A DNA stretch of 64,000 nucleotides from an uncultured Gammaproteobacteria bacterium. GTDB taxonomy: Bacteria > Patescibacteriota > Patescibacteriia > Magasanikbacterales > GWA2-37-8. The notes beneath the pieces are model-generated. The model had not been told where the DNA came from and ran no database searches. It was given only the letters and a program-made list of their open reading frames with translations. The stretch is from assembly GCA_964561035.1 (NCBI GenBank), contig CAZLNR010000001.1, positions 40,577 through 104,576 of the forward strand, read 5' to 3'. Each line of letters starts with the position of its first letter. Within the stretch, counting starts at the first letter, position 1. Below, piece after piece: positions 1-64,000 of this stretch. The translations under genes were made by a program, and so were the position numbers.

Positions 1-588
1 CGCGATTTGCGTCCTGATGATTTTACACAATCGCGTCATATATTTAACATACCCGAACAGGCGCCGGTAATCTTGGCTATGGGCGGCGGCACAGGTTCTG
101 CTACAATTAATAAGCTGGTGGTTGAGGCGTTGCCGGCGTGGCCTCGCAATTGGCATATCATACATTTGGTTGGTAGAGAGCGTCCAAAAGATTTGCAGGA
201 AAACGCAACTAAGGTTTTTCCTAATTATCATGTGTATCCATTTTTGAAATCCGAAATGAAAGATGCGTATGCTATTGCGGATGTGGTTATAACTCGAGCT
301 GGATTTGGAAGTTTGACGGAACTTGCTTCACTTGGTAAAGCGGCTATTGTTTTGCCGATGGCAGGAACACACCAGGAAGTAAATGCGCACTTACTTGCTC
401 AGCAAAAAGCAGTGATTGTTATGGATGAGCGTATGGATAGCGGGTTAAAATTAGCTCGTTTAGTGGCAGATTTGATTGATATGTCAGAAACTAGAAATTA
501 TTTGGGAGATCGATTGCATACTGTTTTACCCCCTGCAGAGCCAAAACAGATTATGGAAATTATTGACAAATTGGCTAATGTTAGATAA
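1..588 (+). CDS. murG: UDP-N-acetylglucosamine--N-acetylmuramyl-(pentapeptide) pyrophosphoryl-undecaprenol GlcNAc transferase, C-terminal domain (5' end outside window)
   Basis: The frame is open from base 1. The C-terminal GT-B half carries a GGGTGS-type glycine loop. Similarity to MurG was recognised by eye. Confidence 0.75.
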   Translation, partial: RDLRPDDFTQSRHIFNIPEQAPVILAMGGGTGSATINKLVVEALPAWPRNWHIIHLVGRERPKDLQENATKVFPNYHVYPFLKSEMKDAYAIADVVITRAGFGSLTELASLGKAAIVLPMAGTHQEVNAHLLAQQKAVIVMDERMDSGLKLARLVADLIDMSETRNYLGDRLHTVLPPAEPKQIMEIIDKLANVR

Positions 589-696
589 AATTATGTATAT
601 ACGCATAATTACCCACAGAAAAAAATAATACACAATACAATGGGGTTGATTATTTTTTAGAATTAGTATAGAATTAAGTCCGTATAGTTCACACTT

Positions 697-772
<76 letters not shown>

Positions 773-791
773 AGAGTAAAATAAGTATGTT

Positions 792-865
792 GGGCGTTTA
801 GCTCAGTTGGTTAGAGCGCCTCGTTTACACCGAGGAGGTCTAGGGTTCGAATCCCTAAGCGCCTA
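792..865 (+). tRNA. tRNA-Val (anticodon UAC)
   Basis: 74-nt cloverleaf: acceptor GGGCGTT/AGCGCCT with two G-U pairs, anticodon stem CCTCG/CGAGG, loop TTTACAC, T-arm TAGGG-TTCGAAT-CCCTA. No CCA is encoded. Confidence 0.8.
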
Positions 866-986
866 CAAGTCAAGCGAGCAAAAAGTTTTGCTCGCGATAG
901 GGATGAGAACGCCGGAGCCATGTCCGCTCGCGCGGACGGCGAGGCGGTGGCTAACCCGAGTTGGCCGAGCCAACGAGAGGTGAAGC

Positions 987-1007
987 CGAATCCCTAAGCG
1001 CCTACAA
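987..1007 (+). repeat. 21-bp direct repeat duplicating the tRNA-Val 3' end (first copy at 848..868)
   Basis: The string cgaatccctaagcgcctacaa is present at 848..868 (T-arm and acceptor 3' side of tRNA-Val) and again at 987..1007. The 118-bp spacer between the copies is GC-rich. Confidence 0.85.
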
Positions 1008-1019
1008 ATTAAATTAAAA

Positions 1020-1048
1020 AACCACATTGTATTTCAATGTGGTTTTTT
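1020..1048 (+). terminator. Rho-independent terminator after the tRNA pair
   Basis: Hairpin ccacattg-tatttc-caatgtgg followed by a T6 run. Confidence 0.6.
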
Positions 1049-1058
1049 AATATTTATT

Positions 1059-1130
1059 TTTTCTCGTCCCGGTGCCTATGGTTTTATCATGATAAGTTTT
1101 TAGATAAAACTATAGGCACTACACAGGGAC
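1059..1130. repeat. Imperfect ~23-bp inverted repeat flanking an AT-rich core at the edge of the GC-rich patch
   Basis: Left arm ctcgtcccggtgcctatggtttt, right arm aaaactataggcactacacagggacgag, core atcatgataagtttttagat. It lies immediately 3' of the minus-strand lipoprotein gene. Confidence 0.5.
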
Positions 1131-1149
1131 GAGCGATTGGCCCGCGTCG

Positions 1150-1656
1150 TCAGTTGTTGGCGACCGTCAACGTTGACTCTTCGATCGTCACGATCCTCTT
1201 CCCGTGGAACGTTCCGCGGGGCAGGAAGGTGATCTCGCGATCACCATCGAAGACGCGGAACGAGTCCGCGCTGTCATCGCCTTCGATGTAGAAGACGATG
1301 TGTCGCATGCCTGGCGGCAATGCGATCCAATACTCTCGTCCCGTCTTGTCGACGGGCGTGAGCACTTGCTCAACGTATTTGGCGTCATCGTCACCGCCGG
1401 TCTCGTTGTTCTTCTTGATGATCTGGGTCACCGTCGCCGTCGTGGCGCCACCCGGTTCGAGCACCAGTCGGTACTCGAACCGGGTGGTGTTCGTGCCGGC
1501 GAACTCGGTCGCCGGCTTGGTTGCTGCCGGTTCGTTCGGTGGCAGCGACGCCGTCGTCGTGACCGCCACGGTGTAGTGACGGTTGTTGGCACCGCCGCAA
1601 GCGATGGTGCCGATGATGGTGAAGAACAACAGGAGCACGAAGAATGCGTTGCGCAT
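1150..1656 (-). CDS. Lipoprotein of unknown function encoded in a GC-rich (~60%) patch
   Basis: 168-aa ORF with signal peptide MRNAFFVLLLFFTIIGTIAC carrying a lipobox (TIAC). A G-rich SD-like stretch (ggggggaa) lies upstream. Codons are GC3-rich, unlike the rest of the window. The overlapping antisense ORFs (1204..1770+, 1188..1394-, 1391..1600-) are treated as spurious. Confidence 0.55.
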   Translation of the reverse strand: MRNAFFVLLLFFTIIGTIACGGANNRHYTVAVTTTASLPPNEPAATKPATEFAGTNTTRFEYRLVLEPGGATTATVTQIIKKNNETGGDDDAKYVEQVLTPVDKTGREYWIALPPGMRHIVFYIEGDDSADSFRVFDGDREITFLPRGTFHGKRIVTIEESTLTVANN

Positions 1657-1956
1657 GGCGGGTTCCCCCCTAGAGACTACCTTTTACACCCGGGATCCTG
1701 GGTGCGAGGAGCTAGGCAGAAACTGCCGAGCATTCTAGGTACAAATATACCCACAATGCTCAGCAGTTAGCGATTTTAAAGAGCTTTTTAGTTATTTTTT
1801 ATCTTTACTTTATAATTTCTTTATATGTATCTTAGCCATATTTTTTTCATTTTGTCAAGTATGCACGTGCGATTTACTATATATGTAGCATAATAATTTC
1901 TAGCAATCCTTTCAAGTTAATGATGCTTAAAAATTTGTGGTATAATTATATATGCT

Positions 1957-3135
1957 ATGACAAAACAACCTGAAGAGCAAAAAATTATTTTACATCAGGG
2001 TATTTATAAGCGACCTGTTTCCATTGCGGATGCCGTATTTATGATTACGGGCATGACTATTGGCGCCGGAGTGTTGGGTATTCCATACGTGGTGGCGCAG
2101 ACAGGGTTAATTATTGGCATCTCCTATATCTTGGTATTGGGTTTGATAATGCTTAGTTTAAATTTGCTGTTAGGCGAAATTGCAATACGCGCCAATGAAT
2201 CATTGCAGATTCCTGGTTTGGTGGGGAAATATTTGGGCAAATGGCCGAAAATTTTAATCAATATCATGATAGTTTTCGGTTCATTTGGCGCGCTGTTGGC
2301 ATATATTATTGGTGAAGGCCAGTCATTATCCGCATTGTTTGGAGGAGATCCAGTGGTTTGGAGTGTTATTTTTTGGAGTATTGCCAGTGTGGTGGTCTGG
2401 AAAGGGCTGCAGGCCGTAAAAACAGTAGAGAAATTGCTTAGCGTTATGGTTATGTCCATTATTGTTGGTATTTCTTTTTATATTTTAAAAGATTTTGACA
2501 CTGCGCATTGGGCCTATACAAATGTGAGTAAATTTTTCGTGCCATACGGTGTAATTTTGTTTGCTTTAAATGGTACGCCGGCCATTATTGAAGCGCACGC
2601 ATTGTTGCCAAAAGATAATCGCAGTTTTAAAAAAGCTCTTATTATAGGCTCTATTATTCCAATTATAATTTATATATTATTTGCTATAGCCGTGGTTGGT
2701 GCCACTGGTCTCAGTACGACCGAGGTAGCAACTATTGGTTTGGGTCAAAAGTTCGGTACAGGAGTATTGGTATTTGGCAATATTTTTGCGATTCTAGCCA
2801 TGAGTGCTGGGTTTATAGGCTCAGGCACAGCCTTGAAACAAAATTTTGTCTGGGATAATAAAATGAACCCATTTTTGGCAGAGCTTGCCGTTGTTTCTAT
2901 TCCGCTGCTACTGTTTATATTAGGAGTACGTCAATTTATTTCTATCCTCAGTGTGGCAGGCGGCTTGGTGATTGGCACAGAAGCGTTGTTATTGGTTTTG
3001 GTATGCTGGCAAGCGAGAAAAAAAAGCGTAATAAAAACAGAAGGATACTCGTTGCATCATTTCTGGTTATTGGCAGTGCCAATTTTTTTGATATTTACTT
3101 TGTTTACTCTTAGAACTATTTTGGCAATCGTCTAA
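1957..3135 (+). CDS. Amino acid permease / transporter (APC superfamily-like, about 11 TM)
   Basis: 392-aa polytopic membrane protein. The N-terminal motif IGAGVLGIPY and overall hydrophobic pattern are typical of amino-acid/aromatic amino-acid permeases. A promoter-like TTGTCA-17-TACTAT lies at 1854..1882. Confidence 0.7.
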   Translation: MTKQPEEQKIILHQGIYKRPVSIADAVFMITGMTIGAGVLGIPYVVAQTGLIIGISYILVLGLIMLSLNLLLGEIAIRANESLQIPGLVGKYLGKWPKILINIMIVFGSFGALLAYIIGEGQSLSALFGGDPVVWSVIFWSIASVVVWKGLQAVKTVEKLLSVMVMSIIVGISFYILKDFDTAHWAYTNVSKFFVPYGVILFALNGTPAIIEAHALLPKDNRSFKKALIIGSIIPIIIYILFAIAVVGATGLSTTEVATIGLGQKFGTGVLVFGNIFAILAMSAGFIGSGTALKQNFVWDNKMNPFLAELAVVSIPLLLFILGVRQFISILSVAGGLVIGTEALLLVLVCWQARKKSVIKTEGYSLHHFWLLAVPIFLIFTLFTLRTILAIV

Positions 3136-3143
3136 CCATGGTT

Positions 3144-4934
3144 TTATGGCTTAACTATAGAGCCAGATCGCGATCCAGCATCGTTGGTATTGAGATTGTT
3201 TGAGATAGGCAGGTGGGAGATGTTTAAATTCTTTTTTACAATGCTGTCAGTGGCAGATAGAGAAATGGTATTTGTAAGACGTAGATTTTTGCCAACTTGG
3301 TTGCTGGTTGGGGTTACGGCTACTTCAAAATACAGACCTGTTTGACTGTTGGCCGGCAGTGAATAGTAGTCCCATGATACTGATCGGTTGGCTGAATTAA
3401 ATGCTAGAGCAGGGCCAATGGTTGTGCTTTGTTTTCCTGTAAATTCAACTCCTTCTGGCAAGGATGTTTCCAGGTTAACATTTTCTATAGCATTTGTAGT
3501 GTTAGCAATAGTGATAAAGACCCAATATTTGGTTGTTTTGCCTACTTGTGGAGGCAGTGAACCGCGGCCAAGCTGATCGCCTTCGGCTGTATAGTAGCGA
3601 GCTTCGGTACCAACAAAAGAAACTTCGGTAGCTAGGATTGTGGAAATTCCTGTGCCGCGTTGATTTATTGTCTGATCAGATATGCCCGCAATCTTTGCTT
3701 CAATGGTTGGAAAAATTTCCAAATGAGCGTTTTCAGTATTGGAAATATTAAGCGTTGGTTTAAGATAGATATTTATAACAAACGAATCGCTATTGCCTGG
3801 TTTTCCGTCAGCCAGGCTGGTTCGATTTGACCTGCTAAAGTAGATGCCTTTTTCTTCTAGCTGTGCATGAGCTTCAGCCGCAGTTTTTTTCCAATCAATT
3901 GAGTTTGGAAAATTTGAACTAATATGCAAGTTTGCGTCTGTGATGGCCATAGATCCTTTATTTTCCCAGGAAATACGAACAGGGATAGTCTGTCCCGGCT
4001 CTACAAAAGTAATATTATTAACAAGATCTACCCGGGCTTCAATTTGAGGTACGATGTTGTTTATGTTTTGTATGGAAGGCGCTTGGGAAATAGGGTGATT
4101 GTTTATGGTTATTATTGGTGCGATTGTTTTTTGGTAGTTACCCGGTGCGGACATGCTGGCAAAGGTGCCGGTAAAACTTCTATTACTATGCGCGGGTATA
4201 GTAATGTTTTTAGAGTCTTTTTCTGATATTGCTTGTCCGAAATTATGTTGCAATGAAATGTTTTCTAGTGTTTGGTCGCTCGTGTTGTGGAGGGTGTAAG
4301 TAAACTTAACAGGGCTGTTTGCGAATGTGGTGGTAGGAGAGGATAGCTCGCCCCAAAGTACGCTCTCTGATAGTTGTGAAATAAGCGAGGCAAGTTTTTG
4401 GTCGCGATTCTTTTTTGTATCGGGCCGATAAGATAAGTTGGCGATAAATTTTGATTCTTGAGAAGGATTGGACCAAAATCGGCCGTTAATTTCAAGTTGT
4501 TTGGATGCGCCCGGTTTAATTTCGGTGATTGCGGGAAAGATATATTGGTCTGAAAATATTTCTTTTGGTGTTTTGTTGCGGTCAATAATAAACCCTTCTG
4601 GAAGTTTAATGCCTAAAGAAACCTCCGATAAAGTATATTTACTATGGTTCGTATACTCCAAAGTTAGCCGCACATAATCACCGCTTTTAACGCGTGTTTC
4701 ACCCAAAGATAAAGACAGATCGATAAGTCCGGCGATGCTTGGTTTCCAGAAAAAAAGAAAAAGGCTGCCTGTCATCATAATGACTGCTGTAGCCAGAAGC
4801 ATGAGATCAAAGACAAATAATTTTTTTGCATGCTGGTAGATGCCGTGATAGTGTGTGTGATAATGATGTTTAAGAAAGCGAATCATATAAAAAATTGTAT
4901 AATTTATTATATCCTTTTTAGGGTCTTTATACAA
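3144..4934 (-). CDS. Membrane-anchored cell-surface protein with repeated beta-sandwich (DUF11/CARDB-like) modules
   Basis: 596-aa ORF with an N-terminal His-rich segment and one TM helix (LMLLATAVIMMTGSLFLFFW), followed by Ser/Thr/Asn-rich repeats. The start could be internal (MIRF at ~4886). Operonic with the HTH gene upstream. Confidence 0.55.
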   Translation of the reverse strand: MYKDPKKDIINYTIFYMIRFLKHHYHTHYHGIYQHAKKLFVFDLMLLATAVIMMTGSLFLFFWKPSIAGLIDLSLSLGETRVKSGDYVRLTLEYTNHSKYTLSEVSLGIKLPEGFIIDRNKTPKEIFSDQYIFPAITEIKPGASKQLEINGRFWSNPSQESKFIANLSYRPDTKKNRDQKLASLISQLSESVLWGELSSPTTTFANSPVKFTYTLHNTSDQTLENISLQHNFGQAISEKDSKNITIPAHSNRSFTGTFASMSAPGNYQKTIAPIITINNHPISQAPSIQNINNIVPQIEARVDLVNNITFVEPGQTIPVRISWENKGSMAITDANLHISSNFPNSIDWKKTAAEAHAQLEEKGIYFSRSNRTSLADGKPGNSDSFVINIYLKPTLNISNTENAHLEIFPTIEAKIAGISDQTINQRGTGISTILATEVSFVGTEARYYTAEGDQLGRGSLPPQVGKTTKYWVFITIANTTNAIENVNLETSLPEGVEFTGKQSTTIGPALAFNSANRSVSWDYYSLPANSQTGLYFEVAVTPTSNQVGKNLRLTNTISLSATDSIVKKNLNISHLPISNNLNTNDAGSRSGSIVKP

Positions 4935-4996
4935 ATAGAGTGCAATAAAAAACTCCTTAAGAAGTAAGGAGTTTTTTAGTTTGAGATTGTCAGTTA

Positions 4997-5362
4997 TTAT
5001 TGGTTGGAGGTTGTGGGGTTTTCTGGAAGCTTGGTTGCTTCTGCTGTTGGTTGAGTGGGTAAAGGTTTGCGGTAAGCAGGGGAGTAAAGCGGGTTTTTGA
5101 TTTTCCAGTTTCCTACAAATTGTCCAATACCTTTATTTTCCAATTTGTTTTTAATAGTAGTGTGCCGCTGAGACCATTTTACCAAGCTTTCAAAGTTAAG
5201 CTTGTATCGTCCTGCAACGACTATATATACGATTTCCTTAGCAGCGATTGCGCGTCTAATTGTCTGTGAATTTACACCAAAAAGCTTGGCTGCCTCAGAG
5301 ATTGATACTCTGATAACTTCCTTTGGCTTGTCCATATCAGAGGTCTGTATTGGTTTATCCAT
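4997..5362 (-). CDS. Helix-turn-helix DNA-binding protein (excisionase/Xis-like HTH_17 family)
   Basis: The HTH segment ISEAAKLFGVNSQTIRRAIAAKEIVYIVVAGRYKL matches the MerR/Xis-type HTH. The ORF track starts at 5398, but a palindrome occupies 5368..5389, so the ATG at 5362 (MDKPIQ...) is preferred. Confidence 0.65.
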   Translation of the reverse strand: MDKPIQTSDMDKPKEVIRVSISEAAKLFGVNSQTIRRAIAAKEIVYIVVAGRYKLNFESLVKWSQRHTTIKNKLENKGIGQFVGNWKIKNPLYSPAYRKPLPTQPTAEATKLPENPTTSNQ

Positions 5363-5367
5363 AGAAA

Positions 5368-5389
5368 TTGTATAGATTAATCTATACAA
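5368..5389. promoter_or_regulatory. Operator-like palindrome P1: TTGTATAGAT-TA-ATCTATACAA
   Basis: Perfect 10-bp arms with a 2-bp spacer, immediately upstream of the HTH gene start. Confidence 0.55.
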
Positions 5390-5441
5390 ATATAGCATAA
5401 TTTCAGCTTTTTGTCAAGTATCTGTGGTAGTGTAGGGGCTC

Positions 5442-5493
5442 GCAGAATACATGAATTTGTATACACTTGTGTATACAAATTCATGTATTCTGC
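5442..5493. promoter_or_regulatory. Operator-like palindrome P2: 52-bp perfect inverted repeat (25-bp arms) with core TTGTATACAC-TT-GTGTATACAA
   Basis: gcagaatacatgaatttgtatacac / tt / gtgtatacaaattcatgtattctgc; the reverse complement matches exactly. Confidence 0.6.
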
Positions 5494-5525
5494 CTATAGA
5501 GTATGGTATATGTGATGGTGTTTTA

Positions 5526-5547
5526 TTTGTATACGCTTGTGTATACA
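5526..5547. promoter_or_regulatory. Operator-like palindrome P3: TTGTATACGC-TT-GTGTATACAA, plus a half-site TTGTATAAT at 5552..5560
   Basis: One mismatch relative to the P2 core. The three centres are spaced 89 and 69 bp apart in the divergent HTH / ECF-sigma intergenic region. Confidence 0.55.
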
Positions 5548-5739
5548 AAATTTGTATAATCAAAGTAGGCTATAATCAATAAAATTTTATAATGTTTTTT
5601 TCTTTAAAATAAAGATGTATCTAAGACGTATCTAATTTGACGAAATAGCGATTTTTTGCTATGGTATGTACCACTTTTATTGTATGTTTAGGCAAACAAA
5701 TAGAAGTGTAACATTTTTATTACTCGTACGTCTTCTTTA

Positions 5740-6321
5740 ATGCCTAGTAACAAAATATCAGAAAAAATAATTCTGTTTAAGCTTCGCGTAAATCAAGATC
5801 CGGAAGAGTTTGCGAAGTTATACGATATGTATGCTGGGCAAATCTACAGCTTTGTTTTTTTTAAAGTGTCAAACAGAGAAGAGGCTGAAGATATTGCATC
5901 AGAGGTATTTCTGAAAGCCTGGAGATATGTAAGCGAAAAAAAACCTATTGAAAGCTTTAGTGGATTATTATACAAACTGGCGCGCAACGCAATTGTAGAT
6001 CTGTATCGAAAAAAATCGCACCATAAAGAAATTTCTTTAGTAAAAAAGAATGAAGAGAATGAGCTGGAGGACGGTCTTGAAACAAAAGAGGTTTGGAGTG
6101 TAGGAATGGAAGAACAAATAGGAGAGAAGATAGAAATAGAAAAAATTATTAAAGCATTAAAAAAACTAAAACAAGAATATAGGGAAGTTATTACTCTGAG
6201 ATATGTTGATGAAATGGATATAAGTGAAATTGCCGAAATTACCGGCAAGGGCGCAATCGCGGTAAGGGTAACGCTTCATAGAGGTTTAAAAAAATTAAAA
6301 AATTTATTGGATAGAAAATAA
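5740..6321 (+). CDS. RNA polymerase sigma factor, ECF (sigma-70 regions 2 and 4)
   Basis: Region 2-like segment YSFVFFKV..EDIASEVFLKAW and region 4 HTH VITLRYVDEMDISEIAEITGKGAIAVRVTLHRGLKKL. Confidence 0.85.
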   Translation: MPSNKISEKIILFKLRVNQDPEEFAKLYDMYAGQIYSFVFFKVSNREEAEDIASEVFLKAWRYVSEKKPIESFSGLLYKLARNAIVDLYRKKSHHKEISLVKKNEENELEDGLETKEVWSVGMEEQIGEKIEIEKIIKALKKLKQEYREVITLRYVDEMDISEIAEITGKGAIAVRVTLHRGLKKLKNLLDRK

Positions 6322-6331
6322 AGGTCAAAGT

Positions 6332-7687
6332 ATGTCAAAAATTCTAATTAGACAATTAAAAACTTTGCGGCATAAAGAAGTTAAGCCGAATGAAGTGTGG
6401 TTAAAAAATAACCGCGATCTTTTATTGTCTCAGATTAGAAACACAGTTTCCGTACAGCCTGCCCGTAAAATGACTTTTGATAACTTTGTAGAATTTTTTG
6501 CAATCTTTTTGCCCCAATCATTTGTACATCGCGTAGTGCGACCAATGGTTGCGTTTATCTTGGTGTTGGCTATGGGCGTAGGTAGTTGGGTTGCCACAGT
6601 GAGTGCTTCGTACCAAGCTTTGCCTGGAGATTTTCTGTATTCCGCTAAGCGCGCTACTGAAACTATCCAAGTTAGGGGAGCCGAAGCTGTTGGTAATACC
6701 AATAACGCGGCAAAATTACATCTTGAATTTGCAAAGCGCCGAGCCGCTGAAACCAAAACAATCGTTTCTCAAAACAATCCAGAAAAGATAAATCTCGCAG
6801 CGCAAACAGTTGGTGATCTTAAAAATGAAATTCAAAATATCAACTCTAAATTAGAAGAGATTAAAACTTCAGACGATTCAGCAGGGGAATTGGTAAAAGA
6901 TATCAATAAAAATACTCAAGAAATAAACGGCGTATTAAAAGAAGTAAAAGTCAATTTACTAATTAGTACTGATAAAGAAAATTCTGCCGATCTTGCTACC
7001 CAGGTTTCAGAAGTAAAAAGCATCGTAAAAGACACGGCTGTCAAAGCTGTAGAGGTTATGGTTGTGAAGCATTTGCAAGGAGATGAATCTGTTTCTAAAG
7101 ACGATGTAAAAGAGGCGATTGCCACTCAGCTCCAAAGCGCAGCTAAAGATGTAGTTGAATCTAAAGATAGTATTACTGAAGTAAACAAAGCTATAAATGT
7201 TGTTAAAACGGAAGTAACAAATGCTATAGCAAAAGAAACTAAATATACTTCGCTGACAACTACAGCTGAGAATGCACAGTTATCAGAAAAAATTGAAGCA
7301 ACTTCAAAACAAACTCAGGAAGCTGTAACCAATTTTCAAAAAGTAAGCACTGAAACTGACAAAACAGTAAGCGAAGGAAAAGAGTTGTTGTCTCAAGACA
7401 ATCTTTCTTCCGCAATTGATAAGATTAAAGCGGTTAATGCGGCAACAGCAGAGGTGGAAAAAATTACCGACGCTACGTTAAAAGCCGTTCAAGAAATATT
7501 GCCGGTTGTTAGCGCGGTGGCAGATGCGGTGAATATACCAAGCAGTACAAGTGTTGCGGTTACTACTACGCCAAATTCAAGTACGTTTGGTATAGTGCTG
7601 AGTCAGTCTAGTACTATTAAGTTTGTCACGACTACCACGTCAACAGTGTCTTTAAAAACAACCACTACTCCAGCCGCAAAACCATAA
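6332..7687 (+). CDS. Putative anti-sigma factor, single-pass membrane protein (DUF5667-like) with long coiled-coil ectodomain
   Basis: Lies immediately downstream of the ECF sigma gene. One TM helix (RPMVAFILVLAMGVGSWVATV), followed by a K/E/T-rich helical region and a Thr-rich C-terminus. The family assignment is from memory of CPR anti-sigma arrangements. Confidence 0.55.
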   Translation: MSKILIRQLKTLRHKEVKPNEVWLKNNRDLLLSQIRNTVSVQPARKMTFDNFVEFFAIFLPQSFVHRVVRPMVAFILVLAMGVGSWVATVSASYQALPGDFLYSAKRATETIQVRGAEAVGNTNNAAKLHLEFAKRRAAETKTIVSQNNPEKINLAAQTVGDLKNEIQNINSKLEEIKTSDDSAGELVKDINKNTQEINGVLKEVKVNLLISTDKENSADLATQVSEVKSIVKDTAVKAVEVMVVKHLQGDESVSKDDVKEAIATQLQSAAKDVVESKDSITEVNKAINVVKTEVTNAIAKETKYTSLTTTAENAQLSEKIEATSKQTQEAVTNFQKVSTETDKTVSEGKELLSQDNLSSAIDKIKAVNAATAEVEKITDATLKAVQEILPVVSAVADAVNIPSSTSVAVTTTPNSSTFGIVLSQSSTIKFVTTTTSTVSLKTTTTPAAKP

Positions 7688-7696
7688 ACATAAAAA

Positions 7697-7730
7697 GGAT
7701 TTCTCAAAAATTTTTGAGAATTTCCTTTCT
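7697..7730 (+). terminator. Terminator-like hairpin after the anti-sigma gene
   Basis: ttctcaaaaa/tttttgagaa perfect 10-bp stem followed by a T-rich tract. Confidence 0.5.
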
Positions 7731-7957
7731 GTGATAAAATGTTTTATCCCAGAAAGGAGAGAGAGTTTCAATGTTTAGCAGGCCTTTGGCTGAAAGAACG
7801 TTGAAATAAAAGAGTTTAAATAGTGGCTATTGCAACAGGTCGAGGGCTGGTAACAGCTCGCAAAGCTTTTGTATCCCCACACGGGGAAAGCTTTGACCCA
7901 ACGGCGATTCGTTTTACGAAGCGATGAAGGGTCAGAGGATAATTATTTTATAAAATT

Positions 7958-10900
7958 ATGACCGATGTATTAAAATCCGTAAAAAAAATCTTTACGGTTT
8001 CCGTTGTCGGCGCCACCATGTTGTGGTCCGTCGGCGTATCGGCTTTGTTGCCATCTGCTGCTAACGCTGCAGTTTGCCCAACACTTGCCGCTGGTGACAT
8101 GATCAAGGTATCTGGTAAAGCAGCTATCTATTCTGTTAACAAAGACTTAAAAGTTCTCTATTTCCCTTCAGGAGATGAGTTCAAGAGTTGGAATGAAAAC
8201 AATTCCTACGGTGGTTACGTAACAGTAACTCAGGAATGTTTTGATTCCTTACCTGTTCCTAGTGCATACCCAGGCGCTGTTAACTACCGCCCAGGTTCAT
8301 ACGTTGTGAAGAGACCTTCTTCAGATCAATTGTATGTTGTTTTGCCAGGAAATTCCTTAGCAAAAATTAGTACTACCGATGCTGCCGCTTTATATGGCGC
8401 TAGCTACAAAGTAATGACTGTTGCCGATGCATTCTGGCCTCACTATGTAAATAGAGGAGCCGATGTTGCTGGTACCGTTCATGAAGGTATGCTCGTCAGC
8501 AAAGATGGTAAGACTTGGTATGTAGCCGCTGGTAAAGTATTAAGAGAAGTAACATCAACCGGCATGACCGCTAACAGATTTAAATCTGCTTTCGTTCACG
8601 CTGTTCCTGCTGCTTACTTAACTGGTACTACAGTTGGTTCTCCACTTGCTGCCTTGGAGTCTGCTTTAACTAACAGAACTCAAGATGGAGCTATCGCTTC
8701 AACTCCTGTAACTGGAGGCAATCTCAGTGTTACTTTAGCTGCTGATAATCCAGCCGCTGGAAACATTGCAGACGGTTCCGCTTACAACAAAGTTTTGAAG
8801 CTTAACTTAAGCGCTTCTGCCGCTACTCAAGTTACTGGTATTACTCTTACTAAAACTGGTCTGATTGCTAACAGCAATGTTACCGGTGTTAGTGTTTGGG
8901 ATGCTGCTGGTAACCGTCACGGTGATGTGATGACTTCCTTGACTTCAGACAACAAAATTACTGTAAGTTTTGGATCTTACCCAATCCTCGTAGGCGCTGG
9001 CGCTTCTGAATCTTTAACCGTAGCCGTAAACATTGCACCTGCTGCAAATTCCGGCTTGGTAGGCTTTAGTGTTGCTGCTGCAACTGATGTTGCAAGCAAT
9101 GGTACAGTAGGTGGTTCATTCCCAATCGTTGGTAACCAAATGGCTATCATTGATGGTAATGCTTCTCTTGCTTCTACCACAATTTCCGGTCTTTCAGTTG
9201 GTGGTTCTTCCTCTCAACCTGCAAGTACCGCATCTGGTAACTTACAAATCGGCGATGTTCAAAAAGAAGTTGCTAAATTCAGATTTACCGAACAAAGCGG
9301 TAATGAAGATGTTGCAGTTTCAAAATTGACTTTCTATGTAGCTGGTACTATTCAAGATGCTGATCTCGCTAACTGGAGTGTTTACGCTCCAAGTGGAGAC
9401 AAGCTTGGTATGACTGCTGCAATGAGTAACCGTTATGTAACTGTTAACTTCACATCTCCTTACGTTGTACCTAAGAGTACAAGTCGTGATTTCACTGTTA
9501 AGGTTGACGTAGTTAACGGATCAACCCGTAACTTCCAAGTTCAATTACAGAGTGATTACGATGTAATGATGAGAGGTGTTACAACCGGATTCTATGTATT
9601 ACCAGCTAACTTCACCACAGCTGTGGCAAGTACAAATGGTTGGTTCAATATGGGTTCTGGTACATTGACCGTTAATAAAGCTCCTACTTCTCCATCTGGC
9701 AACGTTTCTGCTGGCGCACAAAATATTGTGTTAGCTAAATTTGACGTAAAAGCTGCTGGCGAAGGCATGGAATTACGTAAAATGGGCTTGGGAGTTGACC
9801 GCTCTGGATCAACTGGTGCAAGCAAGACTTTAACTGGTAACGTTGTTGTTCGTGATGCTACCGACGGTACTGTCTACTTAACTGTAGCCGGCACTGCTTC
9901 TGCATTGTATGCAGGTGGCGCTCAATACACATTGTCCAGTTACTTAAACTTGACTGCTGGTCAAACCAAGAGCTTAGAAGTTGTTGGTAGTATTGATGCT
10001 ACTGCTACTTCCGGACACAAATATCAAGTTCAAATCGGTAACTTCTATGGCAAGAGACTTTCTACCTTAGATTTTGCTGACAACTTACCAACTTCTGGCA
10101 ACACCAGTACTGCTGCTAACCAATTGACAGTTAACGCTACTTCATTGTCTTGCTATAAAGACACTTCAATGGGTAACGAAACTCGCGCAACTGGTTCAAC
10201 AGCTGTAATTGGTAAATATATTTGTACAGCTGGCACATCTGAAGATGTACGTTTGAGCGGACTTACCTTCGCTTTCAACGGAACTTCCGGTCAAGCTGCA
10301 AATAGCTTCCAGAATATGGCTTTGTGGGATGCAACTTCCGCTACTGAAGTACAGTTGGGAACAACCGTATCTACAGTTGCAAGTTCATCAAACAGCTACA
10401 CCTTTGATTTGACCGTTCCTAAGAGTCAAACTAAAGTATTGAAATTGAAAGCTTATGTTGTTCCTGGTTATACTGGAACAATGTCTTCCTCAATCTCAAG
10501 CGGTAGTTACGTAGGTAAAGACAGTAACAACACCGGTAGTATCTCTACCGCTGTTACCGGTCAAACCATTACTATCGGCTCCGGCACCTTAAACATCACA
10601 AGTGTTACAGATGCAACAACCATTTCTAAAGTATACGGACCTGAACAAACAGGCGTACAACTTGGTAAATGGAAATTCGCTGCTAATAATGATGATGTTG
10701 CTTTGAGCAAATTGACATTGCAAGCTGTGTACGCAAACGGAAGTGGCGCTGCTACAACCTTGGGTACATTTGGTTCATTGGCATTGTACGAAGATGGTGG
10801 AAGTACAGCTTTGGCTACTGCCAGCTTTGTAAACGGTGATGTTGTATTCAATAATTTCTCCTCAAACATTGCTATCAACAGCTATAAAGTATACGTATTG

Positions 10901-11677
10901 AAAGGTGATACCAACGCTTCCGGCGTTATTACTAATAACACAACTACACAATTTGTAGTAAAGAGTGATAGTAATACCGACATGGAAGCAAGAGCTGCTT
11001 CAGGCTCATTGCTTGGTACCGCTGAAATCAATTACAATCAATCAATTACAAGTGGTGTTGCAGAAAGCAATTTTGCTACTTCAACTGCCTACTTGTTCCA
11101 CGATGCTTACCCAACAGTAGCTAGTGAATCTTTGGGAACTGCCTTGTTTGTACCAGGAGCACAGACCCAAATTTTCAAATTCTCTGTTACCAACTCTGGT
11201 AAGACAGATTTAAGACTTGCGTCTACAACTGTAAGTGTAACTGTTACTGGTTTGGTAAGTAACGATTCAGTAAGCGACTTTAGATTGTATAGTGATAATG
11301 GTGGTAGTTTGGGCGATTTGCTTGCTCAAAACTCCGGATTTGTTACTTCTACTACTTCTACCTCAAACCCATTATCAGTAAACTTCAACACTGGCAATGA
11401 CCAGAATAGTTTGCTTGATAATTTGGTAGTTGCTCCAGGAACAAAGAGAACATTTATCGTAACCGCTAATACCTTGTCTGCAACTGTAAACAAGACCAGC
11501 GGTAAGATTTATATCTCTTCTAAGATTACTGGTTCAACTGGTTGGAGTGGAACAACCTGGAATACAGGTAATTTGTTCTACTTCTACACCCCAACTAACG
11601 GTAGTGAACAGGGTGCTTACTCTGCTTCAAACTCTTACGAAGTGCTCGGTCCTTCATTGGAATATAGCGCATCTTAA
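7958..11677 (+). CDS. Large secreted cell-surface protein (S-layer/major envelope protein candidate), 1239 aa
   Basis: Signal peptide MTDVLKSVKKIFTVSVVGATMLWSVGVSALLPSAANA-AV. Composition is dominated by T/S/A/G/V/N with very few charged residues. Codon usage differs from neighbours (aac, tac, ttc, ggt, gct, gtt, act preferred) as in highly expressed genes. A strong terminator follows. Confidence 0.7.
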   Translation: MTDVLKSVKKIFTVSVVGATMLWSVGVSALLPSAANAAVCPTLAAGDMIKVSGKAAIYSVNKDLKVLYFPSGDEFKSWNENNSYGGYVTVTQECFDSLPVPSAYPGAVNYRPGSYVVKRPSSDQLYVVLPGNSLAKISTTDAAALYGASYKVMTVADAFWPHYVNRGADVAGTVHEGMLVSKDGKTWYVAAGKVLREVTSTGMTANRFKSAFVHAVPAAYLTGTTVGSPLAALESALTNRTQDGAIASTPVTGGNLSVTLAADNPAAGNIADGSAYNKVLKLNLSASAATQVTGITLTKTGLIANSNVTGVSVWDAAGNRHGDVMTSLTSDNKITVSFGSYPILVGAGASESLTVAVNIAPAANSGLVGFSVAAATDVASNGTVGGSFPIVGNQMAIIDGNASLASTTISGLSVGGSSSQPASTASGNLQIGDVQKEVAKFRFTEQSGNEDVAVSKLTFYVAGTIQDADLANWSVYAPSGDKLGMTAAMSNRYVTVNFTSPYVVPKSTSRDFTVKVDVVNGSTRNFQVQLQSDYDVMMRGVTTGFYVLPANFTTAVASTNGWFNMGSGTLTVNKAPTSPSGNVSAGAQNIVLAKFDVKAAGEGMELRKMGLGVDRSGSTGASKTLTGNVVVRDATDGTVYLTVAGTASALYAGGAQYTLSSYLNLTAGQTKSLEVVGSIDATATSGHKYQVQIGNFYGKRLSTLDFADNLPTSGNTSTAANQLTVNATSLSCYKDTSMGNETRATGSTAVIGKYICTAGTSEDVRLSGLTFAFNGTSGQAANSFQNMALWDATSATEVQLGTTVSTVASSSNSYTFDLTVPKSQTKVLKLKAYVVPGYTGTMSSSISSGSYVGKDSNNTGSISTAVTGQTITIGSGTLNITSVTDATTISKVYGPEQTGVQLGKWKFAANNDDVALSKLTLQAVYANGSGAATTLGTFGSLALYEDGGSTALATASFVNGDVVFNNFSSNIAINSYKVYVLKGDTNASGVITNNTTTQFVVKSDSNTDMEARAASGSLLGTAEINYNQSITSGVAESNFATSTAYLFHDAYPTVASESLGTALFVPGAQTQIFKFSVTNSGKTDLRLASTTVSVTVTGLVSNDSVSDFRLYSDNGGSLGDLLAQNSGFVTSTTSTSNPLSVNFNTGNDQNSLLDNLVVAPGTKRTFIVTANTLSATVNKTSGKIYISSKITGSTGWSGTTWNTGNLFYFYTPTNGSEQGAYSASNSYEVLGPSLEYSAS

Positions 11678-11730
11678 TGAGTTAAAGCATTCCTAGTAAA
11701 TAAAGACCTGTCTTTATCGAACAGAAACGC

Positions 11731-11765
11731 AAAACCCGCCCGCAAGGGCGGGTTTTGTTGTTTTG
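11731..11765 (+). terminator. Rho-independent terminator
   Basis: aaaacccgccc-gcaa-gggcgggtttt followed by a T-run. Confidence 0.85.
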
Positions 11766-11825
11766 GAGATTGACAGATAGGGAATTTTTAGGTATGATTG
11801 GTATCTATTAGAAATTATTTTATTT

Positions 11826-13634
11826 ATGTCTCATATCCGAAATATTGCTATTATTGCTCACGTTGACCATGGTAAAACCACGCTGGTTGATGCTTTGCTG
11901 CGCCAGTCTCAAACAAAACTATCTAAAGAAATGGTCAATCAAGAAGCGATCATGGATAGTAACGATTTAGAGCGAGAGCGCGGTATTACTATTTTTTCAA
12001 AAAATGCTTCTGTGCAGTGGGGAGATACCAAAATAAACATTATTGACACTCCAGGCCATGCGGATTTTGGTGGTGAAGTTGAACGCGTGTTAAAGCTTGC
12101 TGATGGCTGTTTATTGTTGGTTGATGCCAAAGAAGGTCCGATGCCACAAACCCGATTTGTGCTTAAAAAAGCTTTGCAGATGGGGCATAAGGTAATTGTG
12201 GTTATAAACAAGATTGACAAACCAGGCGCCAGACCAGCTTGGGTGTTAGACAAAACCTTTGATTTGTTTGTAGAGTTGGGTGCCAGCGATGAGGCGGCAG
12301 ATTTTCCAGTTATTTATGCCTCGGCAAAACAAGGTAAGGCTGGTTTAGAACCAGATTTGGAAAAAATGACTGACATTAATCCGATTTTTGAAACTGTTTT
12401 AAAATTTATTCCTGAGCCAAAAGCCGATGTAAACGCGCCGCTTCAGATTTTGGTTACCACCATTGGCGGTGATAACTTCAAAGGCAGAATTGCAACTGGT
12501 AGAATTTATAACGGTATTGTTAAATCTGGCCAAGATATAATGCATATAAATAGAGACGGACAAATGAAAAAATGCCGGGTGATGGCACTAATGACATTTG
12601 CCGGTTTAGAGAGAATAGAAGTAAAAGAAGCTGGCGCTGGAGATATAGTGGCAATAGCCGGTATTACTGATATCAATATTGGTGAAACTATTGCAGATGT
12701 AAATAATCCAATTGCCTTGCCGCTTTTAACAATTGAAGAACCTACGGTAAAAATGACATTTAGTGTCAACAATTCTCCGTTTGCTGGCAAAGAAGGCGAG
12801 TTTACCACCTCTAGACAAATTCGCGAGCGTTTATATAAAGAACTAGAAACAGATATGGCGCTTAAGGTTGCAGATACGCAAGATGGTAACTGGGTTGTGT
12901 CTGGGCGCGGTGAATTGCATTTAGCAATCTTAATTGAGCGTTTGCGCCGAGAAGGTTATGAGTTCCAGGTGTCTCGTCCGCAGGTAATTATTAAAGAAGT
13001 TGATGGCCAGAAGATGACTCCGTACGAACAGGTCTTTATTGAGTCTCCAGAAGCGTATTCGGGAGCAATTATCCAGAAATTAGGTAGTCGTCATGGCGAA
13101 CTTCGTGAGATGCGCACTGAAAATGGCATTGTATTTTTAGAGTTTATTATTCCAACCCGCGGTCTGTTTGGGTACCGTACAGAATTTTTAACAGACACAA
13201 AAGGTTTGGGTATTATCAATACAATTTTCTATCAGTATTTGCCAGATCCTGCCAACTGGCGCGAGCGTGATCAAGGCTCTTTGGTTGCGCATGAAACCGG
13301 AGCCAGTAATTTATACGGCTTGCTCAATGTGCAAGATAGAGGTGTTCTGTTTATCGGTCCTGGTGTAGAGGTTTATAAGGGTCAGGTTGTTGGCCAGAAT
13401 TCTCGCAGTGAAGATATACGAGTTAATGTTTGCAAAGAAAAACAATTATCCAATATGCGCTCCAAAGGCGATGGTGTGAGCGAACACTTTAATGCGCCAA
13501 AAGTTATGGATTTGGAAGATGCTTTGGAATATATCGGAGATGATGAGCTGGTGGAAATTACTCCAAAAAATATTCGTATCAGAAAAGTAATTTTGGATGA
13601 AGCGGAAGCAAGAAAGAAAGCGCGCGGCATGTAA
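11826..13634 (+). CDS. typA: Translational GTPase TypA/BipA
   Basis: N-terminal IRNIAIIAHVDHGKTTLVDALL, DTPGHADFGGEVER, NKIDKPGAR; 602 aa; EF-G-like domain order. Confidence 0.9.
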   Translation: MSHIRNIAIIAHVDHGKTTLVDALLRQSQTKLSKEMVNQEAIMDSNDLERERGITIFSKNASVQWGDTKINIIDTPGHADFGGEVERVLKLADGCLLLVDAKEGPMPQTRFVLKKALQMGHKVIVVINKIDKPGARPAWVLDKTFDLFVELGASDEAADFPVIYASAKQGKAGLEPDLEKMTDINPIFETVLKFIPEPKADVNAPLQILVTTIGGDNFKGRIATGRIYNGIVKSGQDIMHINRDGQMKKCRVMALMTFAGLERIEVKEAGAGDIVAIAGITDINIGETIADVNNPIALPLLTIEEPTVKMTFSVNNSPFAGKEGEFTTSRQIRERLYKELETDMALKVADTQDGNWVVSGRGELHLAILIERLRREGYEFQVSRPQVIIKEVDGQKMTPYEQVFIESPEAYSGAIIQKLGSRHGELREMRTENGIVFLEFIIPTRGLFGYRTEFLTDTKGLGIINTIFYQYLPDPANWRERDQGSLVAHETGASNLYGLLNVQDRGVLFIGPGVEVYKGQVVGQNSRSEDIRVNVCKEKQLSNMRSKGDGVSEHFNAPKVMDLEDALEYIGDDELVEITPKNIRIRKVILDEAEARKKARGM

Positions 13635-13699
13635 CTAACTGCACGTAAAAAATATTGCCTGTACGGTTTGTTTTTGGTATTATTGTCGTGGCAGGTAAC

Positions 13700-13771
13700 G
13701 GCCTCATCGTCTAGTGGCTAGGACACATGATTCTCAATCATGTAACACGGGTTCGATCCCCGTTGGGGCTA
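13700..13771 (+). tRNA. tRNA-Glu (anticodon CUC as read; UUC not excluded)
   Basis: 72-nt cloverleaf: acceptor GGCCTCA/TGGGGCT with two G-U pairs, anticodon stem ACATGA/TCATGT, loop TTCTCAA, T-arm ACGGG-TTCGATC-CCCGT. Confidence 0.7.
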
Positions 13772-13802
13772 CAAAATCCGCGATTAGCGGATTTTATCAT
13801 AT

Positions 13803-14777
13803 ATGCAAACCGGTTTTTGGAAACAACTTAAAAAACCCATTTTTGTTCTGGCGCCCATGGCCAATGTTACGGATGCGGCTTTTCGGCGTATTATTGCCAA
13901 ATACGGCAAGCCTGATGTGACTTGGACTGAGTTTGTTTCATGCGACGGTTTAATGTCTCCAGGGCGGGAAAAATTACTTATAGATTTTAAATACAGCGAA
14001 TCAGAACGTCCAATTGTGGCTCAAATTTTTGGTTCCAAACCAGAGAATTTTTATAAAACCGCGCAGTTGGTGCAAGAGCTTGGTTTTGATGGAATTGATA
14101 TAAATATGGGATGCCCGGATAAAAATGTAGAAAAGCAAGGTGCCGGCGCATGTCTGATTAAAAATCCGCTATTAGCACAAGAGATTATTAAAGAAACTAA
14201 GCGTGGTGCTGGTGCGTTGCCGGTATCCGTTAAAACACGTATTGGGTATAACAAAAATACATTATCGGAGTGGTTGCCATATTTACTTGAAACAGAGCCG
14301 GCGGCTATTACTATTCATGCTCGCACGCGAAAAGAGATGTCGCTCGTGCCGGCGCATTGGGAAGTGTTGGCAGATGCCGTAGCTATTCGAGATAAACATG
14401 ACAGTTCAGAAAATAAAACATTAATTTTAGGAAATGGCGATGTAAAAAGTTTGGCCGAAGCGCATGAGCGCGTGCGGCAGACGGGCGCGGATGGTGCGAT
14501 GATCGGACGGGGGATTTTTGGCAATCCTTGGCTATTTAATAAAAGTATTGACCAATCCGAGGTGCCGCTTGAAGAAAGATTGCGGGTTATGATTGAGCAC
14601 ACCTATCTATTTGAGCAGCTGCTCGGTGCAGATAAAAATTTTGACATCATGAAAAAACATTACAAAGCCTATGTTAACGGTTTTGATGGCGCTAAAGAGT
14701 TGAGAATAAAGCTTATGGAAGGTGCCAAGACCGCTGCGGATGTAGAGCGGATTGTTATGGATCATCTTGGAAAATAG
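13803..14777 (+). CDS. dus: tRNA-dihydrouridine synthase
   Basis: LAPMANVTDAAFR, IDINMGCP, IGYNK, IHARTR motifs of the Dus TIM-barrel family. Confidence 0.85.
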   Translation: MQTGFWKQLKKPIFVLAPMANVTDAAFRRIIAKYGKPDVTWTEFVSCDGLMSPGREKLLIDFKYSESERPIVAQIFGSKPENFYKTAQLVQELGFDGIDINMGCPDKNVEKQGAGACLIKNPLLAQEIIKETKRGAGALPVSVKTRIGYNKNTLSEWLPYLLETEPAAITIHARTRKEMSLVPAHWEVLADAVAIRDKHDSSENKTLILGNGDVKSLAEAHERVRQTGADGAMIGRGIFGNPWLFNKSIDQSEVPLEERLRVMIEHTYLFEQLLGADKNFDIMKKHYKAYVNGFDGAKELRIKLMEGAKTAADVERIVMDHLGK

Positions 14778-14843
14778 TTGATTTTTTTCTTTGGTACGCC
14801 TACTATAGAAGTAGGTAAATTTTTATTTACCACATTACTGTAT

Positions 14844-15947
14844 ATGGAGTTTAGTTATAAGTTTTACACCACTACTTCTTCGGCATGGGAAGGCATGAAA
14901 GAGGCGATCGTTTCCGCTCAGAAATCAATTTACTGGGAAATCTTTACGTTTGTTGACGATCTTGCAGGGCAGCCTTTTGTGGATTTGCTCTGCGCGAAAG
15001 CGCAGGCGGGTTTGGATGTAAAAATAATCGCGGATGCTTTTGGCAGTTTTGCGCTTTCTAAAGAATCAATTTTCCGACTTAAAGCTTCGGGTGTTACTTT
15101 TTTACTGTTCAATAATTTTGCACCGGAATTTTCAATACGGCATTGGATGCGCCGAATTTGGCATCGCACCCATCGAAAAGTTTTGATTGTAGACAGAGAA
15201 ATTGTATTTATTGGCGGAGTTAACGTCGCGCAGTTTTCAGCGTCGTGGCATGATTTGCATGTCCGCATTACCGGTAGAATAGTTCTGCCCATTTTAGCGG
15301 GGTTTGCTCGTGTATATATACGTGCCGGCGGAGCAAAAAAGGATGTTGGCGACATGTTGCGCCCGCAGGTATTGCCGCCGCTTCATTTGGTGCGGGAAAA
15401 AATACAATTCATTCTTCATTCGCCAATTCAGTATACGCTTAAGTCTCCATTTAAGACGTTTTATAAACAAGCCTTAAACAACGCCAAAGAAAAATTTAAT
15501 TTGCTGACACCCTATTATGTACCGGATAAGAATTTTCTACATTTAGTTGCCAAAGCAAAAAACAGGGGCGTGAATATTAATATTATTATGCCATGGCGGA
15601 CGGATGAAAAAATTATGCGATATTTTGCATCCATGTTTTATGGTATTTCGGCCAAAGCCGGCGCGGTTTTTTATTTTTTAAAAAAAATGAATCATGGCAA
15701 GGCTGTAAGCGTAGATAATACGCTAGGCATGATTGGTAGCGCCAATTTAACCCCGCGCAGTTTTTATATCAACCATGAGGCGGGAATTGTATTCTCTGAA
15801 GAGCAGATGGTGGACGATCTTAATGCTATTCTTGATGAATGGAAATCCGAAGCGGTGCCGTTATCTGAGCTTGGTTTATACAATAAAAAAAGCTGGTCAA
15901 AAAAGTTTAAAGATTGGTGGATGAACAAGTTTAAAGACTATGTCTAA
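14844..15947 (+). CDS. Phospholipase D family protein (cardiolipin synthase-like)
   Basis: Two HKD motifs: HRKVLIVD and HGKAVSVDNTLGMIGSANL. The ORF track begins at a TTG at 14778, but the ATG at 14844 (MEFSYK) is preferred. Confidence 0.75.
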   Translation: MEFSYKFYTTTSSAWEGMKEAIVSAQKSIYWEIFTFVDDLAGQPFVDLLCAKAQAGLDVKIIADAFGSFALSKESIFRLKASGVTFLLFNNFAPEFSIRHWMRRIWHRTHRKVLIVDREIVFIGGVNVAQFSASWHDLHVRITGRIVLPILAGFARVYIRAGGAKKDVGDMLRPQVLPPLHLVREKIQFILHSPIQYTLKSPFKTFYKQALNNAKEKFNLLTPYYVPDKNFLHLVAKAKNRGVNINIIMPWRTDEKIMRYFASMFYGISAKAGAVFYFLKKMNHGKAVSVDNTLGMIGSANLTPRSFYINHEAGIVFSEEQMVDDLNAILDEWKSEAVPLSELGLYNKKSWSKKFKDWWMNKFKDYV

Positions 15948-17184
15948 TCATGATACGGTTTTAAATATCCCTCTGGCAGAGCGAATGCGTCCGGTGCAGT
16001 TTGATGAATTTATTGGCCAAGTGGATATTGTGGGTCAGGGAAAATTATTGCGGCGGCTGATAGAAAATGATCAGTTATCCTCGGTAATTTTTTGGGGTCC
16101 TCCCGGAGTTGGCAAAACAACCTTGGCGCATATTATTGCCGCGCATACAAAATCGCGGTTTGTTACGCTATCTGCCGTATCAAGCGGCAAAGAAGCATTA
16201 GTTGCAATTATCAAAGAAGCAAAAAAAACTTTGGCTGAAAATAGCCAGAAAACAATTTTATTTATAGATGAAATTCATCGTTGGAATAAGGCTCAGCAAG
16301 ATGCTCTGCTTCCAGTAGTGGAAGCAGGAACTATTATTGTAATTGGAGCTACTACGGAAAATCCTTCTTTTGAAATTATCGGCGCGCTGTTATCTCGATC
16401 GCGAGTATTTATCTTAAAGCATCTGGACGACGCAGATGTTGTGTCAATTATCCAGCGCGCTTTGCGTGACACAAAAAAAGGGTTAGGAGATTTGCAAATT
16501 AAAATTGATAAAAAAACAATCGTATTGTTGGCGCAACTATCGGGCGGAGATGCGCGCGCTGCCCTTAATGGGTTGGATATGGCTGTGAAAGCTCAGATGC
16601 GGCAAGGCAAGGAAATAAAAATTACAGATGCCGATATTAAGGAAGCGCTGCAGCGTACGCATTTGGTATTTGATAAAAACGGTGAGGAATTTTACAATCT
16701 TATTTCCGCCCTGCATAAATCCATGCGCGGTTCAGATGCTAATGCGGCGTTATACTGGCTAGCTCGCATGCTTGAGGGTGGGGCAGATCCGTTGTATGTT
16801 GCTCGCCGAGTTGTGCGGTTTGCCAGCGAAGATATTGGTATGGCAAACAGTGAAGCGCTCATACAGGCTAATGCTGCTTTTGAAGCGTGTCACAGGTTAG
16901 GAATGCCCGAATGCAGCGTGCATTTGGCGCAAGCTGTGGTATATTGCGCTAAATCAACTAAATCAAATGTATTGTACCGCGCCTATGGTGAGGCAGCGCG
17001 CGACGCTCGAGAGACCTCGCATTTGGGTGTGCCGGTTCATTTGCGCAACGCGCCAACTAAATTTATGAAAGATATAGGTTATGGCAAAGATTATAAATAT
17101 TCACCGGATTTTGATTATAAAGAAGATCAAGAGTATTTGCCGCCAGAGCTGAAAGGCAAGAAATATTTGGCTAAAAATAGCTAA
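15940..17184 (+). CDS. rarA: Replication-associated recombination protein A (AAA+ ATPase RarA/MgsA)
   Basis: Walker A GPPGVGKTTLA, Walker B ILFIDEIHR, C-terminal MgsA helical domain. Overlaps the previous stop by 8 nt. Confidence 0.85.
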   Translation: MSNHDTVLNIPLAERMRPVQFDEFIGQVDIVGQGKLLRRLIENDQLSSVIFWGPPGVGKTTLAHIIAAHTKSRFVTLSAVSSGKEALVAIIKEAKKTLAENSQKTILFIDEIHRWNKAQQDALLPVVEAGTIIVIGATTENPSFEIIGALLSRSRVFILKHLDDADVVSIIQRALRDTKKGLGDLQIKIDKKTIVLLAQLSGGDARAALNGLDMAVKAQMRQGKEIKITDADIKEALQRTHLVFDKNGEEFYNLISALHKSMRGSDANAALYWLARMLEGGADPLYVARRVVRFASEDIGMANSEALIQANAAFEACHRLGMPECSVHLAQAVVYCAKSTKSNVLYRAYGEAARDARETSHLGVPVHLRNAPTKFMKDIGYGKDYKYSPDFDYKEDQEYLPPELKGKKYLAKNS

Positions 17185-17256
17185 AACACAAGGTGTTATA
17201 GACAGTGTTTAACGCCTTATGATAGCATACAATATCATTCATTCTTTTATTATTTT

Positions 17257-18492
17257 ATGTCTTTAAACGACCCGTTCCTCGGCGCTCTTAAACAGCTTGA
17301 AAAAGTGAAAACTCTGGTGAAGCTTGATGAAAACATTTACGCCCAGATGCAATCCCCGCAAAAGTTTTTGGAAATTTCCATTCCAGTAAAAATGGACAAT
17401 GGCAGTGTAAAAGTGTTTAAAGGATACAGATCTCAATATAGCAATGCTCGCGGTCCGTATAAAGGCGGTATTCGGTTTCATCCGCAAGTAAACGAAGCTG
17501 AGGTGAAAGCGCTTAGTATGTGGATGGCTCTTAAAACCGCGGTGGTCGGTATTCCCTTGGGAGGTGGCAAGGGCGGGGTAATTGTTAACCCAAAAGAATT
17601 GTCTGCCGGAGAATTAGAAAAATTATCTCGCGGATATATTAATGGTATATATAAGTTACTTGGCCCCGAAGTGGATGTGCCTGCGCCAGATGTGTATACG
17701 GATCCGCGCATTATGGGCTGGATGTTAGATGAATATGAAAAATTAGCTGGCCGTGGTGCGCCAGGAGTAATTACCGGTAAGCCGTTAAGCATTGGCGGTT
17801 CAGCGGCACGGAGCTACTCTACGGCTCAGGGCGGCTTTTATGTTTTGCAGAAAGCAATTGAAAAATTAAATATAAACAAACCGACTATCGCCATTGAAGG
17901 GTTTGGTAATGCCGGTGCTACGATGGCAAAAATATTATTTGACCATGGTTTTAAAGTTGTGGCGGCCAGCGATTCAAAGGGCGGTGTAGTAAATGATGCT
18001 GGTCTCGATATATCGGCACTGGCAACGCATAAAGAAAAAACAGGTTCGGTGGCTAGTTTTTCAGGAGGCAGCAATTTAACAGAAAGCATTATTTCGCATA
18101 GCGCGGATATTTTGGTGTTGGCAGCTTTAGAAAATAGCGTGACAGCTGAAAATGCTGGAAGTATAAAAGCAAAAGTAATTATTGAGCTGGCCAATGGCCC
18201 GGTAACTAAAGAAGCGACCGAAATATTAACCGACAAGAATGTTGTTATTGTGCCGGATATTTTAGCAAATGCTGGAGGCGTAGCAGTAAGCTATTTTGAA
18301 CAAGTGCAAAATGCATATAATTATTATTGGGAAGAAAAAGACGTGCTAGAAAAATTAGAAAAAATAATGAATGTTGCGTTTGAAGAAGTGTGGGCTCGCA
18401 AAGAAAATTATACAACAGATATGCGAACCGGTGCTTATATTTTGGCCGTAGAGCGCATTGCGCAGGCGATGAAAGATAGGGGATGGATGTAG
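17257..18492 (+). CDS. gdhA: Glutamate dehydrogenase (Glu/Leu/Phe/Val dehydrogenase family)
   Basis: GPYKGGIRFHP, GGGKGG, Rossmann GFGNAG motifs. Confidence 0.85.
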   Translation: MSLNDPFLGALKQLEKVKTLVKLDENIYAQMQSPQKFLEISIPVKMDNGSVKVFKGYRSQYSNARGPYKGGIRFHPQVNEAEVKALSMWMALKTAVVGIPLGGGKGGVIVNPKELSAGELEKLSRGYINGIYKLLGPEVDVPAPDVYTDPRIMGWMLDEYEKLAGRGAPGVITGKPLSIGGSAARSYSTAQGGFYVLQKAIEKLNINKPTIAIEGFGNAGATMAKILFDHGFKVVAASDSKGGVVNDAGLDISALATHKEKTGSVASFSGGSNLTESIISHSADILVLAALENSVTAENAGSIKAKVIIELANGPVTKEATEILTDKNVVIVPDILANAGGVAVSYFEQVQNAYNYYWEEKDVLEKLEKIMNVAFEEVWARKENYTTDMRTGAYILAVERIAQAMKDRGWM

Positions 18493-18531
18493 TTTGTTGT
18501 ATGTAAGAAGGCATGGTATAATAATAGCCGT

Positions 18532-19251
18532 ATGTTAAGTTATTTTTGGGCAACGTATCTCTATCAGCCGTTATTTAACGCGCTTATTTGGATTTATCTA
18601 AATATTGCGGAAAGAAATATGGGGTGGGCTGTTGTTTGGCTCACTATTTTTTTACGTATTATTTTATTGCCGCTTACATTTATTTCTGAGCGTGATGCAA
18701 TTCGCGAAAAAGAAGTGCAGGAACAGGCAAAACAAGCTGCTCGAGCATTTAAAAATGATGTTATAGCGCAAAAAGAAGAAATCAGGCGTGTGATGAAAAA
18801 ACACCATGTGTCACCGTGGGCAAAAGTAGTGTTACTTGGCTTCCAGATACTGGTGTTTGTACTTTTGTATCAGGTGTTTATTCGCGGTATTACCGGAGAT
18901 CGCATAATTAAATTGTTGTATTACTGGATAGATTTTCCAGGCAAGATTAATACGGATTTTTACGGTACTAATATCGGCGTGCACCATAACGTATTTTGGT
19001 CGGGTGTTGTGGCAATCTATTTATTTTTTTCAATTTATCTTAACGAGTTTTCTCAAAGTAAAAAGGATAGCGCCAAAATGACATTTTTGTTTTTATTTCC
19101 GCTATTTACGTTTTCCATTTTATGGTATTTGCCAATGGTTAAATCGTTATTTATTTTGACAACCATGATTTTTTCTGATACTATTACATTCATCAGAAAA
19201 ACGTTATTTTCAGAAAAAAAATCAAAACCGAAAGCCGCCGGCCATCATTAA
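18532..19251 (+). CDS. yidC: Membrane protein insertase YidC/Oxa1 family (short form)
   Basis: QPLFNALIWIY..GWAVVWLTIFLRIILLPLT is characteristic of the YidC core; multiple TM helices. Confidence 0.65.
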   Translation: MLSYFWATYLYQPLFNALIWIYLNIAERNMGWAVVWLTIFLRIILLPLTFISERDAIREKEVQEQAKQAARAFKNDVIAQKEEIRRVMKKHHVSPWAKVVLLGFQILVFVLLYQVFIRGITGDRIIKLLYYWIDFPGKINTDFYGTNIGVHHNVFWSGVVAIYLFFSIYLNEFSQSKKDSAKMTFLFLFPLFTFSILWYLPMVKSLFILTTMIFSDTITFIRKTLFSEKKSKPKAAGHH

Positions 19252-19266
19252 TATTTTAATTTCAAT

Positions 19267-19833
19267 ATGTCAGGAGACTCTTTAGATAAATTAATGTATT
19301 CGTTTGTCATGGATGATGTTTTGAAAGGGTTGTTTATCAATGTGCCTCCGGGATATGTGGCTTGCGTGTATGATTTAGGCAGGGGTGTGTTAAAAAAAGT
19401 GTTGACCCCGGGCTTGCATCTCAAAATCCCATTTTGGCAAAAAGCAAAATTATTTAATACACAAACTTTGGAATATAGTATTTCTCGGCAGTTTAACCCT
19501 GAAAATGAACGTGCTATGGGCGATATTCCAATTGCCGCAGGTAGTAAAGACGGTCAGCGTCTTGGAGTAGAAGGAACCATTTTATTGCGTTTGGACGTGC
19601 ATCAGGTACCATCAATTTGGCAGACAATCGGTGAAGATTTTGTGGCAAAGATTGTTCGACCAACCATTCGCAGCCGCATTCGCATGGTGTTTAGCAAGTT
19701 TGATTACCAAGAAATTGTGGGCAGTAAGCGCGACGCTGTAGAGATGGAATTAAAGAATGAACTAGAGCGTATTTTCTATGCCAGAGGCATATATGTGGAA
19801 AACGTGCTATTAAGCGAAATTGGTAAGATATAA
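19267..19833 (+). CDS. SPFH/Band-7 domain protein (short)
   Basis: The core resembles a prohibitin/HflC-like SPFH fold (..VENVLLSEI..). No N-terminal TM helix is seen, so it may be truncated or atypical. Confidence 0.5.
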   Translation: MSGDSLDKLMYSFVMDDVLKGLFINVPPGYVACVYDLGRGVLKKVLTPGLHLKIPFWQKAKLFNTQTLEYSISRQFNPENERAMGDIPIAAGSKDGQRLGVEGTILLRLDVHQVPSIWQTIGEDFVAKIVRPTIRSRIRMVFSKFDYQEIVGSKRDAVEMELKNELERIFYARGIYVENVLLSEIGKI

Positions 19834-19850
19834 GCTGTAAAATAAGGCAA

Positions 19851-19877
19851 CAAAACCCTCTTGACGAGGGTTTTTTG
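19851..19877 (+). terminator. Rho-independent terminator
   Basis: aaaaccctc-ttgac-gagggtttttt. Confidence 0.75.
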
Positions 19878-19887
19878 GTATGATATA

Positions 19888-19914
19888 TTATCACTCATGA
19901 GAGTTGAGTGATAA
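19888..19914. promoter_or_regulatory. CIRCE-like HrcA operator: TTATCACTC-N9-GAGTGATAA
   Basis: Matches the CIRCE consensus TTAGCACTC-N9-GAGTGCTAA with one symmetric substitution per arm. It lies 49 bp upstream of hrcA. Confidence 0.75.
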
Positions 19915-19962
19915 TATATTCAGAACCGATTTACCCAAGTAAAATTATCTATCTCTGTTTAT

Positions 19963-20643
19963 ATGGATAATCGCAAACATCAGCTGCTTACCATGGTAAT
20001 AGAACATTATATCAAAAATGCAGAACCTGTCGGTTCCAAATTTTTGGTTTCCATTGGCGGTCTTGATTTTGGTGAAGCTACGGTGCGAAATGAGTTGCGC
20101 GAACTTGAAGAGGAAGGTTTTTTAACGCATCCGCATACATCGGCTGGCAGAATACCAACTGAAAAAGGATATAGATATTATGTCGATCAGCTAAATTTTG
20201 AAAACAGCAATATCCCTAAAAATGATTTTCAGTCCTTGGTTAATGCGGTGGCAGCGATTGAAGATTATGAGTTGGCTAGAAAAAAATTGGCCAAAGCTGC
20301 TAAGGATCTTTCTAACGAAACAGTGGTAATCGCTTTTTCGCCAGAAAAAATATACTATACAGGCTTATCAAATCTATTTAATAAATCAGAGTTTGCCGAT
20401 GCGAATAGTGTAGCTAATGTTTCTCAAATATTTGATCATTTTGAAGATTATTTAGAAGATTTTTTTGATAAAGTAGAAGATTCGCCGCGTTATTTTATTG
20501 GCAGCGAAAATCCGTTTGATGAAACGCTAAGCGTAGTGTCGGCACGGTTTGGCAAAGAGGGTATAGTGGCTCTATTGGGACCAAAGCGAATGGATTATAA
20601 ATATAATTTTAGTTTAATTAAAAAATTATTGGAGATTATTTAA
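19963..20643 (+). CDS. hrcA: Heat-inducible transcription repressor HrcA (short form)
   Basis: N-terminal winged HTH ..YIKNAEPVGSKFL..EATVRNELRELEEEGFL..HTSAGRIPT. Position is ahead of grpE-dnaK-dnaJ. Confidence 0.85.
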   Translation: MDNRKHQLLTMVIEHYIKNAEPVGSKFLVSIGGLDFGEATVRNELRELEEEGFLTHPHTSAGRIPTEKGYRYYVDQLNFENSNIPKNDFQSLVNAVAAIEDYELARKKLAKAAKDLSNETVVIAFSPEKIYYTGLSNLFNKSEFADANSVANVSQIFDHFEDYLEDFFDKVEDSPRYFIGSENPFDETLSVVSARFGKEGIVALLGPKRMDYKYNFSLIKKLLEII

Positions 20644-20658
20644 ATAGCTTTTACTAAT

Positions 20659-21180
20659 ATGACTGATGAGCAAATTTTACCGGATGAGTCAGCTTTGCCA
20701 GAAAATGCAGGTGCTGCGGCTTGTGAAAATTGTGAAAAATGCAAAGCCGAAATGGAAGAATATAAATCAGGTTGGCAGCGTGCCTTGGCAGACTATAAGA
20801 ATTTACAAAAAGAAACAGCTGATATGCGCGGTGTTTGGGCCAAAGCCAGCGAGGAATATATTTTAGAAGAATTTATTCCAGTATATGAAAACTTTAAAAA
20901 AGCCTTTGCCCATAAAGACAGTATGCCTTCGGAAAATGGCTGGCAGCAATGGGCGGACGGTATCGGATATATCAAAAAACAGTTTGGAGATATTTTAAAA
21001 AGCTATCAGGTTGAAGAAATAAAAACAGTTGGTGAAAAATTTGATCCGCGCCTGCATGAAGCTATTGGCGAAGAAGAATCTGGCGAAGCACAGTCGGGAG
21101 TAGTCCTGAAAGAGGTAGAAGGCGGATACAAGCGAGGAGATAAAATCATTAAACCGGCACGAGTTATTATTAATAAATAA
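20659..21180 (+). CDS. grpE: Nucleotide exchange factor GrpE
   Basis: C-terminal GrpE signature ..FDPRLHEAIG..GYKRGDKIIKPARVIINK. Confidence 0.85.
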   Translation: MTDEQILPDESALPENAGAAACENCEKCKAEMEEYKSGWQRALADYKNLQKETADMRGVWAKASEEYILEEFIPVYENFKKAFAHKDSMPSENGWQQWADGIGYIKKQFGDILKSYQVEEIKTVGEKFDPRLHEAIGEEESGEAQSGVVLKEVEGGYKRGDKIIKPARVIINK

Positions 21181-21184
21181 TTAT

Positions 21185-22192
21185 ATGAGCGAGCGCAGGC
21201 CGTTATCAGGTGAATTGCCTGATGAACATGATATTGAAGAAGCATTTGAGCGTTTACAATCCCCGGAAGGTCCCGGGCAGGTTAGTAGAGATATTGCATT
21301 TGATTCTGAAGATGGACGCACTACTGTAGTGGTTGATGAGGATCTGGTTGGGCCTGAATCATCGAGTGATAGTGCTGGTAATGTAGAATTAAGTTTTGGT
21401 TTTCCAAGTGTTCAGCGCACTTTAGGCGGTGATGGCGCTGGTTTGACAGCAAGTGATTTTGCTTCATCTGTAGACGATTTGCACCCAACATATGACAAGG
21501 TTCTCAATGATGTTAATGCCATTGTGAAAGATACGACCGCAAAAGATTTGGTTGCGTTAGTTGGAGGCAGGATGGAAAAAACTCGTTCTGCTGACACTCA
21601 GGGTGTTATCAATTATACAGTTTTGCTCCGTTTGCTGGAAAGATATGCGCAAAATAAGGGGTATAAGAATAATCCTAATTTTTTCAAAATAGTTGAAGTT
21701 CTTAGAGCGATAGATAAGTTAGACTATAATTTAAGCGAACATATTTCTCTTAATAATGATTCGCCTCGCTCATACTATGTGTTGAGAAAAATTGCTTACA
21801 TTTTAAATTCAAAATCGCCAAAAGATATTTTGAAAATGGTTAGAAGCGGTGGAATAAATCCATATTTAATTGCGGAAGTTGGCAAACGATATCAGACAAG
21901 TAAAACTATCTCTCAAGATTTGAAAAATAAAGTGCAAGTTGTTCTTGATGAGCAAAGAGTATATGAACCATTCTATGATGTGGAAGATATGATAGACGAA
22001 AGTTTGGAAGATCAAAAACCGCTGCTTTCGTTATTGAAGGAAAAACATGTGAGCTTAGACACAGTCCGGGGTTTGTTAGAAGATTACAAATCTGGAGCTA
22101 GAAGACAAGAGCGTAAAATGCATAATTATAAAACAGCTCTTGAAACTATGTTAAGAGATCCACAGTCAATTATTTTATTGGAGGGTGTGTAA
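21185..22192 (+). CDS. Hypothetical protein inserted between grpE and dnaK (acidic disordered N-terminus plus helical C-domain)
   Basis: 335-aa ORF sitting 4 nt after the grpE stop and 55 nt before dnaK. No recognisable motif. Confidence 0.6.
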   Translation: MSERRPLSGELPDEHDIEEAFERLQSPEGPGQVSRDIAFDSEDGRTTVVVDEDLVGPESSSDSAGNVELSFGFPSVQRTLGGDGAGLTASDFASSVDDLHPTYDKVLNDVNAIVKDTTAKDLVALVGGRMEKTRSADTQGVINYTVLLRLLERYAQNKGYKNNPNFFKIVEVLRAIDKLDYNLSEHISLNNDSPRSYYVLRKIAYILNSKSPKDILKMVRSGGINPYLIAEVGKRYQTSKTISQDLKNKVQVVLDEQRVYEPFYDVEDMIDESLEDQKPLLSLLKEKHVSLDTVRGLLEDYKSGARRQERKMHNYKTALETMLRDPQSIILLEGV

Positions 22193-22247
22193 TTATTTAT
22201 AAACAATCTTGTTAATTTTTAAATAAATCTAATTTCAATATATTCAT

Positions 22248-24149
22248 ATGTCCAAAGTTCTCGGAATTGATCTTGGTACCACCAACAGCTGTGTTGCAGT
22301 CATTGAAGGTGGGCAGCCAAAAGTGTTAGAAAATAAAGAAGGTAATCGCACCACGCCATCTATTGTGGCTATGTCTAAAACCGGAGAGCGGTTGGTTGGT
22401 CAGTTGGCTAAGCGCCAGGCCGTAACTAACCCGCAAAATACTTTGTATTCAGTGAAGCGCCTTATTGGCCGCCGTTTTGAAGATGCTGAAGTGCAACGCG
22501 ATTTGTCGTTATTGCCGTTTAAAATTGTTAAAAGCGATGACAAGGTAAAAATTGAAATGCAGGGCAAAGAATATACCCCTCAAGAAATTTCTGCCATGGT
22601 ATTGCAAAAGTTAAAAAGCGATGCGGAAGAAAAATTGGGAGAAAAAATTACCGAAGCCGTTATTACCGTACCGGCATATTTTGACGACTCGCAAAGACAA
22701 GCTACTAAAGACGCGGGCACTATCGCAGGCTTAAATGTGTTGCGTATTATTAATGAACCAACCGCAGCCGCATTGGCATATGGTTTTGATAAGAAAAAAG
22801 ATCAAAAAATTGCAGTCTACGATTTGGGTGGCGGCACTTTTGATATCTCTATTTTGGAAGTGAGTGCCGACACAGTGCAGGTATTATCTACCAATGGCGA
22901 CACTCACTTGGGCGGCGATGATTTTGATCAAAAAATAATCTCATGGATTTTGGAAGAATTTAAAAAAGACCAAGGTATCGATTTGAGCAAAGATCCATTG
23001 GCCTTGCAGCGCATTAAAGAGGCTGCGGAAAAAGCCAAGATTGAGCTCTCTACAGCCCAAGAAACCGAAGTTAATCAGCCGTTTATTACTTCTGATTCTT
23101 CCGGACCAAAACATTTGGTAATGAAATTAACTCGCGCTAAATTGGAAGAGCTGGTTGGAGATTTGGTTGAAAAAACCTTAGTGCCAGTTCGCAAGGCATT
23201 GGAAGATGCAAAATTATCAGCTAACGATTTGCACGAAGTGGTGATGGTTGGTGGTATGACTCGCATGCCGCTCGTATTGCAAACTGTAGAAAAGTTTTTC
23301 AATAAAAAACCAAATATTAGTGTAAACCCAGATGAAGTGGTTGCTATCGGCGCAGCTGTTCAAGCTGGCGTGTTAAAAGGCGAAGTGCATGATGTGTTAT
23401 TGCTTGATGTTATTCCTCTATCATTTGGTTTAGAGACCATGGGCGGAGTAATGACTAAGCTTATCGAACGCAACACCACTATTCCGACATCAAAGAGCCA
23501 AGTATTTTCTACAGCAGCGGACAATCAGCCAGCGGTAGAAATTAATGTGTTGCAAGGTGAGCGCTCTATGGCAGCTGACAATAAAACACTTGGCCGATTT
23601 ATTTTGGATGGTATTCCACCGGCTCCACGCGGCGTACCGCAAGTAGAAGTAACTTTTGATATTGACGCTAATGGTATTTTAAATGTAAAGGCTAAAGATA
23701 AGGCTACCAACAAAGAACAGTCAATTCGCATTGAAGCTTCCACTGGCTTGTCCAAAGAAGAAGTGGAAAAAATGAAACAAGATGCTGAAGTGCATGCCGC
23801 TGAAGATAAAAAGAAGCAGGAGCTTATTGAGGCGCGCAACATTGCCGATACCATGGTGTATACTACCGAAAAAATGATGAAAGAAGTAGAAGAGAAAAAA
23901 GTGGCGGTGACTGATGATGAGAAAAATAAAATTAATGATGCATTAAAAGCCGTAAAAGAAGTTAAAGATAAAGATGATGTAGAGGCAATTAAAAAAACAT
24001 CAGAGGAGCTATCGAAAGTTGCTCAAGCGGTTGGTGCTAAAATGTATCAAGCCGGACAGGCTGGCCAGCCAGGCGCTGATGCTGCGGCTTCGGGCGGAGA
24101 AGAAAAGAAAGATGAACAGGGTCCGATTGAAGGTGAAGTGGTAAAATAA
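22248..24149 (+). CDS. dnaK: Chaperone DnaK (Hsp70)
   Basis: [31 protein letters not shown]; 633 aa with a C-terminal acidic tail. Confidence 0.95.
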
Positions 24150-24209
24150 TTATCATATTATTTTGTCTGCAACAAGGCGGTGGTATTTATATATAATTAA
24201 AATTATAAT

Positions 24210-24686
24210 ATGTCTGAGCATCAAGAGTCGGTCGGTTCTTTGGAAGCATTTAGATCGGAAATTCAGCGAATAGTTGACCGGCTTCGTCATGTAGATGGTA
24301 CGCTACAAAAAATTACCGACGTGAAAGAGTTGGATAATGACGCCTTAGCTATTTGGAATAATCTTAAAAATATTATACGTGATATTAGCCAGTTGGATGT
24401 AAACATGAACAATAAGGAGGTTCAAAAAAACTTTGATTATTTGTTAGAGAGAAGTCGTAAATTAGCCAATGATACAAAAAATTTGGCTGAAAGTAATGCG
24501 GCGCAATCAAAGAACTCGGCATGTGAATTTTATGCTTGGATTAATAATCGTATTCCTATAGGGCAAATTCAACTTGCGCTTGAGACTCTTGTGGACAGTG
24601 GTTCTGCTAAAAGTGCTGTAGAAGATTTGCAAGATTTGTCTAAAACTTCTATAGATTTATTAGCTGGGAAAGATGCGGCGGCATAA
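24210..24686 (+). CDS. Hypothetical helical protein inserted between dnaK and dnaJ
   Basis: 158-aa ORF, 60 nt after dnaK and 6 nt before dnaJ. No recognisable motif. Confidence 0.55.
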   Translation: MSEHQESVGSLEAFRSEIQRIVDRLRHVDGTLQKITDVKELDNDALAIWNNLKNIIRDISQLDVNMNNKEVQKNFDYLLERSRKLANDTKNLAESNAAQSKNSACEFYAWINNRIPIGQIQLALETLVDSGSAKSAVEDLQDLSKTSIDLLAGKDAAA

Positions 24687-24692
24687 AAGAAT

Positions 24693-25763
24693 ATGGCCAA
24701 CAAAGATTATTACAAAATTCTCGGCGTAGAAAAAAATGCTTCGGCTGATGAGATAAAAAAAGCATTTAAAAAAGCAGCTATGCAGCATCATCCAGACCGA
24801 CCAGGCGGAGATGAGGCAAAGTTTAAAGAAGTAAACGAAGCCTATCAGGTTTTAAGCGATACTGAAAAACGCCAGCGCTACGACCAATTCGGCTCTGATT
24901 TTGAACAGCAGGGCGGTTTTGGCAATGGGGCTGGGTGGGAAGATGTTATGAGTGCGTTCAGAGGCGGTGGTTTTTCCGGAGGGGATTTCGGCGATATTTT
25001 TGGCGACTTATTTGGCAGTAGGGGAGGCCAGCGTCAAAATCGCGGACAAGATATTCAGGTTGATGTAGAGATAGATTTCAAAGAAGCTGCGTTTGGTGCA
25101 GAAAAAGAAATTACTTTGCGCAAACAAAATGCTTGTGATATTTGCCGCGGCTCTGGAGCAGAGCCAGGGTCAAAAATGGAAAAATGTTCTACGTGCAATG
25201 GTCGCGGCCAGGTAACCAAAATACAACATACTTTTTTAGGCACGATGCAAGCAGCGGCTCCTTGTGATGCGTGTCAGGGCAGGGGAGAAAAACCTGCGAA
25301 AAAATGCAAGCATTGCCATGGGTCTGGGGTTGCGCAAAGCAATTCTAATATTAAAATTAAAATACCTGGAGGCATAGAAAGCGGGCAGTCTATTCGTTTA
25401 GATGGCTATGGTGAGGCTGCTTCATTTGGCGGTGTGCCGGGCAGTCTATATGTGCGTGTGCGCGTAAAACCGTTAGCCGGTTTTTCACGAGACGGTTCAG
25501 ATGTATACACAGAGCAAGAAATTAGTTTTGTGCAGGCGGTGCTGGGAGACAAAATTCAAGTGCAAACCCTTGATGAAATGGTAACGCTTGTCGTGCCAGA
25601 AGGTGTTGAGTCAGGGCAATTGATTCGTATTAAACACAAAGGCATGAACAAACTGGGGGGTGGTAATCGTGGAGACCACTATGTTAAAATAAAAATCAGG
25701 GTTCCTAAAAAGATTAGCAAAGACACAAAAAAACGTCTTGAAGAGTTGCGAGCGGAGCTTTAG
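24693..25763 (+). CDS. dnaJ: Co-chaperone DnaJ
   Basis: J-domain [12 protein letters not shown], Gly/Phe-rich linker, four CxxCxGxG zinc-finger repeats. Confidence 0.9.
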
Positions 25764-25772
25764 CCCGTATTC

Positions 25773-26282
25773 ATGTCTAATAAGCATACAAAACAAGCTT
25801 TTGAGCGGTTTTATCTCGATCATATAGACAAGGTGTATCGCTTTGTTTTTTTTCGTGTTAATTGTGATAAGGATTTGGCGCAGGATTTGGTCTCGGAAAT
25901 TTTTATGAAGGCGCTCAAAAATTTTGCAGATTACGACGAATCGATTAGTAGATCCGCCTGGCTGATGACGATTGCTAAAAACCATATTATTAATTATTAT
26001 CGCGACACTAAGCCTATCGCGGAACTACCCCAGGACGAAGACGGTGAAATCCTTGACTCTTTTTGGCTAATTTCTGCTAAAAATGTATTTAAAAAGAACG
26101 AAAATGCCCGTTTTGTACAGGAGTTTTTGAGTGAATTAGACGAGGTCAGCCGAGAGATTGTAGCTTTTCATTATATTTATGGGTATAGTTATGCAGAGAT
26201 AGCTGAAATGAAGAAAATGACTGAAACAGCAGTAAAAGTGGCAGCTCATCGCGCTATCAAAAAAATGTCATCTCACATATGA
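25773..26282 (+). CDS. RNA polymerase sigma factor, ECF family (second copy)
   Basis: Region 2 (..DLVSEIFMKAL..) and region 4 HTH (YSYAEIAEMKKMTETAVKVAAHRAIKKM). Starts 10 nt after the dnaJ stop. Confidence 0.8.
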   Translation: MSNKHTKQAFERFYLDHIDKVYRFVFFRVNCDKDLAQDLVSEIFMKALKNFADYDESISRSAWLMTIAKNHIINYYRDTKPIAELPQDEDGEILDSFWLISAKNVFKKNENARFVQEFLSELDEVSREIVAFHYIYGYSYAEIAEMKKMTETAVKVAAHRAIKKMSSHI

Positions 26283-26998
26283 GTTTTAAAATAAAATACA
26301 ACCTATCTAAACTAAAAGGGTCTGCTAAGCCAGACGCTGTGTTTAAGAAACAGTTACATACAGATTTAATGTCTGCTTGGAATGGTTCTTTTGGCAAAAC
26401 ACCGTGGTACCATGGTGTGCTCGCTCATCGCATAGCGGCTAGCGCTCTCTTGATAATTATTTTGGCTACTAGCAGTGGCGCATATGCCTATGCAAGCCCA
26501 GAAGTTACCGAAGGAAGCGTGCTGTTTCCAGTTAAAGAAGCTATGGAGCGCGTAGAAGAAGTTACTAAATTTACCCCCGAATCTAAGGCCGCGTTCTATT
26601 TAAAGCAAATTGAACGTCGAGAAAAAGAACGATTAGTCTTGCAGACAAAGAAACCTGCAGCGTTAAAAGAAAAATATGAAACTGTTCAAATAGCCACAAC
26701 CACAGATGCTGATGAAAAAACAGCCAGCTTGCCGCAGCCTGATACAGGCACAGTTGGCAAAAAGGCTCGCGCTACAGATGGTAGTGATGAAGGCGAACAA
26801 GTAAAAAAAATTAATCGCAGTATTGATAACACCGAAAAAAAATTAGAAAAAGCAAAAGAGTTAATGGAAAAGCTTGCTGAAAAAAATACTGAACGTCAGA
26901 AAGAAATTAGAGCCAAAATTGAAAAACGGCTTGAAGAAAGAAAAAAACGCCTAGAAAAATTAGAAGAAAAGCAGTTGGAGCATGCGTTTGAAGACTAA
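26279..26998 (+). CDS. Putative anti-sigma factor (single TM, DUF5667-like ectodomain, coiled-coil C-terminus)
   Basis: ATGA overlap with the sigma gene. TM helix AASALLIIILATSSGAYAYA, then a LFPVKEAMERV segment resembling the first anti-sigma (FLYSAKRATETI). Confidence 0.5.
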   Translation: MSFKIKYNLSKLKGSAKPDAVFKKQLHTDLMSAWNGSFGKTPWYHGVLAHRIAASALLIIILATSSGAYAYASPEVTEGSVLFPVKEAMERVEEVTKFTPESKAAFYLKQIERREKERLVLQTKKPAALKEKYETVQIATTTDADEKTASLPQPDTGTVGKKARATDGSDEGEQVKKINRSIDNTEKKLEKAKELMEKLAEKNTERQKEIRAKIEKRLEERKKRLEKLEEKQLEHAFED

Positions 26999-27102
26999 TA
27001 TATCAAATTGCTGTTTAGATCTCGAATATTTTTTCGAGCAAAGAGGGTCGATAAACAGTGTTATTAATATTAATTAATTCATTAAAGTTAAATATTAAAT
27101 AT

Positions 27103-27858
27103 ATGAAAAAATACGTAATCTTAACACTGGTGGCCGTTATGGCATTTGGTTCTTTTGCTCCGGCATTTGCCAGAGAAGAGGAAAATAGAGGTAGAGAAGC
27201 AGCCGAAGTTAAAAAAGAATTGCGCGAAGAACGTCGTGATGAAGCTAAGGAAAAATTAGAGCGAGCTTTAAAAATTGCTCCTCGCGCCTTTACCGTTGCT
27301 GGTACGGTGGCTGCGGTAGATTTAACCACCACTACATCTTCAACTGGAAAATTAACTATACATGTAACTAAAGTTTTGCCAGGCACTCCAAAGCATTGGC
27401 CAACCTCTACAGTTGCATATCCAGAAAAAGAAAAAGACTTGGTAGTTACACTTACGGTAAAAACAACCTTATTGCGAGCTTATGGCGGCAAGATGAAAGC
27501 TTCCGAGATGGCAGTTGGCGATGAAGTTCGCGTAGTAGCAAAATACACAAAAGAAGGCGTAATTGAAGCAAAAGTTGTAAAAGATAACTCATTACATGTT
27601 ATTCTAAATAAAAAAGGCACTGTTGAAAGCATTGATGCTGCCAACGGAACATTTGTTTTGAAACAGGAGAAGAGAACCTTAACTGTTAAAACAAACAGCA
27701 ACACCAAATTTACCTTAAAAGGCACAGGCGCTGTTTCGTTTTCAAACCTGGTGGCAGGTGATGTGGTGCGCGTGGAAGGTGTTGTAAATTTAAACTCTAA
27801 AACTGTTGATACTCGCGCAGTGGTAATTGCCAAAAGAGCAGTTGCGCAAGCGCAGTAA
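27103..27858 (+). CDS. Secreted protein of unknown function (DUF5666-like, assignment tentative)
   Basis: Signal peptide MKKYVILTLVAVMAFGSFAPAFA, then a charged helical stretch and a beta-rich C-terminal part. Third gene of the sigma/anti-sigma module. Confidence 0.5.
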   Translation: MKKYVILTLVAVMAFGSFAPAFAREEENRGREAAEVKKELREERRDEAKEKLERALKIAPRAFTVAGTVAAVDLTTTTSSTGKLTIHVTKVLPGTPKHWPTSTVAYPEKEKDLVVTLTVKTTLLRAYGGKMKASEMAVGDEVRVVAKYTKEGVIEAKVVKDNSLHVILNKKGTVESIDAANGTFVLKQEKRTLTVKTNSNTKFTLKGTGAVSFSNLVAGDVVRVEGVVNLNSKTVDTRAVVIAKRAVAQAQ

Positions 27859-27875
27859 AATCATTATCTTAAATA

Positions 27876-27907
27876 TAAAACCGCCCCTTATCGTAAGGGC
27901 GGTTTTA
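27876..27907. terminator. Bidirectional terminator between convergent genes
   Basis: aaaaccgcccctta-tcg-taagggcggtttt with A/T runs on both sides. Confidence 0.8.
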
Positions 27908-27910
27908 TAT

Positions 27911-28312
27911 TTAAAGTTGTTTGTCTAGCGCATCGTTTACCCAGGCATCAGCTTCTTTGTTGTTAGCTCGCAACGTATGCGTAAATGTTACTTTTTTAAA
28001 CTGTTGAGCCGCGTTGTATGCCTTAATAAATAGTTTTTGTAGGCCAGGATCTCTGACCTTGTACTGCCGGTTCATTTGTTTGGTTACCAGCTCACTATCC
28101 AAAATACAATGCACTTCCGTTGCGCCAAGTTCTTTGGCTTTCTCCAGAGCGGAAATTAAAGCCGAGTATTCGGCAAAATTATTTGTCTGCTCACCCAGAT
28201 AAATACCGTATCCGGCAACCGTGGCTCCAGTTTCATTTTTAATGACTACGCCTAATGCGGCAGGTCCTGGATTGCCTCGCGCGCCGCCATCAGTATAGGT
28301 GGTTAGTTTCAT
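27911..28312 (-). CDS. rnhA: Ribonuclease HI
   Basis: TDGGARGNPGPAALGVV.., ..NNFAEYSALISAL.., C-terminal ..NKEADAWVN.. The start at MKLTTY is preferred over the longer ORF. Confidence 0.85.
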   Translation of the reverse strand: MKLTTYTDGGARGNPGPAALGVVIKNETGATVAGYGIYLGEQTNNFAEYSALISALEKAKELGATEVHCILDSELVTKQMNRQYKVRDPGLQKLFIKAYNAAQQFKKVTFTHTLRANNKEADAWVNDALDKQL

Positions 28313-28323
28313 AATAATTTTCT

Positions 28324-29676
28324 TTAATAATTGGTCTTCCAAATACCATCCTTGGTTTTGCTTATAAAGTATAATATTTTATTTTTGGTATCTGCCTGCG
28401 CTGTATGTATTTGTTCGGCTATAAGCTCATGGCTGACCAGATAGTATGGAAATAAAATCGTGCTGCGCTGGTTCCATATAAGGGCGAGTGTGTTATATTG
28501 ATCAAGCGGCAAAACAGTATGCAGTTGTTCACCCGATCTGCTTAGCAGCTGAGGCTCTTCGCCGTCGCTATATGTCCATAATTCCCATTGCGACCATAAT
28601 AGCCACCAGTTATTATATGGCGAAACAAAGAAGTTTGTCGTGTCAATTGGATGTAGCCCGTTTTGGTTGGCGAGTATGGCTTTTTTTCCATATAAATTGC
28701 CGATGAGTGCTGTATTTCCTTTGACTTTTAAAAGAGCCGGTTTGTTGCTATTTGGCTGGTCGTTGGTTGTAAAATAAGTTTTATTAACAGTTTGAACAAT
28801 AGTAGGGAAACCTAAAATATCTTTGGTTATTATATAGGCATCGGTATTGGTTGCGAATTGCAAAGCCCATAGTTCGTTTGCTTCCACAGACCAATCTAAA
28901 TATGTATTTGCGGTAACCAGCTGTGATTTATTGGTAGTCGGAGTGTATAAAAAAATCTGATTTTTTGTACTGTAATATACTTGAGGTTCGCTGGTTTGGT
29001 TCCAGATAAATTTTGTAATTGGCGTACCGGAGCCTATAGTAAATAATTTTTTAGTTTCCGCGTTTAATATGTATATCTGCGCAAACGGCTGTTCTGTCGG
29101 AGCGATGACGGCCAGGTTATTTTTTTCATCCCATGTATATTGGAAACGCAGGTCGCTGTCTAATCCGGTAATCTGGGTTTTTTCTTGAGTGCGCACATTC
29201 CATAGCCAAGTAAAAAAACCTTTATCAGTTTGAGTTGTAAATAGTATGTATGCGCCATCGGCTGATACAGAAAAGTCATTTATCGTGCCGCTTATCGCCA
29301 GTTCCAGTTTTGGTTTTTTTATTAAGCGTATTTCTTTAATATAATTTGTTTGTTTGTTTTTTACCTCTATTTCTTTGGACCAATCAATATACCCTTCGGC
29401 GCTTAGGCGGGTGTTATAAGTTGCGGGCGTGATGTTATTAAGGCGAATAGGCAATGTTTTCTGCAGTTTGATATTATTAAGGTAGGCAACCGATTCTTGC
29501 GGCTCTATATCAATACTGATTGATCCAGTTTCTTTGAGTAGGCCGTTATGCCAGTCATAGCGATAGCCGGCAGTATACATGATTAAAAGAGGGGATATGA
29601 TAAAAAAAGCGCTGATAAAAAAAATAAACATGAACTGTCTGATCGGCTTAGTGAATTTTGTTCCTGGATATTCCAT
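28324..29676 (-). CDS. Membrane-anchored beta-propeller (TolB/WD40-like) protein, unknown function
   Basis: N-terminal TM helix, then repeated W/Y-rich beta-strand blocks (..YILFTTQTDKGFFTWLWNV.., ..WNQTSEPQVYYS..). Confidence 0.5.
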   Translation of the reverse strand: MEYPGTKFTKPIRQFMFIFFISAFFIISPLLIMYTAGYRYDWHNGLLKETGSISIDIEPQESVAYLNNIKLQKTLPIRLNNITPATYNTRLSAEGYIDWSKEIEVKNKQTNYIKEIRLIKKPKLELAISGTINDFSVSADGAYILFTTQTDKGFFTWLWNVRTQEKTQITGLDSDLRFQYTWDEKNNLAVIAPTEQPFAQIYILNAETKKLFTIGSGTPITKFIWNQTSEPQVYYSTKNQIFLYTPTTNKSQLVTANTYLDWSVEANELWALQFATNTDAYIITKDILGFPTIVQTVNKTYFTTNDQPNSNKPALLKVKGNTALIGNLYGKKAILANQNGLHPIDTTNFFVSPYNNWWLLWSQWELWTYSDGEEPQLLSRSGEQLHTVLPLDQYNTLALIWNQRSTILFPYYLVSHELIAEQIHTAQADTKNKILYFISKTKDGIWKTNY

Positions 29677-29778
29677 GTTTTTGACGCTAACTTATTTTTG
29701 TAATATACTTAATACTAACGTAAAAATGAGGTTTAGCCAATACCTGAGCGGTTTTTATTCTAATTTAAGCCAATTTAC

Positions 29779-31074
29779 ATGTCATATCTTATTATTAATG
29801 GGGGTAAAAAACTTAAGGGAGAGATTGTTAACCAATCTTCCAAGAATTCAGCTGTGGCGCTTCTGTGCGCATCTCTTTTAGTTCGCGGTAAAACCACTCT
29901 TACAGAAGTGCCTGATATTGAAGAGGTGAATCGTATTTTAGAATTACTTGCCAGTATGAGGGTTGTTATAGAAAAACCATCTCCTGGTACCTTGGTTGTT
30001 GATACGTCCGCAGGCATATCTTTAAAGTCAATTGATAAACATGCTTCCGAAGTAACCAGATCTTCTTTGTTGCTATTAGGCGCTCTAGCCTCTTTTCGTG
30101 CCAGTTATAAGTTATATAAATCTGGCGGCTGTCGTTTGGGCGAGCGCACTGTGCGTCCCCATTTATACGCGTTAGAAAAATTTGGAGTGAGCGTTGTTTC
30201 AAAACAGTCTTTTTATGAAGTGAAAAATAACGGCTTGCGTTCTGCCGAATTGGTTATGTATGAATCTGGTGACACGCCAACAGAAAACGCTATTATGGCC
30301 GCGGTCTTGGCACCCGGTAAAACTACCATTCGTATGGCTTCGGCAAATTATATGGTGCAAGACCTATGTTATTTCTTGCAAGAAGCCGGCGCACGCATTG
30401 AAGGTATTGGCACCACAACACTTGTTATAGATGGTGTGAAAGAATTGAAAAAAAGCGTACGTTATTCTGTAATGCCCGATCCGATTGCGGCTATGACATT
30501 TTTATCCGCAGCCATTGTAACCGGGTCCCACTTAACAATCAAAAATTGTCCGATGGATTTTTTGGATTTAGAATTATGTAAATTAGAAAAAATGGGTCAG
30601 AAGTTTACGGTTGTTTCACAGCCTCATGATCGGTATCGCATGGCAAGTATTGAAGTTTTTCCGTCAAAATTAAAAGCTTTGCCGGATAAAATTTATGGCC
30701 GGCCATTTCCTGGGTTAAATATAGATAACCTGCCTCTCTTCGCGCCTATTCTGGCTGTTGCTAAAGGACGCACATTGGTTCATGATTGGGCATATGAAAA
30801 TCGATCTGTATATTATCTCGAAATGCAAAAGCTGGGCGCTAAAGTAAATTTGCTTGATTTACACCGTGCCTGGATAGAAGGACCAACCACGTTTAAGGCA
30901 AACGAAGTTGTCTGTCCTCCGGCGTTACGCCCAGCAGTTAATATTCTTATCTGCATGATGGCTGCTAAAGGAAAGTCGGTGCTCCGTAATATCTATGTGA
31001 TAGATAGAGGCTACGAACATATTTACGAAGTATTTAATAAAGTTGGCGCCAGCATTACTCTGGTAAAAGAATAA
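29779..31074 (+). CDS. murA: UDP-N-acetylglucosamine 1-carboxyvinyltransferase
   Basis: EPT fold. The SKNSAVALLCASLL segment and the active-site Cys context SGGCRLGERTVRPH match MurA. Confidence 0.9.
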   Translation: MSYLIINGGKKLKGEIVNQSSKNSAVALLCASLLVRGKTTLTEVPDIEEVNRILELLASMRVVIEKPSPGTLVVDTSAGISLKSIDKHASEVTRSSLLLLGALASFRASYKLYKSGGCRLGERTVRPHLYALEKFGVSVVSKQSFYEVKNNGLRSAELVMYESGDTPTENAIMAAVLAPGKTTIRMASANYMVQDLCYFLQEAGARIEGIGTTTLVIDGVKELKKSVRYSVMPDPIAAMTFLSAAIVTGSHLTIKNCPMDFLDLELCKLEKMGQKFTVVSQPHDRYRMASIEVFPSKLKALPDKIYGRPFPGLNIDNLPLFAPILAVAKGRTLVHDWAYENRSVYYLEMQKLGAKVNLLDLHRAWIEGPTTFKANEVVCPPALRPAVNILICMMAAKGKSVLRNIYVIDRGYEHIYEVFNKVGASITLVKE

Positions 31075-31085
31075 TTTTTATTTTT

Positions 31086-32348
31086 ATGTCGGATCTTTCT
31101 CCTGTTAAAATGCGTGCGTCAAAATACGCAAGCGTATATTTATCTTTGATATTTTTTATCATTTCTTTTGGCATGGGCGTACTGGTTGGAAAAACTTGGT
31201 ATGTGCGCCAGAGTATTACCAGCGCCAACGGCGCGGTAGAGATAGAAAAAGTTTTAAATCTGAATCGTTCTGTTAATAAAAGCTCAGTAGACTTCAATCA
31301 GTTTTGGCAGGTGTGGGACAAAGTGCGTTCATCATATGTAAAACAGCCGATTAAAGAAACCGATATGCTCTATGGCGCTATCGGAGGCTTAGTTGGTTCT
31401 TTAGGCGACCCGTATTCATTGTATTTTCCGCCACAACAAGCAGAAGAATTTGCTAAAGATTTGTCGGGAGAGCTAGAAGGTATTGGTGCTGAAATTGGCA
31501 TTAAAAATGACCAGTTAATGGTAATTTCACCATTGCCAGATTCGCCAGCAGAAAAAGCAGGTTTGCGCCCTGGAGATAAGATTATCGCGATTGATAAAGA
31601 AAGTACTGTTGGGTTGGATGTTGGCACGGCCGTGGGCAAAATTCGAGGTAAAGCCAATACGCAAGTGGTGCTTACAATTATACGTGAAAATAATACGAAA
31701 TCCGAAGATGTCTCAATCACTCGTTCAAAGATTAATGTTCCATCTGTATTGTTTTCAGTAAAAGAAAATAATATTGCATATTTGCGTGTAATGCAATTTA
31801 ATGAAGACACTATACCTCAGCTTAATAAATATATTAAACAAATTAAATCAATGTCGGCTAGCGCTATTATTTTAGATTTACGCAATAATCCAGGCGGATA
31901 CTTAGATGCAGCTATTGAAATGGGAAGCCAATGGATTACTAAAGGCGTGGTGGTGAGTGAAAAAGGGCGAGATGGGCTGAATAAAGAACATGAGACCTTT
32001 GGCTCACATCCACTTTCGGGAATAAAAACAGTGGTGCTGGTAAACAAAGGTTCTGCCTCTGCTTCGGAAATTGTGGCCGGCGCGCTACAAGATACAAAAA
32101 AAGCCGTTTTGATTGGTGAGCAAACCTTTGGTAAAGGGTCGGTACAGGATTTTCAAATGTTTCCTGACGGCTCTGCCTTGAAGCTTACAATTGCCGAATG
32201 GTTTACGCCAAATGGTAAAAATATAAACAAAGAAGGTGTGAAACCAGATATTGAAGTTAAAGAAGATTGGGAAAATGAAAAAATCGGAGAAGATTCAGTG
32301 GTAGACGCTGCGTTGCAGTTGTTTGCGTCTTCTACTTTTAGATGGTAA
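31086..32348 (+). CDS. ctpA: Carboxy-terminal processing protease (S41 peptidase with PDZ domain)
   Basis: N-terminal TM helix, PDZ (GLRPGDKIIAID), S41 catalytic segment ..GSASASEIVAGALQD.. and TFGKGSVQ. Confidence 0.85.
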   Translation: MSDLSPVKMRASKYASVYLSLIFFIISFGMGVLVGKTWYVRQSITSANGAVEIEKVLNLNRSVNKSSVDFNQFWQVWDKVRSSYVKQPIKETDMLYGAIGGLVGSLGDPYSLYFPPQQAEEFAKDLSGELEGIGAEIGIKNDQLMVISPLPDSPAEKAGLRPGDKIIAIDKESTVGLDVGTAVGKIRGKANTQVVLTIIRENNTKSEDVSITRSKINVPSVLFSVKENNIAYLRVMQFNEDTIPQLNKYIKQIKSMSASAIILDLRNNPGGYLDAAIEMGSQWITKGVVVSEKGRDGLNKEHETFGSHPLSGIKTVVLVNKGSASASEIVAGALQDTKKAVLIGEQTFGKGSVQDFQMFPDGSALKLTIAEWFTPNGKNINKEGVKPDIEVKEDWENEKIGEDSVVDAALQLFASSTFRW

Positions 32349-32367
32349 TTAGTGCGTTATATTAAAT

Positions 32368-32402
32368 AAAAAATAGCCTTACTTGTTGTAAGGCTATTTT
32401 TT
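32368..32402. terminator. Bidirectional terminator between convergent genes
   Basis: aaaaaatagcctt-acttgttgt-aaggctatttttt. Confidence 0.8.
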
Positions 32403-32404
32403 AT

Positions 32405-33256
32405 TTAAATTTTTTCTTCCCAGCGGCGGTCGGTTTCTACTTCTAGTTCTAGAAAAACTTTTTTATTTAAAGCTGCTTCCAATTCTTTGCGGGCTGCAAT
32501 GCCAATTTCTTTAATAGATCGTCCGCCAGCTCCGATAATCATTTTCTTGTATCGACTGTCGTATGTATATACAATTGCTTTGATGACAAACATTTCAGGT
32601 TTTTCCTCAATATCTTGTACTTCCACATGTGTTGTATATGGCACTTCTTGGCGCAGGGCTTTGAAGATTTTTTCGCGAATCAATTCGGCAGTCCAGAATT
32701 TTCTGTCAATGTTAGTGATTTGATCATTTGGATATACTGGTTCGCCTTCCGGAAGCAGTTCAAATACCTTATCTTTGAGCGGTTGGATATGCCTATTTTC
32801 TTGAGCTGACAGTTCAAATACAGCAGTGAATTGGTCGCTCAGCGCCAGATAATCTTCTAGATATGTTTTTTCATGTTTAGGCAGGTCGGATTTGTTGATT
32901 ACGAGCAGCTTAGGAATATCTATATTTCTTACCATGGCCAATGTCGCTCGTTCTTCTGCGCCAAGCGATTTGGTCGGGTCTACAACATAGATGATAATGT
33001 CTATGCCTTGAATCGCTTCATGGGCTCGTTGGGTAAGCTTGCCGGAAAGAGGATTTCCTTTATCTTTAAATATACCGGGTGTGTCCACAAAAACAGCCTG
33101 CCCTTGCGCGGTATTTAGAACTCCGTGTATAATGTCTCTGGTAGTTTGTGGCTTATCGGTAACTGCGGCCAGCTTCGTTCCGACGAGGGTGTTAAGCAGT
33201 GCTGATTTACCCACATTGGAACGGCCTACAAGAGTAATAAAGCCGGATTTAAACAT
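32405..33256 (-). CDS. era: GTPase Era
   Basis: G1 GRSNVGKS, G3 DTPG, G4 NKSD, C-terminal KH domain. The start at MFKSGF is preferred over the longer ORF beginning at 33277. Confidence 0.9.
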   Translation of the reverse strand: MFKSGFITLVGRSNVGKSALLNTLVGTKLAAVTDKPQTTRDIIHGVLNTAQGQAVFVDTPGIFKDKGNPLSGKLTQRAHEAIQGIDIIIYVVDPTKSLGAEERATLAMVRNIDIPKLLVINKSDLPKHEKTYLEDYLALSDQFTAVFELSAQENRHIQPLKDKVFELLPEGEPVYPNDQITNIDRKFWTAELIREKIFKALRQEVPYTTHVEVQDIEEKPEMFVIKAIVYTYDSRYKKMIIGAGGRSIKEIGIAARKELEAALNKKVFLELEVETDRRWEEKI

Positions 33257-33330
33257 AGTTAAAGTATTAAGTAACAAGTCTATATTGCTGCAGTATAGCG
33301 GAAAATGCGTGAAAAATCAAGTGTTCTAGT

Positions 33331-33771
33331 ATGAAAGTGATTTTAATACAATCTGTTCCTGGTCTGGGCCAAATAGATGACATAAAAGAGGTGTCCGAAG
33401 GATATGGTCGTAATTTTTTATTTGCAAAAAATTTGGCAGTACCGGCGACAGAGAAATCAATCAAAGAAATTCAGTTTCGCCGCAATAAGATGGCCCATCA
33501 CAAGGAGGAAGAGCTAAAACATCAGCAAGAATTGGCAGGCAGATTGGATAGCTGGGAAATTTCGTTGCGAGAAAAAGCTGGAGCGGCCGGGGCTTTATAT
33601 GCGGCTATCGGTCCGCAAAAAATAGTTGAAGCACTGGCAAAATCTGGTTTTAAGCTTGATAAAAATCAGATTATCATGAAGCCGATAAAAGAAGCGGGAG
33701 AATATACTGTTACTGTTGCGTTACGGTACGGTTTGGAGGCGCGGGTGCATGTTATTGTTTCTACTTTATAA
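33331..33771 (+). CDS. rplI: 50S ribosomal protein L9
   Basis: MKVILIQSVPGLGQIDDIKEVSEGYGRNFL matches the L9 N-domain. Confidence 0.9.
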   Translation: MKVILIQSVPGLGQIDDIKEVSEGYGRNFLFAKNLAVPATEKSIKEIQFRRNKMAHHKEEELKHQQELAGRLDSWEISLREKAGAAGALYAAIGPQKIVEALAKSGFKLDKNQIIMKPIKEAGEYTVTVALRYGLEARVHVIVSTL

Positions 33772-33803
33772 AAATAAAACGTCTTTATATAATTTGAAAC
33801 CGT

Positions 33804-35429
33804 ATGCAAACAAAATATATTTTTGTTATTGGCGGAGTGTTGAGCGGGGTAGGCAAGGGTGTAACCACGGCTTCGATTGGCCGTATTTTTAAAAATCGCG
33901 GCTTTGCTGTTTCAGCTATTAAAATAGATCCGTATATTAATGTCGATGCTGGTACGATGAATCCGGTTGAGCACGGAGAAGTATTTGTAACTGAAGATGG
34001 AGATGAAACCGATCAAGACTTAGGGAATTATGAGCGTTTCTTGGAAACAGATATATATTCATATAATTACATGACTACCGGTCGTGTATATTTGAGTGTA
34101 ATAGAAAAAGAGCGCAGCATGTACTATAAAGGCAAATGTGTGGAAGTCGTACCGCATATTCCTATGGAAGTTATTGGTCGTATTAAAAACGCTGCTGCCA
34201 AAACCAAAGCGGATGTTATGGTTATTGAAATTGGAGGTACGGCTGGAGAATATCAAAATATTTTATTTTTAGAAGCGGCTCGCATGATGAAGCTTGAGAG
34301 CCCGGAGCATGTGGCCTTTGTTTTGGTGAGTTATTTGCCAGTACCCGGTCATTTGGGTGAAATGAAAACGAAGCCAACGCAGTATGCCTCTCGCACGTTA
34401 AACGCGAGTGGTATTCAGGCCGACTTCATTATTGCGCGCGGTCCAGACGAGCTTGATAAGCCGCGTCGTGAAAAATTAGCATTGTTGTGCGGTTTGCGCA
34501 GCGAAGATGATGTGATTGCGGCGCCGGATGTGAAAAGTATCTATGAAATTCCGTTAGTGCTGGAAAGACAAAAATTTGCTGAATTGCTGATGAAACGCCT
34601 GCATATGAAAAATCGCAAGCCGATAAAAAAAGAATGGGATGATTTTGTTGCGGCCATTGGACGTATTAAAAAAACAGTGAAAATCGCCGTAGTTGGTAAA
34701 TATTTTGCCACTGGTGATTATACCTTATCTGATTCCTATATTTCCGTAATTAACGCTATTAAACATGCGGCATGGCATAGCGGCGCGCACGCCGAGCTTA
34801 CTTGGTTGGATGCTGAAGAGTACGAAAAATATCCGGAAAAAGTAAAAGAATTAAGCGGTTATAACGCCCTAATTGTGCCGGGTGGTTTTGGCACCCGTGG
34901 TATAGAAGGTATTATTACTTCTATTAAATATGCCCGAGAACACAACCTGCCATATTTGGGTTTATGCTATGGTATGCAGCTTGCTACAATAGAGTTTGCT
35001 AGAAATGTGATGGGATATAAAGACGCGCACACTTTAGAATGTAATCCAAAAAGTAAAAATTTGATTATTAACATTAATTTAACTCAAGCGGAAAATGTTA
35101 AGAAACAGCGCTATGGCGGTACGATGCGTTTAGGCGCGTATGATTGTGTTTTAAAGCCAGGCAGTATTGCGCGAAATATGTACGGATCGGAAAAAATCAG
35201 CGAACGACACCGTCATCGATATGAGTTTGATAATAAGTACCGTGAAGACATGGAAAAACAGGGGATGATAGTAACTGGTGTTAATCCGCAATCTGATTTG
35301 GTGGAAATTGTAGAATTAAAAAAGCACCCGTATTTTGTCGGGGTGCAATTTCATCCGGAATTTAAATCAAGATTTTTACACCCGCATCCCTTATTTGTTG
35401 GTTTGGTAAAAGCTGCAATGAAGAAATAA
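33804..35429 (+). CDS. pyrG: CTP synthase
   Basis: N-terminal synthetase domain (KYIFVIGGVLSGVGKG) and C-terminal glutamine amidotransferase (LGLCYGMQ, HPEF). Confidence 0.95.
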   Translation: MQTKYIFVIGGVLSGVGKGVTTASIGRIFKNRGFAVSAIKIDPYINVDAGTMNPVEHGEVFVTEDGDETDQDLGNYERFLETDIYSYNYMTTGRVYLSVIEKERSMYYKGKCVEVVPHIPMEVIGRIKNAAAKTKADVMVIEIGGTAGEYQNILFLEAARMMKLESPEHVAFVLVSYLPVPGHLGEMKTKPTQYASRTLNASGIQADFIIARGPDELDKPRREKLALLCGLRSEDDVIAAPDVKSIYEIPLVLERQKFAELLMKRLHMKNRKPIKKEWDDFVAAIGRIKKTVKIAVVGKYFATGDYTLSDSYISVINAIKHAAWHSGAHAELTWLDAEEYEKYPEKVKELSGYNALIVPGGFGTRGIEGIITSIKYAREHNLPYLGLCYGMQLATIEFARNVMGYKDAHTLECNPKSKNLIININLTQAENVKKQRYGGTMRLGAYDCVLKPGSIARNMYGSEKISERHRHRYEFDNKYREDMEKQGMIVTGVNPQSDLVEIVELKKHPYFVGVQFHPEFKSRFLHPHPLFVGLVKAAMKK

Positions 35430-36815
35430 TTATCGTCCTGCCATGCGAAGAATGGTGCTAATGGTGCGCAGCAGGATTGAAACGTCTAAAGTAAAATTTC
35501 TGTTTTTAATATAAAACAGATCGTATTCAAGTTTTTGTAAGTTTTCTTCAATAGTGCCGTAGTACGATTTTTGTACTTGAGCCCAACCTGTCAGTCCTGG
35601 TTTGATTAAGTGCCGTAAAGAATAAAACGGCATTTTTTCTGTGAGCTGTGCGACAAACTCCGGTCGTTCAGGTCGAGGGCCGATAAAAGACATTTCTCCT
35701 TTTAAGATATTGATAAATTGAGGTGTCTCATCTAGGCGAGTTAAGCGTAAAAATTTGCCTACAGATGTAATGCGCATATCTGCGGTGGCAGCATACTGAG
35801 GCCCGTTAGTTTCAGCACTACCGTCGGTAGACAAACTTTTCATAGTGCGGAATTTATACACTTTAAAAATTGCGCCTCCGCGACCAACTCTATTTTGCGT
35901 AAAGAATATTTTGCCTTTCGAGTTTAGTTTTATGGCCAGAGCGATAAACGGTAGGGTGGCAGTACACAACAGGCCAAGACAAGCGCCTAAAAAATAATCG
36001 CTTAAAATACGAATTCGGTCATATATTTTTTTCTGCTGTTCTTGTAAATGGGCTATAAACCAGCCTTCAGAAAAAGTAAATGGAGGAATGCGATGCATAA
36101 CAGACTCGTAAAAATCTGAAAGCTCAACAATGCTTATGCCTTGGAACAAGCTTTGATACAAGGTTTGCAAAAGAGATGTGTTAGCTGCCATGACAGGGGA
36201 TAAGACAACGATATTTATCTGGCTTAAATTATCACGCAGACTTGTGCTGGTGTACACAGAAATATTATGGCTCTGCGCGTATGCTGCGGATTGAGTATAG
36301 GACGAGTCTTTCTCGTATAGTAATATGCCGGCAATTTGGTAACCCAGTTGCGGTTCTTTTTTGATTTGTTCAATAAGTTCTTTTACATCGTCGGTTAAGC
36401 CGGCAAAAAGAACTTTATATGTAAGTTTTATGGTAATAAATTTATTGTAGATAAATCTCCATATTGCGATGAGGCCAAATCCAGTTATGGTTGTAAGTAA
36501 TAAGATTGTTTTTGGTGCAATATTTTGTTCCGGATTAACATAGAAATAGGCGATACCCGCCAGCATCCAAACCGCAGCACTTAGTGGTATTTTTTGAAAA
36601 AAGAGCCAGGTGTTTTTGGTTTTGTTTGCATCGTAGAGGCCAGAAATAAACATGATGGTAGCTGCTAATAAAAAAAGAGCAGTCATCGGGGAGAGCAGTT
36701 CAAGAAATTGATTATCTGCAGGATGTAAATATCTAAGGAAGGTGCCGGCATATAAGCCAGCATAGAGACAAATGAGATCGCCCGTAAAAAGAGTGAATTG
36801 TTTTAAGCGATACAT
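35430..36815 (-). CDS. Undecaprenyl-phosphate sugar phosphotransferase (WbaP/exopolysaccharide priming transferase family)
   Basis: Four to five N-terminal TM helices, then the bacterial sugar transferase C-domain (..FKVYKFRTM.., ..GPRPERPEF.., ..KPGLTGWAQV..). Confidence 0.8.
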   Translation of the reverse strand: MYRLKQFTLFTGDLICLYAGLYAGTFLRYLHPADNQFLELLSPMTALFLLAATIMFISGLYDANKTKNTWLFFQKIPLSAAVWMLAGIAYFYVNPEQNIAPKTILLLTTITGFGLIAIWRFIYNKFITIKLTYKVLFAGLTDDVKELIEQIKKEPQLGYQIAGILLYEKDSSYTQSAAYAQSHNISVYTSTSLRDNLSQINIVVLSPVMAANTSLLQTLYQSLFQGISIVELSDFYESVMHRIPPFTFSEGWFIAHLQEQQKKIYDRIRILSDYFLGACLGLLCTATLPFIALAIKLNSKGKIFFTQNRVGRGGAIFKVYKFRTMKSLSTDGSAETNGPQYAATADMRITSVGKFLRLTRLDETPQFINILKGEMSFIGPRPERPEFVAQLTEKMPFYSLRHLIKPGLTGWAQVQKSYYGTIEENLQKLEYDLFYIKNRNFTLDVSILLRTISTILRMAGR

Positions 36816-36836
36816 ATAGTATGATATAATGCGTAC

Positions 36837-38351
36837 ATGAAAGAATTTTACCTTATTTTAAGCAAAAAATCAATAGTTAGCGGTTTGTTGGCGGTTGGTA
36901 CTGTGCTCTGTATGTGTGCGCCAGTTTTTGCTTATACTCCAAGTGATCCGTATTATCGCTGGCAGAAAGACGTATATAATCAAATTCATGCGCCGGAAGC
37001 CTGGGACTATACAGTTGGCAGTAGTACGGTGGTGGTAGCAGTTATAGATACTGGAGTAGATATTTTAAATTCAGATTTGGCTGATAATATTTGGGTTAAT
37101 ACCGATGAAGTGCCTAATAACGGTTTAGATGATGATAATAATGGGTATGTTGATGATGTGCATGGATGGAATATTGTGGAAAATAATAATGATGTAAGTA
37201 TCGCTAATATTACAGAGGCAGACGACGCTGGAGCGGTTAATCATGGCACTTTGCTGGCTGGTTTAATTGGCGCCTCGGGAGATAATGAGGTGCTAGGGGC
37301 GGGTTTAAATTGGCATGTGTCAATTATGCCGCTGCGAGCCGTAAACAATAGCGGCGGTGGTGATTTGGTTGATATTGCGCGCGCGGTAAATTATGCGGTT
37401 GATAATGGTGCTAGTATTATCAATTTAAGCTTTGTTGGCTTTACTACCGAACCTGCGCTTACGGCTGCTTTGTATCGCGCTTACCAAAAAGGGGTGTTAG
37501 TGGTAGCGGCTGCAGGAAATAGCCGCAATGACAGTAGTGGCAATGAAAATTTGACCAAAGTTAAGCAGTATCCAATTTGCCTCGACTATGATTATGCGCA
37601 AAATTGGGTTTTGGGAGTTGCTTCCGTCAGCGCATCCGATACGTTGAGTTATTTTGGCGATTATGGGAGCTGTATTGATATTTCGGCGCCTGGAGAAAAA
37701 ATCTATAGTACACAGAAAGTAAGCGAACAGCCTGGTTTTGAAAAAGATTTTGATGGTGGCTGGTATGGCACATCTTTTGCCGCCCCATTGGTGGCGGGTA
37801 CGGCTGCCCTGATAAAATCCATTCGTCCAGAATGGGCGGCTAAAGAAATTATAGAAACGCTTCTTAAAAGCGCTGATGATATAGATTATCTCAATCCGGG
37901 ATTTGCCGGTCAGTTAGGTTATGGCCGTCTCAATGCCGGTAAAGCGGTGCGTTTGGCAGCAGAGTCAAAAGTAAAGCCTGTTGAAGGGGTGTATCGCGGT
38001 GCGCTAGTTAATGTAAAAAAACAGTATTATGTAGATGTGTTTGAAGGGGCAAAAAAAGCGCATCGTTTTCCACTAGAAAATTTTTCAGAAAAATCATCCC
38101 GCTGGCTGGTTGCAGACAATATGTTTGTATATGTGTATCAGCGTAATGGTAGCTTGGTGGCGCAAGCTTGGGATTTTGCCGGTAAAAAAATTATGACAAA
38201 TTTAACATTGCCGGGCTTTGTTGCAATTATTCAACTGGATAAAGGATATGTGTGGGGTGAAAACGAAAATATTATCATTACAGCCAAAAAAAATAATAAT
38301 CTAAAAAAGATTATTATTGATGTGCCGTCGCAGAGTTGGAAAACCGAGTAG
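36837..38351 (+). CDS. Subtilisin-like serine protease (S8), secreted
   Basis: Signal peptide. Catalytic triad contexts VIDTGVD (Asp), HGTLLAG (His), GTSFAAPLVAG (Ser). Confidence 0.85.
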   Translation: MKEFYLILSKKSIVSGLLAVGTVLCMCAPVFAYTPSDPYYRWQKDVYNQIHAPEAWDYTVGSSTVVVAVIDTGVDILNSDLADNIWVNTDEVPNNGLDDDNNGYVDDVHGWNIVENNNDVSIANITEADDAGAVNHGTLLAGLIGASGDNEVLGAGLNWHVSIMPLRAVNNSGGGDLVDIARAVNYAVDNGASIINLSFVGFTTEPALTAALYRAYQKGVLVVAAAGNSRNDSSGNENLTKVKQYPICLDYDYAQNWVLGVASVSASDTLSYFGDYGSCIDISAPGEKIYSTQKVSEQPGFEKDFDGGWYGTSFAAPLVAGTAALIKSIRPEWAAKEIIETLLKSADDIDYLNPGFAGQLGYGRLNAGKAVRLAAESKVKPVEGVYRGALVNVKKQYYVDVFEGAKKAHRFPLENFSEKSSRWLVADNMFVYVYQRNGSLVAQAWDFAGKKIMTNLTLPGFVAIIQLDKGYVWGENENIIITAKKNNNLKKIIIDVPSQSWKTE

Positions 38352-38620
38352 TAAATTGTTGTAAGTCATTTTAAAATGGTGGAATAGCTAAAGAGAGCAG
38401 GCGCCCTGTGGTTCGTGGTTAGCAAACCGTTCTGTGCAGTTTTGCCATACTCTTACTTTCTATGCTTGTGGCAAAGAACATATTCCGATTTACCATCGGA
38501 TCTCTAGCCTCCCCACGGTAACGGTACACGTTTTTTCTGATATTGTAAATATTAGCCTCCAATGCTATAATTTTGATATAAATATGATGCGTGCTAAGCG
38601 CTATATTTTAATGGTAACAT

Positions 38621-39649
38621 ATGGATACTCCTATTTTTGAGAAAAAAAATGTTTTAGTAACGGGCGGTGCTGGGTTTATTGGCTCGCATCTGTGTGAGCG
38701 GCTTCTTAAGGAGGCAAAAGTGATCTGTCTAGATGATTTTTCCAACTCTTCACCTGCTAACATTAATCACTTGCTGCAGTACCCTGATTTTGAATTTATT
38801 AAATATGATGTTAATCAGCCAATAGATCTTAATAGTTTTGAAGAATTGGATAAGTTTAAAATTAAATTTCAAGGTATTCAAGAAATTTATCATTTAGCGT
38901 GCCCAACCAGTCCAAATGATTTTGAAAAGCTAAAAATGAAATCTTTGTGGGCAAACTCATCTTCCATGATCAGTACTTTGGATCTGGCGGTAAAATACAA
39001 AGCTAAATATGTATTTACTTCCAGTTCTGTTGTGTATGGCAATGCCACTGATCAAAAGTATTCTTTTAAAGAAATGGACCAGGGAGTTGTTGATCACTTA
39101 TCTCCGCGCGCCTGCTATGACGAAGGAAAGCGCTTCGCCGAAACTTGTGTGGCTACATATCGCCAGGTATATGGCATAGATGCAAAAATTGCCCGGGTTT
39201 TCACCACGTACGGTCCTCATATGAAAATCTTTGAGGGTCAGATGATCCCAGATTTTATCATTAGCGCTTTAAATGGTAAAAATTTGATTATTAATGGCGA
39301 CGAGGCTTTTTCTACATCGCTGTGTTATGTTACCGATATGGTAGACGGGTTGGTGCGATTGATGGCAAGTTCGCCGGAGGTACAAATTGTGAATTTAGGC
39401 GATGATGCGATTGTGAAAGTGATAGATGTAGCGAAAAGTGTAATTGCAGCCACCAATTCATCATCCGAAATTTCTTTTGAAAAACCGTTGTTATTTCTTA
39501 CTAGAAAGGGCGTGCCTGACTTGGCTTATGCTAAAGATGTCTTAGGTTGGATGCCGCTTGTACGATTGCAGGATGGTTTGGAAAAAACAATTGATTATAC
39601 TATTGCTAATAAAGAAGCGCTGTTGTTTAACCATGGTTACGAAAAGTAG
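38621..39649 (+). CDS. NAD-dependent epimerase/dehydratase (UDP-glucuronate decarboxylase/UXS-like SDR)
   Basis: GGAGFIGSHL Rossmann motif and catalytic YDEGKR. Confidence 0.8.
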   Translation: MDTPIFEKKNVLVTGGAGFIGSHLCERLLKEAKVICLDDFSNSSPANINHLLQYPDFEFIKYDVNQPIDLNSFEELDKFKIKFQGIQEIYHLACPTSPNDFEKLKMKSLWANSSSMISTLDLAVKYKAKYVFTSSSVVYGNATDQKYSFKEMDQGVVDHLSPRACYDEGKRFAETCVATYRQVYGIDAKIARVFTTYGPHMKIFEGQMIPDFIISALNGKNLIINGDEAFSTSLCYVTDMVDGLVRLMASSPEVQIVNLGDDAIVKVIDVAKSVIAATNSSSEISFEKPLLFLTRKGVPDLAYAKDVLGWMPLVRLQDGLEKTIDYTIANKEALLFNHGYEK

Positions 39650-39652
39650 TGT

Positions 39653-40315
39653 ATGATTTTTGTAATAGTTCCTGCTTATAACGAAGAAGAAAGAATTGGC
39701 CGCGTTGTTCGTGGCCTTTTTGAACATGGATTTGAGCAGGTTGTAGTTGTGGATGACGGATCTGCTGATAATACTGCCAGCGAAGCGGCGCGATTTGGCG
39801 CAACTGTAATTCGCCATGCTTTAAATCGCGGCCAAGGGGCGGCGCTTCAAACGGGTAATGAATTTGCACTTAAAAATGGGGCAAAGTTTTTAGTGCATTT
39901 TGATGGAGATGGTCAGTTTAATCCAGCTGATATTATGCCTGCTATTCGCGCCATGGAAGAAAAAAAAGCGGACGCTATGCTTGGGTCGCGTTTTTTAGAC
40001 AGTCGTTCTCGCATGCCATGGACTAAAAAATATATTGTGTTGCCAATTAGTCGTTTCATAAACCGTATTATGACCGGTATGCGTTTAACCGACGCGCATA
40101 ATGGTTTTCGAGTTTTGTCTAGAAAAGCGGCACAAAATTTATATATATCACAAGACGGCATGGCTCATAATTCGGAAATTGTTCAACAGTTGCGCAAAGG
40201 AAACTATATTATTGCAGAGCATCCAGTTGAAGTTTTGTATTATGAATATGGGCAGGGAATAGATGGCGGTATGCGCATTGTGGGCGATATTATTAAAGCT
40301 AAATTATTAAAATAG
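39653..40315 (+). CDS. Family 2 glycosyltransferase (polyprenol-phosphate sugar synthase-like)
   Basis: IVPAYNEE, VVVDDGSAD, DGD motifs of GT2/DPM-synthase-like enzymes. Confidence 0.8.
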   Translation: MIFVIVPAYNEEERIGRVVRGLFEHGFEQVVVVDDGSADNTASEAARFGATVIRHALNRGQGAALQTGNEFALKNGAKFLVHFDGDGQFNPADIMPAIRAMEEKKADAMLGSRFLDSRSRMPWTKKYIVLPISRFINRIMTGMRLTDAHNGFRVLSRKAAQNLYISQDGMAHNSEIVQQLRKGNYIIAEHPVEVLYYEYGQGIDGGMRIVGDIIKAKLLK

Positions 40316-40318
40316 CAT

Positions 40319-40669
40319 ATGTTGTTTGCGATTCAAATTATTCTAATTGTTTTCTTTGGCTTTGCTTTGGTTAAGGTGGTAGGGAGGTATCGCGCTGGAG
40401 AGCTCAGAAAAAAAGACGCTATAATCTGGGTTTGTTTTTGGCTGCTGGCCAGTGCGGTTGTACTCGCGCCAAACTCAACTGCTTTGGCGGCTAAATTGTT
40501 TGGTATCGGCCGAGGTGCTGATCTGGTGATATATGTGGCTTTAGCGGGAATATTCTTTGTGATTTTTAGGCTCATGGTTTCTATTGAGCGGCTGCATACA
40601 CAAATTACAGTTTTGACACGCAAAATTTCTTTGCAGGATGCGCTTAAAAAACCAGATGATCAGATATAA
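40319..40669 (+). CDS. Small membrane protein (DUF2304-like, commonly partnered with GT2)
   Basis: 116 aa, four predicted TM helices, starts 4 nt after the GT2 stop. The family call is from memory of this gene pairing. Confidence 0.45.
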   Translation: MLFAIQIILIVFFGFALVKVVGRYRAGELRKKDAIIWVCFWLLASAVVLAPNSTALAAKLFGIGRGADLVIYVALAGIFFVIFRLMVSIERLHTQITVLTRKISLQDALKKPDDQI

Positions 40670-40677
40670 TTATTTAT

Positions 40678-41772
40678 ATGCGCATTGCTCATCTTGTTTC
40701 AACTTTTCCACCGCAGCTGGGTGGTATGGGCAGTGTATGTGCCCAAGAAGCGGGCGGTATGGCAGCGCGCGGGCATGATGTTACGGTATTTACCATGCAA
40801 TATGATGAGCGTGATTATACAGAGCATGACAAGCAATTTTCTTTTAAGATTGTTCGGTTAAAACCCTGGCTGCGCTATGGCGATGCGGGTTTGATACCGC
40901 AGGTTGTTTGGCGAATCCGAAATTTTGATATGATCCACCTGCATTATCCTTTTTTTGGAGGAGCGGAATGGTTATTTTTTTTAAGAATGCCAACCGTGAT
41001 TACTTGGCATATGGAAGCGCAGTTATTGGGATTAAAAAAACTCATCGGAGGCATATATAATACAGTTTGGCCTCGTTTGTTATTAGCAAAAGCAAAAAAA
41101 ATTATTACAGTTGATATCGCTGACTTTTCACGCGTCAAATGGTCAAAGATAGTTGCGGCAAATAAATTAATTGAATTGAATAATGGTATTGATACACATA
41201 TATTTACCCCAAAACCAAACAGTGCCCAAAAGGAAGTTAAAACCATTTTATTTGTTGGGAATGTGCTTCCGGTGAAACGGCTTGATTTGCTTATACAGGC
41301 CATGCCTTTGTTGGGTAGCGCAAATGTAAGGCTGATAGTGGTTGGTAACGGTCCGGAAATGTCTCGCTGCCGTCATTTGGTGCATCAGCTACGCCTGGAA
41401 TCAAAGGTGGTGTTTGCCGGTATGCAAGCCAGTAAAGAGAGCATGGCTGCGTATTATGCCAACGCTTCTTGTGTGGTTGTGCCGTCAGATTATGAATCTT
41501 TTTCTTTGGTTGCTATAGAAGCTATGGCTTGCGGCGTGCCGATGGTGCTAAGCAGCGCTTCGGGGTTGTCGCGCAGAAACGCTCAGGCGATTTTTTTTGA
41601 AAAAGGCTCTGCCGAAAGTTTGGCTCAAGCGATTGATAAAGCATTATCTTTATCCGATCAAGAAAGAAAAGATATTGCTTATCGACAAATAGATGAAGTG
41701 AGATCGAAATACAGTTTAGAGCGCCACCTTGATGCGTTGGAGAAAATATATGCAAGCGTGTTAGTAAAATAA
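40678..41772 (+). CDS. Family 4 glycosyltransferase (GT-B)
   Basis: N-terminal ..STFPPQLGGMGSV.. and C-terminal EXFXXXXXE-like segment (..YESFSLVAIEAMACGVPMV..). Confidence 0.8.
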   Translation: MRIAHLVSTFPPQLGGMGSVCAQEAGGMAARGHDVTVFTMQYDERDYTEHDKQFSFKIVRLKPWLRYGDAGLIPQVVWRIRNFDMIHLHYPFFGGAEWLFFLRMPTVITWHMEAQLLGLKKLIGGIYNTVWPRLLLAKAKKIITVDIADFSRVKWSKIVAANKLIELNNGIDTHIFTPKPNSAQKEVKTILFVGNVLPVKRLDLLIQAMPLLGSANVRLIVVGNGPEMSRCRHLVHQLRLESKVVFAGMQASKESMAAYYANASCVVVPSDYESFSLVAIEAMACGVPMVLSSASGLSRRNAQAIFFEKGSAESLAQAIDKALSLSDQERKDIAYRQIDEVRSKYSLERHLDALEKIYASVLVK

Positions 41773-41780
41773 TTTTTTAT

Positions 41781-42608
41781 ATGACAGAAACTCAATTTGA
41801 TTATGAACAATCGGTATGGGGAAATGGAGTGGCGAATCGTGCTATAACATCACCAACCAGTTTTCGTTTGAGACAGAGCGTTCATGCTTTGCGCGATTTG
41901 GCGCCTGGAGCACGAGTAATGGAACTTGGATGCGGCGCAGGTCAATTCATCCGTGCGGTTGCAGCTATTCGCCCCGACCTCAAATGTTATGGATCTGATA
42001 TTAGTGATAGTGCTTTAGCGATAGCCAAACAAGCTCACGATGGGGTTGTTTATGATTTAAGCGGGGAAAAAAGACTGCCATATGAAGATGGGTTTTTTGA
42101 CGCAATTGTTTTGTATGATGTGTTAGAGCATGTGCCTGATCCGGATGCGATCTTGTCTGAAGTGGCCAGAACCTTAAAAGAGGGCGGTGTGTTCTTTGCA
42201 TTTGTTCCGTGCGAAGGAGATGTATTGTCTATCTGGAACGCATTGCGTCATATTGGCGTGGGTGTGGAACTTACTCGTATGTATGCTGGCCATATCAATC
42301 GATTTTCTCGAAATCAACTATTTCGCATGATTGAATCTCATGGTTTGGCGGTGCGAGCCAGAGTGTATAGCGAGCATATTATTGGCCAGCTGCTTGGTAT
42401 TGCTGCTTTTTTTTCCATGAATCGTTTTGCTAAAAAACATAAGCTTTCGCAAGTTAATAATGAGCAGTATTTTGATAATTTGCATGCGCGCGGCGGGGGA
42501 GTGCTGCGCTGGATTAAAAATTTAGTAAATGCAGTCGTATTTATAGAATCGGCGGTTTTTTCGCGGCTGCCTTCTCCCAACGTCCATGTGACGGCTGTTA
42601 AAAAATAA
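41781..42608 (+). CDS. Class I SAM-dependent methyltransferase
   Basis: Motif I VMELGCGAGQF and post-I acidic residue (YGSDISD). Confidence 0.75.
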   Translation: MTETQFDYEQSVWGNGVANRAITSPTSFRLRQSVHALRDLAPGARVMELGCGAGQFIRAVAAIRPDLKCYGSDISDSALAIAKQAHDGVVYDLSGEKRLPYEDGFFDAIVLYDVLEHVPDPDAILSEVARTLKEGGVFFAFVPCEGDVLSIWNALRHIGVGVELTRMYAGHINRFSRNQLFRMIESHGLAVRARVYSEHIIGQLLGIAAFFSMNRFAKKHKLSQVNNEQYFDNLHARGGGVLRWIKNLVNAVVFIESAVFSRLPSPNVHVTAVKK

Positions 42609-42611
42609 TTT

Positions 42612-43214
42612 ATGCGTGTTACTCATATTGTGCCGGCGGCGTTTGATTATTTCGAAGATATTCGATCTGCGGCATTTCAGCTGGCCGGAGGGCTTCAAAA
42701 TATTGGCATTGAGGCTGAGTTATTTACGTTGCAGTATGAGAGTGTAAATAAAAAAATGAAAACAGAAGCGCAAGAAGCATCAAAAAATACGCATGCGTAT
42801 ATAGGGAGCATGAATGGCCGCGATCTTATAGAAGATTTGAATGGATCTAATTTGGTTCATATGCATTGCCCGTTTTTGGGCGCGGCTCGTTTAGTTTTAC
42901 AATGGCAGCAGCATAACCCGCAGGTGCCTTTTTTAGTCAGCTACTATCGCGATGTGCCTGTGCCTGATGTTTTTGCGGGCTATATATGGCTGTATAATCG
43001 TGTCTATATGCCAAAAATATTTAGAGCCGCCAATGCGATTATATGTCAAAGCAGAGAAACCATCGGCGTTTTTTCTGGTATGCGTTCCATACCGGAAGAT
43101 AAAAAAGTATTTTTTCTAGATCAGATACCAGTTGATAAAAAAATAAAGACTCAGCCGTTTGAAATGCAGCTTGCCGTTAAAACGGCTATGGTGTATAATA
43201 ATTTTATCGCTTAA
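42612..43214 (+). CDS. Glycosyltransferase family 4 N-terminal domain only (truncated GT or gene fragment)
   Basis: 200 aa resembling only the acceptor-binding N-domain of a GT-B enzyme. No EX7E catalytic C-domain follows before the next gene. Confidence 0.4.
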   Translation: MRVTHIVPAAFDYFEDIRSAAFQLAGGLQNIGIEAELFTLQYESVNKKMKTEAQEASKNTHAYIGSMNGRDLIEDLNGSNLVHMHCPFLGAARLVLQWQQHNPQVPFLVSYYRDVPVPDVFAGYIWLYNRVYMPKIFRAANAIICQSRETIGVFSGMRSIPEDKKVFFLDQIPVDKKIKTQPFEMQLAVKTAMVYNNFIA

Positions 43215-43232
43215 TCATAACGTATATCTACT

Positions 43233-43544
43233 ATGGGCAGATTTAAAAAAGGGCTTTTTTTAGGCGGATTACTTGGGGCAGCGCTCATGTGGCTTAACGC
43301 AACACCCAAAGGAAAAGAAATGCGAGAAAAACTCACGATGCAGGCAAATGATTTATTTGGCCAATTGAAAGAAAGCCTTATGAAGCTAGAAGGGCCGACT
43401 AAAGAAATGTATGATGCGCTGGTAGAGCGTGCGGTAGAAGAATACGCGCTCAAAAAAGAAATGGCTGTAGAAATGAAAAATCAACTGATTCGAGAGTTGA
43501 AAAAAAGATGGTCAGATTTGGAAAAAGAAATAAAAACAAAATAG
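43233..43544 (+). CDS. YtxH-like (DUF948) small membrane-associated protein
   Basis: N-terminal GLFLGGLLGAALMWL..PKGKEMREKL followed by a coiled coil. Confidence 0.5.
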   Translation: MGRFKKGLFLGGLLGAALMWLNATPKGKEMREKLTMQANDLFGQLKESLMKLEGPTKEMYDALVERAVEEYALKKEMAVEMKNQLIRELKKRWSDLEKEIKTK

Positions 43545-43548
43545 TTTA

Positions 43549-43586
43549 AAAAATATCCAATAGTATGTCTATTGGATATTTTTTTT
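43549..43586. terminator. Bidirectional terminator between convergent genes
   Basis: aaaaaatatccaatag-tatgt-ctattggatatttttttt. Confidence 0.8.
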
Positions 43587-45350
43587 CAAATCTTCCACAG
43601 TCATTTGAAGTTCGCGATTGCCGTTCCATTCATTAACACTGATTGAAAATACCATATCAACCTTATCTCCAGGCTTTAAATTTTCTTTCCAGTTTTCTTC
43701 GTATTTTTTTACATCGCCCAATCCAAAACCAATAGTCTTTTTTACAATATGCGAATTATGTTTGACGGTCATGCGCAGGTGTTTGCCGTCTTGTCCAACC
43801 GGCTCAATGCCAACAATGGTTGCGCCTCTGGCTATGTATGTTGGTTCTTCGTTAGCTTGTCCAAATGGTTCAAATTTTTCTAACAAATCATACAATTTCC
43901 AATTTACTTCATCCATATCAATTTCGGCATCAATAATAATTTGCGGTGTTAGATCAACTTCGGTAGTAGCGCTTTTTGCTTTTTCAGTAATTTTAGATTT
44001 AAATTCATCTACAACTGTTTTGTCGCGCAGAGTAAAACCGCAGGCTTGAGGGTGCCCGCCAAATTTGGCAAATACTTCTGGCATTTCTTGTAGAGTTCTA
44101 ATCAGATTAAATTCTTTAATGCTCCGTCCCGATCCGGTAATCTCTTTTTCAGTCTCGGACATCACGATTGACGGTTTGTGGTATTCGTCTTTTATTTTTC
44201 CAGAAATAAGACCTAGGATGCCCGTTGGCCAGCCTTTACCCAGCACAAATAAAACAGGACTATGTTGTTGATCGCTTTCTTTTATTTGTCGTCTTGCTTC
44301 GGCTACGTACTGTTCAGTTATCTTCTGTCTATCAGTGTTATTTTTATTAAGCTGAGCTGCCAGATCTGCCGCCTCTGTTTCATCTGCAGCCATAAGTAAA
44401 GCAAAAGCTGCATTTGCATGATCCATTCGTCCTGCTGCGTTGATGCGAGGAATAACTTGAAAGCTGAGGTTGTAGGCAGTGTATGCGCCTCGTTTTGAGT
44501 TGCCGTTTTCATCAGCTAAGCCAGATACGGTTAAAAGTTTTTTGAGGCCGATATTTTTTGTTTTATTTATTACGGTAAGTCCATAGCGAGTCAGAGTTCT
44601 TGATTCTCCCAGCAATGGCACCATATCGCCAATAGAGGCGATTGCAACTAAATCTAACATCCATTTTTCAAAGCCTTCAAACGTTTGTCCGTCAGGCAGG
44701 GTTTCATTGCTGCGAGCATATTTTTTTAATAAGGCCTGGATGAGTTTAAAAGCCACGCCTGCGCCGCACAGCCCCTTGTCAGGATACGGCTCTTGCGGAA
44801 CCAGCGGATGAATGATTGCGTCAGCGCGCGGAATTTTGTTTGGCACTGTGTGGTGGTCGGTGATAATAACTTTTATATTTTTTTCTTTTGCCAGTTCAAC
44901 CTCGGCATAATTGCTAATACCGCAATCGCACGTAATAATAAGATCTGTTTTTTGTTCGGCGAGCAGTTCTACGGTTCTGGTGTTTAAACCATATCCATCA
45001 GTTTCGCGATGAGGAATAAAGACATGAGTATTGGCAGACCCAAGTTTTCTTAGGCAGGTAATTATGATGGCAGCGGCACATACGCCGTCCGCATCATAAT
45101 CGCCATGCACCACAATACGTTCCTGGTTTTTGATGGATTCCAAGATAATGTCAGTGGCCGTTTCCATATTTTGAAACAAAAATGGGTCAAGCACATCTTG
45201 TGAATAGTCCGGGTTTAGAAATTCGTCAATCTGTTTTTGAGTGCGTATATTTCGGTTCCATAACAGGCGAGAAATAATAGTTGGTAATTCGGGGTGGGAG
45301 TTTATAAATTCTTCAGGAGGCGGGGGAAGGGTAATCCATTTTTTTTGCAT
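43569..45350 (-). CDS. recJ: Single-stranded-DNA-specific exonuclease RecJ
   Basis: DHH motifs (..VHGDYDADGV.., ..ITCDCG.., ..ITDHH..) and DHHA1 (GGHxxAxG: FGGHPQACGF). Confidence 0.9.
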   Translation of the reverse strand: MQKKWITLPPPPEEFINSHPELPTIISRLLWNRNIRTQKQIDEFLNPDYSQDVLDPFLFQNMETATDIILESIKNQERIVVHGDYDADGVCAAAIIITCLRKLGSANTHVFIPHRETDGYGLNTRTVELLAEQKTDLIITCDCGISNYAEVELAKEKNIKVIITDHHTVPNKIPRADAIIHPLVPQEPYPDKGLCGAGVAFKLIQALLKKYARSNETLPDGQTFEGFEKWMLDLVAIASIGDMVPLLGESRTLTRYGLTVINKTKNIGLKKLLTVSGLADENGNSKRGAYTAYNLSFQVIPRINAAGRMDHANAAFALLMAADETEAADLAAQLNKNNTDRQKITEQYVAEARRQIKESDQQHSPVLFVLGKGWPTGILGLISGKIKDEYHKPSIVMSETEKEITGSGRSIKEFNLIRTLQEMPEVFAKFGGHPQACGFTLRDKTVVDEFKSKITEKAKSATTEVDLTPQIIIDAEIDMDEVNWKLYDLLEKFEPFGQANEEPTYIARGATIVGIEPVGQDGKHLRMTVKHNSHIVKKTIGFGLGDVKKYEENWKENLKPGDKVDMVFSISVNEWNGNRELQMTVEDLKKNIQ

Positions 45351-45351
45351 A

Positions 45352-45750
45352 TTAAACTTGTTTAGCGAATAAGCGTTTCAGACTGATTTTTTTAAAATCC
45401 CAATATGAATCTGCTAGAAGCACCGTAAAAATTGCAAAGAACAGATATATGCTGGCATATTCAGTAACCGGGATTGAATATGTGGAACCAAGAAATAAGG
45501 TTGCGCCAAGACTTAACCAATAACAAAGTGTTTTACTTGTGAGGGCGCGGCGTTGGGATAATTGTATGCTTGCGCGCTTTTTCCAGATGCGCCAGATATA
45601 AAAAACCAGTATTGGCGCGGCTGCATACCACTCAAATACGTGCGCATCAACACCGGTTTCTTCTAGAATAAACAAAGCAATTCCTAAAAAAGTTAGCAGC
45701 GCAAAATACAGAAAAATGATATCAAGTTGATATGCGCGCAAAATCTTCAT
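45352..45750 (-). CDS. Hypothetical membrane protein
   Basis: 132 aa, about 4 TM helices, no motif recognised. Confidence 0.45.
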   Translation of the reverse strand: MKILRAYQLDIIFLYFALLTFLGIALFILEETGVDAHVFEWYAAAPILVFYIWRIWKKRASIQLSQRRALTSKTLCYWLSLGATLFLGSTYSIPVTEYASIYLFFAIFTVLLADSYWDFKKISLKRLFAKQV

Positions 45751-45857
45751 AGAAAATATTATTGGAGCGCTGGTAAAAAACTAAATACAATCATTGCCAG
45801 GATGGCTACCAGGGAAATAGCGACCCAGATTTTTCTTGCTACTTTATGTTTCATAAA

Positions 45858-47669
45858 TTATCGTTTAAGAACGGATAAATATGTTTCTGATGGAATGTCT
45901 ATTTTGCCATGTGCAAGCAAACGCTGCTTGCCTTTCTTTTGTTTCTGCAATAATTTCATTTTACGGGTATAGTCGCCGCCGCTCATTTTTGCCAAAACAT
46001 CTTTGCGTAAAGCGGATAGGCGATCGGCGGCGATAACTTTGCCGCCCACAGATGCTTGTATTTTTAAGACAAATTGTTGTTTTGGCAGAGATTCTTTAAG
46101 CGACTCTACAATTTTTTTGCCGATTTTATATGCTTGATCGCGCCAAACGAGTGTTGCTAAAGCCTCTACTTGGTCTTCAGCGACCATAATATCTAGCCGT
46201 ACCACGTCTGTTTCTTCGTAATTTTTAAACTCATAATTCATAGATGCGTAGCCGGAAGTAACGGTCTTTAGTTTATCATAAAAATCGGTAATGAGCGATG
46301 CTAGAGGAATATCGTAATGAAGCATGGCGCGCTGATCGGTGCCGGTGCTTAAATATTCGGTGTTGAGGTATTTTCCTTTTCGTTCGGAAACTAATCCCAT
46401 GATGTTGCCGACAAAATCTTTGGGTGTAATAACGTCAAGTTTCATCCATGGTTCAAGAATGCGTTCGATATGCGTTGGGTCTGGCATTTCTTGGGGGCTG
46501 TGTATAATTTTTTCTTGTCCGGTTTTGTTCATGATGCGATAGGCAACACTCGGAACGGTAATAATAATTTCCAAATTATGTTCGCGGCTTAAGCGTTCTT
46601 GGAAAATATCCAAGTGAAGCAGCCCCAAAAATCCACAGCGAAAACCAAAGCCAAGCGCTAGCGAATGCTCTGGTTCATAAAATAGGGAAGCGTCATTGAG
46701 TTTTAATTTATCAATTGCGTCGCGCAGTTCTTGGTAGTCGTCTCCTTCTTTTGGAAAGATGCCGGCATACACCATTGGCTTTACTTCTTTATATCCTGGC
46801 AAAGCTTGTGGGTATAGGTCCGATTCATCTTCGCCGCGATATGTGGTAATGGTGTCACCGACACGACAATCTTTAAGATCTTTTAAGCCGGTAATGCAAT
46901 AGCCGATTTCTCCATTTTGAATCTGTTCGGCTGGCTGAAATTTTGGTTTATAATATCCGACCTCAAGCACTTCAGCCGGAGTGCTGGTGCCGAGCAAGAA
47001 AATTTTGTCACCTTTTTTTAGTTTTCCATCTACCATTCTAATCGAAGCAATAACACCTTTATAGTCATTATAGACAGAGTCGAAAATAAGGGCGCGCGGC
47101 GGTTGGGTAGTGTTATCAGCTGGTGGCGGTACGCGGTCAATAATTGCTTTAAGTATTTCTTCAACTCCTTGTCCTGTTTTGCCTGATGCTAAAATTATTT
47201 CTTCCGGTTTGCAGCCGAGAAGATGTATCAGTTCGGCTTTGGTTTTTTCTATATTGGCATTGGGCATGTCAATTTTATTGATAACCGGAATAATAGTTAA
47301 ATTTTGTTCAATTGCTAAATATAAATTACCGATAGTTTGCGCCTGCACACCTTGGCTGGCATCAACCAAAAGCACTGCGCCTTCAACAGCGGCCAGTGAT
47401 CGGGATACTTCGTAGTTAAAATCCACATGCCCAGGAGTATCTATAAGGTTAATAGTATATGTCTGGTCCGGGCGAGTGTAGGTCATGCGCACCGGTGTCA
47501 ATTTGATGGTGATGCCTCGTTCGCGCTCCAGCTCCATGGAGTCAAGCAGCTGTTCCTTCATATCGCGCCGGGAAACTGTGCCGGTAAACTCTAAAAGACG
47601 ATCGGCGAGCGTGCTTTTGCCGTGGTCAATGTGGGCGATGATGCAAAAATTACGAATATTATTAGTCAT
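45858..47669 (-). CDS. lepA: Elongation factor 4
   Basis: [34 protein letters not shown]; a LepA-specific C-terminal domain is present; 603 aa. Confidence 0.95.
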
Positions 47670-47672
47670 ATC

Positions 47673-49289
47673 TTAGGCGCTAGCTTCTATAGACTCTTCG
47701 GTCGGTAATGCCTTCTGTTTAAAGAGACGGTTGCCAACAGCTTGTTTAATTTGAATAAGTTCAGGGACTTTCAAAAGGTAACATATTACCAAATAAATTG
47801 CCAGACCCGCGATTGCAGCTGTTACTCCTTGTCCTAAAATGCCCAAAAAATAATTTTGGTTAAAAATTGCAGCTAAAGGTTCTTTGATAAGCTGTACAGT
47901 TACCCCCATACAAAGTGCTGCAATTGCCATGCGATACAGGGAGGAAAAAATTCGTTCGCCATCTATAGTTTTAGTTATATGTTTTAAAGAAATAAACAAT
48001 AAAATCATATTTAAAAACGAACCTACGGAAAAAGCCAGGGCTAAACCGGCGACACCGAATGGTTTCATAAGCAAGAGCGCCGCAATGATGGTGGTGAGTT
48101 CGGAAATAATACCGATTACAAATGGTGTTTTTGTGTCGGCTAGAGCGTAAAAGGCGCGCGCCAGAATTGGTATCAGGGCTTGGGCGCATAAACTTAAAGC
48201 AAAAAACGCCAGAGTGTCGGCGGTGGTGATGGTTGCGTTCCAGTCAAACTTTCCTGTGCCATAAATAATGCGTACAGTCTGCGCTCTTAGTAGTAAAATA
48301 ATTATGGATGATGGAATGATTAAAAATAATGTTTGTCGGATAGTGGAAGAGAGGTGTTTGATAAATTCCTCTTCGTTATTATTTGCAGCCGCAGCGGAAA
48401 GCAGGGGAAATACCGCCAAGGCAAACGGGATGCCGATAATTCCGATTGGCACAGCTTGAAGATTGTTGGCAAAATTAAAAACAGTGACACTGCCAACAGG
48501 CAAAAGTGATGCGAGTATGGTGATAATTACCAGGTTGAGCTGGCTGATAGCCAAGCCAAGCGTGCGAGGAATCATTAATCTGCCAACCGTGCGTGTGTAT
48601 CTGTCTTGTATGTTGATATACCAGTGCCATCTAAATCCATTTTTGTATGCGCTGTATGTTTGTAAAGAAACATGCAAAAAAGCGCCCAGTACTACGCCCC
48701 AAGCCAGCCCAGTAGTGCCAAAAAGAGGTACAAATATGACAGCTCCGGCAATAATGCCTAGGTTATAAAAAATAGGTGCTAGCGAGTATAAGAAAAAAGC
48801 CCGCAGTGATTGCAGGATGCCTCCAATTACCATGGAAATACCAAGCAATACGGTTGAACCAAACATAATCCGCGTCATTTGCGCCACTAGCTGTTGTGAA
48901 TCGGCGCTAAAGCCAGGAGCGATTATAGGGGCAAAAAAACCGGCAAAAGCGATGCAGATAATACTTAAAATAATAAGCGAAGCAGCAGTTATATTAAGAA
49001 CATTATTGGCAAGTTTCCATGCTTCAGTTTTGTCTTCGTTTTGATTGAATAATTTTGTAAAGGTAGGAATAAAACCGGCGCTTAAAGCCCCGATAATAAG
49101 CAGGTTATAAATTAGGTCTGGAATTTTAAAAGCCGCGTAATAGGCATCCATAGTAGGGCCGGCGCTAAAGTAGTGCGCAAAAATTCTGTCCCGAACCAAA
49201 CCGGTAATACGGCTTATGAGAGTGGCGACAGAGATAATGAGTGCGGCACCGGTTACAGATTTTGAACGGCTGTTAAAAAGTTTTATCAT
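47673..49289 (-). CDS. murJ: Lipid II flippase MurJ (MviN family)
   Basis: N-terminal ..[35 protein letters not shown].. and about 14 TM helices. Confidence 0.85.
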
Positions 49290-49295
49290 AATTAT

Positions 49296-49994
49296 TTATG
49301 GTGTTTTGCCTGTTTCTGGTGTGGAGGTTACCGACACGGGTAAGTTGAGGGTAAGAACTGCATATTCGGCTCCTTGCCCTGGTTTTCCTTGCACATATAC
49401 GGAGCCGCTCGCGTCATTTTTGCGGAAAGAAAATTGCATTACATTTTCTCCTTCACTTTCTACTTCTATAGTGTAAGATTTTTTCTTAAGCTCTGTTTTG
49501 TAGTAGCCGATAATAAAATATGGTTCAGCATCAAGCTTGCTCCATTCAATTTGCACCGTATCGCGATGATCGCTGACAGGCGCGCTGATCATTTTCCATA
49601 AACTGGTAACTGAAGTTATTTTATCTGTAGAGTTATCAGCGGCCGTATCTTTGTTCATGCTCAGCAGCAGCGGTGATAAAATTATTTTTGGGAAAATAGC
49701 TGCAATTTCTATGCCTCTGTTTTTATATTTTCCGGAAATGAAAGTGATTTTTTCAATACTGTCGGGGTCGTATACGGGGATATCAGCAGGAAAATTATCT
49801 GGCACGTGAGAGAGGGTGGAAGGGCCGCTGCCCATGGCTATGCGGATAAAAATTATAATGCCGATAATAAGCAAAAACAAACAGCCGCACCCGGTGAGAC
49901 AGGCGCGTTTAATGGCGGAAAATGCCGAATATTTTCTGGTTAATTCGCCAATTGGCGGCTCTACTATTTCTACATTTTCTAAATCGCGTCGCAT
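49296..49994 (-). CDS. Hypothetical membrane-anchored protein
   Basis: 232 aa, one N-terminal TM helix, no recognisable domain. Confidence 0.45.
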   Translation of the reverse strand: MRRDLENVEIVEPPIGELTRKYSAFSAIKRACLTGCGCLFLLIIGIIIFIRIAMGSGPSTLSHVPDNFPADIPVYDPDSIEKITFISGKYKNRGIEIAAIFPKIILSPLLLSMNKDTAADNSTDKITSVTSLWKMISAPVSDHRDTVQIEWSKLDAEPYFIIGYYKTELKKKSYTIEVESEGENVMQFSFRKNDASGSVYVQGKPGQGAEYAVLTLNLPVSVTSTPETGKTP

Positions 49995-50107
49995 ACATTT
50001 TTAGTAAATGTATTGTATCAGAAAATTATTTTTTTGGGTAGAGCTTTATTTGTTTGCTTTGATTCTTTTTGTTATACTGTTTTTATGTTTTCTAACTGCA
50101 ATATCGT

Positions 50108-51457
50108 ATGAATATTTCTTTTTATGGGGGAGCGGGAGAAGTAACAGGGTCATGCACTATGTTTACAACGGCCGGGCGGCATTTTTTAGTTGATTGCGGC
50201 ATGTATCAGGGTGGTCGTGAGAAGGAATCAAAAAATAAAGAGCCTTTGAAGTTTAACCCGGCGCAATTGCAGGCAGTGCTTATCACACACGCTCACTTAG
50301 ATCATGTGGGCAGGTTGCCGGTTTTGGTAAAGCAAGGTTATCAAGGTAAATTTTTTGCCACAGCTCCAACCATTGAATTGCTGGAACTTATTTTAGAAGA
50401 CGCAGCGCAAATTATGGCTCATAACCACCGATATGAAGGTGCTGAGATTTTGTATGATTCAGCCGATATCGCAGCGGTTATGGAACGATGTGTAGCAGTG
50501 GAATATAACACCTCTGTAGAAATAGCCTCGGATGTTTCCGCGGTTTTTCATGACGCTGGCCATATTTTTGGTTCATCATTTATAGAAATTCGCGCCGAAG
50601 GAAAAAAAGTTGTATTTTCCGGAGATGTGGGAAATGTGCGCGTGCCAATTTTACAAGACACGGAAGCATTGCCCTCTGGTATTGATGTATTGGTATGCGA
50701 ATCAACATATGGCAATCGCATGCACGAAGAAATGAAGAACCGCGAAGAAACACTTACCGCTTTAATTTCCACGGCCATTTCTACCGGGGGCGTGCTCATG
50801 ATCCCGTCTTTTTCTTTGGAGCGAACCCAAGAGCTGATTTATGAACTAAACACAATCGTTGACCGCAAACATTTGTTGCCGCGTATACCGATTTTTATAG
50901 ATAGTCCGCTGGCCATCAGAGCCACTCGCGTTTATCTTAAATATACAAAGTATTATGATGCTGAGGCTGCCGGTTTTGTAAAAAATGGTGATGACCTGTT
51001 TGATTTTCCGGGGCTCGTTATGACCGAAACAAAAGAAGAGTCTAAAAAAATAAATAGTACGCCTGGACCAAAAATTATTATCGCTGGCGCGGGCATGATG
51101 ACTGGAGGAAGAATTTTGCATCATGCCATGCGATATTTATCCGATGAAAGAAATACGCTTTTAATTGTTGGATATCAATCCGAAGGAACATTAGGAAGAA
51201 AAATTTTAGAAGGACATTCGCCGGTGGAAATTATGGGAGAAAGAATTCCAGTGCGCTGCCATGTAAAAGCGATTGGCGCGTTGTCGGCTCATGCGGATCA
51301 GGAGAAATTGCTGGCATGGATTGGCGCAGGCAAACCGAAAAGAGTTATTTTAAATCATGGTGAAGAAAATGTAGCTGGTGTGTTTGCTGGTAAATTACAA
51401 AATGAATTAGGGTCTGAAGCAGTGGTTGCGGAAATGAGGAAAGAAATTGAGGTATAA
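50108..51457 (+). CDS. MBL-fold beta-CASP ribonuclease (RNase J/CPSF-like)
   Basis: HAHLDH metallo-beta-lactamase motif, followed by beta-CASP and an RNA-metabolising metallo-beta-lactamase C-terminal region. Confidence 0.8.
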   Translation: MNISFYGGAGEVTGSCTMFTTAGRHFLVDCGMYQGGREKESKNKEPLKFNPAQLQAVLITHAHLDHVGRLPVLVKQGYQGKFFATAPTIELLELILEDAAQIMAHNHRYEGAEILYDSADIAAVMERCVAVEYNTSVEIASDVSAVFHDAGHIFGSSFIEIRAEGKKVVFSGDVGNVRVPILQDTEALPSGIDVLVCESTYGNRMHEEMKNREETLTALISTAISTGGVLMIPSFSLERTQELIYELNTIVDRKHLLPRIPIFIDSPLAIRATRVYLKYTKYYDAEAAGFVKNGDDLFDFPGLVMTETKEESKKINSTPGPKIIIAGAGMMTGGRILHHAMRYLSDERNTLLIVGYQSEGTLGRKILEGHSPVEIMGERIPVRCHVKAIGALSAHADQEKLLAWIGAGKPKRVILNHGEENVAGVFAGKLQNELGSEAVVAEMRKEIEV

Positions 51458-51489
51458 TTGGAAGTTGTTAGTATTTTTGATTTTTAAAT

Positions 51490-51963
51490 ATGAGAATTAT
51501 ATATATATTAATTAGTTTAGCAATTTTCTTTTTAGAAATGGTTGTTTATGAATGGAGTTATCGACTAGGTGAATTTTGGCATGCGCACAAAGCAAGCTAT
51601 GGAAGCCGGGGAGATCTTTGCGAGAATGTAGATTCTATTGGTAATTGCCTTGATTTCCCTTGGCACGCGCTTGTTAGTGGAATAGGCCTATTTGCAGTAA
51701 AAATAATTGTGCTCATTATATTTTTAATGGTTCTTCTTAAAAAGAAAAAGATGAGTACGGCGCTGCTTATTGCTTTACCGTATATATTATTAATACTCAG
51801 TTTTCATTTTGATTTGCTTCCAATCAAAAGATTGGAGAATTTGTCCGACTGGCTAGAGATGGCAAATTTAGGTGGAATTTTGTCAGCGGGCATTTTATTG
51901 TTAATTATTTTATTCACTTCAGTCATTTACTTTTATGAGAATAATAATACTAATATAAGATAA
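51490..51963 (+). CDS. Hypothetical membrane protein
   Basis: 157 aa, about 4 TM helices. Confidence 0.45.
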   Translation: MRIIYILISLAIFFLEMVVYEWSYRLGEFWHAHKASYGSRGDLCENVDSIGNCLDFPWHALVSGIGLFAVKIIVLIIFLMVLLKKKKMSTALLIALPYILLILSFHFDLLPIKRLENLSDWLEMANLGGILSAGILLLIILFTSVIYFYENNNTNIR

Positions 51964-52100
51964 GCACCTAATTTTGCTGCGCATTACTAGTTATCAAAGT
52001 TTAGATAGCCGACGATCGTTGGCTATTTTTTTTGCTAACTTTAGATGTTAAATAGATGTAATTAATAGATTCTTCTGTGGATAAATATGGTATATAAGTG

Positions 52101-52153
52101 TTGACTACTGCAGATAAGTGGTATAAAATGGATTGTAGTGGAGTGAAGTGGGG
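52101..52153 (+). promoter_or_regulatory. Candidate dcw-cluster promoter (TTGACT-17-TATAAA) with three GTGG(N) direct repeats at 10/20-bp phasing (MraZ-box-like)
   Basis: ttgactactgcagataagtggtataaaatgg, then GTGG at 52118, 52138 and GTGGGG at 52148, immediately upstream of mraZ. Confidence 0.4.
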
Positions 52154-52198
52154 AAAATGCTTGTCTCTCTAATTTCACAAAACTATTTTCTATCTATG

Positions 52199-52627
52199 TT
52201 CATTGGCGAATATAGCCACAATTTAGACGATAAGGGCCGTATGGCTGTTCCGGCAAAATTTCGCCGTGATTTAAGCAAAGGGGCGGTTGTTACCCGAGGT
52301 TTGGATAATTGTTTGTTTTTATACACCAAAACCGAATGGGAAAAGCTTGCTGAGAAACTGGCAAACTTGCCAATCAGCCAATCCAACACCAGAGCGTTTT
52401 CACGCTTAATGTTGGCCGGAGCTATGGATGTGGAAATGGATAAGCAGGGTAGAGTAATCTTGCCTGAGTACTTACGCAGTTTTGCGGGTATTAAGAAAAA
52501 TTTGGTGATCGCAGGTTTGTATAATCGGTTAGAAATTTGGGATCAGGAATTGTGGAATACATATAAAAAACAAACTGAAGTTGAAAGTGGAGCAATAGCT
52601 GAGAAAATGGGGGAATTGGGAGTTTAA
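52199..52627 (+). CDS. mraZ: Transcriptional regulator MraZ
   Basis: MFIGEYSHNLDDKGRMAVPAKFR.. and a second DxxxR repeat (..QGRVILPEYLR..). The start at MFIGEY is preferred over the longer ORF. Confidence 0.85.
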   Translation, partial: FIGEYSHNLDDKGRMAVPAKFRRDLSKGAVVTRGLDNCLFLYTKTEWEKLAEKLANLPISQSNTRAFSRLMLAGAMDVEMDKQGRVILPEYLRSFAGIKKNLVIAGLYNRLEIWDQELWNTYKKQTEVESGAIAEKMGELGV

Positions 52628-52642
52628 TTATAGATTTACACT

Positions 52643-53545
52643 ATGAAACACGTACCGGTTTTATTAGATGAAACGATCAGTTCTTTACAATTAGCGCCAG
52701 GAATGCGAGTTATTGATTGTACTCTCGGAGATGCGGGGCATAGCGAGGCTATGCTGGAAAAAATTTCTCCAAACGGCATGTTGCTTGGCATTGATGCAGA
52801 CCCGGAAGCGGTTTTGCGCGCCAAACGATTTTTATATCGCTTTGAAGATCGGGCTGTGCTGGTTCGAGAAAATTTTGCGCATATTGCTTCGATTGCTGCT
52901 GCGCATAATTTTACAGAAGTGCAGGGCGTACTTATGGATTTTGGCTGGTCCACGCCGCAGTTTGAAGAACGGGGAAGAGGGTTTAGTTTTCTAACCAATG
53001 AGCCGCTTGATATGCGTTATAGTGCTGGTGAAGGCCAAACCGCTGCGGAGATAGTCAACACTTACTCAGAACATGATCTGTATTTGATTTTTAAAATGTT
53101 GGGAGAAGAGCAGTTAAGCGCGGAAATTGCCGCCGCCATAGTGTTTTATAGAAAAAATAAACAAATTGAAACAACGGGCGAATTAACCGAGATCATTTTA
53201 TCCCAATATAGAAAGAAATTAAAAACAGATAAAGAAGTGCCATGGGTGGGCGGTATTCATCCAGCCACGAAAGTATTCCAAGCGCTGCGCATAGAGGCCA
53301 ATCAAGAATTGGAAAGCATTAAAAAAGTTTTGCCCGAAGCGCTGGAGCTATTGGCGCCGCATGGAAGATTGGCTGTTATCACATTTCATTCTTTGGAAGA
53401 CAGGATTGTAAAACAATATTTTAAATCACAAGAAAACAAAAAAATACGATTGGTAAATAAAAAACCGATTGTGGCCGGCGAAGAGGAGTTAAAAAATAAT
53501 CCTCGCGCCCGCAGTGCCAAATTACGAGTTGTAGAAAAAATATAA
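52643..53545 (+). CDS. rsmH: 16S rRNA (cytosine1402-N4)-methyltransferase
   Basis: HVPVLLDE, DCTLGDAGHS, FHSLEDRIVK. Confidence 0.9.
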   Translation: MKHVPVLLDETISSLQLAPGMRVIDCTLGDAGHSEAMLEKISPNGMLLGIDADPEAVLRAKRFLYRFEDRAVLVRENFAHIASIAAAHNFTEVQGVLMDFGWSTPQFEERGRGFSFLTNEPLDMRYSAGEGQTAAEIVNTYSEHDLYLIFKMLGEEQLSAEIAAAIVFYRKNKQIETTGELTEIILSQYRKKLKTDKEVPWVGGIHPATKVFQALRIEANQELESIKKVLPEALELLAPHGRLAVITFHSLEDRIVKQYFKSQENKKIRLVNKKPIVAGEEELKNNPRARSAKLRVVEKI

Positions 53546-53554
53546 TTTATACAT

Positions 53555-53914
53555 ATGTCTATCAAACGCCAGATTTCACACAAATTACGAACCGTTGCTG
53601 TAGCATTTCAGTCTGATTTGCTGCCCGCTTGGATATTTTCGCCAGTGATGCGCCTGGGCTTATGTGCCATTATAGTATCTTTCGGTGCTGCCTATGTGGT
53701 AAATATCACCGCTTCAGCTACAAGCGGATATCAAATGCGTTTGTTGGAAAAACAAGCCAGCGCTTTGGAGTTGGATGTGCGCAAGCTGGAGGTTGAAATT
53801 GCGGACAATACCTCAATGTCCAGTATTGCTTCGCGCGTGCAAAAAACTCAAATGACTGAAGTTGCTGATGTTAAATTTTTGGCAGGCACAAACGGCACGG
53901 TGGCAAAAAAATAA
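53555..53914 (+). CDS. FtsL-like cell-division protein (single TM plus coiled coil)
   Basis: Position directly after rsmH; TM helix followed by a heptad-repeat segment (..LLEKQASALELDVRKLEVEIAD..). Confidence 0.5.
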   Translation: MSIKRQISHKLRTVAVAFQSDLLPAWIFSPVMRLGLCAIIVSFGAAYVVNITASATSGYQMRLLEKQASALELDVRKLEVEIADNTSMSSIASRVQKTQMTEVADVKFLAGTNGTVAKK

Positions 53915-53934
53915 TTTTCCATATTATCTTACTT

Positions 53935-53961
53935 AAAAAATCCTCAATATGAGGATTTTTT
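53935..53961 (+). terminator. Terminator-like hairpin
   Basis: aaaaaatcctcaatatgaggatttttt. Confidence 0.65.
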
Positions 53962-54349
53962 GTTGCGCGCTTATATGGTATACTATATATATCGTTATAT
54001 GATGATTCTTATTTTAGAAAAATTATTTTTGGAAGCAATACTTGATGTTTTTTATTTTCCGATTTGGTGGTATACCGCCGGTGCGGTTCGTGCCGGCAAA
54101 CGATGCTTGTTGTGGTTGGCGCGCGGCAACGAAACTTTGGCTCCAGGCATATGGTTGACGCATATTTTTGTGCCAATGTTTGGGCAATATGATTGGCAGG
54201 GCAGAATCGTTAGTTTTTTTATGCGCTTGGTTCAGATTATTTTTCGCACTGCCGCTTTAGCAGTTTGGCTGGCTTGCTGTTTTTTATTTTTTATGTTGTG
54301 GCTGGCACTGCCTTTGTTAGTATTTTACGGAATTTTATATGGAGTTTAA
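53960..54349 (+). CDS. Hypothetical small membrane protein, translationally coupled to the Clp-like gene
   Basis: 129 aa (start may be internal), 3 to 4 TM helices; its end overlaps the next ORF start by 11 nt. Confidence 0.4.
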   Translation: MLRAYMVYYIYRYMMILILEKLFLEAILDVFYFPIWWYTAGAVRAGKRCLLWLARGNETLAPGIWLTHIFVPMFGQYDWQGRIVSFFMRLVQIIFRTAALAVWLACCFLFFMLWLALPLLVFYGILYGV

Positions 54350-57104
54350 GAAAAATCAACCTTTACCGCTTCTTGTTTGCGACGTTTGCAGCGGCGTGGG
54401 CAGGCGTGGTTTTAAAAAATGCGCGCAGTGCCATGGTATGGCTGCAGGGTTAAGTTTGCGAGGCAGCTGGCTATATTGGGGTTTTCCGCTTGATACGTAT
54501 AATCTCAGGCTGCAGGCAGGAAGGCGAGCACTCAATATAATTAGGTTTATTACCGTGCTGGTGCTGTGGCTCAATGCCTGGATATGGACGGCGCTGTTTG
54601 TATACAAACAAGGCGTGTTTGCAGTATTAAGACATCCAAAACAATGGACGGCATTTGTTGCTTCATTGGATAAATGGTCTGTTTTCTTATTTTGGTTTGG
54701 AGTAGTAGCGATGCTGTATTTGTGGTATCGCATATTGCGCCAGAAAGAACCTTTTGATAAAACGGTTGGATTATTTACTTTTTACAATAATCCATCAAAA
54801 GAACAAGATCTCACAATTGGTTCCTGGTCCGAAGCTGCACGCGTCTCAAGAAAAAAGAAAAAAAATATCGCGATTGGATTTACTCCCGAAGCTCTGGCTT
54901 CGCTCGGAAAAGCATATCTATATGCCAATAAAATGCGTTCACCGGCCATGGAGTCTGCTCATATATTTTATGCGCTGCTTTCTTGCAATCGTATTAGTAA
55001 TATTTTTATCAGACTCGGCATACCGTCAAGTGTTCTCTTAAAAGAAGCCGAAGCCTTATGTGTAAATAATACGCCAACTCATGCTGGAGTGTCGCCGCGA
55101 CTTTCCGATGATGTTCTGCAAATCATTTTTCAATCATATGAAAATGCGTTTGCGGCCAAGCAGCCATACGTTAGTGTAACCGAATTGCTGATGTTCGCAA
55201 TCGCAGCCAACCCGGCAATTCAAAATATTTTATTTAATTATGATATTTCCGAAAGACAGTTAGCCAATGTGGTTGCATGGGCGCGTATGAAAGAAAAAAT
55301 GCATCGGGATTACCTTGTTTTTAAAAAAGCCGTAAAACATCATTCAAAGTATGGTATGGATAGAGCTATGACTGCTTTGGCTACGCCATATTTAAATAGT
55401 TTTAGCACTGATGTGACCGCGTTGGCGCATTATGGTCAGTTAGAGTCATGTGTGGCGCGTGGTAATGAGTTAGATGAAATATTTCAAATGGTTGAAGCTG
55501 GAGAAAAAGGCATATTGATGGTTGGAGAAACTGGTGTGGGAAAAAATACCATCGTTGAAGGCATAGCTCAGCGTATGGTTGCAGGAGAGGTGCCCGAGCT
55601 GTTAAAAGATAAGCGTTTAGTGCGTTTGAGTATTTCAGCGCTCTTGGCAGGTGCAAGTCCTGAAGGGGTAGCCGAGCGAGTGCAGCGTATTATGGAAGAA
55701 ACCGCGCGAGCGCGAAATGTTATTTTGTATATTAGCGGTATTGACGAGTTGATAGGTATAACGGTGGGTCAAGAGGGCGGCTTGGATATGGCAGATACAT
55801 TGCGTGAATTTTTAGGCGATAAAAATATAATCGTATTTGCCACCACAACCCGAGAACGATATGCGCAGCATGTGCTTGGTTCTTCGCTGAAAAGTATATT
55901 TACTATGGTTGAAATAGGCGAGATGAACGAAGATCAGGCTATACAGGTTTTAGAATCTCGGGCTGGATTTTTGGAGTATAAACATTCGGTATTTTTTTCA
56001 TATGCCGCTATAGAGACATGCGTAGAGTTTGCCAAAAAGTTTTTCCACGATGCTCCTTTGCCGGTTAGCGCGCTTGAACTTTTGACAGAATCAGCCAGCT
56101 ACACTAAAAATAAAAAAGGTTCTCATGCAATTATTACCAAGGAAGAGGTTGCTTTGGTGGTTACCGCAAAAACTAAAATTCCGGTGGCTGCAATTTCTGG
56201 CAATGAATCTGAAAAGCTGATGCGTTTAGAAGAAGAAATGCGCAAGCGAGTGGTGGGGCAAGAAGAAGCGGTGCAGGCGGTGGCCGGAGCTTTGCGCCGA
56301 GCGCGCGCTGATTTGCATGCGCGCAAGCGACCGATGGCAAGCTTTTTATTTTTAGGTCCAACCGGTGTCGGTAAAACCGAGCTTGCTAAAACCATCGCCG
56401 ATATTTATTTTGGCGGAGAAAATCGCATGATTCGGCTGGATATGAGTGAGTATCAGGATAAAACCAGTCTTTATCGCCTTATTGGCATGCCGGGCTCTCA
56501 AGGCACGGGTATCTTAACCGAAGCTGTACATAAAGCGCCGTTTTCTTTGGTGTTGCTTGATGAAATTGAAAAAGCAGATCCGGATATTTTAAATTTATTT
56601 TTACAGGTAATGGATGATGGCAGGCTCACGGATAGCGCTGGTCGCGTTTTTGATTTCACTAATGTTATTATCATTGCAACCTCAAATGCCGGCACATTGT
56701 TTGTCCGCGAGCAGGCGCGAGCGGGCATGTCGCATGACGAGTTGTTAAATCAGTTGCTACATGAAGAATTGCATCATTATTTCCGCCCAGAGTTTTTAAA
56801 TCGGTTTGATGGTATTGTACTGTTCAATTCTCTTGAACGAGATGCGATTAAGCAGGTGGCGCGGCTTATGTTTGACAGTATTGCCAAAGATATGGAAAAT
56901 AAAGGGGTTCATATTTCGGCCACAGAGGAGGCGCTTGATTTTTTGGCCGATGCCGGATTTGATCCTGAGTTTGGCGCTCGTCCGATGCGTCGCGCTTTGC
57001 AGGAAAAAGTTGAAAATAAAATGGCAGAACTATTTTTGCAAGGCAAATTAAAACGAGGCAGCAGCGTTACAATTGGCGCGCAAGGAGCTTTGTTTATTGA
57101 TTAG
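54339..57104 (+). CDS. Membrane-anchored Clp/Hsp100-family AAA+ ATPase with N-terminal CxxC..CxxC zinc ribbon and two TM helices
   Basis: Zinc ribbon CDVC..CAQC (aa 14-31). TM helices IIRFITVLVLWLNAWIWTALFVY and VFLFWFGVVAMLYLWYRIL. Two Clp_N-like repeats. NBD1 has an atypical Walker A, GETGVGKNT. NBD2 is canonical (GPTGVGKTE, LLDEIEKA, sensor-2 GARPMRRAL). No M-domain and no IGF/LGF ClpP loop were seen. Confidence 0.8.
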   Translation: MEFKKNQPLPLLVCDVCSGVGRRGFKKCAQCHGMAAGLSLRGSWLYWGFPLDTYNLRLQAGRRALNIIRFITVLVLWLNAWIWTALFVYKQGVFAVLRHPKQWTAFVASLDKWSVFLFWFGVVAMLYLWYRILRQKEPFDKTVGLFTFYNNPSKEQDLTIGSWSEAARVSRKKKKNIAIGFTPEALASLGKAYLYANKMRSPAMESAHIFYALLSCNRISNIFIRLGIPSSVLLKEAEALCVNNTPTHAGVSPRLSDDVLQIIFQSYENAFAAKQPYVSVTELLMFAIAANPAIQNILFNYDISERQLANVVAWARMKEKMHRDYLVFKKAVKHHSKYGMDRAMTALATPYLNSFSTDVTALAHYGQLESCVARGNELDEIFQMVEAGEKGILMVGETGVGKNTIVEGIAQRMVAGEVPELLKDKRLVRLSISALLAGASPEGVAERVQRIMEETARARNVILYISGIDELIGITVGQEGGLDMADTLREFLGDKNIIVFATTTRERYAQHVLGSSLKSIFTMVEIGEMNEDQAIQVLESRAGFLEYKHSVFFSYAAIETCVEFAKKFFHDAPLPVSALELLTESASYTKNKKGSHAIITKEEVALVVTAKTKIPVAAISGNESEKLMRLEEEMRKRVVGQEEAVQAVAGALRRARADLHARKRPMASFLFLGPTGVGKTELAKTIADIYFGGENRMIRLDMSEYQDKTSLYRLIGMPGSQGTGILTEAVHKAPFSLVLLDEIEKADPDILNLFLQVMDDGRLTDSAGRVFDFTNVIIIATSNAGTLFVREQARAGMSHDELLNQLLHEELHHYFRPEFLNRFDGIVLFNSLERDAIKQVARLMFDSIAKDMENKGVHISATEEALDFLADAGFDPEFGARPMRRALQEKVENKMAELFLQGKLKRGSSVTIGAQGALFID

Positions 57105-57110
57105 AGTAGT

Positions 57111-58130
57111 ATGATGTTGTATTTTTTTATATCTTTTGTTATTTCGGTTTTTTTAACCTTTTTAATAAAAAAATTTGCGTATGGCGCTGGGGTAGTGGAT
57201 ACGCCAGATGCCAGCCGCCATTTGCATGCCAAGCCAACTCCGTTGTTGGGTGGGTTGGCAATTTTTTTGTCTTTTTGGGTTACAGTCTGCACTGTAATGG
57301 TATATTTTCCGGTATATGGCATAGAGAAAATCATAGACCCCCTTATGGTTGCTCTGGTCGGATCTCTCATTATTATGCTTGTAGGTATTGCAGATGACCT
57401 TCATCCATTTTCAGCTACAATACGTTTGCCTCTGGTGATGGTGGCAATACTCATTGTAACATTGTTTTTTCCTTGGCTAACAAAGATTACTAATCCGTTG
57501 GGTGGGTATCTTTTTTTAGCAAATGCTGCCGGCAGTGTGTTGGTATTTTGCTGGTTTTTGGGCATGACATATACCACAAAAATTTTAGATGGTTTAGATG
57601 GTTTGGCAACGGGGGTTGTTTCCATAGGCGCGTTTATTATTGTTTTGCTAACCGCCGTTACAAAGTTTTACCAGCCTAATGTTAGCTTGGTAGCTCTTAT
57701 ATTTCTTGGGTCTTGTCTCGGTTTTTTGTTGTTTAATTTTCATCCTGCTCAAATATTTTTAGGGGAAAGCGGCAGCATGTTTGTCGGGTTTATGCTGGCA
57801 GTTTTAGCAGTAATCGGCGGAGGTAAGCTGGCCACTGCGTTGTTGGTTATGGCTATACCGGTCTTGGATGTTTTGCGGGTTATGTATATCAGAATACGCA
57901 AAAAACAAAGCATTTTTTCCGGAGATAGAGAGCATTTGCATTTTAGAATGGTAGATGCAGGGTTTACCCAAAAACAATCTGTATTATTTTTATACGCAAT
58001 TTCTTTTTTCTTTGGCATAGCTACGCTGTTTTTGCAGAGTTTGCAAAAAGTATATGCGCTGGCAGTGTTAATTATTATTATGGTTGTGTTAAGCCATGTT
58101 GTTGGCAAAAATAAAAAAACATATGTCTGA
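57111..58130 (+). CDS. Polyprenyl-phosphate N-acetylhexosamine-1-phosphate transferase (MraY/WecA family GT4; MraY favoured by context)
   Basis: KPTPLLGGLAIF, GIADDL, LDGLDGLATG, FLGESGSMFVGF motifs; about 10 TM helices. Confidence 0.75.
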   Translation: MMLYFFISFVISVFLTFLIKKFAYGAGVVDTPDASRHLHAKPTPLLGGLAIFLSFWVTVCTVMVYFPVYGIEKIIDPLMVALVGSLIIMLVGIADDLHPFSATIRLPLVMVAILIVTLFFPWLTKITNPLGGYLFLANAAGSVLVFCWFLGMTYTTKILDGLDGLATGVVSIGAFIIVLLTAVTKFYQPNVSLVALIFLGSCLGFLLFNFHPAQIFLGESGSMFVGFMLAVLAVIGGGKLATALLVMAIPVLDVLRVMYIRIRKKQSIFSGDREHLHFRMVDAGFTQKQSVLFLYAISFFFGIATLFLQSLQKVYALAVLIIIMVVLSHVVGKNKKTYV

Positions 58131-58599
58131 TCAGGTAAAAACATTTAAAAAATGGCATCTGGCAGCTTTTGCGATTATTATAATTTTGGCGTTGGGTAAT
58201 AAAATATATGGATATATATGGCCTAAAACCAATATTTATATTAGCCAGGAAAAAATACGCGTTCTGGTGGCGGATACGGCTGCGCACAGGTTTAAGGGGT
58301 GGAGCGGTCGTGCCGATATGGGGAAGTATGGCGGAATGCTGTTTGTTTTCCCGCAACCCGATCGGCATGCCATGGTAATGCGAGATATGTATTTTGCTCT
58401 TGATATAATTTGGCTAAATCAAGGTAAAATAATAGATATTGCGCCATCTCTGGCTCCACAGGCAGGTGTGGCAGAAGATCAATTGACCGTGTATCGTCCT
58501 CGTGGTGTTGCGGACATGGTTTTAGAAGTTCCGGCCGGTTTTGCGGAGCGGGCGGGTTTAAAAATAGGGGATACGGTTGAAATTGTTGACAAAATTTAG
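58123..58599 (+). CDS. DUF192 domain protein
   Basis: N-terminal TM helix then a DUF192-like core (..VLVADTAAHRFKGWSGRADMGKYGGMLFVFPQ..). The start at MSDQ is preferred; it overlaps the previous gene. Confidence 0.55.
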   Translation: MSDQVKTFKKWHLAAFAIIIILALGNKIYGYIWPKTNIYISQEKIRVLVADTAAHRFKGWSGRADMGKYGGMLFVFPQPDRHAMVMRDMYFALDIIWLNQGKIIDIAPSLAPQAGVAEDQLTVYRPRGVADMVLEVPAGFAERAGLKIGDTVEIVDKI

Positions 58600-58655
58600 T
58601 TTTTATCGTATACTAATAGCGTTATTATTCTAACTCAATTATTCTGACTTATTTT

Positions 58656-58961
58656 ATGTACGCAGTTATTGCTACTGGTGGTAAACAATATTTGGTAAAA
58701 AATGGCGACGTGTTGAAAGTTGAAAAGCTCAAAGCTGAAGAAGGATCAACTGTTGTATTTGATAAAGTATTGTTGACTGCCGATGAAGATGGAAAAAATG
58801 TTAAAATCGGACAGCCGTATTTGGATGGTGTAACTGTTACTGCCACACTTGAAAAACAAGGCAAAGAACGCACCTTGCGCGTAGAAAAATTTAAACGCAA
58901 AGTTCGCTACCACAAAGTACACGGACAAAGACAGAGATTCAGCTTGGTAAAAATCGCTTAA
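58656..58961 (+). CDS. rplU: 50S ribosomal protein L21
   Basis: MYAVIATGGKQYLVKNGDVLKVEKL.. matches L21 throughout. Confidence 0.9.
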   Translation: MYAVIATGGKQYLVKNGDVLKVEKLKAEEGSTVVFDKVLLTADEDGKNVKIGQPYLDGVTVTATLEKQGKERTLRVEKFKRKVRYHKVHGQRQRFSLVKIA

Positions 58962-58973
58962 TACAATTAAATT

Positions 58974-59001
58974 TAAAAACCACCCTATAAAGGTGGTTTT
59001 T
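58974..59001 (+). terminator. Rho-independent terminator after rplU
   Basis: aaaaaccacc-ctataa-aggtggttttt. Confidence 0.8.
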
Positions 59002-59056
59002 AAATTACTCACAGCCAGTCCTTGACAGATATGTTGCAATATGGTAAGGTCTTTTT

Positions 59057-59362
59057 GCCTACGTAAGTAGGCTCTTGTTATCCGGTATATTCTCCCGACC
59101 CCTTAAGTGAAAAAATATTTTTCTTTTAAGGGGTCGAAGGCGAATCCGGATCAGCCTGTCGATCTCCGGCTGGGACATTGTGAGTAGCATACGGGGAGAG
59201 CCCCAAGTTTTCGTCGCAAAGCAAGGAAGAGGTGACGACTTCTTTATAAGCAGACTTCTTCATGAGGAATGCTTAAAACTTGCTGGTGCGCAGGCTCACG
59301 ATGCAGATCCAGTCCGGTCTTGGGGGTGCGGGCCACTCGCGCTCGCACCCCCCTTCTTTTTC
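59057..59362 (+). ncRNA. Candidate structured non-coding RNA (~300 nt), identity unresolved. The strand is inferred from the promoter. RNase P RNA is one hypothesis, from weak P4-like strings.
   Basis: Promoter TTGACA (59022..59027), 17-bp spacer, extended -10 TGgTAAGGT. Multiple stable hairpins follow: gcctac-gtaa-gtaggc, an 11-bp stem cgaccccttaa..ttaaggggtcg, gggg-agag-cccc, and a 9-bp GC stem gggggtgcg..cgcaccccc followed by a T-run. No convincing ORF. It sits between two terminators, in a convergent gap between rplU and recR. Confidence 0.4.
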
Positions 59363-59396
59363 TTTAAAACCTTTTTTAAAGGGTTCTAAAGAAAAC

Positions 59397-59427
59397 AAAA
59401 AATTCCGATAAGTTCGGAATTTTTTGT
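59397..59427. terminator. Terminator hairpin (serves recR on the minus strand)
   Basis: aaaattccgat-aag-ttcggaatttttt. Confidence 0.7.
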
Positions 59428-59437
59428 TTATTATTTT

Positions 59438-60037
59438 TTATTTTCCAGTTCTGTTTTTGATGGCGCTGCCAAGGGTTATTTCATCCGCATATTGCAAGTC
59501 GCTGCCCATAGGCAAGCCTCGCGCCAGCCGTGTTACAGAAATAGCGGGGTTTTTTTCTTTAATTTTTTTCTCAAGAAATAACATGGTTGTCTCTCCGGGC
59601 AAGTCGGGGTTAAAAGCTAAAATTATTTCCTTAAGCCCGGTATTTTTTTCAAGGCGCGCAAATAATTCTTTAATTTTTAATTTATCCATATCATCGCTGC
59701 CTGGCTCTATAACACCGCGCAGCACATGATAGAGGCCGCTAAAAATTCCGGTGCGTTCAATAACATGCATATCTTGCGGTTCGCAGACAATGCAAATTAC
59801 GGATTGATCTCTGTTTTTGTTTGAGCAGATAGCGCACGGATTAGTGTCGCCAAAGTCCCAGCATTGTTCGCAGCTTTTTACATTGTCTATTAACTCTTTG
59901 AGCGCCAGTGTAATTTCCGCAACTTCTTTTTTGCCGGATTTAAGCAAATAAAAAGCAAAGCGCTCGGCGGTTCGCTGTCCGACGCTTGGCAATTTGCGGA
60001 ATGCGCTAATTAAATGTTGAATTGACTTTGAGTACAT
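59438..60037 (-). CDS. recR: Recombination protein RecR
   Basis: HhH (LPSVGQRTAERFAFYLL), C4 zinc finger CEQC..CAICS, Toprim segment. Confidence 0.9.
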   Translation of the reverse strand: MYSKSIQHLISAFRKLPSVGQRTAERFAFYLLKSGKKEVAEITLALKELIDNVKSCEQCWDFGDTNPCAICSNKNRDQSVICIVCEPQDMHVIERTGIFSGLYHVLRGVIEPGSDDMDKLKIKELFARLEKNTGLKEIILAFNPDLPGETTMLFLEKKIKEKNPAISVTRLARGLPMGSDLQYADEITLGSAIKNRTGK

Positions 60038-60055
60038 GAAAATTAGTGGATTTTA

Positions 60056-60358
60056 CTATTGTTTTGGAAACAATCCTTCCAATCCGCCCATTTCCTGCAT
60101 TTTAGTTGCCATGATGCGCTGCATTTTTTTAATTGCATCACTGTGCGCATCTTTAATGGCATTTTGTAATTTTTCTTTTTTATCAACGGTAAGCAAGCTG
60201 TCCTCAATCGCTACGCCTGTAAGCTGGAAATTCCCATCCATTGTAAGGGTAACACCGCCGCTAGAAACAGAAGCGGATTCGGTTGAGAGAGTTTCTTGGA
60301 GCTTTTTTCCTTGTTCGCGCAAATCTTTAAATTGCTTGAGTTTTGAAAATACCGACAT
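60056..60358 (-). CDS. ybaB: Nucleoid-associated protein YbaB/EbfC
   Basis: 100 aa; ..GGVTLTMDGNFQLTGVAIEDSLL.. matches the family core. Confidence 0.85.
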   Translation of the reverse strand: MSVFSKLKQFKDLREQGKKLQETLSTESASVSSGGVTLTMDGNFQLTGVAIEDSLLTVDKKEKLQNAIKDAHSDAIKKMQRIMATKMQEMGGLEGLFPKQ

Positions 60359-60398
60359 AAGATTATTTTAATAATTAATTATATTTATTATTTTAGTT

Positions 60399-61856
60399 TT
60401 ACATAGGTGGGTTTGCCAGGCCTGCTCCGCCGCTAAATGCCGATTTTGGCTTGAGTGCTTGCGGCGCAGGGGCAGAGCTCTCAACTGTGTAGCGAGTGGT
60501 AATGCTGCGGAAAGAAGCGCGCTGTTCGTCAAAGATCATTTTGGCTACGCCGGTTGGACCGTTACGGTGTTTGGCAATATGAATTTCGGCGCTATTTTTT
60601 TCATCCGGCGGTATATCTTCTGGACGGTAGTTTCTGTCGGCGGATTTACGGTAGATAAATAATACCACATCCGCATCTTGTTCAATAGAACCCGATTCGC
60701 GCAAGTGTGACAGCTTTGGGATTGCTGGCTTACTTAATTCTACGGTACGAGACAGCTGCGATAAGGCGAGTACTGGCACATTAAGTTCGCGCGCGATTCC
60801 TTTTAAGCCACGGGTTATTTCAGAAATTTCTTGTACGCGACTTTCGCTGTTGCCGCGAGATTCCATCAACTGCAAGTAGTCAATTACTATAAGTCCCAAT
60901 CCGTGTTCCATTTGCAAACGCCTGGATTTGGTGCGAATCTGCATAATATTATTATTTGGCGCGTCATCAATAAAGATTGGCGCTTCGGATAATACACCCA
61001 TAGCATGACCGATGCGAGGAAAATCATCGTCTTCGGGCCGGTCGCTCAGGCGGCCGGTTCTCATTTTCCATAAATCAACATTTGCTTCCGAGCATAACAG
61101 GCGATCTACCAGCTGTTCTTTACTCATTTCCAATGAAAAAACTCCCACTGGTATTTTTCTTTTTGCACCAATGTAGCGCACAATATCTAGTGCGAACGAT
61201 GTTTTACCCACACTAGGACGCGCGGCCAAGATTACTAAATCTGATTTTTGCAGACCGGCAAGCATGTTATCTAAATCTGGGTAACCAGTTGGCACGCCGC
61301 GCATTTGCCCTTTATTTTTATGCAGCTCATCAATACGATCGAAGGCGTCATTTAAGATGCCGCGAATCGGACTGAATGTTTGTTTCATGTAATTTTGAGA
61401 AACACCAAAGAGTTCTCGTTGTGCCTGATCTAGCAAAGTGTCTAGTTCTTCGTTTTCCTCATAGCCTAATTTGGAAATTTCATACGCAGCCCCCAAAAGA
61501 CGGCGGCGAGTTGCTTTTTTATGAACAATGTTTGCGTAGTTGACCACATGTGCCGCAGTTGGCACGATGTTGGTAAGAGATACCAAGTAACTGTGTCCGC
61601 CTACTTGTTCTAGTTGGTTTTTTTCTGTTAGTCTATTGCTTAACGTTAGAAGGTCAATTGGCTCATTTTTTTGGTATAGATCAATAATAGCCTCAAAAAT
61701 GCGCGCGTGGGCGTTTTTGTAAAAATCTTCTGACTGCACAACGTCAGCGATTTTTAACATCGCGTCTTTATCAAGCAAAATAGAGCCAAGCAGCGACATT
61801 TCCGCCTCTAAACTTTGTGGTGGTATTTTTTCAATTTGGTTTATGTCTTGGCTCAT
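60399..61856 (-). CDS. dnaB: Replicative DNA helicase DnaB
   Basis: N-terminal primase-interaction domain (PPQSLEAEMSLLGSIL), Walker A ARPSVGKTSFAL, Walker B IVIDYLQLM, arginine finger region. About 40-aa C-terminal extension; no intein. Confidence 0.9.
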   Translation of the reverse strand: MSQDINQIEKIPPQSLEAEMSLLGSILLDKDAMLKIADVVQSEDFYKNAHARIFEAIIDLYQKNEPIDLLTLSNRLTEKNQLEQVGGHSYLVSLTNIVPTAAHVVNYANIVHKKATRRRLLGAAYEISKLGYEENEELDTLLDQAQRELFGVSQNYMKQTFSPIRGILNDAFDRIDELHKNKGQMRGVPTGYPDLDNMLAGLQKSDLVILAARPSVGKTSFALDIVRYIGAKRKIPVGVFSLEMSKEQLVDRLLCSEANVDLWKMRTGRLSDRPEDDDFPRIGHAMGVLSEAPIFIDDAPNNNIMQIRTKSRRLQMEHGLGLIVIDYLQLMESRGNSESRVQEISEITRGLKGIARELNVPVLALSQLSRTVELSKPAIPKLSHLRESGSIEQDADVVLFIYRKSADRNYRPEDIPPDEKNSAEIHIAKHRNGPTGVAKMIFDEQRASFRSITTRYTVESSAPAPQALKPKSAFSGGAGLANPPM

Positions 61857-62020
61857 AGAAGTGTCTATAACAATAGTTTGTATATCTTAATCTAAGGCGT
61901 TTTTTTTGGCAAGAAAAATTGTATCTTTTTCTGTGGGTGGGTAGGGGATAAGGTGTGTCTAAATAATTTATTTGACAAATATGAGATAGTCCTCCTTAAT
62001 TATTATTAAGGAGGTGTGCC

Positions 62021-62398
62021 GTGAGCCTAAAACACTCGTTTGCGGTTCGTCTTAAAGACTCTCTTCTTTTTTTCGCAATATGGGACATACTTCCGGGTGA
62101 AACCCTGGACAATGCGATTGAGCGCATTGAATTTTCTCGTCCAGTCTTTGCGAGCGCAGGGCATCTTGATGTGGTGTTAGGAATGTTGCGAAATAGACGG
62201 TTGAAACTCAAAGGTTGGCGTACGCTATTTGGCGTGGGAGAGAAGTGTCGTATGCCGCTTGGTAATGGTGCTTTGGAGGGGGTGTGCGGTCTTGATGTGA
62301 GGGGTAAATCCATCTGGATTTACAGAGGTTCCTGCGTACCGACACGACAGTCTGGCGTGCTCGTGTTCGTAGCCGAACGTCCTGCAACAAAGGTGTAA
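62021..62398 (+). CDS. Small ORF (125 aa, GTG start) inside a GC-elevated patch, unknown function; coding status uncertain
   Basis: Perfect SD (taaggaggtg) 7 nt upstream of the GTG, but the SD is embedded in a perfect 10-bp hairpin cctccttaat-tatt-attaaggagg. GC is about 50-55%, against about 38% in the flanks. Confidence 0.3.
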   Translation: MSLKHSFAVRLKDSLLFFAIWDILPGETLDNAIERIEFSRPVFASAGHLDVVLGMLRNRRLKLKGWRTLFGVGEKCRMPLGNGALEGVCGLDVRGKSIWIYRGSCVPTRQSGVLVFVAERPATKV

Positions 62399-62524
62399 GG
62401 GATGCCTGCTCACAAACACCTCCTTACTCCTGATCTGAACTATAGTTATAAATGTAATAATCAGAAGATTGATTATTGTTTGTTTTTAGTTTCTTCTATA
62501 TACTTAAGATAGTTGCTGTGTTTT

Positions 62525-64000
62525 ATGCTGATAGTTATTTTGTTAATTTATCTCTTTATATTTGGACAGCTCGCCACTCTGCTGCTTAGGCGGTTTTTTG
62601 GTTTTACTAAAAATTTTTCTACTTTAATACTAGGTATGTTTTTGGTAGGTATAACAGCCAGCTGGCTTGGAGGGTTGGCCTTGATTTTTTTCACCTGGCA
62701 GCCGGTTACATTTGCCAGTGTGCTTGTGCTTAATGGGTTGTTGTATGTTCCGGCTTTGCGTTATAAAAAAAATAGTTATAGCCAGGATAGTAGTGTCGCG
62801 CAACCTGATAATGCTATGAGGGTGGATGTATGGACTGTGCTTGGTGTTGTTGTGTTTTTCGCATGTTTAGTTTATGGGTTTATTCTGCTTTCGCAATCTC
62901 GTTCTGGCGATGCAATTTTGACTCCATGGCAAACCATATCGCCGTTTTATATATATGTTTTTTTTGTTGCCACTTTCACTCTTGGGCTGCTTATTTTTTC
63001 CTCGTTAAAAACAAAAACAATTCTGCTATTTTTAATTTTACAAACATTTTTACTGCACAGCTATTTGCCAATGTCGCATAAGTTTATCTATGGTGCAGAT
63101 GGCTGGCGACATATCGCTAACGAGCAAAGATTTTTAGAAGGCAAAAAGTTTTTGCAGCCGCAGCTTGCTGGTGTAAGCGAACACAGTTCGTCGATAATGG
63201 AAAATTTTCAATCAAAAATAGGACAGCTGTCCTATGGAAATTTTTGGGCAGCCAATATTATGTTGGCGCAAATTTTTAAAACCGACTTGATTACGATAAC
63301 TAAATGGTTTTTGCCGGTTCTTTGGTCGCTTGTATTTCCGCTGCTGCTGTTTGAGCTTGGTTTGTTGTTCGGATGGGGTGATAAAAAATCATTGTTTTTT
63401 TCTTGGCTTGGCCTATTGCCATTTGCCTGGCATGCTGCCGGTTCATTTTCACTGCCAGTTAATTTTGGGTTTTTAATATGGTTATTTTTCTTATTGCTTT
63501 TACTCAAGCGATTAACAATTCCAAAATCAGGGCAAATGCTGTTGTTGGTTATAGCGGGTCTAAGTTTTGCGTTTGGATATAGTTTATTCTTTGTATTATT
63601 TGGTTTAGCATTTTTAACAGGGGAGTTTTTGCTTGTTCCGTTCAGGTTATCACAGAGAATCAAAAAAATTATCGCTGCTTGTGTAGTCGCTTTTGCTATT
63701 CCCGGACTAGAATTATTGGCAGGATATAGTCAGGCCACAATTCAAGTTGGCTGGCTTGGTCAGATTAAGCAGTTGATAGGAAATTTGCTTGGCGTATATT
63801 TTGCCAGCGGTCCTCGGCCGCACGACATTTCAACTGGTAATATTATACTAAACCAAACTCCGGCTGCGGCATTTGTCTTCAATATATTTGTGGATTGGCG
63901 CTGGTGGCTGGTTGGTTTCATGCTTTGTTTTTTTGGATTTGTTATATATGGGCAAATTAAAGCTTGGCACCAAGACAGGCTAGCGGTGCAGTGGATGTCG
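62525..64000 (+). CDS. Polytopic membrane protein, 3' end beyond window (putative GT-C-type glycosyltransferase; function uncertain)
   Basis: Hand translation from the ATG at 62525 gives 492 codons with no stop to the window edge and about 12 predicted TM helices. It is absent from the ORF track because no stop lies within the window. The antisense ORF 63232..63663 is treated as spurious. Confidence 0.65.
   Translation, partial: MLIVILLIYLFIFGQLATLLLRRFFGFTKNFSTLILGMFLVGITASWLGGLALIFFTWQPVTFASVLVLNGLLYVPALRYKKNSYSQDSSVAQPDNAMRVDVWTVLGVVVFFACLVYGFILLSQSRSGDAILTPWQTISPFYIYVFFVATFTLGLLIFSSLKTKTILLFLILQTFLLHSYLPMSHKFIYGADGWRHIANEQRFLEGKKFLQPQLAGVSEHSSSIMENFQSKIGQLSYGNFWAANIMLAQIFKTDLITITKWFLPVLWSLVFPLLLFELGLLFGWGDKKSLFFSWLGLLPFAWHAAGSFSLPVNFGFLIWLFFLLLLLKRLTIPKSGQMLLLVIAGLSFAFGYSLFFVLFGLAFLTGEFLLVPFRLSQRIKKIIAACVVAFAIPGLELLAGYSQATIQVGWLGQIKQLIGNLLGVYFASGPRPHDISTGNIILNQTPAAAFVFNIFVDWRWWLVGFMLCFFGFVIYGQIKAWHQDRLAVQWMS

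Follow-up and report, generated by a model that had tools for sequence, protein, structure and literature searches.

A folded non-coding element between two copies of a tRNA-Val tail, beside a GC-rich predicted lipoprotein gene, at a Magasanikbacteria locus

The prophages, ICEs and genomic islands that target tRNA genes by means of a tyrosine integrase cross over in the T-loop and carry a block of identity that reaches to the tRNA 3' end. Cis-mobilizable elements (CIMEs), kilobases in size, derive from a known ICE by deletion and keep its att arms. Small GC-rich palindromic mobile elements occur in AT-rich genomes and include the Rickettsia palindromic elements, the GC clusters of yeast mitochondria and MITEs. 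Self-cleaving ribozymes, namely the HDV-like "theta" ribozymes of phages and hammerheads, can lie directly 3' of tRNAs. Among surface proteins, Vlp and Vsa of Mycoplasma are phase- or antigen-variable lipoproteins in which a conserved signal peptide precedes a variable mature domain. A duplicated tRNA tail is routinely taken for the scar of a large integrase island; at the present locus it flags a non-coding element that is tiny yet complete, and the family to which this element belongs is common in uncultivated bacteria.

The window (the whole stretch of DNA analyzed here, 64 kb) contains a tRNA-Lys/tRNA-Val pair with the following features at and behind it.

697..772, plus strand: tRNA-Lys(UUU), which opens the tRNA transcription unit (ARAGORN; Rfam tRNA, 68.6 bits)
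792..866, plus strand: tRNA-Val(UAC), intact, the presumed insertion target (ARAGORN; Rfam tRNA)
848..868, plus strand: repeat copy 1, running from T-loop C56 to the mature-3'-end position (tRNA-Val positions 56-73 and CAA)
987..1007, plus strand: repeat copy 2, a displaced or duplicated tail of tRNA-Val that provides the closing helix of the element with its 3' strand
1013..1051, no strand assigned: 17-bp bidirectional terminator-like hairpin, conserved in the relative L003
1063..1133, no strand assigned: long conserved hairpin that separates the terminator from the lipoprotein stop codon, with arms that covary among relatives

The two tRNAs score 70.2 and 68.6 bits with the Rfam tRNA model, and the tRNA-Val sequence is 100% conserved in five relatives. 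The earlier note on this DNA had reported that the last 21 nt of tRNA-Val recur exactly at 987..1007, and this is correct: CGAATCCCTAAGCGCCTACAA occurs exactly twice, at 848-868 and 987-1007, and 0 of 100 shuffles gave a match with up to 3 mismatches allowed, so the repeat is non-random. Both copies end in genomic CAA, not CCA. That note had also placed the spacer and the following ~700 bp together at about 60% GC. The high GC was confirmed by the sliding-window check that it had proposed (300-bp windows, sd 0.044, reach 0.643 inside 1049-1814, against a window mean of 0.408), but the GC-rich DNA forms two patches, 869-1007 and about 1125-1740, parted by the terminator at 1013-1051 and an AT-rich hairpin. 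The spacer between the repeats is 118 bp long with a GC content of 0.627, the DNA between the patches (1008-1125) has a GC content of 0.271, and 1125-1740 is the strongest GC outlier of the window.

The spacer and the second repeat together (869-1007) are probably a 139-bp insertion and represent one member of a conserved family of structured elements about 130 nt long, with these parts.

869..986, plus strand: structured element body (MFE fold; consensus structure and covariation; core matches)
873..1005, plus strand: full-length match to covariance model R1 (129.7 bits, E 3.1e-35)
874-895, plus strand: P1 hairpin, an element helix
898-904, plus strand: strand TAGGGAT, which pairs with ATCCCTA at 990-996
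900-918, plus strand: conserved core GGGATGAGAACGCCGGAGC
910-913/943-946, plus strand: P2, an element helix
917-940, plus strand: P3 hairpin, an element helix
939-953, plus strand: conserved core GCGAGGCGGTGGCTA
950-986, plus strand: P4/P5 domain of the element body

The MFE fold of this copy has a z score of -5.2. R1 was built from 37 copies, the window's own among them, and gives no second match within the 64 kb. The consensus fold joins the element strand TAGGGAUGAG in a helix with CGAAUCCCUA, the strand copied from the T-loop/T-stem of the tRNA. The copy begins GTCAAGCG... and ends ...GGTGAAGC, which by eye are not inverted repeats. Past repeat copy 2, the host sequence matches the empty site of L003 exactly. 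No terminator lies between tRNA-Val and the element, and a strong one starts 6 nt past repeat 2. Because the element sits in the tRNA-Lys/tRNA-Val transcription unit, upstream of that terminator, it should be co-transcribed with the two tRNAs. The hairpin at 1013-1051 closes the tRNA-element transcription unit and probably also terminates the convergent lipoprotein mRNA.

A search of metagenomes with the two cores (GATGAGAACGCCGGAG-N15-45-GGCGGTGG) matched 45 further stretches; the invariance of the two cores is in part ascertainment, as they are themselves the search pattern. A tRNA gene precedes nearly all copies by 26-95 nt, with at least nine amino-acid specificities represented, and the compact folded unit is conserved in host genomes that span GC contents of 0.33-0.62. 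The element always has the orientation of its tRNA and often lies within a tRNA operon, with the next tRNA directly 3' of it in L034, L040 and L051. Most copies terminate in 19-24 nt repeated from their tRNA. In 30 copies, a count that takes in the window's own and L006/L047, the 3' end of the copy's own tRNA (at least 15 nt, mostly 19-22 nt) is repeated at the end of the element; the upstream tRNAs are Val, Ser, Lys, Leu, Asp, Ala, Gly and a predicted Asn. No duplication was detectable at a tRNA-Gln-associated copy. The copied tail starts at C56/G57 in the T-loop, every tRNA type shows the same sharp boundary at tRNA position 55/56, and the distance between the repeats is about 110-170 nt. 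Compensatory changes on both sides are found at 30 of the 39 consensus base pairs, 94.5% of cells are paired in the consensus fold compared with 35-44% when partners are slid, and the covariation score of 0.577 (controls, at most 0.13) was reached by 0 of 500 shuffles. The closing helix, formed by the element strand and the copied T-loop/T-stem strand, covaries with tRNA identity; its column pair 28/143, for example, is CG in 8 copies, GC in 7, AU in 6 and UA in 6. The pair table (G-U 28, A-C 18) carries only weak information on which strand folds. L038, L048 and L041 are intact except for a decayed duplicated tail, so the closing-helix pairing is not kept everywhere. As judged from these alignments, the elements form a widespread, conserved family of structured RNAs.

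Several observations bear on the mobility of the family. In L003, the closest species-level relative (left flank 92% identical in nucleotides, permease 94% in amino acids), tRNA-Val runs straight into the sequence that stands past repeat 2 here, which is a clean empty site. The element is absent at the same, 100% conserved tRNA-Val in L003, L004, L005, L008 and L072. Tandem copies occur in L029, L045 and L026, and single contigs carry two copies at different tRNAs (L035/L049; L041). L039 and the window copy have P1 and P3 in common but stand at different tRNAs, with the guide strand changed to match, and L019 is a chimera of the L036 and L049 types; modules have been shuffled between copies. 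Precise deletion between the 21-bp repeats would account for the empty site of L003 equally well. With a probability of roughly 55%, we consider 869-1007 to be a non-autonomous, site-specific mini-element and the adjacent GC-rich gene to be unrelated to it, a lineage-specific surface lipoprotein gene. Such an element would target the segment of the tRNA gene from the T-loop to the 3' end, positions 56 to about 76, and the tRNA would be left intact because the second copy of the segment ends up beyond the element. It may move as DNA, by site-specific recombination or staggered-cut insertion, using an enzyme encoded elsewhere. Its RNA would fold into a conserved multi-helix junction, and the folded RNA or a folded single strand could be the recognized substrate or could act in its own right within the tRNA precursor.

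A fold with invariant junction nucleotides is unlike ordinary att arms, and a functional RNA gene fits it at least equally well. The element could accordingly be a tRNA-like non-coding RNA gene, a functional module of tRNA operons and not a selfish insertion. Its acceptor/T-arm mimicry would recruit RNase P, RNase Z or the CCA-adding enzyme, or, serving as decoy or sponge, would capture factors with affinity for tRNA 3' halves, and it would have spread between tRNA loci via duplication and gene conversion. The invariant junctions and very strong covariation speak for this reading, as do the unvarying co-orientation with the tRNA, the frequent position in an operon with the next tRNA directly 3', and the lack of a linked mobility gene. 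In about half of the copies (19 of 37), moreover, the 7 nt immediately before P1 are complementary to the acceptor 3' strand with at least 6 of 7 pairs, which would give an acceptor-plus-T-arm minihelix. Shuffled controls also score high in this comparison, however (mean 4.8, against 5.5 for the copies), which leaves the mimic weakly supported overall; the window copy has no acceptor 5' mimic, and the canonical T-loop sequence is not retained in the element. The element is also dispensable, being missing from the five relatives named above, and its tandem arrays, truncated copies and chimeras resemble selfish DNA. We regard a functional RNA gene as a possible but somewhat unlikely explanation.

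Pfam scans of 15 proteins within 20 kb detected no integrase domain, in agreement with the earlier statement that no integrase remains, and no recombinase, reverse transcriptase or autonomous element relative was present among the loci examined. Neither the loci compared nor the viral contigs contained an autonomous relative that could supply the recombinase. An all-against-all comparison of 524 ORFs around 45 loci yielded no recurrent linked protein family; the sole recurrent ORFs were those overlapping the element itself. Phage and plasmid collections contained no BLASTN match to 860-1760, and the two-core pattern had 0 matches in 2.9 million viral contigs. Seventeen viral-contig matches to a 16-mer were dismissed as chance, as they have no second core, no tRNA within 400 nt upstream and CM scores below 15 bits. 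Rfam 15 over 869-1007 (E up to 10) returned nothing notable, with only the tRNAs passing; sub-threshold matches to YrlA and permuted tmRNA (E up to 10) fall on tRNA genes and not on the element, and 13 other copies matched no family at E up to 0.1. The motifs GAUGAG and CGAA brought a hammerhead or HDV-like ribozyme into consideration, which was rejected: no model matched and the order of the junction strands does not fit. GAUGAG/CGAAUC may also be read as a tandem G-A motif. A full-text literature search found no description of such a tRNA-tail element; partial tRNA copies at island ends have been described (PMC9897764), but these are ordinary copies only. The family is apparently uncatalogued, appearing in no RNA-family or mobile-element catalogue that we searched.

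The change of guide-like strand between the window copy and L039, where P1 and P3 are nearly unchanged while the strand tracks the new tRNA, raises the question of whether the RNA selects its own target. The sequence xGGGAUGAG would act as a guide that pairs with the 3' strand of the T-loop/T-stem and picks the insertion point, and the core would be a ribozyme or the scaffold of an RNA-guided enzyme. The constant, sharp junction at position 55/56 in all tRNA types speaks for such guidance, and the junctions of the fold, conserved and single-stranded, would suit a core that is catalytic or binds protein. Against this stand the absence of any ribozyme or guide-RNA match in Rfam 15 at E up to 10 and of any associated protein, and the genomic CAA in both repeats argues against an RNA intermediate derived from a mature tRNA. 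An element that simply carries both halves of a T-arm explains the pairing equally well, and we consider self-targeting decidedly unlikely. A broader version, which we judge unlikely, combines an RNA-programmed mobile unit having a reprogrammable guide strand with a lipoprotein locus kept GC-rich by local bias. The folded RNA of ~130 nt, or a single-stranded DNA, would guide to the T-loop/T-stem 3' strand of any tRNA gene and insert at the fixed position 55/56 (equivalently, after about position 76), duplicating exactly the final 21 nt of the tRNA; the catalysis would be its own or that of a host or unlinked enzyme that it guides. At the lipoprotein locus, a recombination-linked or mutational local bias may both maintain the GC content and create surface diversity.

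The lipoprotein locus next to the element has these parts.

1150..1656, minus strand: allele A of a GC-rich, hypervariable predicted lipoprotein gene; the 168-aa product has a signal peptide, an invariant Cys20, a low-complexity linker and a domain modeled as all-beta
1657..1858, minus strand: lipoprotein leader, with promoter-like -35/-10 at 1858-1829
1721-1768, minus strand: conserved leader hairpin
1680-1720, minus strand: GC-rich conserved segment within the leader
1080..1536, no strand assigned: block that varies among near-identical strains, with allele A present here and allele B in L077, whereas L076 has lost most of it

The ORF has a GC content of 0.606, and the earlier remark that its third codon positions are GC-rich is borne out (0.54/0.46/0.82 at positions 1/2/3, compared with GC3 of 0.29-0.38 in five neighboring genes). 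So is the lipobox on the minus strand: the N terminus MRNAFFVLLLFFTIIGTIAC has a hydrophobic signal followed by the lipobox Cys, and all 6 homologues keep Cys20, preceded by A or G at -1. The product thus has the features of a bacterial lipoprotein and is predicted to be lipidated. Its AF2 model suggests an all-beta domain with a pLDDT of only 59, and it matches no Pfam family. Gene calling trained on the AT-rich genome picks the ORF antisense to it. The segment 1680-1707 resembles tRNA-Lys (71% over 28 nt) and is better explained as the conserved hairpin of the lipoprotein mRNA leader.

GC-rich homologues stand in the same MurG-tRNALys-tRNAVal-[gene]-permease slot in at least five relatives, L003, L004, L006, L072 and L077, with GC contents of 0.54-0.61 in genomes of 0.385-0.40. 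The near-identical strains L076 and L077 (left flank 99.5-99.7% identical) carry a deletion and allele B; the alleles are 66% identical over the N-terminal 42 aa and 28% over the remainder, and the left edge of the variable block falls within the hairpin at 1063-1133. Because syntenic GC-rich homologues occur with or without the element, and near-identical strains differ by allele or deletion, this comparison marks the gene as lineage-native and strain-variable and not as a high-GC import or chimera. Its mature domain would be swapped or deleted between strains by recombination within the conserved flanks. The high GC content is a stable property of the locus; its cause is unexplained by the tests that we ran. 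Homologues away from this locus were not found in protein searches: a word-indexed search gave 0, and a comparison with 1.84 billion representatives gave 6 weak matches, of which three single-stretch ones (P0001, P0002, P0005) map to the same Magasanikbacteria locus and the other three match only multiple short stretches. Viral contigs contained none, the window has no paralogues or silent cassettes, and no repeats or invertible promoter were seen at the locus.

These results bear on the proposal of the earlier note that the region is the decayed or tandem remnant of a tyrosine-integrase island with foreign high-GC DNA that includes the lipoprotein gene, or alternatively an assembly chimera. 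Direct repetition of a tRNA 3' end from the T-loop onward is the classical integrase signature, the GC jump adjoins the repeat, and the tRNA-Val-permease slot holds other genes in L005, L007 and L008. The attL/attR comparison survives to the extent that the duplication fits insertion at a tRNA 3' end, as the empty site of L003 suggests, but not as evidence of an integrase island. Only 118 bp separate the repeats, no integrase accompanies them, and the inserted DNA is a complete family copy (E 3e-35), not a decayed remnant. No cargo of foreign composition lies between the repeats; the GC-rich gene lies outside them, is present and GC-rich in the repeat-free L003, L004 and L072, and the protein searches found for it no best matches in high-GC taxa and no homologue outside the lineage. 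The foreign-fragment reading fails because the same gene sits at this locus in relatives, a finding of the kind that the note had itself named as refuting it. Independent assemblies argue against a chimera: across the junctions, two Logan assemblies made from separate sequencing runs show 100% identity, and over tRNA, element and repeat two JGI contigs reach 99.5-99.7%. An island remnant or misassembly is thus very improbable.

If the family is mobile, it would be, to our knowledge, the smallest tRNA-specific insertion element, and its covarying, guide-like strand suggests a retargetable principle of recognition. If it is a functional RNA, it would add a new component to the tRNA operons of Patescibacteria and other lineages. 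For annotation, element copies give false partial-tRNA or att calls, and the calling of antisense ORFs keeps a hypervariable family of surface proteins out of protein databases. The GC anomaly of the lipoprotein gene persists across species and is an unexplained case against simple amelioration.

The lipoprotein resembles Vlp and Vsa in its conserved signal peptide and leader, its divergent mature part between strains and its deletion allele. It differs in lacking silent cassettes or paralogues within 64 kb and any visible repeats or invertible promoter, and those systems are not known for an anomalous GC content (here 0.54-0.61 in genomes of ~0.40). The element is like theta ribozymes and hammerheads in being a structured RNA right after a tRNA, in one transcript, and unlike them in its duplicated tRNA tail, the absence of an Rfam ribozyme match and its absence from 2.9 million viral contigs. 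With Rickettsia palindromic elements, GC clusters and MITEs it shares a short, non-coding, GC-rich, hairpin-forming, multicopy nature and presence/absence polymorphism, whereas those elements have no specificity for tRNA tails and make no 21-bp tRNA duplication. The window copy also lacks, by eye, the terminal inverted repeats of a MITE, and its duplication is 21 bp of tRNA.

An acceptor/T-arm-like helix, which part of its RNA may form, and a predicted transcription in a tRNA context liken the element to the bacterial Y RNA YrlA (PMC4201824), the tRNA-like domain of tmRNA and viral tRNA-like structures. Unlike these RNAs, the element has no meaningful Rfam match, mimics whichever tRNA is upstream and has the T-loop replaced by a two-arm insertion of roughly 85 nt; a Ro/Rtc or SmpB context is missing here. 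Like CIMEs, the element has att-like flanking repeats, no recombination genes and a presumed mobilization in trans; unlike them, it has no autonomous parent that we could find and is a compact folded unit spread over genomes of 0.33-0.62 GC. In arrangement it resembles attL/attR: a direct repeat of a tRNA 3' segment from the T-loop, an intact tRNA, an empty site in a relative and tandem accretion. What sets the element apart from integrase islands is that only ~110-170 nt lie between the repeats, with neither integrase nor cargo, that the inserted DNA has a conserved, covarying fold, that a single family occurs behind tRNAs with at least nine amino-acid specificities, and that an internal strand complements the duplicated strand of the T-arm.

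The DNA directly behind tRNA-Val(UAC) carries a small structured element that closes with a copy of the tRNA's own tail. It belongs to a family that appears to be uncatalogued, which is the main value of the finding. The 21-mer CGAATCCCTAAGCGCCTACAA, spanning tRNA-Val from T-loop position 56 to the discriminator plus CAA, occurs exactly twice, as the earlier note had observed, with no third match in the 64 kb at up to three mismatches and no match in 100 shuffles. The locus is laid out as follows.

Window start: 3' part of murG (Glyco_tran_28_C domain match)
697-772: predicted tRNA-Lys(UUU) gene
792-866: predicted tRNA-Val(UAC) gene
848-868 and 987-1007: the two copies of the 21-mer
869-1007: the structured element
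1013-1051: 17-bp bidirectional terminator-like hairpin, starting six bases 3' of the second repeat copy
1063-1133: long hairpin in an AT-rich stretch
~1125-1740: GC-rich block
1150-1656, minus strand: 168-aa lipoprotein ORF inside that block
1957-3135: permease, downstream of the lipoprotein locus

The earlier note read the repeat and the GC-rich DNA beside it together, as an integration scar or a foreign fragment. The GC-rich DNA exists, but as two separate patches, of which the 118-bp spacer between the 21-mer copies has a GC of 0.63, and the lipoprotein gene lies outside the repeat pair. For the repeat, the idea of a scar was right in spirit and wrong in content and extent. In L003, the closest species-level relative, tRNA-Val is directly followed by ATTAAATTAAAAAACCACATTG, the exact sequence found just 3' of the second repeat in this stretch; the window is therefore L003 plus 139 bp. 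The element is also absent from L004, L005, L008 and L072, all with the same 100%-conserved tRNA-Val.

A chimeric assembly, which the earlier note had also considered, is refuted by Logan assemblies from different sequencing runs, identical at 100% to window positions 811-7993 (L001, SRR34217542) and 1586-7446 (L002, SRR12762285), and by two contigs of JGI sample 3300056788 (L076, L077) that match positions 1-1075, both repeats and spacer included, at 99.5-99.7%. The L002 contig starts at 1586, near where the lipoprotein alleles begin to diverge (~1537-1558), and alleles co-existing in the SRR12762285 sample may have broken the assembly graph there. Syntenic loci were obtained through the permease from species-representative genomes. 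Because their permeases are 68-94% identical and L003, L005 and L008 have the gene order murG-tRNALys-tRNAVal-permease in common (L007 is a 2.4-kb fragment without the tRNA), we treated these four as one lineage with L004 and L006, which are titled Candidatus Magasanikiibacteriota/Magasanikbacteria, names within the Patescibacteria group. The "uncultured Gammaproteobacteria" titles of the four are at odds with this synteny and likely wrong.

The lipoprotein ORF (GC 0.606) is the top compositional outlier of the window, with a GC3 of 0.82 against 0.29-0.38 in five neighbouring genes, which bears out the reported GC anomaly and GC-rich third positions. Its supposed foreign origin is refuted by synteny: homologous ORFs occupy the murG-tRNALys-tRNAVal-gene-permease slot in L003, L004 and L006, and these, like the database matches at this slot described below, are all GC-rich, with GC of 0.54-0.61 and GC3 of 0.68-0.92 in genomes of 0.385-0.40 GC. 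The GC-rich gene is found without the element in L003, L004 and L072, and gene and element are therefore independent. The best hits in high-GC taxa that a foreign gene had been expected to give did not appear among the matches traced to a locus; a word-indexed protein search gave no match, and an exhaustive one over 1.84 billion representatives gave six weak matches, of which the three single-stretch ones (P0001, P0002, P0005) come from this same slot in relatives. The true product has no record in the protein collection; the Logan gene call at the locus is instead an Arg-rich antisense ORF of 188 aa (1204-1770, plus strand; L001:394-960), which helps to explain the near-invisibility of the family in protein databases. 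The protein consists of a signal peptide, Cys20, a low-complexity linker and an all-beta domain, the last predicted in an AF2 model with a mean pLDDT of 59.

Three allele states occur among strains whose left flanks are 99.5-99.7% identical. Allele A (window) and allele B (L077) are 66% identical over the first 42 aa and 28% over the rest, and L076 is allele A minus ~455 bp, deleted between two CCGGT microhomologies to leave a 53-aa stump (P0002). The variable block extends from within hairpin 1063-1133 to ~1536, the leader and signal-peptide region are conserved, and the window holds no lipoprotein paralogue or silent cassette. The gene is best read as encoding a hypervariable surface lipoprotein that is specific to the lineage and exchanged within it by recombination. 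Candidate causes of its lasting high GC are recombination-linked biased gene conversion, mRNA selection or local mutational bias.

Several smaller features were seen around this gene. The ~70-nt hairpin at 1063-1133 (TCTCGTCCCGGTGCCTATGG...CTATAGGCAC..GGGACGAG), which separates the tRNA terminator from the lipoprotein stop codon, is kept with covarying arms in L003, L004, L006, L072 and L077 and is followed by no T-run on either strand; the L076 deletion endpoint and the left boundary of the strain-variable block both fall inside its left arm. At the equivalent site L007 also has a hairpin, unrelated in sequence and followed by a different gene. The mRNA has a long leader (1657-1830, minus strand) that may serve as a regulatory or stabilising RNA structure; it includes a conserved 21-23-bp hairpin (1721-1768) and, within a conserved GC-rich segment, another small helix. 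Positions 1680-1707 resemble tRNA-Lys at 71%, probably by coincidence. A near-perfect 18-bp palindrome at 1448-1487 (CCACCCGGTTCGAGCACC / GGTACTCGAACCGGGTGG), in frame and encoding TRFEYRLVLEPG, is present only in the window allele and absent from homologues. Elsewhere in the window, the 89-nt ARAGORN tRNA-Gln(CUG) at 28925-29013 is probably a false positive because it lies within a 450-aa minus-strand ORF (28324-29676).

The arrangement seen in the window recurs in L006 and L007 behind an identical tRNA-Val. The three copies have the cores GGGATGAGAACGCCGGAGC and GCGAGGCGGTGGCTA in common, and between these the hairpins differ wholly in sequence with pairing preserved. A metagenome scan with the pattern GATGAGAACGCCGGAG-N15-45-GGCGGTGG matched 45 stretches, on contigs of 0.33-0.62 GC; the invariance of the two cores is partly ascertainment, as they are the search pattern. 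Thirty copies, the window's own and those of L006 and L047 included, have a same-strand tRNA gene 26-95 nt upstream (Val-UAC, Ser-GGA/UGA/GCU, Lys-UUU/CUU, Leu-UAA/GAG, Asp-GUC, Ala-GGC/UGC, Gly-CCC and a predicted Asn), and all 30 terminate in a stretch of at least 15 nt (mostly 19-22 nt) copied from the 3' end of the same tRNA. The copied tail begins at C56, or at G57 if the T-loop is GATTC, and usually covers tRNA positions 56 to ~76. Behind Val-CAC, Ser-CGA or Gln-CUG the duplication is decayed or undetectable; the remaining copies either run into contig ends or show divergence or truncation of the tail (L038, L041, L048).

RNAalifold gave 37 distinct copies a consensus of 39 pairs in six helices: P1 (a 9-bp hairpin), P2 (CGCC/GGCG), P3 (a variable long hairpin), P4, P5 and a closing helix in which a strand of the element pairs with the copied T-loop/T-stem strand. 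Both sides change in 30 of the 39 pairs. Standard pairs fill 94.5% of cells on this structure, and sliding the partners by 1-3 columns lowers this to 35-44%; covariation scores 0.577 against at most 0.13, and none of 500 shuffles attained any of five measures. At the outermost position of the closing helix, 8 copies have CG, 7 GC, 6 AU and 6 UA, so the element strand tracks tRNA identity. By inspection, a longer form of this helix, xGGGAUGAG/CGAAUCCCx, could be drawn if two tandem G-A mismatches are allowed. In a copy detected solely by the covariance model (L041, 965-1103), GGGAATCGGAC replaces GGGATGAGAAC and lengthens the Watson-Crick pairing with the T-loop of its tRNA. The window copy folded alone has a z of -5.2 and is the sole match to the model in the window, end-to-end at 129.7 bits (E 3e-35), a score that is partly by construction since this copy is among the 37 model-building sequences. 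A more radical rival, in which a pairing strand of this kind belongs to a guide-programmed or catalytic RNA element, seems to us improbable.

Two placements relative to the tRNA were found. P1 begins 1-6 nt past the tRNA in the window, L006, L016, L035, L040, L044 and L051; since no terminator separates the two, the element there should be part of the tRNA precursor, judging from the sequence. The next tRNA follows the element directly in L034, L040 and L051. Loci of this kind are what the main rival describes, a functional tRNA-like RNA belonging to tRNA operons; we consider it unlikely, set beside tRNA-Val loci that lack the element and the signs of movement below. Other copies have the order tRNA, terminator-like hairpin, 7 nt complementary to the acceptor 3' strand, and P1. 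That complement would permit an acceptor-plus-T-arm minihelix, a feature weakly supported overall because the shuffled control is high. A motif, GAACGAAGTGA(A/G), stands just after Ser and Leu tRNAs, ahead of the acceptor complement/P1, in L022, L026, L027, L028, L033, L043, L050 and L054; in L033 it also occupies the loop of a hairpin inserted into the copied tail.

Signs of movement are of several kinds. Copies stand in tandem in L029, L045 and L026; L035 and L049 lie at two different tRNAs of the same 53-kb contig, and L041 likewise carries two. L039 has P1 and P3 in common with the window copy and differs in P4/P5 and tRNA tail, its pairing strand changed to match. A P5 of the L006 type is shared by elements behind Lys and Ala tRNAs, and L019 is chimeric between the L036 and L049 types. 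L038 and L048 are decayed, as is the truncated third unit of L045. That unit (L045:196-290) ends right after GGGGATGAG, followed by TCCCATCATACGAC, with the core missing; L040 has a solitary P1-like hairpin past the duplicated tail.

Other small units were observed at tRNA genes. In L008 (2013-2113), a partial 5' tRNA-Val copy (GGGCGTTTAGC ... ACACCGAGGAGGTC) lies immediately upstream of the intact tRNA-Val; in place of the D-arm and anticodon 5' part it has ~79 nt consisting of four short GC-rich hairpins. It is a different small GC-rich element joined to a tRNA fragment. Short GC-rich units (GGTGAA..CAGGTTCGCC...) stand behind tRNA-Asn and again behind an element copy in L013 (2418-2600 and 4294-4350), those at 2418-2600 terminating in the tRNA-3'-like strings GGAATCCTCCCCCCGAGCA and GAAATCCTCCCCCCGAGCCA, which suggests that further families of mini-elements with tRNA tails exist.

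We regard the family and its fold as established, together with the tRNA association, the signs of movement and the empty site. The reading that we favour, at a probability of roughly 55%, is a non-autonomous, site-specific insertion element. It would target the position 56-76 segment of tRNA genes and keep the tRNA intact by duplicating or carrying that segment; it would be transcribed together with the tRNA, its conserved fold pairing with the displaced tail, and would move by DNA-level recombination through an unlinked enzyme. Both repeat copies read CAA rather than CCA in the genome, which speaks against an RNA intermediate derived from the mature tRNA. Scans of 15 proteins within 20 kb of the window copy showed no integrase-like domain, in agreement with the earlier note, and no protein family recurs beside element copies. 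A 133-aa HTH_17 (excisionase/MerR-like DNA-binding) protein at 4997-5398 (minus strand), ~4 kb from the tRNA, is conserved among the related contigs; no integrase adjoins it. The earlier note's decayed island of foreign DNA, which started from the exact repeat and the GC jump, is very improbable given the conserved family to which the DNA between the repeats belongs and the GC-rich homologues in relatives.

Rfam 15 has no family for the window copy or for 13 other copies searched, phage and plasmid collections gave no match, the element was not found among 2.9 million viral contigs, and full-text literature searches returned no description of such an element. A new RNA-programmed insertion mode or a new tRNA-operon RNA has a minority chance; we rate the element as a small non-autonomous tRNA-targeting element related to known kinds.

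Follow-up and report, generated by a model that had tools for sequence, protein, structure and literature searches.

Does a protein that resembles the main surface layer of a bacterium owe its expression to the sigma factor encoded before it? The question is raised by a locus of an uncultured ultra-small bacterium (Magasanikbacteria, Patescibacteria), where an earlier note had seen genes for an ECF sigma factor, a membrane protein and a 1239-aa secreted protein in a row. The three ORFs are indeed there (5740-6321, 6332-7687 and 7958-11677 of the window, by which we mean the whole stretch of 64,000 nt that was analysed). We read the locus as an S-layer-type protein together with a sigma/DUF5667 cassette, read-through into the large gene, and a role at the RNA level for the spacer that precedes it, and we give this reading as a whole a probability of roughly 0.6; the interpretation in the earlier note, likewise taken as a whole, is partly supported.

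Gene order and conservation

The features of the locus are as follows.

3144..4934, minus strand: 596-aa membrane-anchored protein with DUF11-type beta-sandwich repeats (Pfam DUF11, E=1e-11)
4997..5398, minus strand: HTH_17 (excisionase/MerR-like) DNA-binding protein, 133 aa (Pfam HTH_17, E=1.3e-6)
5458-5477, no strand: operator-like palindromes, TGTATACA-N4-TGTATACA; a further TGTATACA at 5540-5547
5707..5733, plus strand: ECF-type promoter upstream of the sigma gene, TGTAACA-N15-ACGTCT
5740..6321, plus strand: ECF (group IV) sigma factor, 193 aa (Pfam Sigma70_r2 and r4_2; region 3 absent)
6332..7687, plus strand: single-pass membrane protein, candidate anti-sigma, 451 aa (DUF5667, E=3e-9)
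7688..7957, plus strand: structured spacer or leader, 270 nt; several hairpins, then an AT-rich stretch up to the ATG
7806..7888, plus strand: conserved RNA motif, from covariation across ortholog loci
7958..11677, plus strand: ORF of the large secreted protein, 1239 aa
7958..8068, plus strand: its signal peptide, aa 1-37, read from the sequence; cleavage expected after ANA
8069..8692, plus strand: its N-terminal module, a candidate cell-wall anchor (aa 38-245) in which an alpha/beta unit of ~55-60 aa occurs three times
8693..11677, plus strand: its body, aa 246-1239, ~nine beta-sandwich (cohesin-/Ig-like) domains
11729..11758, plus strand: intrinsic terminator at the end of the unit; 13-bp stem with 8 G-C pairs, then a T run

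The five genes (DUF11 protein, HTH, sigma, DUF5667 and large protein) form a cassette that is kept across ~40 species-level genomes with differing outer flanks, and this conserved cassette appears to be a new feature. The linkage of the sigma pair to the large gene exceeds chance placement, because these genomes keep it and it is found again in two Paceibacteria lineages. A Staskawiczbacteria locus (L060) has the same order of sigma, DUF5667 and surface-protein genes; in the Staskawiczbacteria, and this speaks against our reading, the sigma gene is preceded by a sigma-70-type promoter. We found no earlier description in the literature of a genetic link between an ECF sigma factor, a membrane partner and a surface protein, and the accessible parts of PMC10936435 and bioRxiv 10.1101/2024.05.28.596244 mention neither the sigma/DUF5667 linkage nor a leader RNA nor the Magasanikbacteria. 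The pair had been placed "directly upstream" of the large gene, which is right for the order but not for immediate adjacency, given the 270-nt structured spacer between them.

The outermost conserved member is the DUF11 gene, which in most ortholog loci neighbours that for the HTH protein and whose product probably has a role in the cassette. The HTH_17 gene, divergent from the sigma gene and kept in all ortholog loci having enough flank, has a near-consensus sigma-70 promoter (TTGACA-17-TATATT with TG, 5417->5389). There are five copies of TGTATACA in the window versus 0.69 expected, three of them in the HTH-sigma spacer, where the copies sit inside longer palindromes (5444-5493 and 5527-5550). 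A palindrome is found in this spacer in 35 of 37 loci, mostly as pairs 12 bp apart, and is probably bound by the HTH_17 product. Some Paceibacteria relatives have an HTH gene upstream but neither a sigma nor a DUF5667 gene, which also speaks against our reading.

Codon usage and expression

The divergent codon choice reported for the large gene proved to be the most extreme among the 53 genes of the window, with C-ending codons preferred for Asn, Tyr, Phe and Ile: C/(C+T) for these four is 0.57, versus 0.17 in the pooled other plus-strand genes (Fisher p against plus-strand genes 2e-11 for Asn, 1e-8 for Tyr and 2e-14 for Phe). In six four-fold boxes, G-ending codons make up ~1%, versus roughly 20% elsewhere. 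C is thus raised in two-fold boxes, and in four-fold boxes T is raised and G vanishes; GC3 is not raised (0.31), which rules out a simple base-composition shift. In all 32 ortholog loci the bias is stronger than in neighbours on the same strand (medians: C/(C+T) 0.58 versus 0.23, NNG fraction 0.08 versus 0.24), and since it is kept in 32 other genomes down to 30% protein identity, we attribute it to selection and not to recent transfer. Its direction is that expected of translational selection, as the earlier note had proposed. Distant relatives with PG_binding_1 carry the same bias, which in locus L061 equals that of rplL (L7/L12); paralogs sharing only the N-terminal module (L044, L047, L049 and L056) do not. 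In the window itself the genes for ribosomal protein L9 and DnaK are unbiased, so that translational selection would need to act visibly on the very top genes only. We propose that selection keeps the codons optimised because the gene is expressed at a very high level.

It is very improbable that amino-acid composition, strand or recent horizontal transfer produced the bias as an artefact, uninformative on expression. The unusual composition of the protein and the unbiased DnaK and L9 genes would fit such an origin, but the measurement was made within synonymous families, the shifts differ between two-fold and four-fold boxes at flat GC3, the bias is seen in every ortholog (protein identity 30-80%) as well as in other classes, and paralogs with the same N-terminal module show none. 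An artefact is thereby largely refuted.

Expression values exist for relatives. According to the accessible part of PMC10936435, the top-expressed secreted proteins of Paceibacteria bear PG-binding and Ig-like domains, and the part of its supplement available to us lists for Ca. Yanofskyibacterium an ECF sigma factor, a DUF5667 protein and a secreted protein, in the same order as here, with transcript values of 7.6, 12.5 and 16.7. The surface-protein gene of this relative is thus far above its neighbours, in line with the very high expression claimed for the large gene. The values, apparently on a log scale, step by 4 to 5 units, and plain co-transcription is therefore not the explanation there. 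The secreted protein has 692 aa, versus 1239 aa here; judging by size and organism it is probably GMX57981.1, a 692-aa Yanofskybacteria protein entered, with a citation of reference [178], in a table of Patescibacteria S-layer proteins predicted to form lattices, in the accessible part of bioRxiv 10.1101/2024.05.28.596244.

The large surface protein

The signal peptide has a basic n-region, a hydrophobic core and an AxA site, a pattern kept in orthologs, and the mature protein is as rich in Thr, Ser, Ala, Gly, Val and Asn as had been noted (61%, versus 38% in other genes). "Almost no charge" is an overstatement, although charge is low (12.6% charged residues versus 23.4% in other genes; pI 5.6). 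The N-terminal module, whose fold weakly resembles wall-binding domains, is found on other proteins too and is swapped for PG_binding_1 in relatives. Identity within the distant half of the family is 63% for the module, versus 28% for the body. The body becomes more variable towards its C-terminus and has its homologues in a large family of Patescibacteria proteins that mostly bear PG_binding_1. The conserved anchor and variable outer end are compatible with both readings considered below.

Secretion and a build of beta-sandwich domains are supported for the protein. Most likely this wall-anchored protein is the S-layer of the cell. We propose that it is exported via its signal peptide as the major surface-array (S-layer-type) protein and would form a lattice, that the three-repeat module would anchor it on the cell wall, and that the ~nine beta-sandwich domains would point outwards, the outer end being the fastest-evolving. 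The S-layer proteins of Gram-positive bacteria (SbsC and SbsB of Geobacillus; Sap and EA1 of Bacillus anthracis) likewise have a signal peptide, an N-terminal wall-binding module and a string of beta-sandwiches. Acidic pI, scarcity of Cys and high (here predicted) expression are further shared traits. The nine domains of SbsC lie like beads on a string, according to the accessible part of PMC13635256. Here as in that group, the anchor is conserved, the outer part variable and the anchor domain swapped (such conservation, variability and swaps in S-layer proteins are described in bioRxiv 10.1101/2025.04.02.646754). Neither sequence nor specific fold matches SbsC, SbsB, Sap or EA1, however, and the anchor is an undescribed three-repeat module, not SLH or CWB2, in an organism of the Patescibacteria. 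Other Patescibacteria surface proteins also have beta-sandwich bodies and wall-binding N-termini and are of the same size class (table entries of 1131-1274 aa in the accessible part of bioRxiv 10.1101/2024.05.28.596244).

Fold searches matched generic cohesin/Ig-like domains only, with solved S-layer proteins absent. This genericness and this absence speak against an S-layer.

We consider it unlikely that the protein instead serves episymbiosis as an adhesin or in host attachment, abundant and anchored on the wall but forming no lattice or closed S-layer. Its fold matches include cohesins, adhesin domains and pilins, the pTM of 0.49 suggests a flexible chain of domains, and the authors of PMC10936435, in its accessible part, proposed host attachment for highly expressed proteins with PG-binding domains. 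The orthologs, however, are of uniform length (~1220-1290 aa) and occur as a single full-length copy in each genome, the extreme codon bias equals or exceeds that of L7/L12 in L061, and the available portion of bioRxiv 10.1101/2024.05.28.596244 predicts lattice-forming S-layer proteins for similar Patescibacteria proteins.

Sigma factor, membrane partner and spacer

With Sigma70_r2 and r4_2 domains and 95.7 bits against the NCBIfam model sigma70-ECF (TIGR02937; cut-off 42.9), the sigma factor is of the ECF type, as first read; "envelope-stress-type" was an assumption. Its best named NCBIfam model is the BldN family, at 107.7 bits far under the cut-off of 206.45, and it is therefore not a member. 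The promoter before its gene is the sole above-chance motif match in the window. All 37 non-redundant loci carry TGTAAC-N16-CGTCT without variation, the spacer being 16 nt throughout, and in 35 of them the ATG lies exactly 7 nt past CGTC, which implies a leaderless sigma mRNA. This combination appears to be a new feature, and we propose that the leaderless operon is transcribed from this promoter by the sigma factor that it encodes.

The DUF5667 protein begins with ~40 conserved cytoplasmic residues; then come a transmembrane segment (the one hydrophobic segment in the sequence, ~aa 68-90), the DUF5667 domain, an extended helical stretch and a tail rich in Thr and Ser. The domain was detected in 32 of 33 orthologs. 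Its gene follows the sigma gene by 2-20 nt, or overlaps it, in most loci, and such coupling or overlap is seen in three or more independent pairs, of which two have no adjoining S-layer-like gene. Position, coupling and topology make it most likely an anti-sigma, which would keep the sigma factor at the membrane and sense the state of the envelope. Domain and profile searches found no known anti-sigma domain, and a PDB profile search matched only coiled-coil-like chains. The absence of such a domain, together with the single membrane anchor, the long coiled-coil-like region, the Thr/Ser-rich tail and, in Ca. Yanofskyibacterium, a DUF5667 transcript far above that of sigma, would also suit a structural stalk by which the array is tied to the membrane, the part that SlaB plays for SlaA in Sulfolobus. 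We think this quite unlikely, as the gene, in contrast to the large gene, has no codon bias, the coupling to sigma genes extends beyond S-layer-like loci, and the conserved N-terminal 40 aa resemble an expected sigma-binding segment. In the Sulfolobales, too, a gene for a large lattice protein (SlaA) adjoins one for a membrane-anchored helical protein (SlaB), but these are archaea with a C-terminal anchor and no sigma factor there, and the helical protein here lacks expression-type codon bias. The anti-sigma reading has a likeness in ECF sigma/membrane anti-sigma pairs, in particular sigma-BldN/RsbN of Streptomyces, where the gene for a two-domain sigma factor is likewise followed by a co-transcribed one (here by prediction) for a single-pass membrane protein, with an AAC/CGT-type promoter. 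BldN directs expression of the surface-sheath genes for chaplins and rodlins, and its anti-sigma RsbN has no known similarity to classical anti-sigma domains. Here, by comparison, the partner carries DUF5667, the mRNA of the sigma gene is apparently leaderless, and the target promoter was not found before the surface gene.

The regulated expression suggested for the large gene has conserved linkage in its favour, but no locus has TGTAAC-N16-CGTC in the spacer before that gene, so that sigma control would be possible only via read-through or an unrecognised promoter. A search of the spacer found neither a canonical terminator nor a consensus promoter. Transcripts begun at the sigma promoter would thus be expected to continue past the DUF5667 gene, which no terminator follows, into the large gene. 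The spacer, 142-350 nt across loci (one exception of 816 nt) with conserved blocks inside, is strongly folded (7688-7975: -94.2 kcal/mol, z=-7.1) and contains a covarying structured RNA that appears to be a new feature. Its helix P1 (7825-7833 with 7860-7867) is 74% paired, and in its hairpin P2 (7844-7849 with 7854-7859) pairing reaches 96.8%, five of the six pairs showing compensatory changes; positions 7838-7843 belong to an invariant internal loop, A(A/G)GTCGA, and TTGTA follows at 7869-7873. None of 500 shuffles matched the observed score, slid controls gave 29-55% pairing, and a covariance model found exactly one copy per ortholog locus, including four non-seed loci, and zero elsewhere. 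Rfam holds no matching family. We propose that the spacer acts at the RNA level, through processing, stabilisation or regulator binding at the invariant GGUCGA loop, which would let the surface-protein message build up far above the two regulatory messages. Long, strongly folded leaders also precede the slpA genes of Lactobacillus and Thermus thermophilus, and structured S-layer gene leaders stabilise mRNA or bind regulators; the P1/loop/P2 motif differs in its lack of an Rfam match and may sit inside a polycistronic transcript, not at a 5' end.

It is possible, if doubtful, that the pair is simply a conserved neighbour controlling other genes, and that the large gene has its own unrecognised housekeeping promoter and the spacer is a stabilising 5' UTR, as in Lactobacillus slpA. 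The missing sigma motif would fit, as would the widely separated transcript values of Ca. Yanofskyibacterium and the loss of the pair in some relatives. Yet none of 38 spacers has a sigma-70-type promoter at a consistent position, the pair's linkage persists across classes though other flanks change, no terminator separates it from the large gene, and no further above-chance copy of the sigma motif lies within 10 kb in any locus.

The strong terminator that had been noted beyond the large gene is confirmed, and locus L015 has one at the equivalent site; after it comes typA, with its own consensus promoter at 11770-11798.

The probable surface protein and its putative anchor

The three consecutive plus-strand ORFs described in the earlier note were found at exactly the coordinates it claimed, and they belong to a five-gene cassette with the following features:

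3144-4934, minus strand: gene for a DUF11 membrane protein
4997-5398, minus strand: gene for an HTH_17 protein
5444-5550: large perfect palindromes based on TGTATACA, in the HTH_17-sigma divergent region
5707-5742, plus strand: sigma promoter region
5740-6321, plus strand: sigma factor gene, 193 aa
6332-7687, plus strand: DUF5667 protein gene, 451 aa
7958-11677, plus strand: surface protein gene, 1239 aa
11729-11758, plus strand: intrinsic (Rho-independent) terminator, 13 pairs, 8 of them G-C, with the T-run tail TGTTTTGGAG

For the 1239-aa protein the S-layer reading is the best supported: with a probability of roughly 75%, it is a major wall-anchored surface protein, probably one that forms a lattice. 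It carries a signal peptide, and its mature form (pI 5.6) contains four cysteines, with C40 and C94 nearly invariant. The earlier description of a T/S/A/G/V/N-rich protein with almost no charge was right about composition, these residues making up 61% of the mature protein, but the charge is about half of the usual value rather than near zero. S-layer proteins are a functional class, not one homologous family. No sequence match was found for this one in Pfam, NCBIfam or PDB chains, the whole protein contains no SLH (PF00395) or CWB2 (PF04122) repeats at E<0.1 in Pfam or NCBIfam, and self-BLAST of its body (aa 246-1239) detected no sequence repeats. AlphaFold, given 108 homologs, predicts an alpha/beta module at the N-terminus and, after it, a body made almost entirely of strands (pLDDT 92, pTM 0.49). 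Since the body is about 995 aa long and the matching domains are about 120 aa each, it is predicted to comprise roughly nine beta-sandwich domains, a kind of fold that the earlier note had proposed to look for.

A candidate anchoring role for the N-terminal module, three repeats spanning aa 38-245, is suggested by domain swapping, reuse and conservation. Three homologs (P0088, P0095 and P0098) keep the body (35% identity over aa 268-1211) and carry PG_binding_1 in place of the module, and an exhaustive search recovered the module, 50-73% identical, from many unrelated proteins, in which it is C-terminal. Along the protein, conservation declines steadily, from 0.71 at its N-terminal end to about 0.36-0.39 at its C-terminal end; among the more distant half of the family members, identity is 63% for the module and 28% for the body. 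The module behaves as a mobile, putatively wall-anchoring domain without a Pfam family, and is a candidate for a new and widely reused one. Bacterial S-layer proteins likewise combine a conserved anchor, which may be swapped, with a fast-evolving outer part (bioRxiv 10.1101/2025.04.02.646754). Proteins with the module at the C-terminus include P0163, P0173, P0189, P0194, P0207 and P0235, and are 550-2178 aa long.

The family has 1483 representatives at 50% clustering (E<=1e-3), and a profile of its distant members reaches Gribaldo-, Yonath-, Sung-, Staskawicz-, Wildermuth-, Pace- and Beckwithbacteria. These distant members are typically 1100-1250 aa long, most contain PG_binding_1, and all are annotated as hypothetical or peptidoglycan-binding proteins. 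By its homologs and by related loci, the window itself is assigned to Candidatus Magasanikbacteria (Patescibacteria). A literature search on Magasanikbacteria and S-layers returned no papers. Among other Patescibacteria, a set of S-layer lattice predictions assigns p6-type lattices to proteins in two size ranges, 1131-1274 aa, which is similar to the protein here, and 643-727 aa (bioRxiv 10.1101/2024.05.28.596244), and, in a study of three Paceibacteria, the top-expressed secreted proteins carry PG-binding and Ig-like domains (Kuroda et al., PMC10936435).

The claim that the gene is codon-optimised was borne out. Its C/(C+T) for Asn, Tyr, Phe and Ile is 0.57, compared with 0.17 in the other plus-strand genes, the first rank among the 53 genes of the window (Fisher p against plus-strand genes for Phe, Asn and Tyr, 2e-14 to 1e-8). 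In the six four-fold boxes, G-ending codons make up about 1% of its codons, compared with roughly 20% elsewhere; T-ending codons are enriched there, and GC3 is not raised. Because C goes up in two-fold boxes and G goes down in four-fold boxes, a single mutational drift cannot explain the pattern, and translational selection classically shifts the codons of highly expressed bacterial genes in this direction. Comparison across loci was the decisive test, and it shows that the bias is real and selected: in 32 of 32 ortholog loci, with protein identity down to about 30%, the gene is more biased than its same-strand neighbours (median C/(C+T) 0.58 vs 0.23; NNG fraction 0.08 vs 0.24). Four paralogs that share the N-terminal module only have no such bias; distant relatives in other Patescibacteria classes have the same shift. 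Set against a ribosomal protein gene, a yardstick that the earlier note suggested, the homolog at one Paceibacteria locus (L061) reaches 0.75, close to rplL at 0.71. As a caveat, the L9 gene in the window, like the DnaK gene, uses unbiased codons, which implies that codon selection is visible on the very top genes only. The signal peptide, read from the sequence, predicts secretion; high abundance is supported indirectly, by the codon selection and by transcript data from a relative.

The sigma factor, its membrane partner and the cassette

By its domain content, the 5740-6321 product is an ECF (group IV) sigma factor. These are small proteins of ~170-200 aa with regions 2 and 4 alone; here Pfam finds Sigma70_r2 (aa 27-93), r4_2 (aa 134-186) and no other domain, and the NCBIfam model TIGR02937 (sigma70-ECF) matches with 95.7 bits, its cut-off being 42.9. 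Among named NCBIfam models the BldN family (TIGR02952) is the best, but its 107.7 bits fall far below the curated equivalog cut-off of 206.45. Upstream of the gene, TGTAAC-N16-CGTCT is invariant in 37/37 non-redundant loci, and we read it as an ECF-type promoter from its sequence; the autoregulatory promoters of ECF sigmas have AAC in the -35 element and CGT in the -10 element, 16-17 nt apart. The sigma ATG follows exactly 7 nt past CGTC in 35/37 loci, a spacing that implies a leaderless sigma mRNA. Most ECF sigmas autoregulate, and we infer that this one also drives its own promoter. AT-rich leaders that lack a Shine-Dalgarno sequence precede several other genes, typA for example.

The HTH gene has a near-consensus promoter with an extended -10. 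Palindromes built on TGTATACA lie in the HTH-sigma divergent region of 35 of the 37 ortholog loci, usually as a pair 12 bp apart, with a consensus of roughly TTTGTATACACTAGTGTATACAAA, and they are probably operators of the HTH protein. The codon bias that the HTH_17 gene appears to have in the window was not upheld across orthologs.

To survey the cassette, we compared the proteins of the window with 57 loci by tblastn. Every full-length ortholog of the surface protein gene with enough flank is preceded, in the same order and orientation, by genes for the DUF11 membrane protein (minus), HTH_17 (minus), sigma (plus) and DUF5667 (plus); the cassette is missing from loci that have nothing but the N-terminal module in common with the window. 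Genes beyond it vary, with typA downstream in close relatives and Wzy_C, glycosyltransferase and sugar-epimerase genes in others. Farther away, the order is kept at a Staskawiczbacteria locus, with HTH_DeoR, sigma and DUF5667 genes ahead of a homolog of 1182 aa, and three other Paceibacteria loci have no sigma gene; in two of these three an HTH gene with weak similarity to the DeoR or IclR type lies immediately upstream, and two have Wzy_C downstream. This conservation makes a functional link between the sigma pair and the surface protein gene well supported.

A Wzy_C (O-antigen-ligase-like) gene adjoins the surface-protein gene, on its downstream side, in seven loci of relatives (L002-L005, L058, L060 and L061), often accompanied by genes for glycosyltransferases and sugar epimerases, an arrangement reminiscent of S-layer glycosylation clusters; the 1239-aa protein is Thr/Ser-rich.

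The earlier note had paired the sigma with a membrane anti-sigma. An ECF sigma and a neighbouring membrane protein are indeed present, but none of 33 orthologs of the second protein matches a Pfam anti-sigma family. Class I anti-sigmas (ASD / zf-HC2) carry their anti-sigma domain at the N-terminus, and an HxxxCxxC zinc motif is common in it; the N-terminal 70 aa of this protein contain no Cys. Its one substantial match in Pfam and NCBIfam is to DUF5667 (PF18915; E=3e-9, 37.5 bits, gathering threshold 27), which Pfam also detects in 32 of the 33 orthologs. A profile search for DUF5667 architectures containing a known anti-sigma domain returned 15 short DUF5667-type proteins, none of them informative, and a literature search on DUF5667 found no papers. 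Support for the protein as a candidate anti-sigma is indirect: tight coupling to sigma (a gap of 10 nt in the window; in most orthologs the genes overlap or are 2-20 nt apart), a cytoplasmic N-terminus of ~40 aa that is conserved and followed by one hydrophobic segment, the recurrence of sigma-DUF5667 pairs, and a gene without expression-type codon bias. One such recurrence is a second module of the same design at 25773-27858:

25773-26282: second ECF sigma gene, overlapping the next gene by 4 nt
26279-26998: gene for a DUF5667-like membrane protein (E=1.9e-5)
27058-27858: gene for a DUF5666 secreted protein, after the sigma/DUF5667-like pair

A third sigma/DUF5667-like pair lies at 4112-5267 of a relative's locus, L018.

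Transcript values from Ca. Yanofskyibacterium bear on the same question. A supplementary table lists three genes on one strand, for an ECF sigma (PMX_810_sub_00352; 7.6 and 0), a DUF5667 protein (PMX_810_sub_00351; 12.5 and 12.3) and a secreted product (PMX_810_sub_00350, 2079 nt; 16.7 and 15.9), with a DeoR-type HTH gene adjoining them (PMC10936435). The units are apparently logarithmic, as the table's third column is the difference of the first two. The gene order is that of the window, and transcript climbs steeply toward the surface-protein gene. From its equal size, the 692-aa product of 00350 would be the 692-aa Yanofskybacteria entry among the lattice predictions (bioRxiv 10.1101/2024.05.28.596244). 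In this relative the DUF5667 transcript stands well above that of sigma; this, with the lack of a detected anti-sigma domain, keeps a structural SlaB-like stalk as a minority alternative to the candidate anti-sigma, which the coupling to sigma and the unbiased codons favour.

The spacer RNA and the predicted transcription unit

The spacer between the DUF5667 and surface protein genes is 142-350 nt long with one exception, and, judging by its pairing and covariation, it is a structured RNA. The 288 nt from 7688 to 7975 fold at -94.2 kcal/mol (z=-7.1). In the alignment, a hairpin with a polypyrimidine arm paired to a polypurine arm comes right after the stop codon, followed by an A-rich linker, a helix P1 that encloses an invariant A(A/G)GTCGA loop and a hairpin P2, then TTGTA and variable hairpins; the conserved motif from P1 to TTGTA lies within 7806-7888 of the window. 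Across 36 sequences P2 is 96.8% paired, with compensatory changes in five of its six pairs, and P1 is 74% paired; not one of 500 shuffles attains these values, and in slid controls 29-55% of positions pair. With a covariance model, each ortholog locus yields a single copy, four loci outside the seed among them; there is no further copy in about 1 Mb, nor any in four Paceibacteria loci. No Rfam 15 family matches the leader motif at gathering score; within 5300-8100 Rfam gives sub-threshold microRNA-precursor and small-RNA matches alone, which we judge to be chance, and in the whole window tRNAs only.

In the 250-670-nt spacers of the four Paceibacteria loci (L058-L061), [AG]GTCGA occurs in 1-3 copies, 64-279 nt before the ATG of S-layer-like genes, a recurrence that is suggestive.

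The linkage behind the earlier proposal that the sigma pair regulates the surface protein gene is conserved, but TGTAAC-N16-CGTC is absent from the spacer before this gene in every locus. Nor do 38 spacers contain a consistently placed sigma-70-type promoter. A recurrent AATAAT ~10 nt before the ATG is better read as an AT-rich, SD-less initiation region like that before typA, and the P1/P2 region was ruled out as a promoter by covariation of the P1 arms. No canonical terminator separates the DUF5667 and surface protein genes, though the genome plainly uses such terminators; hairpin H0 was ruled out as one because no T run follows it. The strong terminator that the earlier note placed by the gene was confirmed at 11729-11758, and typA, beyond it, has its own near-consensus promoter. 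As the spacer has neither a recognised promoter nor a canonical terminator, the simplest transcription unit by sequence signals would run from the ECF promoter to this terminator. Read-through from the ECF promoter combined with RNA-level amplification is, in our judgement, slightly more likely than the rival explanation, an independent promoter of a kind we did not recognise.

A possible coat-control circuit and other features of the window

The cassette could be a self-contained homeostat of the protein coat, although we regard this as a speculative and rather unlikely reading of the whole. The DUF5667 membrane protein would sense the state of the S-layer or wall and release the ECF sigma; the freed sigma would fire a leaderless operon that amplifies itself and extends by read-through into the S-layer gene; and the structured RNA, with its invariant GGUCGA loop, would set the survival or translation of the S-layer message. 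The same loop may recur 5' of S-layer-like genes in other Patescibacteria classes. If true, it would give DUF5667 its first function and be the first known case of an S-layer controlled by a dedicated sigma/anti-sigma and cis-RNA circuit. Both kinds of component, S-layer proteins and ECF sigma pairs, are already known; new here are their conserved combination, the putative leaderless ECF promoter, the candidate anchoring module and the leader RNA.

Patescibacteria make up a large share of bacterial diversity, almost all of it uncultured, and what is known of their envelope comes mainly from a few cryo-EM images. A named candidate for the coat protein of Magasanikbacteria gives metaproteomics, enrichment by antibodies or FISH-type methods, and cryo-ET fitting a concrete target. 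The cassette links an ECF sigma, DUF5667, an HTH regulator with clear operator candidates and a new structured RNA to one gene, and through it the control of a minimal cell's most expensive protein becomes directly testable. The interest is mainly for specialists in Patescibacteria and cell envelopes.

Although Magasanikbacteria-like in gene content, many public records with the cassette bear the title 'uncultured Gammaproteobacteria bacterium' or 'Candidatus Udaeobacter', and they look like mislabelled MAGs. Across the window, C/(C+T) is ~0.2 in plus-strand and ~0.35 in minus-strand genes, the cumulative GC skew climbs monotonically, and the genes mostly share one orientation. The tRNA-Gln(ctg) that ARAGORN calls at 28925-29013 is probably a false positive, since it scores below threshold with the Rfam tRNA model and lies inside the minus-strand ORF 28324-29676. 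Finally, the ORF at 1204-1770, just past tRNA-Lys and tRNA-Val in a locally G+C-richer stretch, is atypical (GC3 0.56; C-ending two-fold codons 0.64) and may be foreign, or no real gene.

Follow-up and report, generated by a model that had tools for sequence, protein, structure and literature searches.

The window, as we call the whole 64-kb stretch of DNA analysed here, contains a set of heat-shock genes on the + strand in the order hrcA-grpE-ORF335-dnaK-158-aa ORF-dnaJ. The first of these, hrcA (19963..20643), encodes a short form of HrcA of 226 aa that matches PF01628 (E = 9e-16) and, in two stretches, TIGR00331 (E = 2e-49). It is followed by grpE (20659..21180; PF01025, E = 5e-37). Further downstream, dnaK (22248..24149) matches PF00012 (E = 5e-262), TIGR02350 (970 bits) and NF001413 (990 bits), and dnaJ (24693..25763) matches TIGR02349 (E = 6e-122). 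ORF335 (21185..22192) begins with ATG, encodes 335 aa and includes its stop codon within these coordinates. It is separated from grpE by 4 nt (TTAT) and from dnaK by 55 nt; a preliminary description of this DNA had pointed to a 335-aa ORF wedged between the two genes, and both its coordinates and its gap lengths proved correct. The 158-aa ORF (24210..24686), a member of what we call the KJ family, lies between dnaK and dnaJ and did not figure in that description. An ECF sigma/anti-sigma pair is encoded directly after dnaJ. YidC is 239 aa long; together with the short HrcA and the gene content, this makes the label 'uncultured Gammaproteobacteria' of the one reference MAG found doubtful.

A CIRCE operator, the HrcA binding site, is present at 19888..19914 (+ strand), 49 nt upstream of hrcA. 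It is a perfect inverted repeat, TTATCACTC-N9-GAGTGATAA. Even when up to 3 mismatches are allowed, the 64-kb window holds no other match, and the number expected from 100 shuffles is 0. Abutting it is a candidate sigma70-like promoter (19861..19889, + strand; TTGACG-17-TATATT, with TG) that scored 10/12 in a consensus scan, a pattern match only. A scan for terminators detected none on the + strand in the gaps between the genes from hrcA to dnaJ, and the spacer between ORF335 and dnaK (22193..22247) has no + strand promoter or terminator match. Since this CIRCE and its promoter lie upstream of hrcA and no terminator is found in the gaps, the simplest reading is that ORF335 is co-transcribed with the Hsp70 genes under HrcA control. 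Co-transcription, as the preliminary description had supposed, is thus likely, and, inside such an HrcA/CIRCE-controlled operon, ORF335 is expected to be induced along with GrpE and DnaK by heat shock.

A word-indexed search of 5.8 billion proteins matched only ORF335 itself and two relatives, 89% and 70% identical to it. Both are placed between grpE and dnaK, with wider synteny conserved. By the Nei-Gojobori method, dN/dS of ORF335 against these two orthologues is 0.10 to 0.14 for the whole gene, 0.08 to 0.18 for residues 1 to 100 and 0.11 to 0.14 for residues 101 to 335; for comparison, the values are about 0.08 for grpE and 0.014 to 0.027 for dnaK. ORF335 is not a chance ORF: orthologues share its position, and dN/dS is this low. 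The preliminary description had named absence from the operons of relatives and a dN/dS near 1 as signs against its proposal; we saw neither. What might still suggest a spurious or decaying ORF without function is that it matches no database family and that the coding GC of its C-domain is 0.32 to 0.34, as against about 0.42 in the flanking genes. However, apart from its low dN/dS, the frame is intact in orthologues down to 42% identity (335, 335, 334 and 339 aa), the predicted fold is confident, and the internal repeats are kept across alleles. We give almost no credence to a spurious ORF, a reading that the selection and conservation data effectively refute; by these data, ORF335 is a genuine protein-coding gene under purifying selection.

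The family to which this gene belongs is confined in both phylogeny and position. When 1.84 billion cluster representatives were searched exhaustively with HMMER, 13 proteins were found at E <= 1e-3, all from one clade, with identity to ORF335 down to about 21%; the earlier suggestion that the protein is lineage-specific is well borne out by this. When reference genomes were scanned with a profile built from the alignment of closer relatives, one genome only was found. ORF335 alone had no match in Pfam, NCBIfam, PHROGs, PADLOC or the PDB sequences, and all 15 family members yielded nothing when compared with Pfam; the PDB gave no match either by sequence or by profile. The profile-HMM search that had been proposed for identifying the protein thus led to no known family in Pfam, NCBIfam or the PDB. 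We located ten alleles, that of the window included, whose identities go down to 20 to 27%; all lie directly 3′ of grpE, and 5′ of dnaK wherever the contig reaches. MAGs that carry the family include GCA_020049755.1 and GCA_964496095.1. Conservation of the insertion across relatives, which the preliminary description had wished to see examined, is therefore found in the form of the same slot in all ten. An HMM of the repeat unit described below found nothing else in the window or in 95 fetched loci except ORFs of the grpE-dnaK slot. These include a 155-aa single-repeat slot ORF from a lineage with only 54% GrpE identity and, as a weak match, the third ORF of a three-ORF array at locus L007. 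In all, ORF335 represents a small, previously undescribed family.

The predicted protein has two parts. The N-terminal region (aa 1 to 95; 21185..21469, + strand) is acidic and predicted to be disordered, and it carries conserved short motifs. Its first 89 aa contain 20 D/E and 6 K/R, for a net charge of -14 and a pI of 4.1; the helical domain is near-neutral. In an AlphaFold2 model built on an alignment of 15 sequences (pTM 0.64), residues 1 to 95 have a pLDDT below 50, and most of residues 103 to 335 are modelled at 82 to 93, all-helical. The preliminary description had the right kind of architecture, an acidic, disordered N-terminus followed by a helical C-domain, but its boundary at 120 aa does not hold; the transition lies at about residue 95 to 100. 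We found no hydrophobic segment in the hydropathy profile of ORF335, from which it follows that the protein is soluble and presumably cytoplasmic.

The helical part consists of three tandem repeats on the + strand: R1 (aa 99 to 193; 21479..21763; repeat-HMM E = 1e-27), which contains a class-specific loop at aa 129 to 140, R2 (aa 194 to 259; 21764..21961; E = 4e-19), and R3 (aa 260 to 335; 21962..22192 with the stop codon; E = 7e-14). Compared with each other by hhalign, R1 and R2 match at E = 1.2e-11, R1 and R3 at E = 5e-7, and R2 and R3 at E = 2e-6. In the model, R1 has a pLDDT of 72 to 87 except for a low loop at aa 130 to 137, and R2 of about 87 to 93. The unit is about 65 aa long and has four helices, with a consensus of roughly 'Y..VLKK.E.IL....AKDLV.LVK.GKIH.SVL.RLLEKY..G.R.DP....KKIEEAL.EL'. 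A C-terminal motif, 'LxxLLxxYxxGxR..(DP)....K.I...L', is common to R3 of ORF335 and the single-repeat ORFs of loci L007 and L037, and the number of repeats per allele is 2 to 4. Being built from tandem helical units, as an alpha-solenoid is, the three repeats are predicted to form an alpha-solenoid-like domain.

The arm in front of this domain deserves equal attention, since its dN/dS shows the predicted-disordered part to be as constrained as the folded one. Motifs of the type 'FPSxxxxLGG ... LxxSxF..VDxLHP(D/T)Y' reappear in the N-terminal arms of distant alleles. Residues K168, F166, L122 and L150, the FPS..GG motif and the LxxLLxxY motifs are conserved in the family. Equal constraint on both parts points to functional linear motifs in the arm, rather than to a mere spacer.

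Comparison of closely related loci indicated that the gene in this slot can be exchanged as a cassette. Loci L003 and L013 are nearly the same in their surroundings (GrpE 99%, DnaK 98%, DnaJ 100%, HrcA 97%, Band7 100% and ECF sigma 100% identical), but their slot proteins share 27% identity, are 334 and 358 aa long and have three and four repeats, respectively. Likewise, L007 and L012 have GrpE proteins 95% identical and slot proteins 27% identical, with three ORFs in the former and one in the latter. At the DNA level, L003 and L013 are 86 to 97% identical through hrcA and grpE, drop to background exactly over the ORF and, starting 28 nt ahead of dnaK, are again about 90% identical. In swapped pairs, DNA homology runs through the grpE 3′ end and ends about 10 nt into the ORF. 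This 3′ end would be the upstream recombination flank of the cassette; the downstream flank would be the dnaK-proximal 25 nt or so of the spacer (22193..22247, + strand), where the segment '...TAATTTCATTCAT ATG' before dnaK is conserved in the loci. In contrast, between the window and L006/L011, with flanks at about 88 to 89%, the ORF is kept at 89% identity and a dN/dS of 0.10. Across the clade DnaK is 88 to 99% identical and HrcA is conserved at 74 to 97%, whereas the alleles of the ORF are 20 to 30% identical.

An absurd dN/dS would be required for such pairs to have diverged in place; it is far more economical to suppose that recombination between the conserved, homologous flanks has replaced one allele by another. 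Physical traces support replacement: at L007 a relic copy of the grpE 3′ end ('ATTAAACCAGCGCGAGTTATTATTTGTAAATAA') forms the spacer behind the first cassette ORF, and in L010, L007 and L014 a degenerate second grpE tail lies upstream of the slot ORF, at the cassette junctions. Alleles are exchanged by homologous recombination via the conserved grpE 3′ end and dnaK 5′ region, and ORF335 is an accessory, exchangeable gene of the heat-shock operon, not a fixed core co-chaperone. Full-text literature searches found no report of such an island inside a dnaK operon.

To survey the slot in the wider lineage we used GrpE as an anchor and took 80 metagenomic loci among the matches listed, with GrpE 31 to 80% identical; ORFs were called simply, as + strand ORFs of at least 60 aa. 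Both grpE and dnaK are present in 55 of the 80 listed loci. The slot is occupied in 37 of the 40 listed loci with GrpE of at least 45% identity, by one to five ORFs in gaps of up to 3 kb; at 10 of the 15 more distant listed loci grpE and dnaK are tightly spaced. The commonest occupant, found directly after grpE in 27 of those 40 listed loci, is an ORF of about 146 aa that is a bona fide small heat-shock protein (sHSP), HSP20 (PF00011, E = 7e-22). The ancestral order in the group is therefore hrcA-grpE-hsp20-dnaK-dnaJ, and in the subclade of the window the repeat protein occupies the position of hsp20. In the available sequence, no hsp20 was found in the window or at any locus bearing the ORF335 family. 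Other occupants of the slot are QueF, a Vut_1/YhhQ-type transporter, an HD/DUF4202 protein and membrane proteins. Two loci with GrpE identities of 74 to 77% (L018 and L019) carry unrelated ORFs instead of the ORF335 family, and both slots taken together, 48 of the 160 ORFs among the listed loci are singletons. Judged by these contents, the grpE-dnaK slot is a permissive, recombination-prone site, and position alone is therefore weak evidence of a chaperone function.

Similar variation is seen between dnaK and dnaJ. This position holds one or two ORFs of the lineage-specific KJ family, of which the 158-aa ORF of the window is one: BLASTP matches it to the ORFs that L003, L006, L009 and L010 carry at this position (E = 1e-8 to 1e-24). 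It matches nothing in Pfam or NCBIfam and gives only weak, sub-threshold, coiled-coil-like matches to PADLOC models. L003 and L013 differ here by a clean whole-gene indel, and between the window and its 89% relative, L011, the contents have been replaced. The dnaK-dnaJ position thus behaves like the grpE-dnaK slot and is variable. A relationship among the ORF335, KJ and sHSP families was rejected, as hhalign probabilities are 0.1 to 0.3%; these are three unrelated families.

We then considered whether ORF335 might belong to a known class of chaperone-associated protein. There is no PF00226 match at E <= 1 for ORF335 or any of the 15 members, and when the family is aligned by hhalign with the J-domains encoded at its own loci, the probability is 0.5 to 0.9%. 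The HPD tripeptide of J-domains is not conserved either: ORF335 has HPT, and other alleles have HPD, NPD, NPK, KND, RPE or DPG. A J-domain protein was rejected on these grounds. Nor is a GrpE-type exchange factor supported, as there is no PF01025 match and a canonical GrpE is encoded directly upstream. For an exchange factor of the HspBP1/Fes1 or BAG type we found no match to an Armadillo-repeat or BAG three-helix-bundle fold and none in Pfam. Membership of HSP20 is unsupported as well, with no PF00011 match and an hhalign probability of 0.3% against the sHSP family of the slot. By eye, part of the N-terminal arm ('RPLSGELPDEHDIEEAFERL...DIAFDSEDGRTTVVVDE') resembles the N-terminal arm and first strands of an sHSP; HMMER aligned it in the same register at -1.4 bits, and we regard this resemblance to an sHSP relic as due to chance. 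Among known repeat families (TPR, Sel1, HEAT, ARM and PPR), none matched below E = 0.04, and no Pfam family was common to more than 2 of the 15 members; nor was there a match to the TPR fold.

Hsp70 operons are among the most conserved bacterial gene clusters, and to our knowledge their accessory genes are few (DafA, HagF and sHSPs). The nearest precedents for ORF335, DafA and HagF, appear to be functional rather than homologous. DafA is reportedly about 8 kDa and is said to be encoded with the genes of the dnaK operon; we do not know it to be allelically hypervariable. In Thermus thermophilus it assembles the DnaK3-DnaJ3-DafA3 complex and is displaced by substrate (PMC3727329). Like ORF335, DafA is lineage-restricted and non-canonical, and it is the clearest precedent for an extra dnaK-operon gene being a real chaperone partner; what is shared here is the operon association only. 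Unlike ORF335, it is small and has no repeat domain or long acidic arm, and no sequence relationship is expected. HagF of Chlamydia (CT016/CTL0271), a lineage-specific protein repressed by HrcA, prevents HrcA from dimerising by binding to it (PMC12154930). It resembles ORF335 in being lineage-specific, cytoplasmic and partly helical and in its HrcA/CIRCE control (PMC12154930), but it is encoded outside the hrcA-grpE-dnaK operon, is conserved across Chlamydia and is not swapped, and its target is HrcA dimerisation. The HSP20 of the slot shares with ORF335 the position right after grpE and the same presumed regulation; it is, however, a beta-sandwich rather than an all-alpha repeat protein (hhalign 0.3%). 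HspBP1/Fes1, with a flexible N-terminal arm and an alpha-helical repeat domain, is Hsp70-associated. ORF335 is loosely like it in gross architecture, but HspBP1/Fes1 is eukaryotic and has a 42-aa ARM repeat rather than a four-helix unit of about 65 aa, and we found no sequence or specific structural match. As a locus, the slot is similar to replacement islands such as those of capsule, O-antigen and hsdS in its sharp breakpoints at conserved flanks, its divergent alleles or contents in near-identical backgrounds and its recombination footprints. It differs from them in lying inside an essential, co-transcribed chaperone operon, in its cytoplasmic products and in having mostly homologous alleles.

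Our main reading, to which we assign a probability of roughly 0.4 and which is therefore tentative, is that ORF335 may be a stress-induced, non-catalytic scaffold or adaptor for protein-protein interactions that works with the DnaK system. Docking to the chaperone machinery, which is conserved, would fall to its conserved motifs; its solenoid surface, which diverges quickly, would serve to hold or recruit a partner or client that varies. Such a conserved docking element combined with a variable surface would fit conservation and variability alike. The role would be non-catalytic, dispensable and accessory, comparable in its logic to that of the sHSP in the slot of sister lineages, and ORF335 would be neither a core J-protein nor a nucleotide-exchange factor. 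We propose this because linkage to grpE and dnaK is strict even where sequence identity has almost vanished, because co-expression with GrpE and DnaK is likely, because the linear motifs of the N-terminal arm are constrained, and because in sister lineages this position is taken by a holdase chaperone. Against it, neither in sequence nor in fold does ORF335 resemble any known co-chaperone, adaptor or regulator, and exchange via flanking homology would hold the family in the slot whatever its function. The typical client motif of DnaK is a hydrophobic core flanked by basic residues, and the acidic arm of ORF335 is unlike that. A role as co-chaperone, substrate adaptor or regulator, the proposal of the preliminary description, is thus plausible from the genomic context but finds no counterpart in similarity to any co-chaperone class.

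Two other functions within the chaperone system have some features in their favor. ORF335 could be a catalytic co-chaperone of the DnaK cycle, either a degenerate J-like stimulator of the ATPase or an alpha-solenoid exchange factor of the HspBP1/Fes1 type. In several alleles repeat 1 does begin with 'HPD', the consensus 'LLEKYAEGKRxDP....KKIEEAL' loosely resembles helix II, loop and helix III of a J-domain, and the layout of a disordered arm followed by a helical-repeat domain recalls Fes1/HspBP1. Given the searches described above for J-domain and exchange-factor signatures, we find this very improbable. A feedback regulator of the heat-shock response, acting as a HagF-like antagonist of HrcA or as a modulator of the ECF sigma/anti-sigma pair after dnaJ, is a somewhat better candidate but still improbable. 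ORF335 is a gene of a CIRCE-controlled operon beside hrcA; as judged from sequence, it would be under HrcA/CIRCE control as HagF is, with a unique CIRCE upstream and no terminator before it. The example of HagF (PMC12154930) shows that HrcA can be the target of lineage-specific helical proteins from its own regulon, and the HrcA of the window is of an unusual, short type. All of the wider lineage, however, has this short HrcA, whether the slot holds the ORF335 family, hsp20, other cargo or nothing, so that there is no correlation with slot content. Also, alleles at 20 to 30% identity would be a poor fit to a fixed interface on an HrcA conserved at 74 to 97%, and HagF is encoded elsewhere in its genome.

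The main rival to an adaptor is that the ORF335 and KJ families are conflict-driven cargo. Selection on them, diversifying or frequency-dependent, would stem, for example, from mobile elements such as phages that exploit or attack Hsp70. Their allelic diversity would then be what matters: they would serve as a guard, decoy or immunity-like module, for which the operon is simply a strong, stress-inducible place of expression. The pattern of variation agrees with this in several ways: alleles 20 to 35% identical are exchanged between backgrounds whose neighbouring genes are 97 to 100% identical, breakpoints lie at the ORF edges, alleles have 2 to 4 repeats and arrays one to three ORFs, and a second slot shows whole-gene indels and replacement. 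Purifying selection within an allele class is also part of a pattern typical of a balanced allelic series. The signatures of such cargo, however, are missing. Neither ORF335 nor three divergent alleles nor three associated slot ORFs has a PADLOC match, PHROGs matches stay at E > 0.1, and there is no nuclease, NTPase, toxin or other effector domain. A tblastn search of 50,697 phage records and a search of IMG/VR viral contigs gave no match, and the best Foldseek match among viral structures (BFVD) has E = 0.28. In none of the inspected loci is the slot bordered by genes of phages or mobile elements. A phage or mobile origin of ORF335 was rejected, since it has no relatives in the phage records or viral contigs. 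All told, we hold the conflict reading to be rather unlikely.

A more specific version would make both intergenic positions, grpE-dnaK and dnaK-dnaJ, dedicated cassette slots whose divergent allelic series of stress-induced proteins are shuffled by recombination and kept by balancing or diversifying selection. Together these proteins might form a conflict module coupled to DnaK, perhaps guards or decoys that shield the Hsp70 machine from hijacking by phages or monitor it, and the ORF335 protein would be the chief component. We consider this unlikely; if true, an essential chaperone operon would contain a hypervariable locus of a new type.

Strictly inside its heat-shock operon, an uncultured lineage with an apparently small genome has a new family of repeat proteins, which have no known fold and no detectable relatives outside the family. 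The family is a defined and cloneable target, with ten natural alleles and conserved cognate chaperones. If ORF335 binds DnaK or GrpE, it would represent a new class of bacterial Hsp70 partner with natural specificity variants. If there is no such binding, the locus is evidence that a hypervariable island can reside in an essential chaperone operon, which would bear on conflict and niche adaptation in reduced genomes.

The gap between dnaK and dnaJ holds a second lineage-specific family, found at 24210-24686 (+) in the window and, among the relatives' loci used for comparison, at 5618-6556 of L003, 12080-13006 of L006, and 12519-13765 of L007. Its members are about 145-160 aa long and share the motifs 'LESFR.EIK.I', 'ELD...M..W...K.I', and 'F.AWL.N'. 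Pfam and NCBIfam returned no match to this family, and hhalign detected no relationship to ORF335, the 335-aa ORF between grpE and dnaK. Copy number varies, with one copy in the window and two each in L003 and L006. Comparison of L003 with the near-identical L013 revealed a whole-gene indel in the dnaK-dnaJ slot, and between the window and L011, an 89% relative, the contents of this slot have been replaced.

The grpE-dnaK slot can carry arrays and other cargo. In one relative, L007, it contains a three-ORF array (8001-10468). The first ORF is a 330-aa member of the ORF335 family, and a relic of the grpE 3' tail separates it from the second, which is 185 aa long and has the C-terminal motif of the family at its end. 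The third ORF, of 296 aa, is predicted to have a membrane anchor and contains one weak repeat. This array looks like cassettes stacked through recombination at grpE tails. Two more distant relatives have queuosine-salvage genes inside the heat-shock operon at this position, a Vut_1/YhhQ-type transporter in L032 (6489-7154; PF02592, E=3e-54) and QueF in L051 (7149-7595; PF14489, E=3e-25). We also followed GC content across ORF335 (21150-22200 of the window). It is 0.44 over the part coding for the N-arm and falls to 0.32-0.34 over the repeat domain, versus about 0.39-0.43 in grpE and dnaK; the low value is compatible with the K/N/I/Y-rich composition of that domain or with an origin outside this genome.

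The first two genes of the operon have features of their own. HrcA, whose operator CIRCE is an inverted repeat, is encoded at 19963-20643 (+) in a short form of 226 aa, versus 338 positions in the TIGR00331 model. The model matches it in two stretches, and roughly the middle third of the protein appears to be missing. All of the approximately 75 loci surveyed have this short form. GrpE carries a cysteine cluster, CENCEKC (aa 22-28; window 20722-20742, +), directly before the conserved 'EYKSGWQRALAD' helix. Such a cluster is unusual for GrpE. Of 18 close relatives, 16 have a C..C motif at this position, as do many that are more distant. The cluster might act as an element that senses redox state or metal.

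Directly after dnaJ lie a gene for an ECF-type sigma factor, with Sigma70_r2/r4 found in the relatives' copies, and a 239-aa ORF that overlaps it by 4 nt and encodes a putative anti-sigma factor (together 25773-26998, +). Every locus of the clade has this arrangement, and the heat-shock operon is therefore syntenic with the pair. The putative anti-sigma factor had no family match in the relatives and evolves fast, showing 39% identity where the sigma factor shows 65%.

Elsewhere in the window, a 921-aa Clp/Hsp100-type AAA+ ATPase (54339-57104, +) scored 521 bits versus 1232, well under the ClpB and ClpA equivalog cut-offs, and has about 185 additional N-terminal residues. This protein may work with the window's DnaK as an atypical disaggregase. 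Three large ORFs, of 1239 aa (7958-11677, +), 596 aa (3144-4934, -), and 451 aa (6332-7687, +), matched nothing in NCBIfam at E<=1e-5; the 1239-aa ORF is kept in the relatives L001 and L002. ARAGORN called an 89-nt tRNA-Gln(ctg) at 28925-29013 (+), which is absent from the Rfam results at gathering threshold and falls within an ORF of 450 aa encoded by the other strand. This call is probably a false positive.

The sole reference-genome match is the MAG L011 (CAZHYG010000001.1), which bears the title 'uncultured Gammaproteobacteria bacterium'. We doubt this label because the gene content speaks against it, with a 239-aa YidC that lacks a large periplasmic domain, a short HrcA with CIRCE control, a GC content of about 38-40%, and related contigs that measure 0.83-0.96 Mb. 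Together, these traits suggest a lineage with a reduced genome, possibly a CPR-like one.
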